IMG/VR virus record: IMGVR_UViG_3300029705_002947
DNA from: an uncultured virus (IMG/VR IMGVR_UViG_3300029705_002947)
Lineage: Duplodnaviria > Heunggongvirae > Uroviricota > Caudoviricetes
Length of the DNA: 64,000 nt
Strand: one strand, 5' to 3'
Shown here: one piece after another, positions 1 to 64,000 of the stretch
Layout of the letters: each line of letters starts with the position of its first letter
Position numbering within the stretch: the first letter of the stretch is position 1
Notes under the pieces: generated by a model
The model's database searches: none
Told to the model about the DNA's origin: nothing
The model's input: the letters and a program-made list of their open reading frames with translations, nothing else
Program-made: the position numbers and the translations under genes

Positions 1-490
1 CATCTTTAAAATCAGTTGTATACTGATAAAGTTTTTTATTCTTTTGCTTTTCATTTGCTATATCCATAATCGTATCAAATATATCTTCAATATATGAACG
101 TGAAGATTTTAATACATAATGGTCCATGTATTCTGCATTTGTTAATCCCGTAACATTCATAACCCTTGTTGGGTTTAATGCTTGTTCTAAATCATAATGT
201 AAAACGAAACTTGATTTATGATTTCTAACTATTTCAGCTCCCATTTTACATGCTATCGCTGTTTTTGCAGTTCCTGATTTACCTATGATAGTTATAAAAC
301 TTCCACCAACTAAACCAAGACAATCATGTGTACCTGTAATTGCTCCATATTGGTCTTTAGATACTAATGTATATCCTAATTGATAATCTAATGTTGGTAT
401 CCCTGTTGGATAACATACCATTGCAGGGGATGCGTTAAATAAACCTTCTTTATCATTCTCTCTTAAAGCACTTAATAAAGGATTTGCCAT
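1..490 (-). CDS. RecA/UvsX-like recombinase, N-terminal part (runs off window edge)
   Basis: Not in ORF track; translated by hand from ATG at 490 after GGAGG RBS: MANPLLSALREND...YPTGIPTLDYQLG...GLVGGSFITIIGKSGTAKT...VLHYDLEQAL. Shows the RecA-type TG..LD..LG motif, Walker A and the D-x-E motif. Confidence 0.8.
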   Translation of the reverse strand, partial: MANPLLSALRENDKEGLFNASPAMVCYPTGIPTLDYQLGYTLVSKDQYGAITGTHDCLGLVGGSFITIIGKSGTAKTAIACKMGAEIVRNHKSSFVLHYDLEQALNPTRVMNVTGLTNAEYMDHYVLKSSRSYIEDIFDTIMDIANEKQKNKKLYQYTTDFKD

Positions 491-547
491 AATTAATTAC
501 CTCCTTATATTTTTTATTATAATTAGTTGTTATTAAACAAATAAAAA

Positions 548-574
548 GTTAATAAGGATATAATCCTTATTAAC
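548..574 (-). terminator. Intrinsic terminator
   Basis: gttaataagga / tccttattaac inverted repeat followed by a U-tract on the minus strand. Confidence 0.7.
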
Positions 575-576
575 AA

Positions 577-753
577 TTATACTAAAAATAAATAAAATAC
601 AATGTAAAATATCAATATTATAAATGAAATTATAGCTGATGCTATTTTTTTATCTTGGATACTTTTAATGAATGTATAAACTGTTAATCCAGCACCTATT
701 ATATATAATATTATAAATATAATTAATAATATTAAAATATTTACAGGAATCAT
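577..753 (-). CDS. Small two-TM membrane protein (58 aa)
   Basis: Hand-translated MIPVNILILLIIFIILYIIGAGLTVYTFIKSIQDKKIASAIISFIILIFYIVFYLFLV; AAGGGG RBS; ends just before the terminator; overlaps the 3' end of ORF 665..1486. Confidence 0.55.
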   Translation of the reverse strand: MIPVNILILLIIFIILYIIGAGLTVYTFIKSIQDKKIASAIISFIILIFYIVFYLFLV

Positions 754-1486
754 TTAGATACCCCTTTGTAGTTATAATAGGTTCATATTTACTATTTACC
801 CTTCCAACAACCCAATGTTGAAATATAGTTACTATAATATAACCTAATACAACTGCTAAATAACAAAACTGAATCGGAATATTTATACCTAAATTTATTA
901 AATGTAATGGCATTCTAGTTGTCGATGTATAATTTGTGCCGAATATAAAATTAATTATTGTATTAATCGTTAATAAAATAGTTGTTATTATACAACACAT
1001 TTTCACATCATCTCTAGTTGAACCAATCTTTTTGACAAATAGATAGTTACCTGATATTAACATAATATATACGTGTAATAATACAGTTGTTATTTGTAAT
1101 ATATGTGGGAAAGGATATTTAAATATTGTAGGGAATATTAACCCTGCTATACCTCCATAAAATCCCCAATAACTACCTAATTTTAAACAAAACTTATTAT
1201 TACAAAATATACCTATTGTAAATAAATACAACACTATTCTACATGTATACAAAGGTAATCCTTTTAGAAACAGACTCTCAGGTCCTATTATATACCAACC
1301 GTATAGTATAATTTGTAATCCTAATATAAATAAAGTTGAAATTTTTTCAATAAAAATATTTTGTTTTTGATATTTAACCATCCAATTTAAAAAGGTAAAA
1401 CTTCCGACTAATAAACATATGTGCCATAATCCTAATAAATGTAGACTGCTTTCACATTGAATTGTAGCAAACATATCTCCCATCAT
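665..1486 (-). CDS. YwaF/TMEM164-like integral membrane protein
   Basis: Multiple TM segments; LPLYTCRI resembles the family LPLHLC motif; conserved His in TVLLHV; GGAGG RBS. Confidence 0.65.
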   Translation of the reverse strand: MMGDMFATIQCESSLHLLGLWHICLLVGSFTFLNWMVKYQKQNIFIEKISTLFILGLQIILYGWYIIGPESLFLKGLPLYTCRIVLYLFTIGIFCNNKFCLKLGSYWGFYGGIAGLIFPTIFKYPFPHILQITTVLLHVYIMLISGNYLFVKKIGSTRDDVKMCCIITTILLTINTIINFIFGTNYTSTTRMPLHLINLGINIPIQFCYLAVVLGYIIVTIFQHWVVGRVNSKYEPIITTKGYLNDSCKYFNIINYIYNIIYNRCWINSLYIH

Positions 1487-1568
1487 AAATAATACCTCCC
1501 TTATTTTTATTCTAAATATTTGTTATTTGGAACATAAAAAATAATAAGGAGATTTCTCTCCTTATTAA

Positions 1569-1787
1569 TTAATGTCTCCAAACTATTCTTCCTGTACTTA
1601 TATCATAAACAGATATTTCAAAATCAACTTTATCGTTTTCTACTATAGTTATTTTATTTTGTCTAAGTTTACCAGATAGAGTACATGTAGCTGTAACTTC
1701 AACGTCATCAGCTTTTACTACAAACTTTGCCCCTGGCAAACATTTTATTACAGTTCCTGTTAATTTCATTAAATCTTTTTTACCCAT
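1569..1787 (-). CDS. infA: Translation initiation factor IF-1
   Basis: 72 aa S1/OB fold: GTVIKCLPGAKFVV...CTLSGKLRQNKITIVENDKV...YD...GRIVWR matches the IF-1 consensus. Confidence 0.93.
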   Translation of the reverse strand: MGKKDLMKLTGTVIKCLPGAKFVVKADDVEVTATCTLSGKLRQNKITIVENDKVDFEISVYDISTGRIVWRH

Positions 1788-1900
1788 GCTATAACTCCTT
1801 TTATTATTTTAAAAAAATGATTTGTTTTTATTTCTTTTTTAGTTGCAGGTCCAGCATATACTGAACCTGCAGCTATTAAATATTTTCCTAAATTACTCAT
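1769..1900 (-). CDS. Small 43-aa peptide overlapping the IF-1 start
   Basis: Hand-translated MSNLGKYLIAAGSVYAGPATKKEIKTNHFFKIIKGVIAWVKKI; GGAGA RBS; fills the gap between 1911 and 1787. Confidence 0.45.
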   Translation of the reverse strand: MSNLGKYLIAAGSVYAGPATKKEIKTNHFFKIIKGVIAWVKKI

Positions 1901-1910
1901 TAATTTCTCC

Positions 1911-2819
1911 TTAGAATATATACTCAAATTTCTTATTATTATTTTTGAATTTTGTTAATCTACTATAAGCTGTTTTCATACCTTGTGGTAATTTAACATC
2001 TTTACTTTGAACTAATTTTTCTAATAGTTTATAATTTAAATATTTATCCATAAATGTATTATTAGAGTTTGTTCTCTCATTATATTTGTTTATAGAATTA
2101 CAAGCTTTACCTAAAGCGTTCATGAATAATTGTTCTGGAACACTTGCACAAACTTTATATATAAATGCTTGTAATCTTGTAACATATGGTTTATATTCTG
2201 GTTTTATATTTTTATCAACGTCTGTTTTACAGAAAGCTGTTATTATTTCTTCAGCTTTTACATCTAAAACAGCTTGTGTTATTATTGCTGATATAACATT
2301 CTCATTTACTTGTTTAGCATCATATTTTTCGTTATAAGCATTATATAATACTTCTGGAAGATTTTCTAATATGTTTTCAACTTCTTTAGTTCTAAAGAAT
2401 GGTGTTACATTATAACTTCTTATTGCTTTTACAGAAGCTATTAATATTGCTATATCTGTTTCTAGATGTCCTGTTATTTCACTTCCTAATTCTCTTTCTC
2501 TTAATCTGTATCCTAACATGAAAGCATCACCTTTAAGTTCTTCGTCATCTGATAAATGTGTTGCTGTATATAATACATATGCCATATCATAATTGATTCT
2601 ATCATCTTCAGATTGTATTAATAATGAAATTGTTTTAAAGAATTTATTTCCTCTTATTACTGAACACACTTCTTCAAATTCTCTTTTCATCTTATAGTTA
2701 TATTGATTGTTAACTATGAAATCTATTATTACTGGTTGATATTCTATTACTATGTTTTCTAATTCATTCATTGTTAAATCATAACTCATTTCATTTAAAA
2801 ATCCATTTATATTTTTCAT
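1911..2819 (-). CDS. Hypothetical protein (302 aa)
   Basis: Long ORF with GGAGG RBS; no motif recognised. Confidence 0.8.
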   Translation of the reverse strand: MKNINGFLNEMSYDLTMNELENIVIEYQPVIIDFIVNNQYNYKMKREFEEVCSVIRGNKFFKTISLLIQSEDDRINYDMAYVLYTATHLSDDEELKGDAFMLGYRLRERELGSEITGHLETDIAILIASVKAIRSYNVTPFFRTKEVENILENLPEVLYNAYNEKYDAKQVNENVISAIITQAVLDVKAEEIITAFCKTDVDKNIKPEYKPYVTRLQAFIYKVCASVPEQLFMNALGKACNSINKYNERTNSNNTFMDKYLNYKLLEKLVQSKDVKLPQGMKTAYSRLTKFKNNNKKFEYIF

Positions 2820-2871
2820 ATAATTACCTCCTAAATTTTTTTATTTATTTTAATTTAAATTACTGGCTATT

Positions 2872-3417
2872 TTAATGTTCTAATTCAAAATTTATCCAAT
2901 CATTGTCATCCCATGTAGACATATCATAAGGATCATACATATCATAATCGTCGTCATAATCGAATTCTTCATCTTCCATCTCAGCTTCTGCTTTTATTCT
3001 CTGTTCTATCATATATTGTGAAACTTCTTTTATTATTGAATAATCTCCTAGATAACTTATAAGTTCTTCATAATCATCTAGCTCTTTTCCTGTTAATAAA
3101 TCTCTCATTTGTTTAACTAATCTTAGACATTCATATTCATCTTCGTTTATCATTCTATAACATGTTTTATTATTTACTACGTTGTCTTCAATATAAAATT
3201 CATTTTTTACTTTATCATATTTTACTACATGTTGATATTTATTAATAAGCATCCACGCTTCTCCTTTTGTTTCACATTCAGGAATCTTATTAAATCCATA
3301 ATAAGCTCTTAATTTCTTAATAATATTCTTTTGTTTATCTGTAGGTTCGTCACTATGATTTCCTTTAAATTGTTTTCCATAACCATTTAAATTCTTTTTC
3401 ATAATATCAACCTCCAA
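2872..3417 (-). CDS. Hypothetical protein with acidic C-terminal tail (probable early gene)
   Basis: ORF with D/E/Y-rich tail; true start probably MKKNL; downstream of an early-type promoter motif. Confidence 0.75.
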   Translation of the reverse strand: MEVDIMKKNLNGYGKQFKGNHSDEPTDKQKNIIKKLRAYYGFNKIPECETKGEAWMLINKYQHVVKYDKVKNEFYIEDNVVNNKTCYRMINEDEYECLRLVKQMRDLLTGKELDDYEELISYLGDYSIIKEVSQYMIEQRIKAEAEMEDEEFDYDDDYDMYDPYDMSTWDDNDWINFELEH

Positions 3418-3432
3418 ATATAATTATTATAT

Positions 3433-3473
3433 TTCATCTATATAATATAGCATTGAAATTATGCCTTTTTACA
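3433..3473 (-). promoter_or_regulatory. Putative early phage promoter (tripartite motif, copy 1 of 6)
   Basis: TGTAA-N10-TTTC-AATGCT-ATATTAT-ATAG-ATGAA. The same architecture recurs at 6376-6415, 16316-16356, 18032-18071, 20534-20573 and 30671-30710. Confidence 0.7.
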
Positions 3474-3478
3474 GTTCA

Positions 3479-4141
3479 TTATTCCGATATATAAAATACA
3501 AATAATCTATCACCTTCATGTTCATATGAACATGTCATAAGAACTAATATTTCATCGTCTTCATCATATAACGTTGGTATAAAATATTTGGAGTTTTCTT
3601 GGATAGTTTGTATACCTTCACCTAACGGTATAGAGCATAACTTAGTATAATAGAAATTGTTATTTGTTACATATAATCCTAATGGTTTATATTTTTTAAT
3701 AGTTCCATCAGATCTTTCTATAACAACATTAGACTCTTTAAATTTAGTTTCATCTTCACGTAAATAATGTAATGTTGCAAACATGCTTTTATCTCTCATA
3801 CAATGTCCGTATAATATAGTCACATGACTAGAAAAAGGAACTCTTGATCCTTCATAGAATATAGCTCCGTGGCTAGATTCTCTATCATATATATCATGTG
3901 AAAGGTAATAAAAATTATCTTTTTCTTTCCATGCAACAGGATAATTTATTTTAGTATTCGTAATAGTAATCCAATCGAATTTAGTTAATAATGCTTCTTT
4001 TTCTTTAGCTGCTTCTTTATATGCTTTATGACTTTGATAACTATCTTCAATAACATTAATTATAGGTTGAGCATAAACTATAATTACCATTATCAATATT
4101 ATATTAATTAACCATCTAAATATTTTTCTCACATTAATCAA
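3479..4141 (-). CDS. srtB: Class B sortase
   Basis: N-terminal TM anchor; W..I.NTKINYPV, DNFYYL.HD, ILYGHCMRDKSMF (His) and LVLMTCSYE...R (catalytic Cys and Arg). Likely GTG start at 4132. Confidence 0.9.
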   Translation of the reverse strand: MINVRKIFRWLINIILIMVIIVYAQPIINVIEDSYQSHKAYKEAAKEKEALLTKFDWITITNTKINYPVAWKEKDNFYYLSHDIYDRESSHGAIFYEGSRVPFSSHVTILYGHCMRDKSMFATLHYLREDETKFKESNVVIERSDGTIKKYKPLGLYVTNNNFYYTKLCSIPLGEGIQTIQENSKYFIPTLYDEDDEILVLMTCSYEHEGDRLFVFYISE

Positions 4142-4156
4142 CTCCCAATAAAAAAA

Positions 4157-4183
4157 TAGAAAGAGCCTAAAAGGCTCTTTCTA
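4157..4183 (-). terminator. Intrinsic terminator between sortase substrate and sortase
   Basis: tagaaagagcct-aaa-aggctctttcta perfect 12-bp stem followed by a U-tract on the minus strand. Confidence 0.75.
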
Positions 4184-4185
4184 AC

Positions 4186-5040
4186 CTATTTTTCTTCATC
4201 TTTTTTCTTTTTATTATTAACTAATAATCCTACACCTGCAGCTGCAAGCACAGCCATTCCACCTACTGCTATTGCTTGCCCAGTTCCAGGAGTTATTTCA
4301 GGCACCCATCCTTTTGCATCTGATTCAAAGAAATCTATAAATATAACTTCAATAAGTTTCTTTTCTTCACTTACATTTGTATATACGTGATATTCTCCTT
4401 TTTCATTTCCTTCTTCTATTGTAACATAATTATCAGCTTCGTTTACACCTTCTATAAACTCAAGCCAAGCTTTCTTTTCTATCATAAAACTTGTATCTAT
4501 TTGTCTTTCCCCATTATTTAAAACACCAACTGCTGCCATAGATTCTCTGTATTTATTTATAACCTTTTGTTCAGCATCGTCAAATGATACAGTTGGTTCT
4601 TGTTCTTCTCCACTAGAACTACCAGCTAATTCGTATTCAAGATTAATTGCATCGATAGCTTGCTCTATGTCAACTTTAATACGTAAAAAAGCCTTCCCAT
4701 CTTGTAGTTCTAACTTAGTTGTTTGTTTACTTTCTTCTATAGCATTATACATAGTTACTACGTCTATAGACTTCATATCTATCTTAGTTGTATCCCAATT
4801 TGCAGAAATTTCATGTGTTCCTTCTGGGTGTCCTGAATATCCACCTACATTACGAATAGTTATCGTTATGTTTCCATCTTCAAGACTGTGAACACTTGCA
4901 ACAGGTCCACCATCTATGTCAACATAATTAAATTCTGTTATACTATTCGTCATTTCTGCGGCATATGAATCAACTGTTCCAAAACCCATTCCTACTACTA
5001 ATAATCCTGCTACTAATAAACTTTTAATTTTTTTATTCAT
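4186..5040 (-). CDS. Secreted cell-wall-anchored protein (sortase substrate)
   Basis: N-terminal signal peptide (MNKKIKSLLVAGLLVVGMG...SYA); C-terminal sorting signal TPGTG + hydrophobic stretch (QAIAVGGMAVLAAAGVGLLV) + basic tail (NNKKKK). Confidence 0.85.
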   Translation of the reverse strand: MNKKIKSLLVAGLLVVGMGFGTVDSYAAEMTNSITEFNYVDIDGGPVASVHSLEDGNITITIRNVGGYSGHPEGTHEISANWDTTKIDMKSIDVVTMYNAIEESKQTTKLELQDGKAFLRIKVDIEQAIDAINLEYELAGSSSGEEQEPTVSFDDAEQKVINKYRESMAAVGVLNNGERQIDTSFMIEKKAWLEFIEGVNEADNYVTIEEGNEKGEYHVYTNVSEEKKLIEVIFIDFFESDAKGWVPEITPGTGQAIAVGGMAVLAAAGVGLLVNNKKKKDEEK

Positions 5041-5087
5041 ATAAATCTCTCCTTTTAAATTATTTTTTACCTCGTTGCTATTTTATT

Positions 5088-5099
5088 TACTAATTTGTT
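5088..5099 (-). promoter_or_regulatory. Putative AR9-like late promoter AACA-N6-TA upstream of the sortase substrate
   Basis: Minus strand reads AACA-AATTAG-TA; one of 22 exact copies placed upstream of genes. Confidence 0.65.
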
Positions 5100-5114
5100 A
5101 TACCATAAATAAAA

Positions 5115-5594
5115 TTATATAAACTCGTAATTATTATTTATTATTTCTTCTATTTCAATCATTAGTTCATTCATTCTATTTAATATTAATGTTATTTCTT
5201 CTGCTACTTTAGTTTTTTCTTGTTCATTTGCAGCTATTGTATATTTTAATCCTAGATCCATTAAATCGTCTAAGCATTTATCTAATTCTATAGTTAGTTT
5301 TTGTGTTGGTTTGATTCTATTTTTTGTCATATAATCAAATAACTTAATGGCATCGTTCATTGTTAAATCTTCGTCCTCTGTTATTGTAAATAATACATTA
5401 TCTATCAATCTCATTATTGCGAAATATTCTTGTTCTAAAACAACAACATCAAGTTCTTGTTGAATATTTTCTTTTGATGGTTCAGGTTCATTATTTTGAC
5501 ATCCTGTTAACCCTAAACAACATAAAGTTAAAATAAGGGCTAAACCTATAATTGCTATGTTTTTTATCAATTTTCCAATTATCATCTTTTTCAT
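5115..5594 (-). CDS. Putative lipoprotein
   Basis: Basic N-terminus, hydrophobic core, lipobox LTGC followed by a polar linker. Confidence 0.7.
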   Translation of the reverse strand: MKKMIIGKLIKNIAIIGLALILTLCCLGLTGCQNNEPEPSKENIQQELDVVVLEQEYFAIMRLIDNVLFTITEDEDLTMNDAIKLFDYMTKNRIKPTQKLTIELDKCLDDLMDLGLKYTIAANEQEKTKVAEEITLILNRMNELMIEIEEIINNNYEFI

Positions 5595-5659
5595 TTACAC
5601 CAATCCCCTTTCTAAATATTTGTTATATACGTTATAAAAAAATAAGATGCTTATGCATC

Positions 5660-6346
5660 TTATTTCCATGGCATTCCATACATATCTTTATATATTTTAT
5701 CGAATTCTTCATTATTCATTATTATTTTTCTTGATTGGTTTAATACGTCTTCTGCATATTTTGTATTAAATCTAGCATATCCTTTTTCTCCATATTTATC
5801 TTGTAAATGTGATATTACTTCATCATATATTTCTTTATCATTTTTATCTGGATAATGTTTTCTATTCCATTTATAAGTTCTTTCTATCATTGTGTTTATA
5901 TCATTCATTCTATCTGCATCTGAAACTATTTTACTATAAACACTTGTATACTCACCTTTATAACTTGCTCTATGTTCTTCTACTGATTTTGCTATTAATT
6001 CTATTTGTTCCTCTGAAAAGAATCTTCTTAATTCTTTTTCTTTTCTTACTATTTCTCCTGATTTAGTATGGTGTGTTTCTCTATCATACGCTAATCCTAA
6101 ATCGTGCATTGCTGCTATTACTTTAACCATTCTCATATCTAATTTTATTTTCTCGTCTTTCATCATGTTTGCTGCTATATATTCTGAGTTCTTTATAACC
6201 ATTCTTGCATGTTTATCATCATGTGCTCCATCAAACTTTTTATATTTTTCTATTGTTATTTCTATAAATCTATCTAATTCTTTTTCATTTATTTCTTTAA
6301 ATTGTCTTCCTTTTGTCTCTAAATATATATTTAATGTATGTTTCAT
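5660..6346 (-). CDS. HD-domain metal-dependent phosphohydrolase
   Basis: AHDDKH...IAAMHDLG...HHTKSG...EH...IVSDADR: canonical H...HD...D motifs. Confidence 0.88.
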   Translation of the reverse strand: MKHTLNIYLETKGRQFKEINEKELDRFIEITIEKYKKFDGAHDDKHARMVIKNSEYIAANMMKDEKIKLDMRMVKVIAAMHDLGLAYDRETHHTKSGEIVRKEKELRRFFSEEQIELIAKSVEEHRASYKGEYTSVYSKIVSDADRMNDINTMIERTYKWNRKHYPDKNDKEIYDEVISHLQDKYGEKGYARFNTKYAEDVLNQSRKIIMNNEEFDKIYKDMYGMPWK

Positions 6347-6375
6347 ATTACCATCCTCCTTAATTATTTGTCTTA

Positions 6376-6415
6376 TTCATGTACATAATATGGTATTGAA
6401 ATTATGAGAATTACA
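6376..6415 (-). promoter_or_regulatory. Putative early phage promoter (tripartite motif)
   Basis: TGTAA-N9-TTTC-AATACC-ATATTAT-GTAC-ATGAA upstream of the HD gene. Confidence 0.7.
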
Positions 6416-6422
6416 AAAAAAA

Positions 6423-6446
6423 AGAATATGCCAAAAGGCATATTCT
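6423..6446 (-). terminator. Intrinsic terminator
   Basis: agaatatgcc-aaaa-ggcatattct with U-tract after the RNAP subunit gene. Confidence 0.75.
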
Positions 6447-7161
6447 AATCTAATGTTTTAGGTAACATATAATCATTCATTACAAGGTCAGTCATTAATC
6501 CTGCACCCATAAAGAATACTGCTGCAGAGTTTAAAGTAGTTTTATTAGAAAGTTTATCTGTTAATTCGTTCATTGCAACATAACCATCTCTAGCAATTTT
6601 TTTATTCATTTCGTCTTTCATTACCTTATCATCAGCTCTCATAGACATTAATTCTTTTAGTGATACGTTAGCACCATAAGTAAGTAATGCAGTAGTTTCT
6701 TGGTCTGAGTTTCTTGAGTTTTTATCATGACCTGTAACCTGACCAGTTATCATATTTCTTTCACTTATGTCTGTAGAAAGTCCTAATTTCTTAAAGTTTA
6801 TTTGTTGTAGACGTTTCATATTAAGATATCCAACTAAACACTCATGCTTTGTTATTACAGGTTTACTTGGATCTTCACTTGCATATGGTAATACAACTCT
6901 TTCAAATAAAGGAACTTTTAAAAACTTAGCAGCTTTTTCTATATTTTCTATTAATAATGGATTCTCATAATCCACCATAGTAGCTGTTAGATATGGATCA
7001 TCTTGTTTAAATAAGTTTTTAAAATAGTTATCAAATTTAGCATCGTCCATACCTTTAAATAAATTTCTATAATATTCTGTATTTCTACCAGATGGATCAA
7101 ATAAATCAAAGAAATTATAAATTAAATTTTCCATTTCTTTTCTTCTAGCTTTATCTATCAT
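6445..7161 (-). CDS. Split multisubunit RNA polymerase, beta subunit C-terminal fragment (phiKZ/AR9-like, probably virion RNAP)
   Basis: LVGYLNMKRLQQ...ITGQVTG...SDQETTALLTYGANVSLKELMSMRADD aligns by eye to the RpoB C-terminus VGYMYMLKL...VTQQPLGG...GEME.[22 protein letters not shown]. A stand-alone ~240-aa piece is typical of phiKZ-like phages. Confidence 0.82.
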   Translation of the reverse strand: MIDKARRKEMENLIYNFFDLFDPSGRNTEYYRNLFKGMDDAKFDNYFKNLFKQDDPYLTATMVDYENPLLIENIEKAAKFLKVPLFERVVLPYASEDPSKPVITKHECLVGYLNMKRLQQINFKKLGLSTDISERNMITGQVTGHDKNSRNSDQETTALLTYGANVSLKELMSMRADDKVMKDEMNKKIARDGYVAMNELTDKLSNKTTLNSAAVFFMGAGLMTDLVMNDYMLPKTLD

Positions 7162-7176
7162 TTATATTACTCCTTT

Positions 7177-8379
7177 CTATAATAAAGAATATCTGATGTA
7201 TATTATAACATATAACATTAAACCTCTCTTACAATCATTAAGTGTCGCAGCTCTGGTTATCTTTTTACTTAAACCTGATTTATCAACTATATCGTCTATT
7301 ATAGATTTAAGTTCATTTAAGTTTTTATCCCCAACACTTTGTTTTTTAAAATGTGCTCTCATTGTAAGTTCAAAATCAAATGTTTTTAAGTCATCAACTT
7401 TCTTTTTATATTCGAATAAGTATATTTGAATTATAACTCTTACTAGTTTTTCAAATTCTTTTTCATGATTATCGTATATATAGTTCATCATATTTCTAAG
7501 GTTATTTATAGAACATCCTGGTTCTCTTGAAGCAACTTGTTCCATTATCTTACCGTTAGGATATGTTGTTAATATAAATTTATTCATAACTTTTTGCGTA
7601 TTCTTTTCAACCATAAATGATACGTTATCTGATTCAATATATTCGTCTTCTGTATCAACATCATGGTCTACGTTTAAGTAATTACCACTATCTAGGTCTT
7701 TTTTAAATTCTGCGTAGAAGTTTTTAAATAATGTATCATATCTTCTATGGTTATCATTTATCATATTACACAATGTTTCATCAGTAACTTTACCTTCAAG
7801 TTCTTTTTTTCTTTCTTTAAACCAGTTATCTATAAACACTTCTGTTTTTTTATTTATAGTTTCTTCTATATTTTTATATTTCTTTAAATCGTTCTTATAA
7901 GATAATCTGTTTATAGTAAAGTTCATACAATTTAATGCATTCTCACTAGTTTTTCTAGGATTGAAATATTTTGATTTAACGTTCTTATACATATATATCG
8001 ACCATAGTTGCATAACTGCTTTAAACATTTGCTCATTCTTTCTATTCTTAAAACACAATGCAACTATTAATAAAGACATATACATAGGATTTTTTACTGT
8101 AAACCAACTATCTTTAGGTATGTGTGGAGATGAAGTAATAACATGCATGATCTCTTGACTTGAAATACCTATCGCATCAAAATATTTTTCTTCCTCCTTA
8201 TGATGTATAAATAAACTCTTATACGGTACTGACATACTCAACGCTTCAAAATTAACTTGGTTACCTTTTACATTACTAAAGAATTCTTGTACTTTCCTTA
8301 CATTTGCAGGGCTTCCAAGTGCAGTATTTATTTTAGGATATAAATTATCGTAAATATGTGTTGATTTTGGATCAGCCAT
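7177..8379 (-). CDS. Hypothetical protein (400 aa), apparently co-transcribed with the RNAP fragment
   Basis: Long ORF, GGAG RBS, late-type promoter at 8419-8430, 15-nt gap to the RNAP gene. Confidence 0.8.
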   Translation of the reverse strand: MADPKSTHIYDNLYPKINTALGSPANVRKVQEFFSNVKGNQVNFEALSMSVPYKSLFIHHKEEEKYFDAIGISSQEIMHVITSSPHIPKDSWFTVKNPMYMSLLIVALCFKNRKNEQMFKAVMQLWSIYMYKNVKSKYFNPRKTSENALNCMNFTINRLSYKNDLKKYKNIEETINKKTEVFIDNWFKERKKELEGKVTDETLCNMINDNHRRYDTLFKNFYAEFKKDLDSGNYLNVDHDVDTEDEYIESDNVSFMVEKNTQKVMNKFILTTYPNGKIMEQVASREPGCSINNLRNMMNYIYDNHEKEFEKLVRVIIQIYLFEYKKKVDDLKTFDFELTMRAHFKKQSVGDKNLNELKSIIDDIVDKSGLSKKITRAATLNDCKRGLMLYVIIYIRYSLL

Positions 8380-8465
8380 AAATAATTACTCCTTTCATAT
8401 ATAATTTCATATTGTCCTTAGTCAATTGTTTTGGAACATAAAAAAAGATAGATACCATAAGGTAT

Positions 8466-9149
8466 CTATCTGATACTACAATCTTTATAGGCTATTATTT
8501 TCTTTTTATCGTGATCATACCACACCCAACCACCATCTTTAATTAAAAATACTTTTTCCTTATGTAATTTTTTAAATTTTCTAGTTGAGGCTAATATCTT
8601 TTGAGCTTGTTTATTATCTTCTTTATTATAATGAGGTATTATAACAAATCCTTTTGTCATATTAATTCCTCTAAAAGTTTTATATTTTTTATAATCGTGA
8701 TCTGGATACACGAAAAATTTCTTACACCAAAACATAGAACCTGCCGATTCTCCTACAACTATTTTACATTGTTTAATAGTTTCTATTAATCTAAATTCAT
8801 GTAATAATTTAACTATATTTTCAGGAAATCCTCCAGGTAAATATACAATTGTATTATCAGCTAACAATTTCTGTTTTATTAATGGTATTGGATCTGCATA
8901 TATATTTATTACCACTATTCTATCAGGATTTATACCTATATCAATAAACGGTTTTGCAGTCCTCCAATATATCGATTCTTTATTAAATAAATCCCTATCA
9001 TAATGTTTATAAACACCCTCGGCATCTTTAATATAATTAAAATCATGTGCTAAAGGTAATATTACTAGTTGTGTTCTATTATTAATATTTTCTTTTAGAT
9101 AATCTATTGACTCAACTCCACCTGATACACTAGTTAAAAATAATTGCAT
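8466..9149 (-). CDS. Peptidase S51 (dipeptidase E)/class I glutamine amidotransferase-like protein
   Basis: VYLPGG, nucleophile elbow GESAGS and IIPHY motifs. Confidence 0.8.
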   Translation of the reverse strand: MQLFLTSVSGGVESIDYLKENINNRTQLVILPLAHDFNYIKDAEGVYKHYDRDLFNKESIYWRTAKPFIDIGINPDRIVVINIYADPIPLIKQKLLADNTIVYLPGGFPENIVKLLHEFRLIETIKQCKIVVGESAGSMFWCKKFFVYPDHDYKKYKTFRGINMTKGFVIIPHYNKEDNKQAQKILASTRKFKKLHKEKVFLIKDGGWVWYDHDKKKIIAYKDCSIR

Positions 9150-9172
9150 AACATAACACTCCTTATAATAAT

Positions 9173-9619
9173 TTATTTTTTATGTTTCTTTTTATATTTA
9201 GCTATTTCAACATCATCACGCTTTTTATTTAAATCCAACCCTGCTTTTATAAGCATACCGTAGAATAAAAAGAATACTATGAAATACGTTGGTGCACCAG
9301 TTGTAATCCCTAGTATTGATGAAACATACATACCTACAATAGAGAAATCTACCTTTTTGGCATGTTTTTTCCATTCTTCAAAATCAGATGCATATTTCTT
9401 AGCTATTCTTTCTCTTTCAGCATGTGTCTCAGCACTTTTAATTTCATATCTTATATCTTTGTCACCGTATTTAATTTCTAAATAATTTAAGAATCCTGCT
9501 TTACACATCTTAACATGTTCACTTTGTTCTTTTTTACCAAATCCTTCTAATAGTGGACTATCATATGCACTATACATAAAAAACGCTCTTTCTTCTATAT
9601 ATTCATTATAATTATCCAT
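9173..9619 (-). CDS. Hypothetical membrane protein
   Basis: Two hydrophobic segments near the C-terminus; basic tail. Confidence 0.7.
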   Translation of the reverse strand: MDNYNEYIEERAFFMYSAYDSPLLEGFGKKEQSEHVKMCKAGFLNYLEIKYGDKDIRYEIKSAETHAERERIAKKYASDFEEWKKHAKKVDFSIVGMYVSSILGITTGAPTYFIVFFLFYGMLIKAGLDLNKKRDDVEIAKYKKKHKK

Positions 9620-9694
9620 TTTTAACTCCTTTCATGCTATTATATTATTGATTTGTTTTGTTCATATAAAAAAAAAGAATAGACACAATTGTGT

Positions 9695-12091
9695 CTATTC
9701 TACAACTAAATCTAATACAATATCCCTATTCTTTAACGTAATCATTTTCTTACAAGGATGATTTCTTGTTAATTCTGGAATATCTTTTACTTTAAATTCA
9801 TGTTCCATAAATTGTGTATATATCATAACTTTATCTCCAGTTTTAACTGATTTAACACTAACTATAACTTCGTTCTTTTCTAATCTAGATAATTGTAATG
9901 TTGCACTCTTTCTTTTCATCGTTTTAAATTGAGCTAAAGCACAACGTTTTAATTTACCTTTATTAGTTGCTATCACTATAAACTTATGGTTTTTATTTAT
10001 TATAGCTGTACCTACAACTTCATCAATATCTGCTAAATCTATTGTAGCTATTCCATAAGCAGCTCTACCACATTCTCTTATATCTTCTGTACTTATTCTT
10101 ATACCTCCACCTTCTTTTGTATATATAATTATATCTTTCTTACCATATAAAACATCTACTGATACTAATTCATCGTCATCTGATAATTTTATTGCTGTTA
10201 CTGTACCTCTTATCTTTTGGAAATTCTTATAACTTAATTTCTTAGCCAATCCTTTCTTAGTTACTAATACTAAATATACTTCTTCATCTTTTATAGTTTC
10301 AGGTGGTTTAGGGAATGATGTCACTATATTTCCAGCAACTGTAACCATTGTTCCTAAATCAACTCCACCACTATCTATTGGTGTTGAACTTATATCATTA
10401 ACATCTATATTGCTCATATTACCTCTTTTGTCAAACACCATTATACTTCCTCTATTATTAACTTGGAATAAATCTTTTCCTTTATCTCCTTCTTCTACAA
10501 AACCTATACCATCAACTTTAACATCTAATTTCTTTATTCTATTATTCTTAGTTATAACTATCTTATGTTCTGAATCAGGTATAAATTTACTATCACCAAA
10601 TGTTACTATATCACTGCTTCTTGGTTTACTAAATAATTCTATACCTTCTTTTAATTCATCTTTTATTATATTATCTATTAATTTAGATGATTTAGTTATA
10701 ACTAACAATTCTTCTAATTCTTTATTTATTTCTTCTAACTCTTGTTTATATTTCTTATGAGAATCTTTATTAAATGCTGTTACACTCATCTTAGATATAG
10801 TTTTCGCTTGTAATGTTGAAATACCAAATGTAGAAACTAATTTACTTTGAAATTCAACCACATCTTCAGATTCAGTTGCTAACTTGATTGTTGTTTGACC
10901 ATTCTTAGCATTTGTTATAAATATTAGAACTTCTAAGATATGTTTTCTTTCCATCTTCTTAGTTATCTTTTTATTTATCTGTCTTCTTTTAATATCTCTC
11001 CTAAAAGATATCCAATCTAATAATAATGTTCTTACTGTATAATGTCTTAATTTATAATCATCTACTAATGTTAAATCATAACTAGCTGTCATGACCATTG
11101 TAGTTTTCTTATATAATAATTCTAAGTTTTTATTTAAATCTGTTCCTGGTTTAAATAATACTTCTATACTTAATTTACCTTCTTGATTCTTTTTCTTCCC
11201 TTTATTTTGTCTTTTATCGTTCATATTATGAACGTCTACAAACCCTACTAATTCTCCTGATTTACCCATTTCAACTATCTTTTCTGTTATAGATGATAAA
11301 TCTGTCCCCTGAGGTACTGATAACACTTCTATCTTATAGTTTTCATAATCTACTTTAACTTTAGATTTCATTCTAAAATTACCTTTACCAGTTCTTCTTA
11401 TTTCATCAAATTGTCCATCATCTATTATCTCACAGTTATTAGGTATATCTGGATATATCACTTTATCGTATTCTGGATTATCCATTAACTTCAATGTAAA
11501 TTCAACTAACTCCTTAAAGTTATAGTTAGGAAATTGTGAATACATTCCATATCCTATAGCTTTTATTGATTTAGTTAATGCTACTGGATATCGTGCTGGT
11601 AGATATTCTGGTTCATAAATACCTTCTATATAACCTGCTTTCATATCTACTAAATCTTCACTAAAATCTTCAAAATAACACTTATATGCAAACTTACTTA
11701 ACTTAGCTTCTAGATAACGGTAAGCAGCTGCGTCATCACCAACCTCATTCCCATAAGAACCTGATCCGTCTATAAACACACAAGCATTCTTCCAATACTG
11801 TGCTAACTTAACTGCTGTATTATATATGTTAACCTCACCATGAGGATGATATACCATTGTAGCACCTATAGTTAAACCTAGCTTCTTATAGTTTTGCCAA
11901 GGTACTGCTTTTACATCTTTAAACATTGCATACAATACTCTTCGTTCACTTGGTAATAATCCATCATTCATAAATGGAATATGTCTATAAACATTTTTAT
12001 TTGGAGCATATATACTAATAGCATCTTGTGCTTTATCTTTTAATTCCATAGTTGAGATATTCTCATTAAAGTTAAATTCATCTTTTCTCAT
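9695..12091 (-). CDS. gyrA: Type IIA topoisomerase subunit A (GyrA/ParC-like)
   Basis: DGLLPSERRVLYAM, YHPHG, catalytic AAYRY, and C-terminal beta-pinwheel repeats (VTKKG.AKK, RECGRAAYG). Confidence 0.93.
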   Translation of the reverse strand: MRKDEFNFNENISTMELKDKAQDAISIYAPNKNVYRHIPFMNDGLLPSERRVLYAMFKDVKAVPWQNYKKLGLTIGATMVYHPHGEVNIYNTAVKLAQYWKNACVFIDGSGSYGNEVGDDAAAYRYLEAKLSKFAYKCYFEDFSEDLVDMKAGYIEGIYEPEYLPARYPVALTKSIKAIGYGMYSQFPNYNFKELVEFTLKLMDNPEYDKVIYPDIPNNCEIIDDGQFDEIRRTGKGNFRMKSKVKVDYENYKIEVLSVPQGTDLSSITEKIVEMGKSGELVGFVDVHNMNDKRQNKGKKKNQEGKLSIEVLFKPGTDLNKNLELLYKKTTMVMTASYDLTLVDDYKLRHYTVRTLLLDWISFRRDIKRRQINKKITKKMERKHILEVLIFITNAKNGQTTIKLATESEDVVEFQSKLVSTFGISTLQAKTISKMSVTAFNKDSHKKYKQELEEINKELEELLVITKSSKLIDNIIKDELKEGIELFSKPRSSDIVTFGDSKFIPDSEHKIVITKNNRIKKLDVKVDGIGFVEEGDKGKDLFQVNNRGSIMVFDKRGNMSNIDVNDISSTPIDSGGVDLGTMVTVAGNIVTSFPKPPETIKDEEVYLVLVTKKGLAKKLSYKNFQKIRGTVTAIKLSDDDELVSVDVLYGKKDIIIYTKEGGGIRISTEDIRECGRAAYGIATIDLADIDEVVGTAIINKNHKFIVIATNKGKLKRCALAQFKTMKRKSATLQLSRLEKNEVIVSVKSVKTGDKVMIYTQFMEHEFKVKDIPELTRNHPCKKMITLKNRDIVLDLVVE

Positions 12092-12138
12092 ATTATCAAC
12101 CTCCTATAAATTAAAAGACCGATATATAACATATCGGT

Positions 12139-14568
12139 CTAGTTATCTAACATATCTTTTCTAATTTCAAATGCTTCTGTCATTTCTCTTCTATTATCTG
12201 AATTAGCTTTTCCTTTTCCATGTAAAGTATCGTACATTTTACATGCTTCTTTTACATCGCTAACTGTTAATTGTATTAATGTTCTTTTCTCTGGATTCAT
12301 TACATTCATCCACATATCATCGCTTGATAACTCCCCTAACCCTTTATAACGTAGTTCTATACCTGGTTGTAATTTGTTTGTTAATTCTAAGAATTCTCCT
12401 ATACTTAATTTACCTCTAAATTCTTTTCCGTCCTTATATTTTTCAACTACTCTATAATACATACTATCATTCTTATCCATTAAATCTTTTAAATCTTTTG
12501 TCTTTCTATCGAATAAGCTATCTATTGTAAATATCTGATAAGCTCCTTCGTATATTCCTTCAATTATCGTATTCATCTTATTGTCTTTGTCAGATTCAAT
12601 TTTTATTTCTGGGAACTTCTTAGCCATATTCTTCTTAAAGTTCTTTTCATCTTTATATTTTATAACGTATTCTATTAACGTTGGATTTGCACTATAATGA
12701 TTACTACATCTAGTTAGTTCATCTAGATAATATTGATTTAATTTTAAGAATTCTAATAGTTCTCTCTTAGTTAATTCTTTGCCTCCATCTTCTTGAATTG
12801 TATACTTATCCATAACATTTCTAAAATAAACTGATTGATATTGTTCTTTATCTGTTATGAATGGAGTTTTCTTATCTTTGATTTTATATAATGGTGGAAC
12901 TGATAAATATAATCTTCCATCATATATTAAATCTGTCATATGCTTTAAGAAGAATCCACCTAATAATGAGAAGATAAAGAAACCATCCACATCAGCATCC
13001 GATGTTATTATTACTTTATCAAATCTACATTTACTTACATCAAAATTATCTCCAATACCTGCATTAATTGCTCTTGTTAAGTTCTTAAACGTTTCATTCT
13101 TTGTATACACTTCATTACTATCCATTGTATATGCTTCTCCTGGAACACCTCTCATTGTATACATCGCTTGATAATCAGCATCTCTTGCTTGTGTACCATT
13201 TGATTTAACTGATAACCCCTCAAATATGAATAATTCTCTATAATCTTTCTTACCTTTCTTATTTGCAGGGAAATAGTTTGGTATTGAATGTTCTGCAACT
13301 GCTCCAACTTCTCTTTTAATTACTGCTTGTTTTGCTTTTGTAGATTCATATCTTGCTTTTGCATTGGCTTTAATTAAACTTGTGTATGATTTAAGTTCTT
13401 TAGGATTATTTTCAAAGAATACTGTTAATTGAGATCTAACAATTTCTTTTAACGGTTTAACCATTTTATTATTTTCTATCTTCTCTTTCGTTTGCCCAGT
13501 GAATCCTGGGTCCATACTCGTACTTACTGTTAAAGCTAATACTAAAGAATTAGTTATATCATTATATAATATATTGAATTTCTCTTTTTCTTTCTCTGTT
13601 AATATATCTCTAGTTTTTCTACTTAAATATTCACAAATAGCTGTAACTACTGCATTCGTATGATCTCCTTCATCTACTGTATGCACAAAGTTACAGAATG
13701 ATCTTGTTTTCATTTCTAACATATCTACATTTAATGCAAATGCAAATTCTAAATCTATATCTCTTTTTAATATTTGGTTGTCAACTTTACCTCCTGATTT
13801 AACTATTCTTATTTCTTCATCTATTTTTGTAGTTCCTATTCCTGTATATATAGGTGTGTGATTTTTAGGAGATATTTCATATACTAGATCTCCTATACCG
13901 TTTTTACTTCTACTAAATTCATATCTTGTTATTTTACCTTTCTTTTCTATTTCAAGTTCTATTGTAATATTTTTATCTAAGAAATGTTTTATATTATTTA
14001 ACCAGAATAGGATATCTTCACCTTTCATTTGACATTTACCCATATATTTTTCACTAGGTTTAAATGTCACTATTGTACCATGTCTTTTTTTGTCTTTGCA
14101 AGGTTTAACTTTACCATCTTGTACTTGAACTCCGTCCTTAAATTCAACTACTGCATATTCACCTAATTTATATACCTCAAGTTTGAAATATTCTGATAAA
14201 GCATTACAACATTTTAATCCCGCACCGTTTTGCCCCGCAGACTTCTGATTAGAAGTCCTGTTAAATTTTGTACTTGATTGTATTTTTGTACATGCATCTA
14301 ACATTTTATTAAATGGTAGACCACGACCATCATCCTCTGCAACAAATAAATTTTCATCTTCATTTAAATATAAATAAACATTTTCCCCTGGTGAATTAAT
14401 ATTTAGACATTCATCTATACAGTTATTAATACACTCTTTTGATAAATGTATAGCTCCTAATGAACCAACTCTTGATATATACATTAAAGGCGACATTCTG
14501 ATTTTATCTAAATCATTTTCCATAACCTGCATTTCTTCTTCAATAAACTTCTTATTATTTTTACTCAT
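12139..14568 (-). CDS. gyrB: Type IIA topoisomerase subunit B (GyrB/ParE-like)
   Basis: GHKL motifs ECINNCIDE, DDGRGLP, GQNGAG; TOPRIM FEGLS, DADVDG, PPLY, RYKGLGE. Start placed at MSKN (14568) after GGAGG. Confidence 0.93.
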   Translation of the reverse strand: MSKNNKKFIEEEMQVMENDLDKIRMSPLMYISRVGSLGAIHLSKECINNCIDECLNINSPGENVYLYLNEDENLFVAEDDGRGLPFNKMLDACTKIQSSTKFNRTSNQKSAGQNGAGLKCCNALSEYFKLEVYKLGEYAVVEFKDGVQVQDGKVKPCKDKKRHGTIVTFKPSEKYMGKCQMKGEDILFWLNNIKHFLDKNITIELEIEKKGKITRYEFSRSKNGIGDLVYEISPKNHTPIYTGIGTTKIDEEIRIVKSGGKVDNQILKRDIDLEFAFALNVDMLEMKTRSFCNFVHTVDEGDHTNAVVTAICEYLSRKTRDILTEKEKEKFNILYNDITNSLVLALTVSTSMDPGFTGQTKEKIENNKMVKPLKEIVRSQLTVFFENNPKELKSYTSLIKANAKARYESTKAKQAVIKREVGAVAEHSIPNYFPANKKGKKDYRELFIFEGLSVKSNGTQARDADYQAMYTMRGVPGEAYTMDSNEVYTKNETFKNLTRAINAGIGDNFDVSKCRFDKVIITSDADVDGFFIFSLLGGFFLKHMTDLIYDGRLYLSVPPLYKIKDKKTPFITDKEQYQSVYFRNVMDKYTIQEDGGKELTKRELLEFLKLNQYYLDELTRCSNHYSANPTLIEYVIKYKDEKNFKKNMAKKFPEIKIESDKDNKMNTIIEGIYEGAYQIFTIDSLFDRKTKDLKDLMDKNDSMYYRVVEKYKDGKEFRGKLSIGEFLELTNKLQPGIELRYKGLGELSSDDMWMNVMNPEKRTLIQLTVSDVKEACKMYDTLHGKGKANSDNRREMTEAFEIRKDMLDN

Positions 14569-14584
14569 ATCATCAACCTCCATA

Positions 14585-15409
14585 TTATATTAATTTATTT
14601 GTTGTCGTAACTTTAAATTCTAAAAGTTTTAAATAAACGTCTATGGGTAATACTTGTTTATATTTTTCAGCCAAATATTTAATATATTTTTCTTTACTTT
14701 CCTTATAAAACATAAATGCATCAAATATGTTATCAAATGTTTTACTAGTATACACTACGTTATTATATTCATCTATTGTTGTTGTTCTAGCTCTATATTT
14801 TACGGTACGCATATCATTTCGTCGTGTAACTCCTATAGGTAGATCATCATTTTTATAATTTCTAAAATCTTTGAATACTTCATTTATTGAATTTGGAATT
14901 AAACAACATGTCTGAGGCGAATATATCCTACTATCGGGTTTTAATATGTCTTTATCTATACATAGAAAATCATCATATAATGTATAAACATGTTCATTAT
15001 ACCATTTTGCAAAATTTTGATAACACCACCATTCTTCACAAACTGTAACATCTTCATATGACGGGTGTTTACCATCAAAATTCCCAACTCGTTTATGGAT
15101 TCCACTCCATATTTTATATTCATTATGCAAAACTCTTTTACCGTTTTCATCTCTATGTTCAGAAGCATACGGTCCTTGACCCAAATATCCATGTTTACCA
15201 TGTACTACTTTATTATAATTTTTAACATACCCTTTTTGAAAATTTACGTACTGAGTTTTAACTTCACAATCTTTACCATCTAGAAATTTTACTATGATAT
15301 TATCATAACTGTAATATTCAATAATTTGCATTTTTTCTCCTTCTTTATTAATTCCTACCTGTCCTATCCTTTCATCTATTGGTAAACTTTCATTTAAATA
15401 TTTCGACAT
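14585..15409 (-). CDS. Free-standing HNH-type homing endonuclease-like protein
   Basis: Y..W......Y..V.VCEEW..YQNFAKW and IDKDIL....IYSPQTCCLIP..IN motifs typical of phage HNH endonucleases, plus a probable C-terminal DNA-binding region. Confidence 0.75.
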   Translation of the reverse strand: MSKYLNESLPIDERIGQVGINKEGEKMQIIEYYSYDNIIVKFLDGKDCEVKTQYVNFQKGYVKNYNKVVHGKHGYLGQGPYASEHRDENGKRVLHNEYKIWSGIHKRVGNFDGKHPSYEDVTVCEEWWCYQNFAKWYNEHVYTLYDDFLCIDKDILKPDSRIYSPQTCCLIPNSINEVFKDFRNYKNDDLPIGVTRRNDMRTVKYRARTTTIDEYNNVVYTSKTFDNIFDAFMFYKESKEKYIKYLAEKYKQVLPIDVYLKLLEFKVTTTNKLI

Positions 15410-15516
15410 ATATACCTCCTATAAATATAATTTACACTTATTTGTTTATAAAAATATAATATTTAATACAGAGTAACCCCTGTATTAAATATTATATCAT
15501 TTTTATTTATTATTCT

Positions 15517-16284
15517 TTATTTCTCACAATGTCTTACAGCGAATAGGAAATCACTATCTACCCATGATATTACTCTATCTACAAATAATTGAAATGGTTC
15601 TTCATATACTTCCCACATACCATCATTCTCTAAATGATCTAAAACATATACATGCATACAACAATCATCGTGATATGTTTTATGTCTAATTTTCGTATTT
15701 ATATATTCAAGATCATCTACAAATTCTTCTGAATAACAAAAATCTTCATCGTCATATTCCTTTATTAAACTTATTATTTTCTTTGCATTTTCAACAAGTT
15801 TACTAATTTCTTCTTCATCTGTCATATTAATAGTTTTAAACATACCTTCAAATATAAGGTCATTTGAACCCCATCCATACCATTTTCCTTCAAATTTCTT
15901 TTCACAATCATCAAAATCTCTTTGAATGAATCTGTCGTAAATTTTTTCATCTTTTTTCCATTGATTAAATTCTCTCCACCAATTTGCATTCTCTTCATAT
16001 AATTTAATACGTCTATCCAATATGTCATTTAAATATGCTATATACTCAAGATATTCTTCATACAGTTTTTCTTCATCGAAATTATCAGGGTCTATTTCAT
16101 CACTATAGGCATCTAAATTTTCTAAGATAAACTCACGATAATCTTCATCTTCAAACATACCAAATATACTTTTTCTATAATCTTTAGAATATTCTTTTAC
16201 ATTTTCATCTAAAGCTTTATGAATATCATATTGTCTTTCTCTAAACATTCTATATTCTTTTTTTATTTCTTCTAAATTTTTCAT
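15517..16284 (-). CDS. Hypothetical acidic protein (probable early gene)
   Basis: D/E-rich ORF with GGAGG RBS downstream of the early-type motif at 16316-16356. Confidence 0.8.
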   Translation of the reverse strand: MKNLEEIKKEYRMFRERQYDIHKALDENVKEYSKDYRKSIFGMFEDEDYREFILENLDAYSDEIDPDNFDEEKLYEEYLEYIAYLNDILDRRIKLYEENANWWREFNQWKKDEKIYDRFIQRDFDDCEKKFEGKWYGWGSNDLIFEGMFKTINMTDEEEISKLVENAKKIISLIKEYDDEDFCYSEEFVDDLEYINTKIRHKTYHDDCCMHVYVLDHLENDGMWEVYEEPFQLFVDRVISWVDSDFLFAVRHCEK

Positions 16285-16383
16285 AACAATACCTCCAATA
16301 TTTTTTTTTATTTATTTCATTGTTATAATATATAATTGAAAATTAACCTTTTTACAAAGGAACATACAAAAAAAAGATAAGGA

Positions 16384-16605
16384 TTATTCCTTATCTTCCC
16401 AATATGTTCTATTAAATTCATCATCAGTTTCTACTTGATTTTCTATCACATATTGTTCCATACCTTTTGTTATTGGGCTTGGTTTACCTGTTACTACTTG
16501 ATATAATGCTGAACAGAATGCTGTAGCTAATACCAGTGCACATAATATCACTGGTATTAATCCTATTATTATTGCAGTTTTTATTAATCTTTTTATAGTT
16601 TTCAT
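16384..16605 (-). CDS. Small membrane protein
   Basis: One long hydrophobic segment; GGAGG RBS. Confidence 0.7.
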   Translation of the reverse strand: MKTIKRLIKTAIIIGLIPVILCALVLATAFCSALYQVVTGKPSPITKGMEQYVIENQVETDDEFNRTYWEDKE

Positions 16606-16616
16606 ATTATTACCTC

Positions 16617-17075
16617 CTAATAATTTAATGTATAACCTAATTCTAATACTTCAGGATAAGTTTCTATAAATTCTATAGCCCATAAATCAGCCATTTTTTC
16701 TATTGTTATTTCTCTATATCCTTTTTCATATTCATAAGCTGTTGTAGCTCTTTGTATTTTCATCATATCTTTATCGTAACTACATTGTATAACGTCAGAA
16801 GGTACATCTTCTAATGTTATATAATGCCCTATTTCATGAAGTAATGAGAATGTATAATTATCTTGTTCTGTTAATAATAATCCATATTCTACCATTAAAT
16901 ATTTCATCATGAAACTTTTCCACCAATGACGGTCTTCTATTGTACCTATATATTCTTCTGGAACAGATATATTTCTAGAATCTACTCCATAAGTAAAGCT
17001 TTCACCAAGTATTATTTCTGGTCTTACAAATCCTTCTATTTTACTTTCCACGAAATCTAATATCATTTTATACAT
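16617..17075 (-). CDS. HExxH zinc metallopeptidase-like protein (ImmA/IrrE-like)
   Basis: LLHEIGH followed by E..AD.WA. Confidence 0.7.
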   Translation of the reverse strand: MYKMILDFVESKIEGFVRPEIILGESFTYGVDSRNISVPEEYIGTIEDRHWWKSFMMKYLMVEYGLLLTEQDNYTFSLLHEIGHYITLEDVPSDVIQCSYDKDMMKIQRATTAYEYEKGYREITIEKMADLWAIEFIETYPEVLELGYTLNY

Positions 17076-17088
17076 AAATTTACCCTCC

Positions 17089-17283
17089 CTAATTATTAGT
17101 TACTATATTTATTATATTAACTTTCTTTTCTAATTCCCAATTATTAATTAATGCTTGATTACATAAATTTCTTATAGTATCTTCAAATCTATTATCATCA
17201 GCAATTTGTTTTAACATTTGATCGATTGTATTTTGATACATTGTTCTATATTCTTCATTTAAATTCATAAATTCTTTACTCAT
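17089..17283 (-). CDS. Hypothetical protein
   Basis: Short ORF with GGAGG RBS in an operon-like array. Confidence 0.7.
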   Translation of the reverse strand: MSKEFMNLNEEYRTMYQNTIDQMLKQIADDNRFEDTIRNLCNQALINNWELEKKVNIINIVTNN

Positions 17284-17343
17284 AATATTCCCTCCAAATT
17301 TATATTATAAAATGATGAAAGAGAGATTAAATCTCTCTTTCAT

Positions 17344-17601
17344 CTATACTAATGTTGCTTCCATCATTGCTATTTCAATTGTACAACCACTATCTAAATC
17401 AACTTTTGTTAATCCCCAACACTCTTTAGGATTGTACTGTTGTTTTAATACTCTATCTGTATTTTTTGATTCTACTAATGCTTTAGTTCTTGCTTCAAAT
17501 ATTTCTAAAGCTTCTTTTTCATCTCTAACATGATTTGTCATTGTATATATATTAAATCCTTCTTCATTCTCAACTATTTCTGTTATTATAAATAATCTCA
17601 T
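17344..17601 (-). CDS. Hypothetical protein
   Basis: Short ORF with GGGAGG RBS. Confidence 0.7.
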   Translation of the reverse strand: MRLFIITEIVENEEGFNIYTMTNHVRDEKEALEIFEARTKALVESKNTDRVLKQQYNPKECWGLTKVDLDSGCTIEIAMMEATLV

Positions 17602-17672
17602 ATAATTATTCCTCCCAATATTTTTTATATTTGTTTTATTTGGAACATACTAATTTATACTATTAAACTTTT

Positions 17673-17972
17673 CTATTTCTTATTCTTTACTATTTTAACT
17701 ATTGCAACTATTAAACCTATGATTACAGCAAATGGTAATAATGCTACAACTATTGCTAATAGAATTCCTAATATCCAGAATATAAATTTGAAGAATAAGC
17801 ACGCTAAACATATACCTATAAAGATTATAAAGAATCCGAATATTATCGGTTTGATTACTAAACCAACTGCTGTATCAAACATTATTATACCCATTGCACT
17901 CATTGCTGCTCTACCTACTAAATAACAAACTATAAATCCTATTATTACTCCAAATCCCATTAATGTTTCCAT
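17673..17972 (-). CDS. Hypothetical multi-pass membrane protein
   Basis: Almost entirely hydrophobic 99 aa; GGAGG RBS; early-type promoter at 18032-18071. Confidence 0.75.
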   Translation of the reverse strand: METLMGFGVIIGFIVCYLVGRAAMSAMGIIMFDTAVGLVIKPIIFGFFIIFIGICLACLFFKFIFWILGILLAIVVALLPFAVIIGLIVAIVKIVKNKK

Positions 17973-18066
17973 AAATTATTACCTCCATTTATTTTATTTT
18001 TATGTGAATATAGATATCTTATTTATCTATATTCACATTTATAATATGGTATCAAAAACCTATGAA

Positions 18067-18873
18067 TTACACTTCTTCCCCTTTAGGTTCATGTAACCAA
18101 TCAAAATATTTATTTGTAATATCAGCTATTAAAGATGCTGCTTGTTTATTATTGCATACCTTTAATACATCACTAACCTTATTCATAATAGCTTCAACTT
18201 CGTCTTTCGTATCATGCATTTCAGATATCATATCCATACATTCATCTATATACCATTCAGTTGTTTCCCAACCTTCTTCTAAGGCATATAATATCCAATC
18301 TGCTCTTTTATCATAATCAGCATAATACTCATCATATTCGTTTCCTTTAAACATAAATTCACCCATGACTGTACATCCAGGTTCATAGAATTTTAGACTA
18401 GCTTCTAAATGTTCACTATATTTTTCAGCCCATCTTCTAAATATATTATCTGGTGGTCCCCATGGTGTTTCACAATAACAATGTATTTCTAATGTCATGA
18501 TACAATCTGTATCTAAATTCTTAACAAATTCTTCATTGAATATTTGATTTTCTTCATGTAAATGATGTCCTTCATTAAATATTTGAATTGGCTCTTCACC
18601 TTCTTTTTCTATCATAAGATACACTTGTTGTTCATAACTTGGGGACCATTTACATCCCCAATGTTCTAATCTCCATGTATACCATTCACTGAATACTTCT
18701 CCCGCATCATCTAATGGTGTTGGGTCAAATTGTTCAAAATCTAAAATGTAATCATATTCTTTAGAATTCGAATCATAAGGATTCTTATTAGTTTTAAAAT
18801 TATCTTGTATGAATTCTTTAACATATTTACCTTGACCTTTCACAGTTATATTATTAGAACACCAATTTGGCAT
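18067..18873 (-). CDS. YubB/DUF1281-like ferredoxin-fold protein
   Basis: MPNWCSN N-terminus, LDF..P.P, WY.WR..HWG.KW, TPW.PP, YEPG...G motifs. Confidence 0.75.
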   Translation of the reverse strand: MPNWCSNNITVKGQGKYVKEFIQDNFKTNKNPYDSNSKEYDYILDFEQFDPTPLDDAGEVFSEWYTWRLEHWGCKWSPSYEQQVYLMIEKEGEEPIQIFNEGHHLHEENQIFNEEFVKNLDTDCIMTLEIHCYCETPWGPPDNIFRRWAEKYSEHLEASLKFYEPGCTVMGEFMFKGNEYDEYYADYDKRADWILYALEEGWETTEWYIDECMDMISEMHDTKDEVEAIMNKVSDVLKVCNNKQAASLIADITNKYFDWLHEPKGEEV

Positions 18874-18920
18874 ATAATTACCTCCCTATATTTATATTAT
18901 ATATTTTGTATATTTATATA

Positions 18921-19895
18921 TTAAAATACATCTCCAACAAATCTGTCTTGTTTACATAAATTTACATCATCTAATTCTTTACCAGCTATATTATCATATA
19001 TCTTACATAATGATACATAGATTTTTGCTAATTGAACTTTATCATTACGTGCTAATGAATATACTAGATGTGTTATATCTGCATAAGCTTTATTATATTT
19101 AAAATGATTTCTTTCAGCATCATATTCTAATTGTATGTCATAAGGAACTTTATCTTTTATATCGTATAACATATGACATAACATATCACCCATTTTATAC
19201 GTATCAGCTAAATCTTGTTCTAATAATGCTTTTAAATATAAGAACGGTTCGTCGTTTGCATTTACTGTTTTTATTTTAGGTTCTTCAGTTTTATCCATTG
19301 GATGTCTGAAATATTCTTGATAATATCCTTCATTACCGTCTATACATAATACTCCTGTAGATACTTGATATTTTTCTTTCCATAATTCTAATAAATCTAC
19401 AGGTAATTCATGAACCATAACTTTTAATTCTATCTGTGCATAATCATCTAATTTTCTTTTCTCTTTAATCTCATAAGATTGAATTCCTGAATAATATTTA
19501 AAGAAATCACACATAAATTGCATTCTATCAGAAACGAATGTATCATCTCTAAAATATTGACCTTGGATAAATTTCTTTTTAATACTTACACCAAAACCAT
19601 TATCAACTATACTAAATTTGTATAAATCTACTGGTCTATCATCATTTAATTCTTCTTCATATCTATCCATATTTTTATATATTTCAACGTTTACTTGATG
19701 ACAATTAACTCTAGCATCAGTTCCGTACATTTGTTGCATTGAAATATCATCTGCTTGGTTAACTATATTTCCAAATAATAATTCTGATGTAAACGTTAAT
19801 CCATTTTCTGATGATGTAACAAAGTTTAAATTATCATTCATAAATTGTACTATATCCTTAGCAAAACCTCTTAATTCTACTATTAAATGTTTCAT
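18921..19895 (-). CDS. Hypothetical protein, possible diverged paralog of 18067..18873
   Basis: Long ORF; weak by-eye similarity (G..K.V/I..F..DN, W.EKY, AL.E). Confidence 0.75.
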   Translation of the reverse strand: MKHLIVELRGFAKDIVQFMNDNLNFVTSSENGLTFTSELLFGNIVNQADDISMQQMYGTDARVNCHQVNVEIYKNMDRYEEELNDDRPVDLYKFSIVDNGFGVSIKKKFIQGQYFRDDTFVSDRMQFMCDFFKYYSGIQSYEIKEKRKLDDYAQIELKVMVHELPVDLLELWKEKYQVSTGVLCIDGNEGYYQEYFRHPMDKTEEPKIKTVNANDEPFLYLKALLEQDLADTYKMGDMLCHMLYDIKDKVPYDIQLEYDAERNHFKYNKAYADITHLVYSLARNDKVQLAKIYVSLCKIYDNIAGKELDDVNLCKQDRFVGDVF

Positions 19896-19986
19896 ATTAT
19901 TACCTCCTAATAATTTTATTTTGGTGTTAAATTGTTATTTGGAACATAAAAAATAGAGGATAGATATTTCTATCCTCTATTATATC

Positions 19987-20457
19987 TTAAAGCTTGCTAC
20001 TTCCGTATGCAGCTCTTCTTTGATTGTTGTTGTTGTTATTTCCTTTATTCTTATTAGCATTTCCTTGTTTAAGGATAACTTTTTCATAAAGAGCTAATAA
20101 TGAATCAACACCTTCTTCTATCTTAGCTAAGCTTGGAGTTAATTCTGAATTACTTGCTATTTTGATACTTTCTATTATATTTAAAACTTCACGTAGTTTA
20201 CGATCTACCTCTACTGTTGTTTGTACTCTAGCATTTATAACTGTTCCACAAATTCTACAAACAAGAGTTCCATCTTCTTTACCTGGTTGTACTGCAGGTC
20301 TTCCATGAGAATCTTTATGATCACATCTAAATCTGATCATTTTGTCACGTTTGTCTAATTGTTGTCTTTCTATTTTCATTTGTCTTAATTCTTCTGCTAC
20401 TTTGTTTCCTGTTCCTTGTACATTATTATTATTTACATTATTATTTAATTGGCTCAT
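19987..20457 (-). CDS. Putative zinc-ribbon protein with Asn-rich termini
   Basis: CDH...CRICG metal ligands; poly-N stretches at both ends; both promoter classes lie upstream. Confidence 0.7.
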   Translation of the reverse strand: MSQLNNNVNNNNVQGTGNKVAEELRQMKIERQQLDKRDKMIRFRCDHKDSHGRPAVQPGKEDGTLVCRICGTVINARVQTTVEVDRKLREVLNIIESIKIASNSELTPSLAKIEEGVDSLLALYEKVILKQGNANKNKGNNNNNNQRRAAYGSSKL

Positions 20458-20605
20458 AAGTTGTTACCTCCTAATAATTTTAATATATTTTTTATTCATG
20501 GAACATAGAAATGTATTATAATTATTTTCTATATTCACTTATATAATATAGTACTGAAATTTTACGTTTTACACTTTAGACATTTGTTTATATATTTATA
20601 AAATT

Positions 20606-20884
20606 TTAATCGAGCACATCTCTTAATGTTATACCTACTTCTAGGTCCATTACTACATAAACTTGAACTATTTCATCTACGTCAAGATATGATATAGCCT
20701 CACGATTCTGTGTATCCTTATGTCTAAGTTTAAGAATATCACATCCACCCATATTTACAAAATCTTCTCCTTTTAAAGCATATCTACCAAAATAGAATTT
20801 TGTTCCATTGGCACATCTTATACCAACTATATTTTCATATCCTCCTGCTTCTGCAGCTATCGCATCTATTACTGGTTTATTCAT
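20606..20884 (-). CDS. Hypothetical protein
   Basis: 92-aa ORF; ATGA overlap with the upstream small ORF. Confidence 0.7.
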   Translation of the reverse strand: MNKPVIDAIAAEAGGYENIVGIRCANGTKFYFGRYALKGEDFVNMGGCDILKLRHKDTQNREAISYLDVDEIVQVYVVMDLEVGITLRDVLD

Positions 20885-21048
20885 TTCCTTTTACCACCTT
20901 TCTTCTTTTTTCTTTTTCCCTTTCCATGTTTTTCTATACCTAATTGTTTCATCAATCTCTCTATTCTCTCCTCCTTGGTTTCGGGAGGTTTATAGTTAGC
21001 AGACCTCCCTGTACCTTTAAAGGCTTTCTGTAAATTTGCTGGTATCAT
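20881..21048 (-). CDS. Small basic protein (55 aa)
   Basis: Hand-translated MIPANLQKAFKGTGRSANYKPPETKEERIERLMKQLGIEKHGKGKRKKKKGGKRK; GGAG RBS; stop overlaps the next start (ATGA). Confidence 0.7.
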   Translation of the reverse strand: MIPANLQKAFKGTGRSANYKPPETKEERIERLMKQLGIEKHGKGKRKKKKGGKRK

Positions 21049-21060
21049 TTAATCATCTCC

Positions 21061-22248
21061 TTAATAGGCATATATTAAACCTTCACTTGCTCTAGTTATT
21101 CCTGTATAGTTTAATTTGTTTTGTATATCCCTATCACCTCTTCCAAATGGTTCTGATATAAATAAAACATTTTCTGCTTGAGAACCCTGAGAAAGATGTA
21201 CTGTTATACAATCTCCAAATTCAAACATATCAAACATAGAATAACCTTTCTTATGATCGTTATCAAGTTGTATACTTTGAATTAAACTTTTATAATCTAT
21301 TCTTACATTGTTAAATATTAAATCTTCATTAAAATCAGGTACAAATGTTATATCTACTGTTTTACCATTATATGTTGACTTGTTCACATCTTTAACAAAT
21401 CCCAACATACCATTTACTAGATATACACCGTCACCTACTATCCTATTTCTATTATTTTTTCTACATATAAGTTTTTCACCTATAACAGGTAATTCTGATT
21501 CTATACATCTAAGTTCTTCTCTAATATACTTATTAATTCTAGCTCTACTAGCATTTGTAGGTGTTAATATCATATCTGCCCTTAATAACATATTGTCATT
21601 AACTTTATCCTTTGGTATAACATAACATTTGTCACCATATTTACCATATGGAATATGTTCACCTCTAGAAGCTAATTGACTTAAATATATTATAGGATTT
21701 CCTTCTGCTTGACGCATTATCTTAGTCAATACATAATCAGGTCTAATGAGATATTTAGTTCCTCCTATTACAGGAGGTAATTGTTGTAAATCTCCTAGAC
21801 ATATTATAGGTACGTCAAATGATTCAATATCATCTCCAAATGATTCATTTACCATAGGAGCTTCATCTATAACTATCAATTTAATATTACTAGGAATTTG
21901 TTCCTTTTTAATAAACTCCGGTCTTGTTACAACCCTACCATTCTTAATTACGGCTTTTCCGTCCTCATCTTTTACTGGTACAAATTCTATATTATAAAAC
22001 GCACTATGAATAGTTCTTCCATTAACACCACTTCGTGTTAATTGTAATGCCGCTTTACCAACATAAGCGACAAATAATACATCTTCCATTTTCAATCCCA
22101 ATTCTTGTATTATCGTTCTAACTATAGTTGTTTTACCCGACCCTGCAGGTCCACTAATTTCAAATGTCTGTTTTGACGAATAATTCTTATACCATTTAAC
22201 TGCAAGTTTAACACATTCCTCTTGCTGGTCATTTAATATTATTCCCAT
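21061..22248 (-). CDS. SF1B helicase, RecD/Dda-like
   Basis: LNDQQ, GPAGSGKTT, TIHS, IVIDEAPMV, GDLQQLPPV, LTKIMRQ, TVHLSQGS, YTGITRA. Confidence 0.92.
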   Translation of the reverse strand: MGIILNDQQEECVKLAVKWYKNYSSKQTFEISGPAGSGKTTIVRTIIQELGLKMEDVLFVAYVGKAALQLTRSGVNGRTIHSAFYNIEFVPVKDEDGKAVIKNGRVVTRPEFIKKEQIPSNIKLIVIDEAPMVNESFGDDIESFDVPIICLGDLQQLPPVIGGTKYLIRPDYVLTKIMRQAEGNPIIYLSQLASRGEHIPYGKYGDKCYVIPKDKVNDNMLLRADMILTPTNASRARINKYIREELRCIESELPVIGEKLICRKNNRNRIVGDGVYLVNGMLGFVKDVNKSTYNGKTVDITFVPDFNEDLIFNNVRIDYKSLIQSIQLDNDHKKGYSMFDMFEFGDCITVHLSQGSQAENVLFISEPFGRGDRDIQNKLNYTGITRASEGLIYAY

Positions 22249-22326
22249 ATTATCATACCTCCTTAAATAATTTATTGTCTATGAAATTATACAATATTAT
22301 AAATATCGTATACAGGAGGTAAAATT

Positions 22327-22773
22327 ATGGATATAACAAATATGAATGATATTCAAATAAATCAATTAGAATACTGTATAATAGCTGAGAAAACTTATTT
22401 ACCAGCAGACAGTGTTAAAGTATATATACCTAAATTAAATATAGATACAAGTAAATGTACTGTTAGAGCAAACGAATCTATATTGGTGAATGACCCTGAA
22501 TGTAAACCTAAAGTAGTAAACCCTATAAAACTATTAGATACTATAACTGTAAAAACATTCTCAGGATTAGAGTTATCTAAATCTGCGGTATTAAAGAAAA
22601 AAGAATGTGGATGTAAGGTAGTAAATCACGTATTAATAAAAGATTGTCGGGGGGATGAAATGACATTTATAGACGGTCATATAGTAGAAGCTTATTTACC
22701 AAAAGGTGCTCAGATGATAGTTTGTTTTATGGATGGTAATATAAACGATGCTTATCTAACGAACTTTATATAA
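22327..22773 (+). CDS. Putative baseplate spike/hub-associated protein (OB-fold-like)
   Basis: VKVYIPKL and LPKG..MIVCFMDGNIN resemble gp5/VgrG-type OB-fold patterns; next to a wedge-like gene. Confidence 0.4.
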   Translation: MDITNMNDIQINQLEYCIIAEKTYLPADSVKVYIPKLNIDTSKCTVRANESILVNDPECKPKVVNPIKLLDTITVKTFSGLELSKSAVLKKKECGCKVVNHVLIKDCRGDEMTFIDGHIVEAYLPKGAQMIVCFMDGNINDAYLTNFI

Positions 22774-22786
22774 TGAGGTGATGTGA

Positions 22787-23224
22787 ATGTCCTATAGAAA
22801 TAGGTCAACAATAAAAAGTATTATAGATGAAGGTAAAAACTTAAAAATAATAAACAGAGAACTTTCTTTAAAAGAAATTATGGTTAATAGTGTAGGTGAA
22901 AAAATTGTTGTCAATATGTATAATTTATACGAAAAATACTATGAATTATTATTAGAACATACTGCAAGAGTTGTATTATCTGAAGAAGAACAAATGAAAT
23001 ATAGATTTAATCCTAGATTACTATCTAAAGACTTATATGGTACTATAGAATTACATTATATGTTATTAAGATTAAATCATGTCTATTCTGTTATCAATTT
23101 TGACTTTACAGAAGTTACAGTTTTTAAACCTTCAGTAATAACATTATTAAATGAAATAATGGTTATTGAATCAGAAAATTTCATTGAAAATGAAGTTTCG
23201 ATAATAAAGAGATTGAATGAGTAA
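22787..23224 (+). CDS. Putative baseplate wedge protein (T4 gp53/LysM-like)
   Basis: YRFNPRLLSKDLYGTIELHYMLLRLN matches the RP..LS..LYG...L.W.IL..N pattern. Confidence 0.6.
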   Translation: MSYRNRSTIKSIIDEGKNLKIINRELSLKEIMVNSVGEKIVVNMYNLYEKYYELLLEHTARVVLSEEEQMKYRFNPRLLSKDLYGTIELHYMLLRLNHVYSVINFDFTEVTVFKPSVITLLNEIMVIESENFIENEVSIIKRLNE

Positions 23225-23241
23225 AAACTCATTCAATCTCT
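23208..23241. terminator. Bidirectional terminator-like hairpin
   Basis: agagattgaatgagt-aaaa-actcattcaatctct between convergent transcription units. Confidence 0.75.
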
Positions 23242-23248
23242 ATTTTGT

Positions 23249-23335
23249 TATTAAGACCGATTAATACCAAAGTATTAATCGAAAGGATGTAATGTTACCA
23301 TCCCCTACCTACAAACTACATAGGTAATCTTAATA
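23249..23335 (-). ncRNA. Candidate four-way-junction structured RNA
   Basis: Four nested or adjacent helices in 87 nt; G-U extensions work only on the minus strand (see findings). Confidence 0.4.
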
Positions 23336-23388
23336 TAAAGTTTAAAGTTAAAAAATAATCTAATTATTCATCATTTGTTATTTAAATA

Positions 23389-25335
23389 TTAAGCTGCTAT
23401 CATACCAGCTAAAGCTGGGTTACCAAATTCAGCTTCAGGTAGTGAATCTAAAACATTTGTTTCTTTTCCTAATGTACAATCTGGTGTTATTGTCGCTTGT
23501 TTCTTTCTAGCCGCATTTGCAAATAATGAAGAAGAATTATTATTTTTCTTACTACTATGTTTTTCTAATTCTTCTTTATCTCCTTTAAATTGTAACTCTT
23601 TAACTGTTAACCATACTGGTTTTCCATTTTCATCTAATAAATCAGCATCTTTTTGGAATGCTATTTGACTTCCTTCAACATAAGGTATAAAACATCTTGC
23701 GGCATTATGTTTCCCTGCTCTTGATTTTATTACAAGAGCTTCTAAATGTGTAAAATGTATTGAATCTGATAATTCATCTCTTTCATATGTTTCAGATGTT
23801 TGTGCAAATACTAAAGCGAAATCTGCACATTCAACAACACCTTTTGATTCAGAGAATACTGTCTCAGGACAGTCTCTAGGTATAACACTTGTATTCATTT
23901 TTCCTCTTGCTTTAAATACTTCATTACTCATTTCAACTTTAACTTGTGATGCAGTTATAACTGCTACGTCACATTCTATTGCTAAAGCACGTAAATCTGA
24001 AGTTATATTATCTATTCTTATTCTGTTTTCTGCATGATTTTCTACAGGTCTGAAACCTTTTATATAATCGGCTATTACTGCTACTACTTGTAATTTTTCA
24101 GACTCTCTTAATATTTCTATATCTCTTATTATTTCATTTTTAGAATAAGAGTTATTTGGTACTTGTATAAATCTTATTTTAGTTGGTGTATGTCTTGATA
24201 ATATTCTACTTGCTTCAACTAATTCATTTTCTATCTCTTCGTCAGTTAATTTCATTTTTTCTCTTGTTAACGGATCTTCCCAAGTTATATCAGTTCCTGT
24301 TAACATTTTAATATATCTTCCTTTTATATCTTCAACACCTGTTTCTGCAGATATATATAATATACATGGAGTTAAACCTGGTTCATGTTTAACTTGTGGA
24401 TTATATAATGCCATATCTATTGCAGAACTTATCATCATTGTAGTTTTACCATTTCCTGAAGGTGCTCCATAAACCATTAATTGTTTTGATTCTAAACCAC
24501 CACCAGTTATCATATTTAACCAACGATGACCAAATTTAAATTTATTACAACCATTTACTTGTAATTGTAAATTTCTTTGGTTTTCATCTCTACATTCTTC
24601 TTCATTTAAGTTTGCTGTAAATCCTGTTTCTAAAGCACTTTTACCAACTTTACTTCCAAGATTTATTCTATAATATTTTTCTCTATTTCTTTCTATTTTC
24701 TTTTTAAGATTAAGATATTCTTCTTCAACGTCTTTACCTTCTCTTAATCCATCAATTGTAGCTTGTAATGCTTCATAATCTTCACATTGTTCAAATAAAA
24801 ATTTATTCTTTGTTATTCTATTTACCATATAATTAAAAGCTGACTCTGATAAAAATTTATACATATCTTCATCTGTCATACCTGTTAAATATTCACTTAT
24901 AGGTAATTCATTTTTAACATGTTTCATTAAATCTAAATACCCTATTTCTTTATCTACTCCTGTATCACAATAATCTAAAAATGCATATCCCGAACATATT
25001 CCTTTATTTCTTGCCTCTATTGCAGTTTTACACCATTGCACCATATCAAATATTTTAACGTCCTTTATATCTTTCAAATTCAATTGATTTACGAACACTT
25101 CTAAAACTCCTGTAATGTAATTATTTCTTTTTGGATATTCATCTAATAAAAAATATAAAACCATATCCTTAATTACAAATTCAGGTAATCCCATTAATAA
25201 TTGCTCCGTATCAGATTTTTTCATTCTATTATAATTATCTAAAAATTTATTTTTCCCATTAGTTTGTATTAAATTGTTTCCTGACATAGATCCATCTCCA
25301 TGGATTGTCGTTGGTGATAAATTTATATTCTCCAT
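23389..25335 (-). CDS. DnaB-like replicative helicase (jumbo-phage type)
   Basis: LNMITGGG...GAPSGNGKT Walker A, LYISAE, VIADYI, LRALA.E...VITASQ, ADF, IKSR motifs of SF4 helicases. Confidence 0.88.
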   Translation of the reverse strand: MENINLSPTTIHGDGSMSGNNLIQTNGKNKFLDNYNRMKKSDTEQLLMGLPEFVIKDMVLYFLLDEYPKRNNYITGVLEVFVNQLNLKDIKDVKIFDMVQWCKTAIEARNKGICSGYAFLDYCDTGVDKEIGYLDLMKHVKNELPISEYLTGMTDEDMYKFLSESAFNYMVNRITKNKFLFEQCEDYEALQATIDGLREGKDVEEEYLNLKKKIERNREKYYRINLGSKVGKSALETGFTANLNEEECRDENQRNLQLQVNGCNKFKFGHRWLNMITGGGLESKQLMVYGAPSGNGKTTMMISSAIDMALYNPQVKHEPGLTPCILYISAETGVEDIKGRYIKMLTGTDITWEDPLTREKMKLTDEEIENELVEASRILSRHTPTKIRFIQVPNNSYSKNEIIRDIEILRESEKLQVVAVIADYIKGFRPVENHAENRIRIDNITSDLRALAIECDVAVITASQVKVEMSNEVFKARGKMNTSVIPRDCPETVFSESKGVVECADFALVFAQTSETYERDELSDSIHFTHLEALVIKSRAGKHNAARCFIPYVEGSQIAFQKDADLLDENGKPVWLTVKELQFKGDKEELEKHSSKKNNNSSSLFANAARKKQATITPDCTLGKETNVLDSLPEAEFGNPALAGMIAA

Positions 25336-25482
25336 AAACTCATATCTCCTTTCGATTTAAAAAAATCATATTTTTAATTATTTTATTTGTTATATTTAAA
25401 ATACAATTTTATCATTCAGTTATAATAATGTTATTAAATAAAAAATCACTGCTTGGAGACCGTCGACTAGCCTCCAAACATT

Positions 25483-26625
25483 TTATTTACTAGCATTACC
25501 AGAGATCATTGACCTGATCCTTTCTAAACTTATTTCTTTTCCTGTTTTAAGTTTTATATATTCTCTTATCTTTTCATCGTAGCCTACAGATTTATCGAAT
25601 ATAAAATTATACTTATCCATCAATAAATTAACCTTTTCTCTAAGTTCTTTGTCTAATTTAACTTTACTATTTTCTATAATCTGTATTTTAACGTTTTTCA
25701 TATCATGAAATACTACGTTCATGTTATCAACAAAAGTTGCTGAATTCATCATATTCTCTGGTGTATTTATTTTTATTCTTAAGTAGTCTTTTTTATAAGT
25801 ATTAACTAGGTTTTTAAAGTAATTTATCTGTTCGTTTATCATTAATGAAAATACATTATTATCTGGATTTATCTCTATCGTATCATATCTCATAGTATTT
25901 TCGTTTTCAATAAATTCAAAATTAGATTCTTTAGTTTCACTATCAAATTCTACTATATAAAAACCTTTAGCCTCTTCTTCACCAAATCTACTTCTAACTA
26001 AACTTCCTGTATATTGAATTCTATTTCTTATTCTTTGTGCTGTATGAATATGACCGAATACTATAGGTCCTTCACATATATCTTCCATATCTTTAGAATT
26101 GAATACTGGATATTTTTTCATAGTTTGATATTTATTCTTTGAAGAAAAATTAGTTTCTTCGAACATTCCATGCCCAAATATAAATTGATATTTCTTGTTA
26201 AAATATTCTTTATAATAATCTTTATAATCTTCCATATATTCTTCAGGAATATATAATATATTTATTCCTGGAAATAATTCCTCTTCGTCAACTGTTAATA
26301 TTAATTTATAATCACATTGGCTACTATTAGCTATCTGTGCTAAATTCTTTAATTGATTTTCAGGATCATGTGAACTAGTTCCTCTAATTTGTCTAACTTT
26401 AATATCATTCTGCTCACATACTTTAATTAAATCCGAAAATGCTTTTACTGAATACATTGCATGTGCACTTGACATTGATAACTTTGTATCATAATAATCT
26501 CCTGCGATAACAACACAATCGATATCTTTTAGATTATCGATAATTAATTGAAATTCTTTATAAAGCAATTCAGGAGGGTAATACCCAAAATGGATATCAC
26601 CCACTACTAAAAACCTTTTAATCAT
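25483..26625 (-). CDS. sbcD: SbcD/Mre11-like metallophosphoesterase nuclease
   Basis: GDIHFG, IAGDYYD, GTSSHD, FGHG, FGHIH, YTGS...FGE..KG motifs. Confidence 0.85.
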   Translation of the reverse strand: MIKRFLVVGDIHFGYYPPELLYKEFQLIIDNLKDIDCVVIAGDYYDTKLSMSSAHAMYSVKAFSDLIKVCEQNDIKVRQIRGTSSHDPENQLKNLAQIANSSQCDYKLILTVDEEELFPGINILYIPEEYMEDYKDYYKEYFNKKYQFIFGHGMFEETNFSSKNKYQTMKKYPVFNSKDMEDICEGPIVFGHIHTAQRIRNRIQYTGSLVRSRFGEEEAKGFYIVEFDSETKESNFEFIENENTMRYDTIEINPDNNVFSLMINEQINYFKNLVNTYKKDYLRIKINTPENMMNSATFVDNMNVVFHDMKNVKIQIIENSKVKLDKELREKVNLLMDKYNFIFDKSVGYDEKIREYIKLKTGKEISLERIRSMISGNASK

Positions 26626-27272
26626 TATAATAAATCACCCCATTCTTTATTTAATTCATAAACCATATAAAACACATCTGTCAACTTATTAAATAAATCT
26701 ATATAATCTTCCATTTCACTTCTATGTTTAAATTTAACATTAACTTCACCGTCTTTTATTCTACATATACCAACTTGCTCTACATATATATCATGTTTCT
26801 CTAATAATTGAATATAAGCACCTAGTTGAATAAAATGTGATGAATAAAATCTTTTAGATGTTTTAAAATCTAGAATTGTTAAATCACCATTAATTTTACA
26901 TAAAAGGTCTATTGTACCACCATAACGTGTAGTACTATATGATTTCTCTCCCCATATCGGTTCAAGCTCAACTGTCTTTAAATAATCCTTAAAAGCATTT
27001 ATATTTTCATATATAAAGTTTACTGTATCCGGGTTACTTATATCAAATTCTTTTCCTTCTTTAAATAAATATTCATGTAAAAGTTCATGAACAAACGTTC
27101 CTTTATTTGCAGATTCTTCTAGAACCTTATCATAAGATTGTCTTTTCCATCCTAAACTATTAGCCCATTTAGCAATAAAGGGTTTATTTAATATTTTCAT
27201 AATAGTTGTAACTGAAGGTACTTCTACCTCCTCTTCATTCATATAAGTTGAATGATCTGAATATTTTCCCAT
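26625..27272 (-). CDS. PD-(D/E)xK exonuclease (RecB/Cas4-like fold)
   Basis: PSVTTI, GTFVH, E, GGTID, ILDFKTS, QLGAY. Confidence 0.85.
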   Translation of the reverse strand: MGKYSDHSTYMNEEEVEVPSVTTIMKILNKPFIAKWANSLGWKRQSYDKVLEESANKGTFVHELLHEYLFKEGKEFDISNPDTVNFIYENINAFKDYLKTVELEPIWGEKSYSTTRYGGTIDLLCKINGDLTILDFKTSKRFYSSHFIQLGAYIQLLEKHDIYVEQVGICRIKDGEVNVKFKHRSEMEDYIDLFNKLTDVFYMVYELNKEWGDLL

Positions 27273-27285
27273 ATACTACCTCCTA

Positions 27286-27618
27286 TTATATAAGTTCTTC
27301 TTTAAATTTATAAAAACTTCCATGTAATTGGCAAAATTTTTTTAAAGCAAACCTAAAATATTCTTTACATAATTCATTATTTTGTTCGTTATATATTTTC
27401 CCACTCATCATTATATTATAACCTTTAACTATATTTACTATATCTCCTCGTAAGTCATCTTTTAATCTATCAGGTAATGATATTTTACTTAATTCTTCTT
27501 CTATAATATCACCTTCTACTTTTATATAATAAGTCTTTTCTTCAGGTAATTCTTCAATATATAAAAATATTTTCTCATCTCCAAAAACTTCTTTGAATAA
27601 TGTAAATGTCGTTTTCAT
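27286..27618 (-). CDS. Hypothetical protein
   Basis: 110 aa ORF, GGAGG RBS, late-type promoter at 27646-27657. Confidence 0.75.
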   Translation of the reverse strand: MKTTFTLFKEVFGDEKIFLYIEELPEEKTYYIKVEGDIIEEELSKISLPDRLKDDLRGDIVNIVKGYNIMMSGKIYNEQNNELCKEYFRFALKKFCQLHGSFYKFKEELI

Positions 27619-27755
27619 AATTATTCCTCCTTTTAATATTCAATTTATCATAATGTTAGTAAAAAATTATAATTTCATTTAATTGTATCAATTATTATAT
27701 GAATTAAATGTTATAAAAAGTGTATTATAAATTATCAACAGTACAACAACTTATT

Positions 27756-27949
27756 AATGCAAAGCATTAATTAACGAAACGACTCCCTCCAAAGGGAGGA
27801 GTGGAAAAATAAGTTGTTAATAATTGACTTTGGGTTAGGACGGTACGTTCATTTTCAATGAACAACTTAACCCAAAAACCTCCCATAAACTCATATTTAA
27901 TTTTGTATAGACAGTTGGTATCTGAAAATACCAACTGTCTATATTTTTT
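27756..27949 (+). ncRNA. Candidate ~190-nt structured small RNA
   Basis: Bounded by an AACA-N6-TA motif (27745-27756) and a 16-bp terminator with U-tract (27906-27949); three internal stems; no convincing ORF. Confidence 0.5.
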
Positions 27950-27995
27950 ATGCTAAAACAATTTAGTAAGATTAAGCTAAATAAATATAAAGGAG

Positions 27996-28946
27996 TTGAT
28001 ACAGTTTATGGCAGGATATAAACCTATAACTAGTACATATTTATTTAAAAACCTAGGTGGAAATACTTTAACTAGTAAAATAAATGATGCTGCCTCAAGT
28101 GGTAAAAGATATACTGAACAAGATTTATTAGAACAGTTTGTATATATAAAAAACTATGAAAAATCTTTATTAAAACAAAGAGTATTAACTGAATTTAAAG
28201 AAGGAAGAATAGAATTAATATATGCTGATAATGTTCAGTTATCAAAATTAATGCCTTTTATATTAGTACCTTCGCAAATGGGTCATAAGGTTATAATATT
28301 TTTAAATCCATTCTGTGGTAAAAGATCTGATGGATTATTAAATATAAGAGGTAATGTTTTATATACTTTATTAGAAAGTGCATATTTAGCTAAAAACTTT
28401 GCAGATAATTATAATGCAGTAAAAAATGATACTTTAGTTAGACAACAAGGTGCATTGATGTATGCTAATATATTTATAAAACCAATAAATAAAATGTTTA
28501 ATACTAACTTAGATACTACAAGAGAAGGTAAAGTATTATTTTTAGCATCTAAATTTTATTTAAAAAATGTATTAGGAATAGATAACGATGAATATATACT
28601 TAATGTGGGAACTAAAATAGCAAATCGTGTATCACCTTATACATTACAAGAAGTAGATGCTATAGTTGATGAAGAAGCTTATCAAGATATAAGTACATTT
28701 ATACAAGCATTAGGTGATGAAAGACTACATTTAGGATTTGAAGGAAAATTACAACTAAGAAACTATTTATATACATATATTTCTATGTATGGAGAAGCTG
28801 CACCATTCTGTCTTGAATCTATGGTATATTTTATATTTATGGTTAATACAGTTAGAAGAGGTGCTGATAGAATGTTTAATCAAATGCAATTAGAACCTAT
28901 AATAGAAAAATCTGGAGAAAAAATGTTAAGAAATCTTTATAGATAG
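27996..28946 (+). CDS. Hypothetical protein, possibly virion-associated
   Basis: 316-aa ORF, probable ATG at 28008; late-type promoter at 27957-27968. Confidence 0.75.
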   Translation: MIQFMAGYKPITSTYLFKNLGGNTLTSKINDAASSGKRYTEQDLLEQFVYIKNYEKSLLKQRVLTEFKEGRIELIYADNVQLSKLMPFILVPSQMGHKVIIFLNPFCGKRSDGLLNIRGNVLYTLLESAYLAKNFADNYNAVKNDTLVRQQGALMYANIFIKPINKMFNTNLDTTREGKVLFLASKFYLKNVLGIDNDEYILNVGTKIANRVSPYTLQEVDAIVDEEAYQDISTFIQALGDERLHLGFEGKLQLRNYLYTYISMYGEAAPFCLESMVYFIFMVNTVRRGADRMFNQMQLEPIIEKSGEKMLRNLYR

Positions 28947-28960
28947 GAGAGGATTAAATA

Positions 28961-29404
28961 ATGCAAAATAATCAAGTTTTAATGGCTAGACATGAGGATA
29001 ATGGATTAGGATTAGTTTTAGAAAAAAGTATAGACTGTAAAACTGTTGTAGTTGGTTCAAATGGTCTTCCAGTAGAACCTATAGATTATGATGGAGTTAA
29101 ATATATTCCATGTAATGTAGGAGATAAAATTATATTATATTACAATAAAGATAAACGTAATAGAACATTCAAAGTTGTTGGAATAGAAAAAAGTGAACAC
29201 TTCTTTATATGTGAAATAATATATGACGATGCAGAAATAATTGAATTAGAATTAATATCTTTAGCTGAACAGGTTGAAGAAGGTAATATGAGTGTAAATG
29301 TAGCACATCTTAAAGCTGATCAGTTATTAGCATCATTCCTTTATAAAAAAGGATTTGATCAAATAGCAGATGCTTTTAATAAAGTTCCTAAATATTATGA
29401 ATAA
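28961..29404 (+). CDS. Hypothetical protein
   Basis: ORF with GGAGAGG RBS. Confidence 0.75.
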   Translation: MQNNQVLMARHEDNGLGLVLEKSIDCKTVVVGSNGLPVEPIDYDGVKYIPCNVGDKIILYYNKDKRNRTFKVVGIEKSEHFFICEIIYDDAEIIELELISLAEQVEEGNMSVNVAHLKADQLLASFLYKKGFDQIADAFNKVPKYYE

Positions 29405-29405
29405 A

Positions 29406-29440
29406 AAAATAAAACTTACCTTTTGGTAAGTTTTATTTTT
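29406..29440. terminator. Bidirectional terminator
   Basis: aaaataaaacttacc-tttt-ggtaagttttatttt between convergent genes. Confidence 0.75.
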
Positions 29441-29445
29441 ATTTG

Positions 29446-29940
29446 TTAACATATAACCATTTTTCTTTCTAAATTTGCTATTCTTAAATCAACTTCTTCT
29501 AAATCTGATGGTAAATCTAATTCTGTTAATGTAACTTTTAAACTTTCTAATGCTTTTATTGCTTTGTCAAAACCTATTTTACTTGCACTATATTCATCAG
29601 CTTCATATTCTTCAGTTATTCTTCTTTCACTATCAGAATCTTTATGATATTCCCAATGTCCTAATTCATGTTGTAATAAGAATTCTTGTTCTAATCTATT
29701 TAATCTTGTAAAGTCTTCATCTACTAATATTACTAAATAAGTTTTCATTCCTGTAAATGTTGCAAAATCTACAGTTGTTACTGCTGATAATCTTATTTCA
29801 TTTTCTTGTAATAATCTAGTACTTTTTCTTAATATAAATCCTAATTCATTTACTTCATCTTTATAGAAACAATTATTATTATTTTCTTCCATATTTTCTA
29901 ATTTATTTAATATATAATTTAACATATTATTACCCTCCAT
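29446..29940 (-). CDS. HExxH zinc metallopeptidase-like protein
   Basis: LLQHELGH...EYEADEYS. Confidence 0.7.
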   Translation of the reverse strand: MEGNNMLNYILNKLENMEENNNNCFYKDEVNELGFILRKSTRLLQENEIRLSAVTTVDFATFTGMKTYLVILVDEDFTRLNRLEQEFLLQHELGHWEYHKDSDSERRITEEYEADEYSASKIGFDKAIKALESLKVTLTELDLPSDLEEVDLRIANLERKMVIC

Positions 29941-29976
29941 TAATTTATTTTTTACGGATCATACAAACTTTCTTAT

Positions 29977-30219
29977 TTATAATCTACTTTGTATTCCAAA
30001 TATTATTTTAAATTTTCTTTTGTTTTTCTTTTTAATTTTAAATCCTTCTTTAGTATCGAATATAAATACTCTTTTTCCACCAAGCCATAATCTTATATAA
30101 AAGCTTTCTGCATATATTCCACCTTGCCAACCTTTAATTTCAAATTCATAGTCATCGTTTAATTCAATTTCAGTTCTAACTAACCAAGTATTACCTATTC
30201 CTATTTCTAAATATTTCAT
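29977..30219 (-). CDS. Small hypothetical protein
   Basis: MKYLEIGIGNTWLVRTEIE...; GGAGG RBS. Confidence 0.7.
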   Translation of the reverse strand: MKYLEIGIGNTWLVRTEIELNDDYEFEIKGWQGGIYAESFYIRLWLGGKRVFIFDTKEGFKIKKKNKRKFKIIFGIQSRL

Positions 30220-30230
30220 AATATTACCTC

Positions 30231-30638
30231 CTATAAATTATCTATACCAAATGTATCTATAAAACATGCTGCCCAATTATCTGCTAAATATTCAGCAAAT
30301 ATTTTTCTATATCCTAAATAATCATTACCATCAAGTCTTTCAACTTCTTCTATATATCTATCATAATTGACTTTCTCTATAGTTTCTCTATGTCCTAATT
30401 CATGTAATGTATAGAATATATATAATTTTTCTTCAGCTATTTCTAAACCAAATTCTTCTTTTAAATAGTTTATCATAAATGTATTAAATTCTTTATCATC
30501 ATGTTTTTCATTATTTACATATAATTTATCTTCTACCATATTATAAGCAAAATGTTCTTCATTCTCAACTATTTCAAAGTTTTCAAATCCTTCTATCATT
30601 TCATTTACATAATTTATTATAGCGTTATAATTATACAT
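30231..30638 (-). CDS. HExxH zinc metallopeptidase-like protein, paralog of 16617..17075
   Basis: TLHELGH...EYLADNWA; shares IEGF, FM..YL..E.GL and GYR.I..E..AD.WA with 16617..17075. Confidence 0.72.
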   Translation of the reverse strand: MYNYNAIINYVNEMIEGFENFEIVENEEHFAYNMVEDKLYVNNEKHDDKEFNTFMINYLKEEFGLEIAEEKLYIFYTLHELGHRETIEKVNYDRYIEEVERLDGNDYLGYRKIFAEYLADNWAACFIDTFGIDNL

Positions 30639-30746
30639 AACTTACCTCCATTAATATATTATTATCGTATTTCATTGTTATAATATGGTATCGAAATCCT
30701 ACGAATTACGGATCATATAAAAGATATATCCCGAAGGATATATCTT

Positions 30747-31160
30747 TTATTTATCATCTGGTGGTTTATTTTTCTTTTCAACCGATTCTGTTAAATTAGG
30801 CTTATCTTTAAGGTCAACTTTTTCACCACGTTTAATCTGTTGGTATGTTTGATAGAACTTAAATAAGCCATCTATATTAGATAATCTTTCAAATAATTCA
30901 AAACTAAGTATTCCGATGAAAAATGCGATTACAACTATTTCCTTTAGTCCCATGTACTTTAATAACCATCCTTCAATACCGACCATTACAAAAGCACTAA
31001 ACAAAGATCCTATTAATATCCTATATAATCTAAATGATGTATCAGTACCTCTAATACTATTATACATATCTTTGACAAAAGAACCTGCTAATGTGATTAA
31101 AAAATATAGAGATAATGGTATAGCTACAGATAAAAAAACTTCAATATTCATTCCTTGCAT
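30747..31160 (-). CDS. Putative holin-like membrane protein
   Basis: Three TM segments and a charged C-terminal tail. Confidence 0.45.
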   Translation of the reverse strand: MQGMNIEVFLSVAIPLSLYFLITLAGSFVKDMYNSIRGTDTSFRLYRILIGSLFSAFVMVGIEGWLLKYMGLKEIVVIAFFIGILSFELFERLSNIDGLFKFYQTYQQIKRGEKVDLKDKPNLTESVEKKNKPPDDK

Positions 31161-31185
31161 CGTACCATCTCCACATATTAATCCT

Positions 31186-32178
31186 TTACTTAGGTTTATT
31201 CAAATCGTTGTTTAATTTCATATTCTCATCATCTAAACTTTTAATCACTATCATTAGAATTATTATTGTTGTTGTAACTAAGAAAATATTGATTAAACCG
31301 TTACCAAATTCAGTATTATTTCTATATTGTATAATTTTTGTTGTTACTGATTGGTCACATTGTTCTAATAAATCAGTATAATTGGATAGAAATGTACCAA
31401 TTGATATAGATTTAAATATATAAATCTTATTAACATTAGGGTTTTTAGCTAGATAATTACTATCCCTCTCCCCAAATATATCACCATTATCCGTTATAAC
31501 ACCTATAGTGACTATCATGTATTTATCCATATTCTTCATACCATTTTCATGATAATCTTGTATAACATCATCTATAGTGTAATATGTACCATTAGGATAA
31601 TATCCATCAGTTCTAAGTATAGCATAATCAACTCTATTTAATGATATGTCTTCATATGCTTGTTTCATTACACCTGAGTCATCAACTTGTAGATAATACT
31701 CTTCCCAAGTCAAATAACCATTTTCTGATTCTATATATTTATAAGTATCTAAATTTATATTAGATCTACTATAAATAACATAATCTTTTGTGCCTACGGT
31801 AATTATTATATTATCGTCCTTATTTTCTAAATTAAATACATCATCGAGTATTTCTATAAATTTATCACCTAATTTCATATTAACAATATTATCATATATT
31901 TCTTCCATCGACATTGATTCTATCATTAATCGATGTAAAGTTATAGAATCGTTTTTAGTATTATTATTTGACATTTCATAAGCTTCTATTAATATAGCTT
32001 TTAATATAGTATGAATATTTTCATCAGCATTTTTTTCTATTGTAGCTATTTCTTGATTGTAACTTTTATAATTTTTATATAAGTTAAATGCTCTGAAACC
32101 TCCAGCAAAGAATAATATCAAACATGCTATCATTAATAAGTATTTTCTAAATAAATTTTTTGTAAATGTGACTTTCAT
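31186..32178 (-). CDS. Membrane protein with two TM helices flanking a large extracytoplasmic domain
   Basis: Hydrophobic stretches near both termini; ~260 aa soluble domain between them. Confidence 0.7.
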   Translation of the reverse strand: MKVTFTKNLFRKYLLMIACLILFFAGGFRAFNLYKNYKSYNQEIATIEKNADENIHTILKAILIEAYEMSNNNTKNDSITLHRLMIESMSMEEIYDNIVNMKLGDKFIEILDDVFNLENKDDNIIITVGTKDYVIYSRSNINLDTYKYIESENGYLTWEEYYLQVDDSGVMKQAYEDISLNRVDYAILRTDGYYPNGTYYTIDDVIQDYHENGMKNMDKYMIVTIGVITDNGDIFGERDSNYLAKNPNVNKIYIFKSISIGTFLSNYTDLLEQCDQSVTTKIIQYRNNTEFGNGLINIFLVTTTIIILMIVIKSLDDENMKLNNDLNKPK

Positions 32179-32948
32179 TAAACAAACACCACCATTAAAT
32201 CTGATATTTTTAATGATGAATTAGCTGCACATTCACCGAATATTCTTATATTTAATGCATATGGAACATCAACATCTTTATCAAATTTAGGTATCTCAAA
32301 GAAATCAGCTGATAATATAGCGTCATTAGCATTAAACCAATATGGTTTTTCATCTAATGCGTTAAATGTTATAGAACACCCTATAGTAGGTACTCCTATT
32401 AATTCTATTATATGTTTTAATTTGAAAGTTGTAGGTTGTGTTAATAATTGAATAGGATTATTTAATGTAAACTCTAATCCCACTCCAGGTACTGCTTGTA
32501 TAGAACCTGGTACATGTAAACCATTAATTAAATTTATATTTTCTAAATCCCTGAAATTATCTCTATAAAGAACTTTTAATGATAATCTATGATCTACAAG
32601 TCCTGCTAATTCATATACAAGAGTTGCTATATCGTCAGATAAAGCTTCTTGTTTAGTTTGTATTATAGTATTATTTTGTGTTAAAATACTACTATCTTTA
32701 AATAAATCTGTAAATACTACTTCTCCAGTATTTTCAGGATTAAATGGTCCAGTAACACCATCTTTAGTTATAGTAACAACTGTATGAACACCATCTTTTT
32801 CTATTATAACACAGTCACCTTTGTTATATATTTTATTTTCATCATATATTTCTGGATTTTTACCACCAAATAAAACGTTTAATATTAAGTTAAAACTATT
32901 TACAGTATCTTCATTAACTAATTTTTTAATTAGGTTAAGTTTAGCCAC
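32178..32948 (-). CDS. Hypothetical, probable virion structural protein
   Basis: YDENKIYNKGD.V motif (short Y....Y..GD.V repeat seen in tail proteins); late-type operon. Confidence 0.55.
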   Translation of the reverse strand: MAKLNLIKKLVNEDTVNSFNLILNVLFGGKNPEIYDENKIYNKGDCVIIEKDGVHTVVTITKDGVTGPFNPENTGEVVFTDLFKDSSILTQNNTIIQTKQEALSDDIATLVYELAGLVDHRLSLKVLYRDNFRDLENINLINGLHVPGSIQAVPGVGLEFTLNNPIQLLTQPTTFKLKHIIELIGVPTIGCSITFNALDEKPYWFNANDAILSADFFEIPKFDKDVDVPYALNIRIFGECAANSSLKISDLMVVFV

Positions 32949-32961
32949 TTATAGTCACCTC

Positions 32962-33582
32962 CTATTTATTTACAGATAGAAATATATTGTGTAATAATAA
33001 TGCTCTATTATCTCCACCAGCATTACTCACAACTAGTTCTACTAATTTTATTGATGAAGCATTTTCAAACTCTAATGGAATTATTGAAACATTTATATTT
33101 GCAAGATTTTTGTCTACACGGTGATATTTAATAACGCCATCGATAACTATTTCAAATAATATTTTAACCTTTCCTTCACTATATACTATATTAGGCTTAC
33201 CATCAATAATATCATACTCATCAATATCAAGATTTAATAAAATTTCTTTACTATCACTCGGTAATTCAATAATATCGTTTTGAAGAATATTTACATTATA
33301 ATCTATATGATCTGGAAGAACATGATTTTGAAGTTCTACATTATAAATTTCTCCAGTCATACATAATAATTCAGCTACACGAATAGCCTCATCAGTTGAT
33401 GCTTTCATACGGTTCATTATATCAGCAGACATTACGACTGCATCTTTAGATTTGATATAAAATTCACCTGTATATTTACCAACTAGTATTTCTTCATTTA
33501 ATGCTTCATGCTTTCTTTCTCTAGAAAGTGCAGAGATAGCAAATCTTTGTATTAAATCACGTAAAGCATCTTGATTACTCAT
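32962..33582 (-). CDS. Hypothetical, probable virion structural protein
   Basis: ORF downstream of the late-type promoter at 33617-33628. Confidence 0.6.
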   Translation of the reverse strand: MSNQDALRDLIQRFAISALSRERKHEALNEEILVGKYTGEFYIKSKDAVVMSADIMNRMKASTDEAIRVAELLCMTGEIYNVELQNHVLPDHIDYNVNILQNDIIELPSDSKEILLNLDIDEYDIIDGKPNIVYSEGKVKILFEIVIDGVIKYHRVDKNLANINVSIIPLEFENASSIKLVELVVSNAGGDNRALLLHNIFLSVNK

Positions 33583-33664
33583 ACTTTTACTCTCCTTTCA
33601 ATTTTACAGAATTTATTAAATAATTGTTTTCTGGGCACTAACCCAGAAAACAATTATAATATTT

Positions 33665-36600
33665 TTATTCATCGGGATTTATAGATATAGCTAGTCTATT
33701 TGTATCAATTACATTTTCTCCCATTCTATCAAATGCAAGTTCAAATGGATCGTTTATATCTATTATACCTTCAAACAATGCTAAATCTTGTTCAGTTAAT
33801 TGTAAATAGTCAGGATTTATAAATCCAAAAGAATTTGTAAGATATTTATAAAATTCTCTAATTATAAAATCTAAAGGATCTATAGGCACATCCACTACAG
33901 GTTTTTCGGTATCTTTTATATCTTCGTTATCTGCAACTGAATTATCTATATTCCCTGAAAATTCTTCATCCTTTTCATATATATCATCGAGAATATCATA
34001 TATACCATCAAATGCACCATCTATACTATTATATAGACCTCCAAAGTATTCAATATCTCTAGAATTCTCTATTATCTCTAAGCTATGTATAGAGTCAGTT
34101 TTTAATATTTTAATAATATTTGCAGTTATTATTTCAACATCTTTTTTAACAAGTTTTTTACCATTTAAATATATATCATACCATTTAAAATCAAACGGTT
34201 TATCTATAAGACCTTTTAAATTTATAGCCTTGTCAGTTGGTATTTTTTCTAAATAACAAACTTGTTTCATCATATAAGGCATACTTTCAACAGCTATATT
34301 ATAATCAATACCTGGTTCTCTTAAGAATCCTGGTAGCAGATTAACTTTTGAAGTTAAATCATATTCATCTATTTTAACAACACCTAAATGTCTAGGAACA
34401 AGTCTACCGTTACTATAAACTCTAAAATATCTAGGATCTTTTTTACAAGCTGAAGGTACTTTTATAACTTCAAAGTTAGCTTCAGGTCCATCTTCAGGTC
34501 GTAATATATCATTATCAATATGGTCCATATTATGTATTTTTTTAATATGAAGACTTAATTTTTTATCAAGATATTGCTTATCAGTTATTTTTATTTTTAT
34601 TATTCTCGGACAGTTTATGAAAACATCTTTTAAATCAATTAAATTAAGCCCACCCTCTGCTAACGATTTACCAGAACCGTCATCATCAGATATTTCTATT
34701 TTTACAACACCATTAACCATTTTAAATTGATATATCATTTTTTTATTCATAGATCTTATTTTATTTATAGCATATCCATTTATAGAATCAACCTTAATAA
34801 ATTTAGCTTTATTATTATTCATATCAAATTGATAGAAATTATCTTTATTATCTTGTAATGAAAGATAGTATGCGTTATCATGTTCAATATCATCGTCATC
34901 CCTATAAATTTCAATTAGACCCCTATCCAATATAGCTAATTGATAATAACCATTATCATTTTCAGATATAATATAATCAAGTACTATATCAGATTCAATA
35001 TCATCCATATGGAATTTTATTGGTAAAATTATTTGATAAGACGATGGGTCTAGGTAATTTCCAGTTTCATTATCAACTATAAATAAATCATTAAATAATG
35101 TCTTATTTCTAACTGCACGATCTCCTATATCTATTGATAATATATCAGATGTGTTATTTGCTATAAAATTAAAATGTTTACTTGTATCTGAAACTTTTTC
35201 TATTTCTAGTACGGTTGTGGGTTCAACTAATCTACATGGTATATAAACATAATCTAACATATCTGTATTATACAATATTATTTCATTATCGTAACGTGTA
35301 CCATCTACATGTATAATTATATCATCATACATTCCTCTAAAGTCATTTCTAAATATAAACATATACATATCTTCTTTAAATGTAGATAACATAAGACCAG
35401 TATCTTTATTATCTTTACGTTTTCTTTGGTTTAAATTTATTTTAGCAACATCAACGTAATAGTAATTATTACCTAATCCTAAGTTACGTAAATATCTTCT
35501 AAAATTATTCACGTCAGCTTTTATAAATTCTCTCATTTTGTTTATCTTATATCTAAAGTGGTCATCATATTGTAAATACTCAAATAATGCTAAAATTGTA
35601 TCATAAACACCAACTCTATTATGAGAATCATTAGTAGGATCATATACGTAAAGGATATCAGGATCTATATTTTTATTATACAATTCAGAACAAAGTTGAT
35701 TGCCTTCCATATATATTTTATAAGATAATGATGTTAGATTATCATACACGTAATAACAATCAGGAACTTCTGTTATGTCTCTACCTTTATATTCTTCACT
35801 TATTAGTTCACCATCAAGTAATGATATTTTATATATAATACCATTAGTACTCATTATAAAAGAAGAAGGGAAATCTTTATTTTTCATCAAACCTTTTCTG
35901 TAGTCTTTTATACTGTATGGGACTAATAATGGATTAAATTTTTTAATTTCATCTAATATAGTACCATCACGATATTTTTCAAGATAATGTGGTACGTATT
36001 TATGATATGCTGCTAACATATCAAGATGTTTTAATTTATCTACGTTATTTTCATAATAGAAAACATAAATGTATAATTTTTTAGTTTTTATTATATCATC
36101 TATATTTTCTATAGAATATATATTTGGATAATAATGGTTTAATTTAGCTTCGTGAACAAATAATCCGTCTTCATCGATAATTAGGCAGTTTTCTACTGCA
36201 ACAGGATAATCCTGCATAGGTATCTCAAACCATTTATCGTATTCTATTTTTATAGTTTTTAACATATGTCTTAAAGGTATTAATTGTATATCTATAGCAG
36301 TATTATCAGGATAATAACGAATTATCTTTTCAACATATGAATTATCTACAACCATACCTTTATCGTTTATATCAATATCTATTAATGATGAATAGTTTTC
36401 ATTAACATGTCTAGAGAAAACTATAGATTTAGAATAATCAACATAATCAACTAATCCTAGATTTTTAGTTGGAAGTCCGTTATCTTTATTTAACGTTCTT
36501 AATCTATATGCATTAGTAGATATATTTTTTATTCCTGTATTTGGTATGAAATATATAGTTACATCTGAATTTTTTTCTATATAATCTCTCATTTCACCTA

Positions 36601-37069
36601 TACTAAATCCCTCTTCTGAAGGTGTTTCTCTACAAGTGAATATCATATAAGTTTTATCTTCTTTACATAAAACATTTATACCCTTAGTATATAATCTACC
36701 GTCGATAAATACAAGGAATGTTGCATCAAATAAATCAGGACGATTTATTATTTGGTCAAAGCTTAAATCTTTTTCATATAAGCTAGATCTTTTATATGCA
36801 AGACGCTTACCAACATTTATAAATTCGTAATCTATAAAGAATACCCATTTTCTAGGAACTAAAACAGGAACATGATTTACTTTGTTAGTTCTATAAATTT
36901 CTTGCATCTTAAAATCGAATCTTTTATAACCCGTAGAGTCTAATTGAAATTGTCTTAGATATTGATATGCGGACATTTTGGATTCATCTAAACTTTTTTC
37001 AACTACATCTAAATCAAACGTATTATTTTTATACGCCTGATATCTAAAGTTATAATTGTCCATACCCAT
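33665..37069 (-). CDS. Large probable virion structural protein (1134 aa)
   Basis: Repeated beta-rich VFIDGRL / VYSNGRL / IYLNGKKL motifs common in jumbo-phage baseplate/virion proteins; late-type promoter at 37104-37115. Confidence 0.6.
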   Translation of the reverse strand: MGMDNYNFRYQAYKNNTFDLDVVEKSLDESKMSAYQYLRQFQLDSTGYKRFDFKMQEIYRTNKVNHVPVLVPRKWVFFIDYEFINVGKRLAYKRSSLYEKDLSFDQIINRPDLFDATFLVFIDGRLYTKGINVLCKEDKTYMIFTCRETPSEEGFSIGEMRDYIEKNSDVTIYFIPNTGIKNISTNAYRLRTLNKDNGLPTKNLGLVDYVDYSKSIVFSRHVNENYSSLIDIDINDKGMVVDNSYVEKIIRYYPDNTAIDIQLIPLRHMLKTIKIEYDKWFEIPMQDYPVAVENCLIIDEDGLFVHEAKLNHYYPNIYSIENIDDIIKTKKLYIYVFYYENNVDKLKHLDMLAAYHKYVPHYLEKYRDGTILDEIKKFNPLLVPYSIKDYRKGLMKNKDFPSSFIMSTNGIIYKISLLDGELISEEYKGRDITEVPDCYYVYDNLTSLSYKIYMEGNQLCSELYNKNIDPDILYVYDPTNDSHNRVGVYDTILALFEYLQYDDHFRYKINKMREFIKADVNNFRRYLRNLGLGNNYYYVDVAKINLNQRKRKDNKDTGLMLSTFKEDMYMFIFRNDFRGMYDDIIIHVDGTRYDNEIILYNTDMLDYVYIPCRLVEPTTVLEIEKVSDTSKHFNFIANNTSDILSIDIGDRAVRNKTLFNDLFIVDNETGNYLDPSSYQIILPIKFHMDDIESDIVLDYIISENDNGYYQLAILDRGLIEIYRDDDDIEHDNAYYLSLQDNKDNFYQFDMNNNKAKFIKVDSINGYAINKIRSMNKKMIYQFKMVNGVVKIEISDDDGSGKSLAEGGLNLIDLKDVFINCPRIIKIKITDKQYLDKKLSLHIKKIHNMDHIDNDILRPEDGPEANFEVIKVPSACKKDPRYFRVYSNGRLVPRHLGVVKIDEYDLTSKVNLLPGFLREPGIDYNIAVESMPYMMKQVCYLEKIPTDKAINLKGLIDKPFDFKWYDIYLNGKKLVKKDVEIITANIIKILKTDSIHSLEIIENSRDIEYFGGLYNSIDGAFDGIYDILDDIYEKDEEFSGNIDNSVADNEDIKDTEKPVVDVPIDPLDFIIREFYKYLTNSFGFINPDYLQLTEQDLALFEGIIDINDPFELAFDRMGENVIDTNRLAISINPDE

Positions 37070-37171
37070 ACTAAAACCTCCTTTATTTAGTTATTTTAAT
37101 CCTTAATAACTTGTTTTTGAAGCATCTTATTAAAAATTATATATAGTATAACAAATTAATAGAAATAAAAT

Positions 37172-37852
37172 ATGAAAGGGGAAATAATTATGAATAATTC
37201 TAAAAAAGAGGCTTTAAAACAATTTATACAAGAGTTAATTGCAAATAAATATACAAGAGAAAGATTTTATGAAATAGCTAATAAAGATGCAGATGGTGAA
37301 GAAAAAACTATCGAACCATTTGCTTTTATAGATCCAACAAATGTACCATGTGTAGAAGCAGTAGAACCATTATTTGATTTTAAAACATTTAATGAAATGA
37401 TGGATGAAACTGATATTACATTGAAAGAAGAAGAAATAGAATATAAACCAACAGAGGAAGAATTAGAATATTATAACAAACTAACTGAAGATTTAAAACC
37501 AGTAGACGGTTTATGTATTCCATGTATAGTTGATGGAGAAGATAGAGTGTTGTATGATGGTTTAAACTGTAATATAAAACCAATGCCTATATTAGGTATA
37601 AATCTTGTAACACCAGTAAATTTAAAAGTATTAAAAGTTACGTTAACAAGTGACATGAAAAATGAAGAAGAAATAGAAGTAGAATTTGCATTAGTATCAG
37701 AAGAAAATATGGTATTATTTAAAAATACGTTAGGAGAATTAGCACATATTGGTGTAATAGCAGTTGTAGATGAAAATGAGTTTGAATTAAATTTATCACC
37801 AACAGGATTCAGAGGCATAACTAAATCAGTAGATGTAAGTGAATTATTATAA
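37172..37852 (+). CDS. Hypothetical acidic protein
   Basis: ORF downstream of the late-type promoter at 37150-37161; probable start MNNSK. Confidence 0.75.
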   Translation: MKGEIIMNNSKKEALKQFIQELIANKYTRERFYEIANKDADGEEKTIEPFAFIDPTNVPCVEAVEPLFDFKTFNEMMDETDITLKEEEIEYKPTEEELEYYNKLTEDLKPVDGLCIPCIVDGEDRVLYDGLNCNIKPMPILGINLVTPVNLKVLKVTLTSDMKNEEEIEVEFALVSEENMVLFKNTLGELAHIGVIAVVDENEFELNLSPTGFRGITKSVDVSELL

Positions 37853-37869
37853 AGGATGGTGTATAATAT

Positions 37870-38082
37870 ATGATAAATTTTTTAGTTTGGTTATGTGTAA
37901 CAATTTTTGCAGGATATGCTGCTCATGAAATTATAAGAATAGGAAATGATAAATTTCCTGAATTAGATATGAGCCCAAATTTATGTGCTATTATAGGTGT
38001 ATTATTTGGGTTATATGGTGTAGGTGTAATAGTTCTATATGGATTTATAAAAGTAATGATAAAACGTATGATTAAACATTAA
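37870..38082 (+). CDS. Small two-TM membrane protein
   Basis: Two hydrophobic segments. Confidence 0.7.
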   Translation: MINFLVWLCVTIFAGYAAHEIIRIGNDKFPELDMSPNLCAIIGVLFGLYGVGVIVLYGFIKVMIKRMIKH

Positions 38083-38090
38083 AAATAATT

Positions 38091-38133
38091 AAAATATTCT
38101 ATTATATGATCTTAGATCATATAATAGAATATT
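38091..38133. terminator. Long palindrome/bidirectional terminator
   Basis: aaatattctattatatgatct-t-agatcatataatagaatattt between convergent genes. Confidence 0.7.
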
Positions 38134-38137
38134 TATT

Positions 38138-38506
38138 TTAATCTTCATTGTAATAATCATCTAATCCTTCTGCGATTTCTCGTCTTATGTCATTTTCACT
38201 TTCTCTATAAATCTTAGATTTTTTAGTTTCGATTATATTATTATTTATTATATCAGCTTTTAATTTATTTAACTCACATAAATATTTTTTATTATTAGTT
38301 AAACGTATTAAACTTTCTATAAAATATAAATCGTTATTCTTTGGTAATTTATGTTTTGCAGCTAGTTTACACAATGCTTTACCAGCTTGGACTGATTTAA
38401 CATGTGAATGGCATTCGTAACTGGATTTCGTGTTTACAACGACAAATCCTCCTTCTGTTGTTTTTTTAACAACAAATTGATCGTATCTATAAACATAGTT
38501 ATTCAT
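38138..38506 (-). CDS. Hypothetical protein
   Basis: Start reassigned to MNNYV (38506) after GGAGAAGG RBS, removing the overlap with the amidase. Confidence 0.7.
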   Translation of the reverse strand: MNNYVYRYDQFVVKKTTEGGFVVVNTKSSYECHSHVKSVQAGKALCKLAAKHKLPKNNDLYFIESLIRLTNNKKYLCELNKLKADIINNNIIETKKSKIYRESENDIRREIAEGLDDYYNED

Positions 38507-38526
38507 ACCAATCCTTCTCCTTATAA

Positions 38527-39408
38527 TTATACTAATACTACATAATCTCCTGAAATAAATCCTTGTTTTCCATTGATCACAACACCAAACCATCCGTTGA
38601 GACAATATCCAACTTGAACTATAGTACCTTTAGAAAGTTTACCTATTATATTATTGTATTCAGGACTTCCAGGTCTTCCTGCTCTAACATTTAAAGTTCC
38701 TGCAGTTACTTTAACTTTAGCGTTATAAGTTCCATTTTTCCAAGGTTTACCATTAGATGGTAAATTGATAACAGGTTTAGTTACTTCTTGTATTGGTTGA
38801 CTAGAAGCTGCTTTATAAGCTACACCGAAATGTTCACATATACCTTTTAATGTAGCTTCACATAATAAATTTCTTTTGTTTTTTAATATTTTAATATCTT
38901 CTTTATTATCATAGAATGCGTATTCAATTAACACACCTGGCATATTTGTATGTTTAACAACATAGTAATTATTTTGTTTATAACCTCTATTTTTAAATCC
39001 TTTATCTACTGCATAAACGTCTTTGTATATTGCACTGCATATTTTCTTAGCTGCATTTGCTGATTTAGTTGAACAACCTTTACATGTATAAACTTCTACA
39101 CCTCTAGCTTGATACCAACTACCTGAACCTGCAGCATTTGCATGTAAACTAACGAAAAGACAGTTAGGCTTTCCTTTTCCAGCCCAATAATTATTAGCAT
39201 CTTTACATCTAGCAGCTAATGCTTTATCGGCACCTTTTTCAGGATTAGGGTTTACTAGATAAACTATAAAACCTAATTGTTCTAATCTAGCTTTTAATTT
39301 ATACTGCATATCATTATTGAATTCCCATTCTAATAAACTGCTATCAGGAGATCTTTTACCTCCAGTAGCTTTCGCATGTCCTGAATCTAATATTATATAA
39401 TTTGCCAT
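38527..39408 (-). CDS. Endolysin: N-acetylmuramoyl-L-alanine amidase (Amidase_3) with C-terminal SH3b domain
   Basis: ILDSGH, E, FVSLHANA, GVEVY, MPGVLIEYAFYDN; SH3b LNVRAG...GW...GFISGDYV. Confidence 0.92.
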   Translation of the reverse strand: MANYIILDSGHAKATGGKRSPDSSLLEWEFNNDMQYKLKARLEQLGFIVYLVNPNPEKGADKALAARCKDANNYWAGKGKPNCLFVSLHANAAGSGSWYQARGVEVYTCKGCSTKSANAAKKICSAIYKDVYAVDKGFKNRGYKQNNYYVVKHTNMPGVLIEYAFYDNKEDIKILKNKRNLLCEATLKGICEHFGVAYKAASSQPIQEVTKPVINLPSNGKPWKNGTYNAKVKVTAGTLNVRAGRPGSPEYNNIIGKLSKGTIVQVGYCLNGWFGVVINGKQGFISGDYVVLV

Positions 39409-39518
39409 AAAAATCTACTCCTTCTAAATTTGATTACATTGAATTTCTTATCCAATTTAATTAGTTGTTTCATGTCAACAAATATTTAATAAATTATGAA
39501 TTAGGGAGTGAAATTCTA

Positions 39519-39851
39519 ATGTTTAAGATACGTCTTATAAAAGATAAAATTAAACGTAACCGAGTAAAATCACATAGTAGAACTAGTAAATTGATAATTT
39601 TATTCGTTATAATATCATTATTCAGTTATACAGCTGCTGCTATATGGTTACAACTAAAAATAGGTGTTGAAATATCTCCAACACTTACAACATGTTTTTA
39701 TGCTTTCTGTACAGGAGAATTATGGTTATTAGCAAGTATTAAAAAATCTAAAATTGCTAATGGACAAAAAGCTAGAGCATATGATTCTGAAATTAATAAC
39801 TATAAAGGAGAAAATAATATAACTGATGATGATGAAGAAGCTAAAGGATAA
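39519..39851 (+). CDS. Putative holin (two TM), divergent from the endolysin
   Basis: Two TM helices with P.TLTTCFYAFCTGELW.LA.IK; start reassigned to ATG 39519 after GGGAG. Confidence 0.55.
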   Translation: MFKIRLIKDKIKRNRVKSHSRTSKLIILFVIISLFSYTAAAIWLQLKIGVEISPTLTTCFYAFCTGELWLLASIKKSKIANGQKARAYDSEINNYKGENNITDDDEEAKG

Positions 39852-39942
39852 AAAATGAGTATAGACAACCAAGTCTATACTCATAATTCTTTTAAGAAAA
39901 CAATTAGGTAAGTAATTAGATACTTAAAATTTTATAAGAAAG

Positions 39943-42900
39943 GTGTTGATAATTCCTATGAGTAATTACGATGAAAGAGAATTTTATCAATCTTCACGAT
40001 TTGTTTTTATTGGTGATAGTATACCAACTGCCAATAATAAAATAGTGTATCGTAAGGGAGATATAATTGTAAACATAGGTGAAACTCAAGCAACAGAACC
40101 TATATTCGTATGTATTAAAGGTGGAATGCCTGGTGAATGGATATCTGTTGGTGGTGGAGAAGCTACTGCTGGTGAAAATGGTAAATCTGCGTATGAACTT
40201 GCCGTTGATAATGGATTCGAAGGTACTGTAGAAGAATGGTTAGAATCATTACAAGCTAATGGAAAAGCATTTACGTATGAAGATTTTACAGAAGAACAGT
40301 TAGCAGCTTTAGTAGGACCTCAAGGTGAGGTTGGACCACAAGGACCTCAAGGTGAGCCTTTTAAATATGAAGATTTTACTATAGAACAATTAGAACTGTT
40401 AACTGGACCTCAAGGTGAGGTTGGACCACAAGGACCTCAAGGTGAGCCTGGACCTAAAGGAGATCCGTTTAAATTTAGTGATTTCACGTTAGATCAGTTA
40501 GAAAATCTAAGAGGACCACAAGGACCTGTTGGTGCACAAGGACCAATGGGACCTCAAGGTATACAAGGACCAGCTGGTGTGGCAGGACCTAAAGGAGAAC
40601 CAGGTGAACCAGGATATACTCCTATCAAAGGTGTTGATTATTTCACTGAAGAAGAAATAGATAGATTAGTTTATAATGATGAAGAAATTAGAGAGTTATT
40701 ATTAGACGATGAACCTTATGTAGAATACTTACACAATTATAATAGAGTATTTATGTGTGGTTATCCAACAGTTGTTGATATTAATAAAGATCATAAATAT
40801 GATGAAAATGAACCAGAAGATTCTATTATAGTGAGATATAAATTTAATCAAAAACACTGTTATATAGCAATACTTGCTGAAGATGCTCCTAAAACTATAA
40901 TATATGGTGGTTATGGACCAAGAAAACATGAAATAAGAAGAGTTCTACCTAACACATTCTTAGATGTTAGAAATGTTAAAATATATGGTGTTAATGTAGG
41001 TGGATATTTTGAAGGTAATATAGGAAAAGCAGAATTAGTTATGGAAAATTGTCAAGTTGAACAAATATGCTGCGGTGATTGTGAAAAACCTATAGATAAA
41101 AAACAACCTGAAAAACTTATAATCCATGAAGTTGATATAAAACTTAACAATGTAGTTTGTAACGGAAACGCTTATGTAGGAACTGGAGGATTCGGCGTAG
41201 TAAATAAAGGAAGAATGGAAATAAACGATGGATGTATAATTAACTTTGCTATTGCTGGTGGAGCAAATGGATACACTAGATTTGGAGAGATAATAGTTAA
41301 TGGAGGTACAGTAAACGTATTACAAAGTGCTAATAGAGGAATTGTGGATAAATCTCACTTAGTTATAAATGGAGGTATTGTAGATAGATTTTATGCTGGT
41401 GGATCACCTGCATCTGTAGTATACGACCATTATATAGAATTAAATGGAGGTACTGTACATAAATTAGCTCCTGGATTTAGTAATGGTGTTACTATACCAG
41501 AAATAAAAGGATGTATAATGAACGCTGAAGTTATTAATGGTGATACATCTATGTTAGAAGTAGTAGAAGAAAAACCAGAAGTAATTGGTGGATATGGTAA
41601 ATCTGCATATGAATTAGCAGTAGAAAACGGATTTGAAGGTTCTTTAGAAGAGTGGTTTGAAAGTTTAAAAGGACCACAAGGAGAACAAGGACCTCAAGGT
41701 GAAGCATTCGGATTCGACGATTTTACTATAGAACAATTAGAAGCTATAAGAGGACCTAGAGGTAAGCAAGGACCTAAAGGTGAAATAGGACCAGAAGGAC
41801 CTGTTGGACCTAAAGGAGAACCTTTTAAATATGAAGACTTTACTGAAGATCAATTATTAGATTTAATCGGACCAGAAGGTCCTAGAGGAAAATCTGCTTA
41901 TGATATTGCAGTTGAAGTTGGTTTTGAAGGAGATATGAAAGAATGGTTAGAATCATTAATTGGTCCACAAGGAGAGCAAGGACCTAAAGGAGAACCATTT
42001 AAATTCGATGATTTTACTATAGAACAATTAAGATTATTAAAAGGACCACAAGGAGAAAAAGGTGATCCGTTTAAATATGAAGATTTTACTAAAGAGCAAT
42101 TAGTCGATTTAATAGGACCACAAGGACCAGAAGGACCTGCTGGACCACAAGGGGAACCTTTTAAATATGAAGACTTTACTATAGAACAATTAAAATTCTT
42201 AAAAGGACCTAAAGGTGATCAAGGTGAAGTTGGTCCACAAGGTGAACAAGGACCTAAAGGAGAACCATTTAAATATGAAGATTTTACTAAAGAACAACTT
42301 ATAGAATTAAAAGGACCTCAAGGACCAGAAGGACCACAAGGTAAACCTTTCTTATATGAAGATTTCACATTAGCACAACTAGCTGAGTTAAGAGGACCTC
42401 AAGGTATACAAGGTGAAGTTGGACCTCAAGGTGAAGTTGGACCTCAAGGACCACAAGGAGAAAAAGGTGAACAAGGACATTCTGCTTATCATGCATGGAG
42501 AACTATAGAAGGAAATGAAGAAGGTACTGTAGAAGAATTTATTGAGGCTATAAGAGGGGAAAAAGGAGATCAAGGAGAACAAGGACCTAAAGGTGATGCT
42601 TTTGAATATGGTGATTTCACTATAGATCAATTAGAAGAATTAAGAGGACCTCAAGGTATCCAAGGTGAAGTTGGACCTCAAGGACCAATGGGACCACAAG
42701 GTATACAAGGACCAGAAGGACCTCAAGGACATTCTGCTTATCAAGCATGGAAAACTATAGAAGGAAATGAAGAAGGTACTGTAGAAGAATTCTTAGAAGA
42801 AATGAAAGGACCTAAGGGGGATAAAGGTGATAAAGGAGATCCATTTAAATATGAAGATTTCACTATAGAAGAATTAAGATATTTAAGAGGACCTCAAGGT

Positions 42901-44238
42901 ATCCAAGGTGAAGTTGGACCAGAAGGACCTAGAGGACCTAAGGGAGATAAAGGTGATCAAGGTGAAATGGGACCTCAAGGTGAAATAGGTCATGTTGGAC
43001 CTCAAGGACCTCAAGGTGAAAGAGGACCTAAAGGTGAACCATTTGAATACGGTGACTTTACATTAGAACAATTAGAAGCATTAAGAGGACCAGAAGGACC
43101 TGCTGGACCACAAGGACCTAAAGGTGAACCTATGTCTTTTGACGATCTTAATGAAATACAAAAAGCTGCTTTAAAAGGTGAACAAGGACCAAAAGGAGAT
43201 AAAGGTGACAAAGGAGATCCATTTAGATATGAAGATTTTACTGCAGTTCAATTAGCTGCTTTAGTAGGACCAGAAGGACCTGCTGGACCACAAGGACCTA
43301 AAGGAGATAGAGGACCACAAGGTATTCAAGGATTACAAGGTGAACAAGGACCTCAAGGATTACAAGGTGAAAAAGGTCTACAAGGTGTACCTGGACCAGA
43401 AGGACCTAAAGGTCAACAAGGTGAACAAGGACCTCAAGGTGAAAGAGGATTACAAGGTGTACCTGGACCAACTGGACCACAAGGATTACGTGGTGAACCA
43501 GGGCAACAAGGACCTAAAGGAGACCAAGGTGAAAAAGGTCTACAAGGTGAAGTTGGACCTAGAGGAGAACAAGGACCTAAAGGAGATAAAGGTGAAGATG
43601 GTTATACTCCAGTAAAAGGTGTAGATTACTTCACAGAAGAAGAGTTAAATGAATTGTTATACGATGATTCTGAAATAAAAGAAAGAATTGAAATTTTAGA
43701 ACAACCTAAACATAAAATAACTAATGTACCGGAAGGAACTATTGTTGAGTACAGAGAAGATGAAATAAGAATAATGTGTCCAAATAATGCTGTATTTACT
43801 CAACAAGAAGTAGGAGATGGTGGTAATGCTAATATGTATTATATGGCAATGACTACACAAGCTCCAGAAGGTGCTGTTGCATTTAATGAAGGTGATAAGG
43901 GTGTTATTACTGAAAGAAATATTAAACTAGAAGGTAACACATCTAAAACTATATGGTTAGCACTTGCTAGTTTAAACGGAGGGAATTGGACTTATTTTGG
44001 TAAAAATTCTACAGCTGCAAAACCTATAGGCTGGGATTATATAATAGAATGGCTTGACGAAAATGGAAATATTATAGAAACTAATGTTATAAGAATCAAC
44101 TTATCTAATGAAAACTGTCATGGTGTAAGTTTATTCTCTGCAGTTAAAGAATTAGCTAATATGTTTAAGTTCAACGCAAATGGAGAATTAGTTGTAACTA
44201 TAGATGGAGTTTCTAAAGTATTTATACCTAAAGAATAG
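39943..44238 (+). CDS. Collagen-like tail fibre/appendage protein
   Basis: Extensive Gly-X-Y runs interrupted by [23 protein letters not shown]...EWL.SL and GYTP.KGVDYFT repeats; central beta-helix-like GG-rich segment; probable ATG at 39958. Confidence 0.8.
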
Positions 44239-44278
44239 GAAAAAACAAGCCTATAATAAAGAAAGGATGTGAAAATAT

Positions 44279-44893
44279 ATGGGTGCTAAAAAAGTAGTTA
44301 CTTTAGCTACAGAAGAATTTGTTATAAATTTAGCTAATCAAATTAGAGCTGAAATTGAAGGTAAAAACTTCGAACAATTAAAAACTGATGATAAAACTAT
44401 TTTAGGTTCTATCAATGAAGTTAATGATTTATTACAAATATTCACAGTTCCTGAATATGATGTAACTGCTCCAATGTATTATGGTATATTAGATCCTCAA
44501 GATGTTGGAAATGTTCATTCATTTAAGGATATAACAATAGACATGTTTAATAATGATAAGTTTATGACAACTAAACCAGGTCAAAGAACAGTACCGTTAG
44601 GAAATGTAAAACAAGGGCAATTTATAGTAATTGCTATTCCAGTAATCTTTGACTTAATAGCTGTTAAAGATGATGGATTTGGAAACTATATGGAATTTGA
44701 TGAAAGTATTCTTGGAGTTAATGGTGTTGATGTTAAACTTGGTGATCAAACTTATTTATTATTCGGTGAGTTTGTAATAGTAGAAGGTGAAAGAAAAATA
44801 TCTATTATTCCTAGAAAACCTATTGAGCCAATTTGTAAATGCCCTGAGGTTACAGATACAGATATTGAAAATATAATAAACGGAATAGAGTAA
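44279..44893 (+). CDS. Tail-fibre-associated protein
   Basis: LATEEFV and LKTDDKTILGSINEV fibre-type motifs; late-type promoter at 44244-44255. Confidence 0.55.
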   Translation: MGAKKVVTLATEEFVINLANQIRAEIEGKNFEQLKTDDKTILGSINEVNDLLQIFTVPEYDVTAPMYYGILDPQDVGNVHSFKDITIDMFNNDKFMTTKPGQRTVPLGNVKQGQFIVIAIPVIFDLIAVKDDGFGNYMEFDESILGVNGVDVKLGDQTYLLFGEFVIVEGERKISIIPRKPIEPICKCPEVTDTDIENIINGIE

Positions 44894-44996
44894 TTAACTA
44901 ATAAAGAGAGGACGATATTTGTCTTCTCTTTATTTTTTCTATTCAAAAACAAATAGATAATGTATAATTTATTATAAGAAAGGAGACAGATAAATT

Positions 44997-47900
44997 ATGA
45001 AAGTTATATATAAAGGAATTGCTATTGATAGTAAAATAGAGGAAAAAAGAATAGAACAGTTATTACATGATGATGCTATAAATAGAGTAACTAAAATAAC
45101 TGTTAAAATTCCTGAAGATAATTATTCCTTAACTTTAGTTCCTAGTGCAGACTATATAACAGATGAAGGTCTTGTAAGCTGGGGAGATAATATTGATGGA
45201 TATTTAAACGATACCTGTGTACATGTATATGAAAAAGCAGGAGTTTATGATATATCAGGACATTTTACTTTTGGTTTAGGAACAGAACCTACGGCTAGTA
45301 TAAGACGATGTCTTGTTGAAGTTAAAAATTTAACTGAAGTAAATGGAAATTTAAGTAATGCATTCTTTAGTTGTTATAATTTAAGAATATTCGATTCCAT
45401 TACTGAGTTACATCCGACTACATTATATTCCACATTTAGAGATTGTAATCAATTGTTATCAGTCAATACAACTAAATGGGATACTAGTAATGTAACTAAT
45501 ATGAGCAATACATTTGGAGGTTGTCGATCATTATTAACTGTTGATGTAAGTAATTGGGATACTGGTAATGTAACTAATATGGGCAATTTGTTCAATGCAT
45601 GTGAAAAAATAAATAACTTAGATGTAAGTAATTGGGATACTGGTAAAGTAACCAATATGAACAATACATTCGGTCATTGTTACTTACTGGAAAGTATAGA
45701 TGTAAGTAATTGGGATACTGGTAACGTAATAGATTTCTGTGGAACATTTTTTGATTGTTACCTATTAGAACATATAGATGTAAGTAATTGGGATACACAT
45801 AGTGCACAATATATGAATGGTGTATTTAGAAGATGTCATTCGTTAAAATCAATTAACATAAGTAATTGGAATACTATTAATGTATCTACTATAGGATATA
45901 TGTTCTTAGAATGTGAAGAGTTAACAGAAATAATAGGATTACAAAATCTTAATGTAACAAATGTTACAGATATGATGAATACCTTTAATGGTTGTAAAAA
46001 ATTACAAGATATTTCAGGAATAATAACTTGGGATACTGGTAAAGTTGAGATTTTACAAAATACATTTGCAAATTGTACAACGCTTAATAATATAGATTTA
46101 ACTAATTTTGATACTGATAATGTAACTAATATGACTGGTATGTTTATGGGTTGTACAGGTTTAACTTCATTAAATGTAAGTAATTTCAATACACCTAGGT
46201 TATTATATACATCAAATATGTTTAAAGATTGTATTAACTTAACTTCTATAATTGGTATAGAAAACTTAACTGTTAATAGAGTAACTAAAATGGACTATAT
46301 GTTCTATGGTTGTGAAAAATTAACAAATTTAAATTTAAGCACTTGGGTTACAGGAAACACATTGCATTCAATGATGGCTATGTTTGCTGATTGTAAATCA
46401 TTGAAGTCGTTAAATGTAAGTGGGTTTAACGTTAGTGGAGTACAACATATAGTAGGTAAAATTGATAACGTTGATAGAGGTTTATTCTCTCAATGTAATG
46501 CTCTTACTGAAATAATAGGTATTGAAAATTGGAATACTAAAAATATAAATAATATGTTTGAAATGTTCTGGAGATGCTATGAATTAACTTCATTGGACGT
46601 ATCTAGTTGGAATACTGGAAATGTAACTAGTATGTATAGAATGTTCAATGATTGTAACAAATTACATACTATAACAGGTGTTGGTAATTTTAATACTAGC
46701 AAAGTAACTAGTATGCAAAGTATGTTTAATGGATGTAACGCTTTACAAACATTAGATAATTTAAGTAAATGGGATACTGGAAATGTAACTAGTATGTTTA
46801 TGATGTTTAAAGATTGTAATGTGCTTACAGAAATAAATGGTATAGGTAATTGGAATACTGGAAATGTAACAAATATGAATGCGTTATTTCAAAATTGTTA
46901 TGGACTGAAATCAGTAGATGTGATTGGATGGAATACTGCTAAAGTTACTGATATGAAATATTTATGCAGTAAATGTAATTCATTAATTAAACTGGATGTA
47001 GATAACTGGAATACTGAAAATGTAACCAATATGCAAGGTATGTTCAATGAATGTGAACAACTAGAAACGTTAAACGTAACAAATTGGAAGACATATAAAG
47101 TAACTAATATGCGTGGTATGTTTAACAGCTGTAAATCATTGAAATTATTAGATGTAAGTGGATTTAATACTGCAAAAGTAACTGACATGACATACATGTT
47201 TATTTATTGTAATTCATTAGAAGTATTAGATGTAAGTGGATTCAATACTAGTAGAGTTACAAGTATGGATAATATGTTCAGAGATTGTTTTTTAGTACAG
47301 TCATTGGATGTAAGTCATTGGGATACTAGTAATGTAACTAATATGTATAATATGTTCTATAATTGCCAATCATTAACATCGTTAGATTTAAGTAATTGGA
47401 ATACTGGTAAAGTAACTGATATGAGAAATATGTTCCAAAATTGTTATAGATTAGAAATAATAGATGGAATTAGTGATTTAGTTACTAGTAAAATAACTAA
47501 TATAGATAATTTATTTCACATGAATGAAAAATTACAAAGTATAGATGTAAGTAATTGGGATACTAGTAATGTAACTACTATGCGTAATACATTTTTTAAT
47601 TGTAGATTAATAACAACAATAGATGTTAGTAATTGGAATGTTGGTAAAGTAACTAATATGCATTGTTTATTCCAAGGTTGTACTAATTTAATTGATGTTG
47701 GTGATATATCTAATTGGGATGTAAGTAACGTAACTAATATGAATGTTATGTTTGGTTTCTGTCCGAGTTTAGTTAGAATAAATACAACTAATTGGGATAT
47801 GAGAAAAGTTAAAACTACTCAACAAATGTTCAATTCATGTAACAACTTAGTTGAAATTATTGGTATGGAAAATTGGGTTATGGATTCTCTTGAAAATATA

Positions 47901-50900
47901 GCAGGTATGTTCTGTTATTGTAATTCTTTAATTTCACTAGATGTTTCTAATTGGAATACTAATAAAGTAACTAGTTTAGGTGTTACGGCAGGTGAAGATT
48001 TTAAAGGATTATTCAAAGGTTGTAATTCTTTAACAACTATAATAGGTATTAATAATTGGGATGTTAGTAATGTAACTGATATGAGTCATACATTTAATTC
48101 ATGTACAAGTTTACAAGAACTTAACATAAGTGATTGGGATACTAGAAATGTAATTCGTATGGATAAAATGTTTATGCGATGTCAATCTTTAACTTCATTA
48201 GATGTAAGCAATTTTGATACTAGTAAAGTAATTACTATGGATGGCATGTTCCGTGAATGTCAATCTTTAACTTCATTAGATGTAAGTAACTTTGATACTA
48301 GTAAAGTAATTACTATGTATGCTATGTTCTATGATTGTAGATCATTAACTTCATTAGATTTAAGTAATTTTGATACTAGTATTGTGACTAATATGAGTTC
48401 AATGTTCAATATTTGTAATAAATTAACTTCATTAGATTTAAGTAATTTTGATACTAGTAATGTAACTACTATGAGTCATATGTTCTACGGGTGTAATGAA
48501 TTGACTTCAATAGGAGATGTAAGTAACTGGGACACTGGTAATGTAACTGATATGAGTGTGATGTTTGGTAATTGTTATAATTTAACTTCATTAGATGTAA
48601 GTAATTGGGATACTGGTAAAGTAACTACTATGAGTAATATGTTCCATGGTTGTCAATCATTAACTTCATTAGATGTAAGTAATTGGGATACTGGTAAAGT
48701 AACTACTATGAGATATATGTTTGCTGCATGTAGAATTATAACTGAATTAAATTTAAGTAACTGGGATGTTAGTAATGTAACTGATATGACTAGTTTATTT
48801 GATAACTGCTATATGCTAACTACGGTAGGAGATATAAGCAACTGGGATACTGGTAAAGTAACTGGTATGGGAGCTATGTTCTCTTATTGTCAAAAAATAA
48901 ATGGGTTAAATGTAAGTAATTGGAATGTTAGAAATGTAGCATATATGTATTATATGTTTAATGAATGTTTAGAATTAACTTCAATAGATGTAAGTAATTG
49001 GAATACTGAAAGTTTATTACAATCTCATTGGATGTTTAGAAAATGTCAAAAACTAACTTCATTAGATGTAAGTAACTGGGATGTTAGTAATGTAATTAAT
49101 ATGAATCATATGTTCCAACATTGTCCTCAATTAACAACAGTTGGTGATTTAGGTAATTGGGATACACATAATGTAACAACAATCAATAATATGTTTGATT
49201 GTTGTAATAGTTTAGAATCTCTAAATGTAAGTAATTGGGATACTAGTAGTGTAACTAATATGTCAAGTGCATTTGTAGGCTGTAGTATCATACCAGAATT
49301 AGATGTTTCCAATTGGGATACTAGAAATGTAACTACTATGGATAGATTGTTCTACTCATGTAACTCATTAACTTCATTAGATGTATCTAGATGGAATACT
49401 AGTAAAGTAACTACTATGAATAATATGTTCGCTAATTGTAACAATGTAACAGCGTTAGACGTAAGTAATTGGAATACTAGTAATGTAACTAATATGCTTA
49501 ATTTATTTGATGGGTGTAATAATTTAACTTCAATAGATGTAAGTAACTGGGATACTAGAAATGTAGATAATATGGGGGGAATGTTTAGAGCTTGTAACAA
49601 ATTAACTTCATTAGATGTAAGTAATTGGAATACTAGTAAAGTAACCAAAATGGACGCTATGTTCTCCAATTGTTATAGTTTAACTTCATTAGATGTAAGT
49701 AATTTTGATACTGGTAAATTAGTTAATAGTTGGGCTATGTTTTATAATTGTAACAAATTAACTTCATTAGATGTGTCTAAGTGGAATGTTAGTGCATTAA
49801 AAAGCTCTCAAGAAATGTTTCAATTATGTCAGTCGTTAACTTCATTAGACATGAGTAAATGGAATTTTGCACCAATACATATATATGAGATGTTCTGTGA
49901 TTGTACTAACTTAAGAAGTATAACATTTGGTGAAAATTGGGATACTGGAAATGTAACTGATATGGGTTATATGTTCAAAGGATGTAAATCATTAACAACA
50001 TTAGATGTAAGTAATTGGAATACTGGTAATGTAACTAATATGCATTATATGTTCCATAGTTGTACTAATTTAAAAACATTAGATGTAAGTAAATGGAATA
50101 CTAGTAAAGTAACTAGTTTAAGAATGATGTTCCATTATTGTATATCATTAACTACTATAGGAGATGTAAGTAAATGGGATACTAGTAATGTAACTACTAT
50201 GGAAAATACGTTCCAATCATGTACTAAATTAAATGATATAAATATAAGTAATTGGGATGTAAGTAACGTTGAATCTATACATGCTATACTTCATAATTGT
50301 ACTTCTCTTACTAATGTAGATATCAGTGGATGGGACTTTAATAATTCAATAAATGCATCAGTATGTATAAGTGGATTAAATAAGGTAAAAACAATTTATT
50401 TCCCTAAAAAGCATGTTAATATCGTTGATATTGTTTATACAGAAAACGGTCAACCAATACATGGATTCTTAAAAAACTGTCACGAATTAACAACTATAGA
50501 TTTTGGTGGATTTGATTTAACTAATGCTGAAGATGATTTAGGTTTATGCATGAAAAATTCACCTAATATCAGATATGTAAGATGTGATATAGCAGGTACA
50601 CTTAATAAAATAGTTAATTATTTACCAGTAAGAACCGTAGAAGCACCAGGTTGTTTAATAACTACAGCTAGCGTTACTAATGAAATATTATCAGTACTTA
50701 ATAGTAAAAACTGGAATATAGTTAGCCTAGAAGAGGATGGTACTAAATTAGCTTCGTATACATTCGATAAGAGTATTTATTCTAGTCACGTTCCTCAATT
50801 TAATAATCCATCATCTAATGAATATGGTGATTATGACGGATATTTCTGGAACGATGTTATAGACGGAAACTTAGTAACTAGAACTTTATACACATTACGT

Positions 50901-53900
50901 GAATTACCTACAACTATGAGATTTGGTCATATATGGATAAACGAAGAAGATGATGTAAAATATCAACCTAGAAGTCATAGCTTGATAGATGTTGAATATG
51001 TTAACGTTGAAGGTTTATTTAATATGTCTGCAATGTTTAGAGCTTGTGTGAATTTAGTAAGAGTAAATGAATTTAATGTAACAAATAAAGTGGAATATTT
51101 AGGAGCAATATTCCAACATTGTATTAATTTAACTTCATTAGATGTAAGTAATTGGGATACTAGTAATGTAATGTATATGTCTCACGTTTTTACTGATTGT
51201 ATTAAATTAACTTCAATAGATGTAAGTAATTGGGATACTAGTAAAGCAACTAATATGAGAGGTATGTTCTCTGGTTGTAATAAATTAACTTCAATAGATG
51301 TAAGTAATTTTGATACTAGAAATGTAACTAATATGCAAGATATGTTCTATAAATGTACTTCATTAACTTCATTAGATGTAAGTAATTTTAATACTAGTAA
51401 AGTAACTAATATGGCTTGTATGTTCTATTGGTTAAATGTTGAATATTTAGATTTACGTAATTTTAATACTAGTAAAGTTGAAACTATGAATGGTATGTTT
51501 GATAACTGTCCATTATTAAAAGAAATAAAAGGTATAGAAGATTTTAATACTGGAAAAGTAAACGATATGAGACAATTGTTCTTTAACTGTAATGCATTAA
51601 CTTCGTTAGACTTAAGTAAATGGGATGTTAGTAACGTAAGACTTATGAATGGATTATTCTATAGATGTTTTAATTTAGAGTCATTAAATATAAGTACATG
51701 GAATACTGCTAATGTAACTGAAATGGTAAGTATGTTCCGTGGATTAAGAAAATTAACTTCGCTAGATGTAAGTAGTTTTGATACTAGTAATGTAACTAAT
51801 ATGAGTTGGACGTTTGCTGGTCTTGAATGGGATAGAGATCCATCTTCATTAACTGAAATTATAGGTTTAGAAAATTGGGATACTGGTAATGTGCGATTTA
51901 TGGGTGCAATGTTCTTAGGCTGTGACAAAATAACAACATTACCTATAAGCAATTGGGATGTTAGTAATATAGCTGATGTTTCATCATTATTCAATGGTTG
52001 TAAATCATTAGTTTCATTAGATATAAGTAGATGGAGCTTTAGTAATAAGCTTGAAAATATATGTTATATGTTCCGTTATTGTCATTCATTAACTGAAATA
52101 AGTTTAAATGGGTTTAATACTACAAATGTTAAATATGTCGCTGCTATGTTCGCAGGTTGTAAATCTATAACATATTTAGACTGTTCTAGTTTTATATTAG
52201 ATAAATTGGAATATAATAATGGTATACAATGCGATTATTTATTTAACGATATGGAGTCTTTAACAAACCTAAATATATCACAAATGGATATTAGTAATGT
52301 AGTTAGTTATGAAACAATATTTATGACTACAAAAAATCTAGAATTGATAAGCTGTAATAAAATTGGTACTATACATAAGATAATCCCATTAATACCTGAT
52401 AGAACTGGTAAAGAACATGGTATACTTCTTACTACAGCAGGTGATAAAATAGATAAAGAATGTATGGAATTATTAGCAGAAAAGAACTGGGAAATTACTT
52501 CTGAAATAGGTATGTTAGTTGCAGATTATATATTTGATCCAGAAATTTATCCTAGTTTACTTCCATTTTCAGGAAATTATTTAAATAGTTGCGTTATAGT
52601 AGATGAAACTATTGAAAACTATGTTGTAGAAGAAACTAGCGAAGAAGTTGAAACTTTAGGTATAGACGAAGAAAATTATGGAATAATGACATTAGAAGAA
52701 CCAAGTTCTAGAAGAGTAATAAGAAGAAAAATATATAATGTAAAAGAGAAAAAACCGTCTTATCTTAGATTTGGTACGGGAGTATGGGATATAATCGATA
52801 ATCGAAGTGATTCGTTATTGGAAGTTAAATATTTAGATATAGAAAACTGTACATACTTATATAGATTATTTGGATGTTGTAGAAACTTAATAAAAGTTGA
52901 TGGTGTGGTTATTACAAATAAAACTGACAATATACAACAAACATTCCATGGTTGTCGTAATTTAGTATATCTAAATACTGAAGGTTGGGATACAAGTAAT
53001 GTATTAATTACACAAGGTATGTTCCAAAATTGTGATAAATTAACATCGTTAGATGTAAGTAATTGGAATACTAGTAAAGTGACTAACACAAATTTCATGT
53101 TCCAATATTGTCAATCACTAGCTTCATTAGATTTAAGTAATTGGGATACTGGTAAAGTAACTACTATGAGATTTATGTTCAAAGGTTGTCAATCATTAAC
53201 TTCATTAGATTTAAGTAATTTTGATACTAGTAAAGTAATTAATATGGAAAGTATGTTTAATGCATGTTACAACTTAACAATATTAGATATATCAAACTTT
53301 ACAATTAATGCCGATTGTGTTGTGGGTAACATGTTTGATGGTATACCTATAAAATATCTAAAACTAGATGATGTTCCTTCATTAATAAATATAATGGATC
53401 AATTACCAACTAAAACGACAGTTAATAAAGGTCATGTTGTAACTTATAATCCTGCAAGACTTACAATTACAAATATTAATTTAATTAAAGCTAAAAACTG
53501 GGAAGCTCATTCAATTGATGATTGTACAGTTGCAGCTTATGGATTTGATAATACTGTACACAACGACTTAATGCCATTATTCAATGAAGATTATGATACA
53601 TCAGCTTTAGTAATATCTGATCATGTTCACGGTGGATATTTTGTTCATAGAGATATAATGAACTTTGAAGGTAAACGTCCTACATCAATTAAATTTGGTG
53701 GAGATGAACCAGATGCTAGAACTAATGCATTAATGCAAATTGGTGATATTAACTTAACTGGAATAACTGATTATTCTGAAATGTTTAAAAACTGTACTAA
53801 TTTAAATTATCTAAATATTTGTGTTGGAGAAAAAACACCTACAAATGTTTCTCATATGTTTGAAGGATGTTCTAACTTAGAATTATTTGATATTTATGGA

Positions 53901-56900
53901 ATGAAATATGATGGAATTACTTCATATGAAGGAATGTTCGCTGGATGTAATAAATTATGTAAAATAAGGGTAAAAGATATTCAAAATGAAATATTTATGA
54001 ATATATTAAATGATGAAAATAATAATTTTGCCAATGTTAAAGAACTTGTAAGTAGTCATGTGCATGACTTAACTGAAGAAGAAAGAGGAGTAATCGAAGG
54101 ATTAGGATGGGGATTAAAAGGAATGATTGCTCATTATGCTTATGATAGTATAATAGCTAACGACTATTTACCTGTATTTAATGATGAATTTACTGATTTT
54201 GAAGTATTTGATTACTTAAATGAAAGACAAGGGATTATGCATAGAACTATAGAAAGTAATATGTTACCTACAATGATGAGATTTGGTACTGATAATGTTT
54301 TCACATACGCATTATTGGAAGTTTATGATATGGATACACGAGAACTTACTACTGGTGAAAATATGTTCGGCTATGTATTTTCAGTAAATAAAATATCATG
54401 TGATTGGAAAACTGAAAAAATGACGAGTACACGTCAAATGTTCACAGGTTGTCAAAAACTGACATATGTTGATGTTAGTGGATTTAATACCGGTAATGTA
54501 ACAGACATGAATCATATGTTCCATTGTTGTCATTCATTAACTACATTAGATGTAAGTAATTTTGATACTAGTAAAGTAACTGATATGCATAATATGTTCT
54601 ATGGATGTATTGGAATTAAAACAATTGATGTTAGTGGATTCGATACTAGTAAAGTAACTGATATGTGTTATATGTTCCATGACTGTAAATCATTAACTTC
54701 ATTAGATGTAAGTAACTTTGATACTAGTAATGTAACTAATATGAAATATATGTTCGCTAATTGTAGATCATTAACTTCATTAGATGTAAGTAATTTTGAT
54801 ACTAGTAAAGTAACTAATATGAGAAATATGTTTGCTGATTGTTTAATAATGGCTTCATTAGATGTAAGTGGATTTGATACTAGTAAAGTAACTAATATGT
54901 ATGCTATGTTCTGTGGTTGTGATAATATATCTAATATTCATTTATCTAATTGGGATACTAGTAAAGTAACTGATATGATCTCTATTTTTGCTTATGCTGA
55001 TAATTTAAAATTATTAGACATGAAAAATTTGGATATTTCAAATTGTACGGATGGAAATATAAATAAATTGATAGGAGTAAATGGTAATATTCATCTATAT
55101 GTTAGATATATTAGATGTGATAATATTGATACTATAAATCGTATTTTATATATGATTCCAGATAGAAGTTCTGTTACTACAAATATTACAACTTATGAAT
55201 TACCAAAACCTTCGTACGAAAATGATATCATGACTCTTGAATTAGATTACGAAGAACCTGAATTAGTTCCGGTAGTTAATACTGTCACTACAGAATTAGA
55301 ACCTGGTATATTAATATCAGATGCTGAAATATCTGAAGAAACACTAGCAGCTCTAGCAGCTAAGAACTGGACTGTTGTTACTTCTGATTCATTTATTAAA
55401 GTTGCTGAGTATGTATACGACCCTGATGTTTGGGCTTCATTAATACCTGACTTCAACGCTGAGTTTATAAACTACTTTATAGATGATGAAGAGATTGAAG
55501 GAGAAGCTGCTGATGGTACTGTTAAGACATTGATTAAGAGAACTATTTGGAGTTTAGGAGAATTACCTACAGTAATGAGATTTGGTACATACTGGATTGA
55601 CAGTGCAACTGACCAAAGAAAAGAATATGAAAGTTTATTGGAAATTTTATATGCAGATGTTAGTAAAGTAACTAATATGATGGCTATGTTTAGACGTAAT
55701 GCTTACTTACGTAAAGTAAATTCTAGTACTTGGGATGTAAGTAATACTGTTGATATGATAGCGATGTGTCAACATTGTTATAATTTAACTTCAATAGATG
55801 TAAGTAATTGGGATGTTAGTAATGTAACTGATATGCATGCTATGTTCCAAGAATGTTATAATTTAACTTCATTAGATGTAAGTAATTGGGATACTGGTAA
55901 TGTAACTGGTATGGGTTCTATGTTCCATGGTTGTTATAATTTAACTTCATTAGATGTAAGTAATTGGAATACTGGTAAAGTAACTAATATGGGTTCTATG
56001 TTCTCTAATTGTAAATTATTAACTTCATTAGATGTAAGTAATTGGAATACTAGTAATGTAACCAATATGTATGCTATGTTCGATAATTGTAATAATTTAA
56101 CTTCATTAGATGTAAGTAATTTTGATACTAGTAAAGTAACTAATATGAGTTCTATGTTCAATGGTTGTAGTAAATTAACTTCATTAGATGTAAGTAATTT
56201 TAATACTAGTAAAGTAACTTATATGAATTATGTATTTAAAAACGCTTACAAACTAGAAAATATTGATGTAAGTAATTGGGATACTAGTAAAGTAACAACA
56301 TTTAAAGACTTTATTGGCGATTGTTTTGAAATTGAAAGGTTAGATTTATCATCATTTACTGGTGAAAGTTGTAACACTGCGGAGGATTTCTTATACTTTA
56401 ATAATGATAAAACAGCAAAACTTAAATCAATTGATATATCTAATATGATTATACATGAAGGTATTTCTTATACTAAGTTCTTATACGTAGAAAATAATGA
56501 ACTTGCTAATTTAACAGATATAGGTATGGTTCACTGTGATGTAAGAACTATTAATATAGTAGCAGGAATGACACCAGTACAACCAATTACTATATGGATA
56601 GGAACTCATTTAACAGCAGATGAAATAGCATCACTAGACCAATACGATCATATAACTTACAGTATACAACTAGAAAACGCAGAGAGATTATTACTTAGCT
56701 CACCACTTCTTGAAGGTGATGAAATTAAAGTCGTAGATGGTAAATTATGTCATGTTCATAATATGGAAATAGTTGTTTTAGACGGAAGTAGTGATGAAAG
56801 TTGGAATAATAATGGAACTGATACTGCTACACATGCCACTTATTATTCTAGAAGAATCCATTATAATAATGCTACAAATAACATAATTTGTAATATAAAA

Positions 56901-57848
56901 TCAGATATTTATATATCAACAGAGTCTATAGATTTCAATAAAGCTGGATTATTTAAATTTGATGAAAATAACAATGAAATAGATGGCTTGGGTATTTACT
57001 TTAAAAATATTATTTATATCAGAGTATCTAAAGAAGAAATTAAATCACTTTCTGAATTTACTAACGAACTTAAAGAAAATCCTGTTACTATAGTATATGA
57101 ACTAGCAGAACCTTATACAGAAGTAATTGATTTACCAAGAGCTAATATAGATGTAGAACTTTATGAAAATGGAGTACTTTATATGTCAGACCCAACTGCT
57201 TCTACAAATAGAGTTGATTCTGATGGTAATATGATTATAGATGTAATACAAGGAGATTCTGTTGTGAACGTTTCTAATCAACAATTCTCTATTGAATTAT
57301 CAGAAGAAGCTAATGCTCCTATACAAACAGGAGAAATATTAGAAGATAATTCTATTAGACCTAAATTCTACGGAAGAACTATGGTTAACTTAATGGACAG
57401 AATTGGATGGGAAAAACTTATAGATTCTGTTGATAATTATGTTGCATATGTTTATAATTCACATGACATAACAAATGAACCTATAACTATAGTTAACTTT
57501 AATAATAAACCTATAAAAATAGGAATATATAATAGTGAAGTACAAAATGCTGATGGTAAAGGTGTGGATATAGCTGCTAATTCATCTGTTATTATATCTC
57601 TATCTGAAGTTGAAAGTTTATTCTCGGTACTTGGTGGGTTTGCAGATGGTTGGACAGAAGAAAATATGCACGAACTTAAAAATGTAAACATATTTGAAGG
57701 TGAATTATCTGAGGATGAATTACCTGAAAATAGAATGAGTGGAATGAGAAATGCGTTTGATAAATATCAAACAACTGAAGGTAAGTACAGAGTTGAAATG
57801 GTTGTAAGTAATTCACCAATTCAATTTGGTAAAGCTGGAAGGAAATAA
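44997..57848 (+). CDS. Giant modular DUF285/BspA-like leucine-rich-repeat protein (4283 aa), probable virion appendage
   Basis: N-terminal PKD-like segment (VSWGD...HVYEKAGVY); roughly 100 repeats of LTSLDVSNWDTSKVTNMxxMFxxC in six blocks separated by conserved cap domains; C-terminal phage-tail-like domain; no signal peptide. Confidence 0.85.
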   Translation: MKVIYKGIAIDSKIEEKRIEQLLHDDAINRVTKITVKIPEDNYSLTLVPSADYITDEGLVSWGDNIDGYLNDTCVHVYEKAGVYDISGHFTFGLGTEPTASIRRCLVEVKNLTEVNGNLSNAFFSCYNLRIFDSITELHPTTLYSTFRDCNQLLSVNTTKWDTSNVTNMSNTFGGCRSLLTVDVSNWDTGNVTNMGNLFNACEKINNLDVSNWDTGKVTNMNNTFGHCYLLESIDVSNWDTGNVIDFCGTFFDCYLLEHIDVSNWDTHSAQYMNGVFRRCHSLKSINISNWNTINVSTIGYMFLECEELTEIIGLQNLNVTNVTDMMNTFNGCKKLQDISGIITWDTGKVEILQNTFANCTTLNNIDLTNFDTDNVTNMTGMFMGCTGLTSLNVSNFNTPRLLYTSNMFKDCINLTSIIGIENLTVNRVTKMDYMFYGCEKLTNLNLSTWVTGNTLHSMMAMFADCKSLKSLNVSGFNVSGVQHIVGKIDNVDRGLFSQCNALTEIIGIENWNTKNINNMFEMFWRCYELTSLDVSSWNTGNVTSMYRMFNDCNKLHTITGVGNFNTSKVTSMQSMFNGCNALQTLDNLSKWDTGNVTSMFMMFKDCNVLTEINGIGNWNTGNVTNMNALFQNCYGLKSVDVIGWNTAKVTDMKYLCSKCNSLIKLDVDNWNTENVTNMQGMFNECEQLETLNVTNWKTYKVTNMRGMFNSCKSLKLLDVSGFNTAKVTDMTYMFIYCNSLEVLDVSGFNTSRVTSMDNMFRDCFLVQSLDVSHWDTSNVTNMYNMFYNCQSLTSLDLSNWNTGKVTDMRNMFQNCYRLEIIDGISDLVTSKITNIDNLFHMNEKLQSIDVSNWDTSNVTTMRNTFFNCRLITTIDVSNWNVGKVTNMHCLFQGCTNLIDVGDISNWDVSNVTNMNVMFGFCPSLVRINTTNWDMRKVKTTQQMFNSCNNLVEIIGMENWVMDSLENIAGMFCYCNSLISLDVSNWNTNKVTSLGVTAGEDFKGLFKGCNSLTTIIGINNWDVSNVTDMSHTFNSCTSLQELNISDWDTRNVIRMDKMFMRCQSLTSLDVSNFDTSKVITMDGMFRECQSLTSLDVSNFDTSKVITMYAMFYDCRSLTSLDLSNFDTSIVTNMSSMFNICNKLTSLDLSNFDTSNVTTMSHMFYGCNELTSIGDVSNWDTGNVTDMSVMFGNCYNLTSLDVSNWDTGKVTTMSNMFHGCQSLTSLDVSNWDTGKVTTMRYMFAACRIITELNLSNWDVSNVTDMTSLFDNCYMLTTVGDISNWDTGKVTGMGAMFSYCQKINGLNVSNWNVRNVAYMYYMFNECLELTSIDVSNWNTESLLQSHWMFRKCQKLTSLDVSNWDVSNVINMNHMFQHCPQLTTVGDLGNWDTHNVTTINNMFDCCNSLESLNVSNWDTSSVTNMSSAFVGCSIIPELDVSNWDTRNVTTMDRLFYSCNSLTSLDVSRWNTSKVTTMNNMFANCNNVTALDVSNWNTSNVTNMLNLFDGCNNLTSIDVSNWDTRNVDNMGGMFRACNKLTSLDVSNWNTSKVTKMDAMFSNCYSLTSLDVSNFDTGKLVNSWAMFYNCNKLTSLDVSKWNVSALKSSQEMFQLCQSLTSLDMSKWNFAPIHIYEMFCDCTNLRSITFGENWDTGNVTDMGYMFKGCKSLTTLDVSNWNTGNVTNMHYMFHSCTNLKTLDVSKWNTSKVTSLRMMFHYCISLTTIGDVSKWDTSNVTTMENTFQSCTKLNDINISNWDVSNVESIHAILHNCTSLTNVDISGWDFNNSINASVCISGLNKVKTIYFPKKHVNIVDIVYTENGQPIHGFLKNCHELTTIDFGGFDLTNAEDDLGLCMKNSPNIRYVRCDIAGTLNKIVNYLPVRTVEAPGCLITTASVTNEILSVLNSKNWNIVSLEEDGTKLASYTFDKSIYSSHVPQFNNPSSNEYGDYDGYFWNDVIDGNLVTRTLYTLRELPTTMRFGHIWINEEDDVKYQPRSHSLIDVEYVNVEGLFNMSAMFRACVNLVRVNEFNVTNKVEYLGAIFQHCINLTSLDVSNWDTSNVMYMSHVFTDCIKLTSIDVSNWDTSKATNMRGMFSGCNKLTSIDVSNFDTRNVTNMQDMFYKCTSLTSLDVSNFNTSKVTNMACMFYWLNVEYLDLRNFNTSKVETMNGMFDNCPLLKEIKGIEDFNTGKVNDMRQLFFNCNALTSLDLSKWDVSNVRLMNGLFYRCFNLESLNISTWNTANVTEMVSMFRGLRKLTSLDVSSFDTSNVTNMSWTFAGLEWDRDPSSLTEIIGLENWDTGNVRFMGAMFLGCDKITTLPISNWDVSNIADVSSLFNGCKSLVSLDISRWSFSNKLENICYMFRYCHSLTEISLNGFNTTNVKYVAAMFAGCKSITYLDCSSFILDKLEYNNGIQCDYLFNDMESLTNLNISQMDISNVVSYETIFMTTKNLELISCNKIGTIHKIIPLIPDRTGKEHGILLTTAGDKIDKECMELLAEKNWEITSEIGMLVADYIFDPEIYPSLLPFSGNYLNSCVIVDETIENYVVEETSEEVETLGIDEENYGIMTLEEPSSRRVIRRKIYNVKEKKPSYLRFGTGVWDIIDNRSDSLLEVKYLDIENCTYLYRLFGCCRNLIKVDGVVITNKTDNIQQTFHGCRNLVYLNTEGWDTSNVLITQGMFQNCDKLTSLDVSNWNTSKVTNTNFMFQYCQSLASLDLSNWDTGKVTTMRFMFKGCQSLTSLDLSNFDTSKVINMESMFNACYNLTILDISNFTINADCVVGNMFDGIPIKYLKLDDVPSLINIMDQLPTKTTVNKGHVVTYNPARLTITNINLIKAKNWEAHSIDDCTVAAYGFDNTVHNDLMPLFNEDYDTSALVISDHVHGGYFVHRDIMNFEGKRPTSIKFGGDEPDARTNALMQIGDINLTGITDYSEMFKNCTNLNYLNICVGEKTPTNVSHMFEGCSNLELFDIYGMKYDGITSYEGMFAGCNKLCKIRVKDIQNEIFMNILNDENNNFANVKELVSSHVHDLTEEERGVIEGLGWGLKGMIAHYAYDSIIANDYLPVFNDEFTDFEVFDYLNERQGIMHRTIESNMLPTMMRFGTDNVFTYALLEVYDMDTRELTTGENMFGYVFSVNKISCDWKTEKMTSTRQMFTGCQKLTYVDVSGFNTGNVTDMNHMFHCCHSLTTLDVSNFDTSKVTDMHNMFYGCIGIKTIDVSGFDTSKVTDMCYMFHDCKSLTSLDVSNFDTSNVTNMKYMFANCRSLTSLDVSNFDTSKVTNMRNMFADCLIMASLDVSGFDTSKVTNMYAMFCGCDNISNIHLSNWDTSKVTDMISIFAYADNLKLLDMKNLDISNCTDGNINKLIGVNGNIHLYVRYIRCDNIDTINRILYMIPDRSSVTTNITTYELPKPSYENDIMTLELDYEEPELVPVVNTVTTELEPGILISDAEISEETLAALAAKNWTVVTSDSFIKVAEYVYDPDVWASLIPDFNAEFINYFIDDEEIEGEAADGTVKTLIKRTIWSLGELPTVMRFGTYWIDSATDQRKEYESLLEILYADVSKVTNMMAMFRRNAYLRKVNSSTWDVSNTVDMIAMCQHCYNLTSIDVSNWDVSNVTDMHAMFQECYNLTSLDVSNWDTGNVTGMGSMFHGCYNLTSLDVSNWNTGKVTNMGSMFSNCKLLTSLDVSNWNTSNVTNMYAMFDNCNNLTSLDVSNFDTSKVTNMSSMFNGCSKLTSLDVSNFNTSKVTYMNYVFKNAYKLENIDVSNWDTSKVTTFKDFIGDCFEIERLDLSSFTGESCNTAEDFLYFNNDKTAKLKSIDISNMIIHEGISYTKFLYVENNELANLTDIGMVHCDVRTINIVAGMTPVQPITIWIGTHLTADEIASLDQYDHITYSIQLENAERLLLSSPLLEGDEIKVVDGKLCHVHNMEIVVLDGSSDESWNNNGTDTATHATYYSRRIHYNNATNNIICNIKSDIYISTESIDFNKAGLFKFDENNNEIDGLGIYFKNIIYIRVSKEEIKSLSEFTNELKENPVTIVYELAEPYTEVIDLPRANIDVELYENGVLYMSDPTASTNRVDSDGNMIIDVIQGDSVVNVSNQQFSIELSEEANAPIQTGEILEDNSIRPKFYGRTMVNLMDRIGWEKLIDSVDNYVAYVYNSHDITNEPITIVNFNNKPIKIGIYNSEVQNADGKGVDIAANSSVIISLSEVESLFSVLGGFADGWTEENMHELKNVNIFEGELSEDELPENRMSGMRNAFDKYQTTEGKYRVEMVVSNSPIQFGKAGRK
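45440..56340 (+). repeat. Coding tandem repeats of ~78 bp (LRR units)
   Basis: Near-identical core ttaacttcattagatgtaagtaattgggatactagtaaagtaactaatatg recurring at ~78-nt period within blocks. Confidence 0.9.
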
Positions 57849-57942
57849 TATTAATCTTTTATCTAAAAACAAATAGATAAGAGAAAAGGGCGTATAGAGA
57901 TTTCTCTATACGCCTATTTAATATAGAAAGGAGAAAGATAAT

Positions 57943-60900
57943 ATGATTATAGCTAAATATAAATTTGATAGAAGTATATATACGAATTTAATACCTATTT
58001 TCGATGATTGGTATACAGGATACAGTATAAATGATATAGTGGATGAAAATAATTCAAATCATATAATAAGAACTATAGAGTGTGATATAGTACCGTCATT
58101 TATTAAATTTGGGTTCACGAATAATACACCTACAAATACAGAAGCCGCAGCAAAATCGTTAATAGAATTATTAGAATTAAATATTAGTGGGCTAACTAAT
58201 TTAACACATTTGTTTTGCAATTGTAATAAATTAACTTCGGTAAATACGAGTAATTGGGATACCAGTAATGTAACTGGTATGCAAAGTGTGTTCGATAATT
58301 GTCGTTCATTAACTTCAATAGATGTGAGTAATTGGAATACTGGTAATGTCGATAACATGGCATTTATGTTCAAAGGTTGTCATTCATTAACTTCAATAGA
58401 TGTAAGTGGTTGGAATGTTAGTAATGTAAATACTATGAATGCCATGTTCAGTTATTGTGAATCATTAGTTTCATTAGACGTAAGTAAATGGGATACTAAA
58501 AATGTAATTAATATGGATTCAATGTTTTATTACTGTAAATCGTTAGAAAATTTAAATGTAAGTAATTTTGATACTAGTAAAGTAACTACTATGGGTGGTA
58601 TGTTTAATAATTGCCGATCATTAACTTCGTTAGATGTAAGTAAATGGAATGTTAGTAAAGTTGGGGAAATGTATGCTATGTTCTCTGACTGTATAAGTTT
58701 AACTGACTTAGACTTAGCTAACTGGGATATGAGTAAAGTAAATACTATAGGTTATATGTTTGACGGTAAAGAACTCGGTGCATCGATAAATATGCCTATT
58801 GTAGATTTAACAAGTCTAGATTGGTCTTTAGTTACTGATATGCAAGGAACGTTCTATAAAAATAATGCAAAAGCCATAAAATTGCCTAGAATTATAAATC
58901 CTAACTTACTATCGGTTATAAGTGAAAGAAATGACGGTTCATTTGGTCTATTCTATTGCCCTAACCTAATATCATTAGATTTCGGAGGATTGGATTTATC
59001 AAATCTAGATAGTTTTAGTACAGCTAATAAACATTTGGTATTAGAACATGTTCCTAAGCTAAGATATATAAGAACTGAAAATGCTGCTTTAATAGCTGAT
59101 TTAGCACAATACTTCCCTGCTAGAACTGAAGCAGAGCAAGGATATCTGATTACTAAAGCTGAGATTTCTGATGAAATAAGAAGTGCTTTAAGTAGTAAAT
59201 ATTGGAATATAATTGATTTAGAAGAACAAATTCTTATTGCTAAATATAAATTTAGTGCAAATGTATATAAAAATAACGTTCCTATTTTTAATTCACAATT
59301 TGTTAATTTCTTTATAGAAGATGAGATTGAAAATGAAAATGAACCTAACATAATAACTAGATCTATATTTAGTATAAATGATATACCAACAAGTATACAA
59401 TTTGGAGTTCATTGGATAAGTGAAAGCTATGAGTTAAAACACTATCCTAGAACACAATCGTTAAGAGCTGTTGAATATCTAAATACAAGTAGAATAGTTT
59501 CAACAAATAATATGTTTAGACATTGTCATAATGTTACTAATATATATGCATCTAATTGGGAAACTTGTAACTTTACAAATTTAAATAGCACATTCGAAAA
59601 TTGCAGTAGATTAACTTCATTAGATGTAAGTGGATGGATTACTGATAAAGTAACTGATATGGAAGATATGTTTAGAGGATGTGAAAATTTAAAAACGATA
59701 AACGGGATAGAAAATTGGAATACCGACAAAGTAACTACTATGATGGGTATGTTCCAACATTGTAAGGTATTATCATCAATTAATTTAAGCAATTTTGATA
59801 CTAGAAATGTTAATAACATGAGTAATATGTTCTATCAATGTCATGCGATAACTTCATTAGATGTAAGTGGATTTGATACTAGTAATGTAACTAATATGCT
59901 ATATATGTTCCAACAATGCTACAATTTAACTTCATTAGATGTAAGTAATTGGAATACTAGTAAAGTAACTAATATGGGTTATATGTTCTCAGATTGTCGA
60001 TCATTAACTTCATTAGATGTAAGTAATTGGGATACTAGTAAAGTATCACAAATGAGTAATATGTTCTATAATTGTAATAAATTAACTTCAATAGATGTAA
60101 GTAAATGGGATACTTGTAATGTAATTAGTATGGGTGGTATGTTCTCAGATTGTCACAATTTAATCTCGGTTGATGTAAGTAATTTCAATACTAATAAGGT
60201 AACCGATACTTGGAATATGTTCTGTAGATGTGTTAAACTGGATAAAATAGATGTTAGTAAATGGAATACTAGTAATATAATTAACCCAACTTCTATGTTT
60301 GATAGTTGTGAGTCATTAACTTCAATAGATGTAAGTAAATGGGTTACTAGTAACATGAAGTTTTTAAAGAACATGTTTGAACAATGTCATAGATTAAAAT
60401 CAGTTGATGTAAGTAATTTTGATACAAGAAATGTTACGGATGCACAAGGAATGTTTAGCTCTTGTTTTGAATTAACTTCATTAGATTTAAGCAGTTTTAA
60501 TACTGATAGAATGGTTATTATGATACAAATGATTAGATCATGTAAAAAATTACAAATGCTTGATATAAGTAATTTTAATATAACTGATGAAACTGATATA
60601 TCTGGAATATTAAACGATTATACAACATTATCAAATATAGGTATGATTTATTGTAATTTCAAAACAGTTGAAAAAATTGCATCATCGGTACCAGCAACTA
60701 ACCCTACTACAATATGGGTAGGAAACCACATAGACATCAACGGACTACCACAGTACGACCACATCACGTACAAAGTGTACGAAGTCGAAGATAAGCTGGA
60801 AGTTGAGCTGTCAAGCCCACTGTTAGAAGGCGATAGACTTGAAATTATTGATGGTGACTTATATCATTATCATAAGATGGGATTAGAAATCTTAAATGGT

Positions 60901-62598
60901 GTTGTTGCACCTAAAGATTATTATTTAGCAACAATGCAACCAACAGATTCTTCATTTATAAATGTATATCATAATATAACAGGTATGAAACTTTTCGCTA
61001 TAGTTTCTTCTGATAAATTTAAATTCGCTGGTCATAATAGTATTAACGAAGAGTGTTTATTGACATCAGGAGTTGCGTCAAACGTTCATGTTATATTAAA
61101 TAAATCTAGATTGGTATACGATAATGTTGAAGGAGTTAAAGCTTGGCTTAAAGCAAATCCGATTACATTAGTATATGAACTAGCAAATCCTTACTATGAA
61201 TTAGTAAAACCAAACGTAGGTCTTTTAAATGCAGAACAAGGACTTTATTTAAATATTTCAGATTCTGTTGTTCCTGTAGTAAATCATCAAGACCTTTGTA
61301 CATTAAAACTTAACTATTTACTTCCTAATGTAGAATATAAAGTTAAATTTAAAGCTAATAGTTCAGGTTCAATCGCTATTAATCTAGGAGGTACTTTAGT
61401 TCCTTTAGATGTAGTAGAAGGATGGAATGAAGTCATGGTTACTACACCAGAAACTTTAGTAGATGAATACTTAAAAGTAAATGGTTCAGAAGGTATAAAA
61501 ATACAAAATGTTATGGTAATAGATAGTAATAAAGATTTTGATTATTTCAAAGGTATGAATAATACGTTTGATGAAATTCCTGTTAAGAATATGTGTACTA
61601 ATAGGACTTTAACTTATACTCATGGAGTAGATGAAGAAGGAGTAAGTCCTCAAGGAGAAATGAATGTAAATGTTAATAAAGGTAAAGTTGTTACTGTAAT
61701 AGGAAGAGTAAGTAATAATCCAGATAATTTACCTATAAGTATTAATTTATATAATGATACTGGTAGAGCTACTGGTAAGAACTTATTTAATCCAGAAATG
61801 TATAAAAATGCTCCTATGGTTAGAGGTACTTGTACATTAACACCAGAAGGTTCATTAATTGTAAGATCTAATCAAATAGCTCCTGATACATTTATTGACA
61901 ACTATATGAATATCGGTGTAGGAGCGGGAACTATAGGTAAGCCTATAAGTGACGGTTATAAAAAATATTTAATTCCTGTAAATGGAGGAGGATTGTATAC
62001 ATTCTCAACTATCATTCCAGACTGGTATAATACAAAAGGTGGTTTTGCGTCATATGATGCTTACGTACAATGCTACGACAGTAATTATACATTATTATTG
62101 TCGGATACTTATCAACATACAGGATTTATAGGTAGAAACCTTATACAAGACAAAGGTAATCATGATGATGCTTATTATTATACACAATTCAATTTACCTG
62201 CAAATACTGCTTATGTATTATGTAGATTAGATGTAAATGCTGGTATTGAGACTACTACTTTTACAAATATATTATTTGAAAAAGGAGATACTGGTTTTGA
62301 ACCATTCAGAAACTATGTAAACGATAATCCAATATTTATAAATCCTGATGAAAATGGTAACTTTGCCGTACAAATAAAAGCAGACCGTGATTATGCTAAT
62401 AGAATAGGATTTAATGTTGGAGATGCTTCTTCATGTGAAGCTAACGACCAAGTAATTATAACTGACCTTATGGTATTCGAAGGAGATATTCTTGATTGTC
62501 ACCCTACAACTTATGTAGACCCAGCAGATACTAGATATCTTGTTGAATATAAATCATTCGGAAATCCATTCGGTTTTGGTAAAAATAAATTAATATAA
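57943..62598 (+). CDS. Second modular DUF285/BspA-like LRR protein (1551 aa), paralog of 44997..57848
   Basis: Two LRR blocks with the same N-cap (IAKYKFD.SIY...P.F) and C-cap (LRYIR...P.RT...G.LIT); shared QYDHITY...LSSPLLEGD, NP.T.VYELA.PY and terminal P..FGK motifs. Confidence 0.85.
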   Translation: MIIAKYKFDRSIYTNLIPIFDDWYTGYSINDIVDENNSNHIIRTIECDIVPSFIKFGFTNNTPTNTEAAAKSLIELLELNISGLTNLTHLFCNCNKLTSVNTSNWDTSNVTGMQSVFDNCRSLTSIDVSNWNTGNVDNMAFMFKGCHSLTSIDVSGWNVSNVNTMNAMFSYCESLVSLDVSKWDTKNVINMDSMFYYCKSLENLNVSNFDTSKVTTMGGMFNNCRSLTSLDVSKWNVSKVGEMYAMFSDCISLTDLDLANWDMSKVNTIGYMFDGKELGASINMPIVDLTSLDWSLVTDMQGTFYKNNAKAIKLPRIINPNLLSVISERNDGSFGLFYCPNLISLDFGGLDLSNLDSFSTANKHLVLEHVPKLRYIRTENAALIADLAQYFPARTEAEQGYLITKAEISDEIRSALSSKYWNIIDLEEQILIAKYKFSANVYKNNVPIFNSQFVNFFIEDEIENENEPNIITRSIFSINDIPTSIQFGVHWISESYELKHYPRTQSLRAVEYLNTSRIVSTNNMFRHCHNVTNIYASNWETCNFTNLNSTFENCSRLTSLDVSGWITDKVTDMEDMFRGCENLKTINGIENWNTDKVTTMMGMFQHCKVLSSINLSNFDTRNVNNMSNMFYQCHAITSLDVSGFDTSNVTNMLYMFQQCYNLTSLDVSNWNTSKVTNMGYMFSDCRSLTSLDVSNWDTSKVSQMSNMFYNCNKLTSIDVSKWDTCNVISMGGMFSDCHNLISVDVSNFNTNKVTDTWNMFCRCVKLDKIDVSKWNTSNIINPTSMFDSCESLTSIDVSKWVTSNMKFLKNMFEQCHRLKSVDVSNFDTRNVTDAQGMFSSCFELTSLDLSSFNTDRMVIMIQMIRSCKKLQMLDISNFNITDETDISGILNDYTTLSNIGMIYCNFKTVEKIASSVPATNPTTIWVGNHIDINGLPQYDHITYKVYEVEDKLEVELSSPLLEGDRLEIIDGDLYHYHKMGLEILNGVVAPKDYYLATMQPTDSSFINVYHNITGMKLFAIVSSDKFKFAGHNSINEECLLTSGVASNVHVILNKSRLVYDNVEGVKAWLKANPITLVYELANPYYELVKPNVGLLNAEQGLYLNISDSVVPVVNHQDLCTLKLNYLLPNVEYKVKFKANSSGSIAINLGGTLVPLDVVEGWNEVMVTTPETLVDEYLKVNGSEGIKIQNVMVIDSNKDFDYFKGMNNTFDEIPVKNMCTNRTLTYTHGVDEEGVSPQGEMNVNVNKGKVVTVIGRVSNNPDNLPISINLYNDTGRATGKNLFNPEMYKNAPMVRGTCTLTPEGSLIVRSNQIAPDTFIDNYMNIGVGAGTIGKPISDGYKKYLIPVNGGGLYTFSTIIPDWYNTKGGFASYDAYVQCYDSNYTLLLSDTYQHTGFIGRNLIQDKGNHDDAYYYTQFNLPANTAYVLCRLDVNAGIETTTFTNILFEKGDTGFEPFRNYVNDNPIFINPDENGNFAVQIKADRDYANRIGFNVGDASSCEANDQVIITDLMVFEGDILDCHPTTYVDPADTRYLVEYKSFGNPFGFGKNKLI

Positions 62599-62604
62599 AA
62601 CACT

Positions 62605-62627
62605 GAAGAGAAGCTTAGGCTTCTCTT
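62605..62627 (+). terminator. Intrinsic terminator
   Basis: gaagagaagc-ttag-gcttctcttc followed by ctttt. Confidence 0.7.
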
Positions 62628-62700
62628 CCTTTTATTGAACATCTTGATAAAACAATCTTATAATGATAAAATAAGTAAATTAAAAGGAGTTGAACTGTTT

Positions 62701-63948
62701 ATGAGTATGGTAGATAAAGAGAAGCTTGCAAGATTAGCACAAGCGTTGGATGATAGAGCTGATGTTAAAGTTGCTAAAGAAGCAGAGAGGGCAGCTCAAG
62801 CTGAAGCAGGTATACAAGCACATAGTGATGAAACTAGAAATATGCTTGGTGGTAAATCGCTTAAATATTTAACACAGGCAGAATATGATATTTTATCAGA
62901 GGAAGAAAAAAATAATGCAAATATTATTTACTATATAACAGACCTTGAAGATAGAAGTCATGACCATTATAATAAAGAGGTTCTTGATCTATTAAATGAA
63001 GAATTTGTTAAAAACCTAGGTAAAGGTCAGTTATTGGAAACAGTTATACCTGGAGAAGAAGGTTGGTATAGAGTTGCTTCCGTTATGGCAAATGGTACAG
63101 GTCTAATAAGTATACGATGCGAACATCATGGAGATTATATGCTTATGATTGGTAATGGTATACAAGATGAACCTAATATGATGCAATTAGGTATGAATTC
63201 TGCGGGTACACGTAGAAATAATATAGTAAGAGTTGTTCATAATCCTAATGAACTAGAAGCATACTTAGAACTTTTCTATGTTTATTCTGATGAGGAATCT
63301 CCTGTAAAAATACAAATATTAGGAGAATCAGAATGGAAATTACAAGAACCCGTACTTATATCATCAGTAGATGAAAATATTTACGATATAAAAGAAATGA
63401 ACTTAGTACCAGGTAAGATAGTTGGAGAATTTGAAGGCGTTATAGAAGAATGTAATAAATTAGCAAATGCTAGAAATATAATAGTAGGAAACTCTACTAA
63501 AGTATTTGACGGTACAGAAGATATATCATTTACATTAAATGAAATAGGTGCAACACCTAGAATGCATGAATCATTAACTACTGATAATAAAGTAGTTATA
63601 GATGCTATCAATGAATTAGATGCTGACTTAGGAGTTGTTGAACACGCATTAAATGGATATAAAATATGGGTTGGATCTACTGCAGAACTAGAAGCCATAG
63701 TTGAAAGAGATCCTATGACTTTATACTTTGAAATAAGTAATGACATTGTTGCTACTGAAATAAATCCAGAACCAGAAGTAATGCCAGGAATAGCAACTAC
63801 TGATATATTCGATGAATCTATACCTGCATACCCTGGAGAAATGGAAGAAATACCTCAAGATGTTATTCTTGTATCACCATCAGGATTTAAATATAGATTA
63901 AAAGTTGATGATTATGGTAATTTATTTACCGAAGCAGTGATAGAATAA
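62701..63948 (+). CDS. Tail-fibre-associated protein
   Basis: YLTQAEYD.L...IYYI, LANARNI....FDGTEDI, LTTDNK..DAINEL, IWVGS.AEL.AI..RDP.TLY and LVSPSG.KYRL.VDD.G.L fibre motifs; start reassigned to ATG 62701 after AAGGAG. Confidence 0.65.
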   Translation: MSMVDKEKLARLAQALDDRADVKVAKEAERAAQAEAGIQAHSDETRNMLGGKSLKYLTQAEYDILSEEEKNNANIIYYITDLEDRSHDHYNKEVLDLLNEEFVKNLGKGQLLETVIPGEEGWYRVASVMANGTGLISIRCEHHGDYMLMIGNGIQDEPNMMQLGMNSAGTRRNNIVRVVHNPNELEAYLELFYVYSDEESPVKIQILGESEWKLQEPVLISSVDENIYDIKEMNLVPGKIVGEFEGVIEECNKLANARNIIVGNSTKVFDGTEDISFTLNEIGATPRMHESLTTDNKVVIDAINELDADLGVVEHALNGYKIWVGSTAELEAIVERDPMTLYFEISNDIVATEINPEPEVMPGIATTDIFDESIPAYPGEMEEIPQDVILVSPSGFKYRLKVDDYGNLFTEAVIE

Positions 63949-64000
63949 CAACTACAAAACAATGAAATAAGAGAAAAGAAATAATTTTGAAAGTAAATTG

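Follow-up and report, generated by a model that had tools for sequence, protein, structure and literature searches.

The locus and its phage setting

Three co-oriented genes occupy the minus strand at positions 3479–5594 of the window, the 64,000-nucleotide stretch of DNA analyzed here, and encode, in order of transcription, a lipoprotein, a sortase substrate, and a sortase. The lipoprotein gene (5115–5594, minus strand) specifies 159 amino acids (aa), the substrate gene (4186–5040, minus strand) 284 aa, and the class B-type sortase gene (3479–4141, minus strand) 220 aa when read from a TTG at 4141, beginning with an N-terminal membrane anchor. The genes lie at about 55 kb of a 227,537-bp IMG/VR contig, and the sequencing runs that bear the contig are metagenomes of faeces and bovine gut, with no RNA run listed among them. 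Flanking phage genes encode a piece of the RNA polymerase beta subunit, a topoisomerase II, and a UvsX-like recombinase. The RNA polymerase piece, which belongs to a split multisubunit RNA polymerase gene, matches phrog_3233 at 4.8e-42 and is nearest to those of Bacillus phage Goe21 (best, 38%), Staphylococcus SA1/DC4, and Yersinia phiR1-37. Given the size of the contig and the phage genes on both sides, the placement of the genes in a jumbo phage by the preliminary description holds; judged from its sequence, this is an AR9/PBS1-like jumbo phage from the animal gut. The DNA of the region found no match among 50,697 phage records. Alignment of reads and contigs at 80% likeness revealed many strain variants of the region. 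Contigs part just beyond the sortase stop codon, with loose ends at 3473 in three runs. Some contig joints omit parts of the trio; their sides are short, and such joints are unreliable.

The first gene product carries an LTGC lipobox at residues 29–32 (...CCLGLTGCQNN), preceded by MKKMIIGKLIKN and a hydrophobic run. G31 and C32 of this lipobox are unchanged in every one of 24 homologues, whose identity falls as low as 41%, bearing out the earlier identification of this 159-aa open reading frame (ORF) as a lipoprotein. An AlphaFold 2 (AF2) model (pLDDT 72) places helices across residues 50–157, which would form a mature four-helix bundle. The model had no Foldseek match at E ≤ 0.001, and the protein has no Pfam, NCBIfam, or PHROG family and no match among the 50,697 phage records. 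An Atlas search returned “putative lipoprotein”-type clusters at 0.87–0.90, inside the chance range. The name “dimeric dUTPase,” given by one source to a 96% homologue, is backed by none of the searches.

Two AACA-N6-TA motifs punctuate the upstream regions on the same strand. One (AACAAATATTTA, 5613–5624) stands upstream of the lipoprotein gene, 19 nt from the ATG, and its core, ATAACAAATATTTAGAA, is identical in the related loci L098 and L099. The other (AACAAATTAGTA, 5088–5099), of the AR9 late-promoter type, is upstream of the substrate gene at 48 nt from the ATG and occupies the same position in L098 and L099, such that the motif precedes both genes in all three AR9-like loci. In the available passages of PMC5312081, the late-promoter consensus of AR9 is AACA-(6N)-TA/G, its last base being the transcription start. 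AR9/PBS1-type phages share with the present one the split multisubunit RNA polymerase and AACA-N6-TA before many genes. They differ in that their deposited records, among the 50,697 phage records, hold no close relative of the sortase, substrate, or lipoprotein, and in that the AR9 early-promoter motif is not enriched in the window (58 matches versus 63.7 expected). Nor is AACA-N6-TA enriched over the whole window (90 matches versus 110.7 expected). Twenty-five of the 90 matches fall in the intergenic 7% of the window, and 20 of these lie at most 120 nt upstream of a co-oriented gene. The earlier claim of phage-type promoter motifs is supported by their presence before lipoprotein and substrate and their retention in L098 and L099.

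An intrinsic-terminator-like hairpin with a T-run (4157–4183, minus strand) separates the substrate stop codon from the sortase start codon. Its 12 pairs (5 G-C) and loop of three fold at −17.4 kcal/mol, in agreement with the 12-bp terminator first noted there. A hairpin recurs at this place in six of seven phage loci (the window, L098, L099, L102, L103, and L104) with differing stem sequences and is absent from L005. Over positions 2800–6500, four terminator-like sites were found against 0.5 expected. Further upstream, a short hairpin, GATGC-ATAA-GCATC, with its T-run (5646–5659, minus strand) follows the upstream HD-domain gene and precedes the lipoprotein motif; it was seen by folding and not in the consensus terminator scan, and L098 and L099 have a comparable hairpin. 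Since L005 is devoid of the substrate–sortase hairpin and L102–L104 of the upstream AACA motif, the regulatory picture is not universal.

Sortase, substrate, and their pairing across phages

The sortase gene has an in-frame GTG at 4132 (minus strand), 9 nt downstream of a GGGAG, which yields a 217-aa protein. This is the length in five of the six closest homologue clusters; spacing and length agree in making the GTG, as had been proposed, the likelier start on sequence grounds than the TTG at 4141. Residues 58–215 match the Pfam Sortase family (PF04203) at 38.4 bits, above the gathering cut-off of 26.6. Against the NCBIfam srtB equivalog model TIGR03064, the protein scores 92.3 bits, under the cut-off of 153.75, and aligns to profile positions 74–235 only. 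By these profiles, the enzyme is SrtB-like, though not an equivalog at the NCBI threshold. All 23 aligned homologues share His113 and Cys204, and at least 90% have Arg212; Lys replaces the catalytic Arg in two (P0003 and P0029). These catalytic residues align with the catalytic region of 1rz2 and 5gyj, and eight residues separate Cys from Arg. A profile of the 23 homologues drew 15 PDB matches, mostly named sortase B and with no other sortase class named, headed by 1rz2 (1.3e-41) and followed by 5gyj/4ux7 (“peptidase C60B, sortase B,” 5.8e-39). Uninformative names among the 15 are those of 1rz2 (“BA4783”), 5jcv (“Lmo2181”), and 3psq (“hypothetical exported protein”). We take 1rz2 to be Bacillus anthracis SrtB and 5gyj/4ux7 to be Clostridioides difficile SrtB, presume that all 15 are of SrtB type where their names do not already say so, and assume that C. 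difficile SrtB has the same eight-residue spacing between Cys and Arg. By its closest solved relatives, then, the sortase falls in class B and not in class A, C, D, or E, and its description as an intact class B-type enzyme with His, Cys, and Arg stands.

The substrate gene ends 44 nt from the sortase gene, counted from the TTG start. Its product is laid out as a signal peptide (~1–28), a variable β-sandwich (~29–140), an α/β domain (~155–240), and lastly the cell-wall sorting signal, the protein ending ...PEITPGTGQAIAVGGMAVLAAAGVGLLVNNKKKKDEEK. By inspection of the sequence, the signal peptide MNKKIKSLLVAGLLVVGMGFGTVDSYAA opens with a basic n-region, continues in a hydrophobic core, and closes in A-x-A-like fashion, and its mean identity over 24 homologues is 76%. 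The sorting motif ITPGTGQ (residues 249–255; codons at 4276–4296, minus strand) is invariant in 25 of 25 homologues, as are W245, P247, and GLLVNN at 271–276. TPGTG itself occupies residues 250–254 of 284 and is followed by AIAVGGMAVLAAAGVGLLV, a 19-residue uncharged and mostly hydrophobic segment, and then by NNKKKK; signal peptide, motif, hydrophobic helix, and basic tail are kept in all 25. Translation thus confirms the secreted protein with a complete sorting signal, TPGTG plus hydrophobic stretch plus KKKK, that had been described. Sorting-signal criteria were set as in PMC4155245, with PxTG 17–45 residues from the C-terminus, a hydrophobic segment, and two or more basic residues in a row, and the substrate has all of these features. 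It is the only such ORF in the window; likewise the 202-kb record G001 has one, without paralogues. By analogy, cleavage is predicted between T253 and G254. The Gram-positive anchor models proposed as a check, in contrast, missed it: no family at E ≤ 0.01 came from Pfam, PF00746 included, or from NCBIfam. The anchor models were built on LPXTG signals, and PF00746 is present in only one (P0080) of 44 substrate-family matches.

The exposed part behaves quite differently from the two ends. While signal peptide and anchor stay conserved, ectodomain identity among homologues drops to 14%, and by these comparisons the exposed domains are mosaics that vary greatly. The AF2 model (mean pLDDT 65) contains two domains at 70–85. 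Structure prediction of the ectodomain, proposed earlier, has delivered two modeled domains and only generic fold matches: the best Foldseek E value was 7.8e-4 (TMq 0.23), in generic β-sandwich rows only; VIA-align gave the β-sandwich a best Z of 6.7, where Z under 8 is common between unrelated folds; and the second domain (155–235) reached Z of about 5 against nucleotidyltransferase-like chains. Because the matches are generic, no function is assigned from fold. A substrate profile found nothing under E 0.19 among PDB sequences and no relative in 185,579 species genomes, and the protein had no match among the 50,697 phage records.

The sortase gene directly follows the substrate gene in seven of seven phage loci (the window, L005, L098, L099, L102, L103, and L104; the L102 substrate gene is frameshifted). 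Identity to the sortase of the window is 44–96% inside its own clade and 36–41% between the two phage clades, and the sorting motif changes with the clade: clade-1 sortases accompany ITPGTGQ substrates (2/2 loci), and clade-2 sortases accompany [DE]PxTGD substrates (5/5). Both L098 and L099 have clade-2 sortases. In L098, the lipoprotein is 92% identical and the flanking genes are the same, yet sortase and substrate are of the other type, indicative of a cassette swap, and the substrate ectodomain is replaced outright. The earlier claim of a cognate sortase and xPxTG substrate is well served by this adjacency and co-variation. These comparisons make the sortase and its substrate a genuine and conserved pair; enzyme and sorting signal are further predicted to make up a private specificity pair that is exchanged together, a prediction that shares the good likelihood of our favored explanation as a whole.

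Relatives outside these phages are distant. Among 185,579 species genomes, the nearest bacterial sortases share ~30–36% identity across the whole catalytic domain and reach ~52% at most, on short segments. Among the 50,697 phage records, the sortase has 16 weak matches, none covering 80% of the query, with a best identity of 35% at two-thirds query cover and up to 44% on shorter segments; PHROGs has no family for it. Five bacterial loci that ranked high on the sortase HMM proved to be an artefact of the bacterial sequence P0037 in the alignment, and one of them, L022, is plain chromosomal DNA that encodes a tRNA synthetase and an ABC transporter. Of the best 80 bacterial sortase loci (L017–L096), 39 have a sorting-signal ORF upstream. 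Its motif is SPxTG in 37 (SP[KQ]TG in 36, SPTTG in one), and TPGTG or [DE]PxTG in none. Gut Clostridia (Ruminococcus and Lachnospiraceae MAGs) thus resemble the phage in having a short secreted sorting-signal protein directly upstream of a co-oriented SrtB-type sortase, and this layout of small substrate followed by srtB is probably the ancestral one. They differ from it in their SPxTG-type motif, their chromosomal location, and the want of a conserved MNKKIKSLLVAGLLV signal peptide.

C. difficile SrtB offers a further comparison. It shares the class B fold family with the phage enzyme by profile (4ux7 and 5gyj, 5.8e-39), and the available passages of PMC4155245 give Cys209 for it and report cleavage between T and G of (S/P)PXTG peptides. 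Its substrates, like that of the phage, have xPxTG followed by an acidic or polar residue; however, the first residue of the motif is S or P in C. difficile and T, D, or E in the phages. The C. difficile enzyme has seven or eight chromosomal substrates, as opposed to one adjacent substrate for the phage sortase, and the latter falls under the TIGR03064 equivalog cut-off.

Proposed wall display and competing explanations

Gene content, motifs, conservation, co-variation, and synteny are observed directly at these loci. We consider it probable that they reflect a two-gene cassette for wall display, carried by an AR9/PBS1-like jumbo phage whose host is a Gram-positive bacterium of the animal gut. 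How the protein is exported, where it is cut, how it is attached to the wall, and with what timing and stoichiometry, we infer as follows. The substrate gene would be transcribed from its own AR9-type late-promoter motif, with the terminator hairpin and a weak GTG or TTG start keeping the level of sortase low. The 284-aa substrate would be exported via Sec and retained in the membrane through the helix and KKKK tail at its C-terminus, where the membrane-anchored phage sortase would cut it after Thr253 of ITPGTGQ and pass it to a peptidoglycan precursor. The wall of the infected cell would then bear a covalently attached phage protein whose exposed domains depend strongly on the strain. The upstream lipoprotein gene would stand outside the cassette, belonging to the backbone of this phage subgroup and having a promoter of its own.

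The most likely role of such display, tentatively held, is masking or alteration of the cell surface late in infection, leading to superinfection exclusion and sparing progeny from sticking to debris. A more ambitious version, on which we place slightly less weight still, sees a surface-conflict device of phage versus phage or host: orthogonal enzyme–tag pairs (clade 1 with ITPGTGQ, clade 2 with [DE]PxTGD, both unlike the host-type SPxTG) would move as cassettes between phage backbones while the ectodomains, framed by a constant signal peptide and anchor, are shuffled domain-wise, and the late RNA polymerase of a largely lytic jumbo phage would drive a covalent, strain-specific wall coat that masks receptors against rivals and spares progeny from debris.

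Alternatively, the displayed protein could be cargo of benefit to the host, an adhesin or nutrient binder made in a carrier, pseudolysogenic, or prophage state, and not a lytic weapon. PBS1-type phages show pseudolysogeny, and the IMG/VR class “provirus” of the relatives G001 and G002 would fit such a state better than a lytic-cycle role. Gut Clostridia, Ruminococcus among them, often have the same gene layout (39/80 loci). Upstream of the L103 substrate, where the AACA motif is absent, occurs the sequence TTGACA, which equals the sigma-70 −35 consensus. The N-terminal domain weakly resembles the carbohydrate-binding modules CBM56, CBM29, and CBM21 (Z 4.5–6.1), but these fold matches are within the stated noise range of the tool. 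Moreover, the upstream motifs in the present phage are of the phage late type, and the strong mosaic diversification of the ectodomain is more in keeping with conflict than with a housekeeping adhesin, even if compatible with one. We therefore regard a host-benefit function as unlikely, if not by a wide measure.

The preliminary description had treated the three genes as one module. On such a reading, the lipoprotein might act together with the pair, for instance as a co-factor in the membrane, as an acceptor, or as another component of the surface. In the window, L098, and L099, the lipoprotein does sit immediately upstream in the same orientation, even after the sortase and substrate have been swapped; it has the same late-promoter motif and, judged by its lipobox with G-C invariant in 24 of 24, would be extracytoplasmic. 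However, the HD gene and the RNA polymerase piece are also syntenic in these three loci, and therefore the adjacency of the lipoprotein is not specific. A lipoprotein homologue occurs in two of the five other sortase-bearing phage records and is absent at E ≤ 0.001 from the 135-kb G004, which has direct terminal repeats, from G005 (216 kb, 84% complete), and from G006; in L102–L104, unrelated genes stand upstream of the substrate in its place. Against a shared function speak also its own promoter motif, the hairpin before it, and its 92% identity in L098 although the substrate ectodomain there was exchanged. A predicted complex of the sortase (30–220) with the lipoprotein (33–159) scored 0.00, which gives no verdict either way. 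Of the trio, which had been proposed for a search in related phages, the sortase–substrate half recurs in all seven loci, while the lipoprotein is not constant. Because it is missing from three of the five other records, the locus is by comparison of genomes a pair plus a neighbor, not a trio, with the lipoprotein a conserved neighbor rather than an obligate partner, and joint action of all three is improbable.

Some class B sortases build pili. The phage sortase might accordingly polymerize its substrate, ligate it to another protein, or free it into the medium, and FctA-like pilin domains are indeed found in longer phage substrates in the available passages of a recent preprint (10.64898/2026.10.24.761521). 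The present 284-aa substrate, in contrast, has no pilin-like domain by Pfam or fold search, and there is one substrate with no second pilin gene. The closest solved relatives of the enzyme include 5gyj/4ux7, and C. difficile SrtB has been proposed as a general housekeeping sortase (PMC4155245, available passages). A reaction other than wall anchoring is thus quite improbable. Finally, a recent bacterial insertion or a phage–host assembly chimera, which the preliminary description itself named as refuting cases, can draw on the bacterial long-run origin of sortase and layout, the missing PHROGs sortase family, and the lack of a close sortase in the 50,697 deposited phage records, but is rendered wholly implausible by the same locus, its synteny conserved, in independent contigs that come from different samples, phage genes on both sides, a GC content of 0.25–0.28 over the region similar to the flanks, phage homologues at 44–96% within the clade versus ~30–36% for the nearest bacterial sortases, phage-type promoter motifs, and a substrate without relative in 185,579 species genomes.

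Known surface-modifying systems and what the cassette may mean

Phage T5 Llp is a lipoprotein that serves superinfection exclusion. Like the proposed wall protein, it is an envelope protein made by the phage and could block receptors against superinfection and protect progeny, a likeness confined to the proposed role and extending also to lambda Lom. Unlike it, both insert noncovalently in Gram-negative envelopes and have no dedicated enzyme, and no relation of sequence or fold between them and the trio was found. Lom is cited as a surface-modifying phage protein in the available passages of bioRxiv 10.64898/2026.10.24.761521 (24 October 2026), which describe SrtB–substrate modules in 24 gut huge phages, superpose a phage SrtB on 1NG5, and already raise surface display and possible receptor masking. 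The novelty implied in the preliminary description is therefore lost: as far as these passages go, the kind is already known and was first described there. Its modules share with the present one a SrtB with His, Cys, and Arg, an upstream signal-peptide protein, a variable exposed region, a conserved PXTG, residence in the animal digestive tract, a phage of more than 200 kb (here on a 227,537-bp contig), and a substrate gene immediately upstream. The preprint reached the same architecture independently, and its 24 phages may include the present one. The 135-kb relative L102, with terminal repeats, falls under the 200-kb line of the preprint, whose available passages make no mention of a lipoprotein, promoter, terminator, or AR9. 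Beyond them, the present analysis adds co-varying classes, the cassette swap, the terminator, the late motif, the single substrate, and domain-wise mosaicism.

As the kind is already in the preprint, the value here lies in these anatomical additions: two specificity classes in which enzyme and motif co-vary, the exchange of cassettes at one fixed locus, and a conserved terminator before the enzyme, together with predicted control by late promoters, a single substrate in each genome, ectodomains built as mosaics, and the removal of the lipoprotein from the module. The phage enzyme–tag pair is probably not read by the host's own sortase, and naturally orthogonal pairs of sortase and motif could serve as ligation tools. 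For the phages themselves, sortase display would provide a means for a Gram-positive phage to covalently rewrite the wall of its host and, if the role is receptor masking, would constitute a Gram-positive counterpart of the exclusion proteins of Gram-negative phages.

The sortase–substrate pair and its phage setting

The observation in the preliminary description is confirmed: the three co-oriented genes are present, all on the minus strand within 3479–5624. The substrate, a 284-aa ORF (4186–5040, −), starts with MNKKIKSLLVAGLLVVGMGFGTVDSYAA and ends with KGWVPEITPGTGQAIAVGGMAVLAAAGVGLLVNNKKKKDEEK, termini that read as a signal peptide and as a cell-wall sorting signal with all its parts, bearing out the claimed secreted, sortable protein. 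Next to it lies the sortase, a 220-aa ORF (3479–4141, −) with a hydrophobic N-terminal anchor. The GTG start suspected for it is found at 4132, 9 nt after GGGAG, yielding a 217-aa protein, the length seen in five of the six closest homologue clusters. The third gene encodes a 159-aa lipoprotein (5115–5594, −) bearing an LTGC lipobox.

A search of 5.8 billion proteins returned 37 sortase relatives, and a profile of 23 of these sortases matched 15 solved chains, the majority named sortase B and none named as another sortase class. The best matches are 1rz2 (1.3e-41, name 'BA4783') and 5gyj/4ux7 (~6e-39, 'peptidase C60B, sortase B'), which we take to be B. anthracis SrtB and C. difficile sortase B, respectively. 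The description of the enzyme as an intact class B sortase holds for its Pfam Sortase match (38.4 bits against a cut-off of 26.6) and its His/Cys/Arg residues, but not at the level of the NCBIfam sortase_srtB equivalog, where its 92.3 bits fall short of the 153.75-bit cut-off. Its fold family and catalytic residues thus mark the phage sortase as SrtB-like, yet it is no NCBI equivalog. His113 and Cys204 are invariant among the 23 aligned sortases and Arg212 is found in 21, with Lys instead in two homologues, P0003 and P0029; by contrast, the available part of a preprint reports the Arg as kept in 24 of 24 phage SrtB proteins (bioRxiv 10.64898/2026.10.24.761521).

The setting of the trio is that of a phage. 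It is flanked by an RNA polymerase beta piece (phrog_3233, 4.8e-42), an HD phosphohydrolase and an IF-1 homologue, and farther along the window lie topoisomerase II subunits, helicases, an endolysin, tail fibres and a UvsX-like recombinase. The polymerase piece is nearest to those of Bacillus phage vB_BsuM-Goe21 (38%), Staphylococcus phages SA1 and DC4, and Yersinia phiR1-37, relatives that constitute the AR9/PBS1-like group. The trio genes recur at ~55 kb in a 227,537-bp IMG/VR contig, a 202,636-bp record has 98% of the window's words in common, and GC through the trio region is flat (0.25–0.28). The stretch is present in sequencing runs from animal faeces and in bovine-gut metagenomes. IMG/VR labels two related records, G001 (the 202-kb record) and G002, 'provirus', although neither an integrase nor flanking host DNA was noticed in them.

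Several neighbouring genes merit mention in their own right. The 72-aa IF-1 homologue (1569–1787, −; PF01176 at 8.3e-15; phrog_30201) is conserved in the related phage locus L099 (11354–11575). Neither a 273-aa multi-pass membrane protein of the TMEM164 family, unusual for a phage (665–1486, −; PF14808 at 9.4e-20), nor a Peptidase_S51 protein (8466–9149, −; PF03575 at 9e-15) matches a PHROG family. Within 4457–6226 of L099, the homologue of the polymerase piece (window 6445–7161) occupies two ORFs, 5190–5552 and 5846–6226, separated by ~290 nt; just upstream lies a 250-aa ORF whose C-terminal part looks HNH-like by eye, and the split may be an intron or mobile-element insertion. A 1431-aa tail-fibre protein with collagen-like repeats (39943–44238, +) has a GC of 0.35–0.385 versus ~0.26 elsewhere, and is followed by a 4283-aa ORF (44997–57848) and then a 1551-aa ORF.

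Cognate motifs and mosaic substrates

Substrate then sortase, directly adjacent, is the arrangement in all seven loci: the window and the related phage loci L005, L098, L099, L102, L103 and L104. The clade-1 sortases of the window and L005 both accompany ITPGTGQ, and the five remaining sortases, 41% identical to that of the window (76% between L098 and L099), all accompany the other motif class (DPNTGD, DPETGD, DPATGD, EPETGD and DPETGD), a co-occurrence of 2/2 and 5/5 among phylogenetically non-independent loci. The pair is genuine and cognate. A scan of all stop-to-stop frames of at least 50 aa gave a single sorting-signal ORF each for the window and the 202-kb record, and a profile of each protein found no paralogue of sortase, substrate or lipoprotein. 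Both the predicted cleavage site and the expected motif-level specificity derive from the T–G cleavage of (S/P)PXTG peptides by C. difficile SrtB, as described in the accessible portion of that study (PMC4155245). In L102 (3251–3869), a frameshift divides the substrate gene in two, one piece holding the signal peptide and the other DDPATGD and the anchor, with an intact sortase downstream; decay or a misassembly could account for this. Many related contigs in three gut metagenome runs match as far as ~3473, just beyond the stop codon of the sortase gene, and part ways there, hinting at a variable junction as the cassette boundary.

The substrate has 44 relatives. Across 25 aligned sequences, with overall identity down to 36%, W245, P247, I-T-P-G-T-G-Q (249–255) and GLLVNN are invariant. 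Mean identity to the window substrate is 76% in the signal peptide, 33% in the N-domain, 59% in the C-domain and 78% in the sorting signal. Two homologues depart from it in opposite senses: P0053 retains 14% identity in the N-domain and 95% in the C-domain, P0050 74% and 37%. The pattern is mosaic, and the predicted exposed domains have been swapped independently of each other. In two pooled searches, xPxTG occurs near the C-terminus in 87 of 100 family members (TPGTG in 40, [DE]PxTG in 30, other forms in 17) and is absent from 13, mostly truncated.

Regulatory elements and the neighbouring lipoprotein

The hairpin behind the proposed terminator at 4157–4183 is real, with a 12-bp stem, a T-run and a fold energy of −17.4 kcal/mol. 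Stable hairpins with T-runs separate substrate and sortase in six of the seven loci, with differing stem sequences; L005 has no hairpin there, and where its sortase should start shows neither ATG, GTG nor TTG. Both AACA-N6-TA motifs lie where they had been placed (5613–5624 and 5088–5099), and match the AR9 late-promoter consensus AACA-(6N)-TA/G, whose last base is the transcription start according to the part of that work available (PMC5312081). Over the whole window the motif is not enriched (90 observed versus 110.7 expected), though 25 of the 90 copies are intergenic in a window only 7% intergenic, and 20 of these 25 have a co-oriented gene starting no more than 120 nt downstream. The copies ahead of the lipoprotein and substrate genes are kept in L098 and L099; the one ahead of the substrate gene is absent in L102, L103 and L104. 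In L103, a 216-kb phage, the region upstream of the substrate gene (3306–3405) carries TTGACA, the sigma-70 −35 consensus, in its place, from which the cassette may be transcribed by host polymerase in some lineages. Overall, the regulatory elements of the pair favour ample substrate and little enzyme, though they fall short of proving it.

The lipoprotein had been described as the third member of the module. It has 87 relatives, many at 90–95% identity, and the Gly-Cys of its lipobox is unchanged in all 24 aligned lipoproteins; the mature protein is modelled as a four-helix bundle (pLDDT 72), for which fold comparison gave nothing informative. The window, L098 and L099 all have it upstream of the pair. 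Since the HD and RNA polymerase genes lie there too, this adjacency is backbone synteny. L098 has a 92% identical lipoprotein, yet the other sortase/substrate type, and three of the five other sortase-bearing phage records, where the upstream genes differ, lack a lipoprotein homologue. For these reasons, the module is read as a pair plus a neighbour, with the lipoprotein no member.

Ancestry and standing of the pair

Among 185,579 bacterial and archaeal species, one genome each, profiles found no substrate relative and 444 bacterial sortase relatives. The best 80 of these come mostly from Ruminococcus and other gut Clostridia, at ~30–36% identity over the full domain. Of these 80 loci, 39 have, on the strand of the sortase, a small sorting-signal ORF whose end lies within 1 kb upstream, so the substrate–sortase layout is probably bacterial in ancestry; 37 of the 39 carry SPxTG, and none TPGTG or [DE]PxTG. 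By sequence comparison the phage pairs form deep clades of their own with motifs of their own, which excludes both a recent bacterial insertion and a phage–host chimera.

This kind of pair has already been described. The accessible part of the preprint (bioRxiv 10.64898/2026.10.24.761521, 24 Oct 2026) describes 24 huge phages from animal digestive systems and 24 SrtB genes in them; upstream of each gene a substrate of 175 to 1,047 aa is encoded, with a signal peptide and a sorting signal of the PXTG type; surface display is suggested there and receptor masking offered as speculation. The kind is therefore known, as far as that text goes, without experimental characterisation. The preprint limits novelty; the words lipoprotein, promoter, terminator and AR9 do not occur in that part. 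The anatomy added here, namely motif classes, cassette exchange, terminator, promoter motif, the single substrate per genome, mosaicism and exclusion of the lipoprotein, is apparently new. Taken together, this phage probably uses a private enzyme–tag pair for covalent display on the cell wall.
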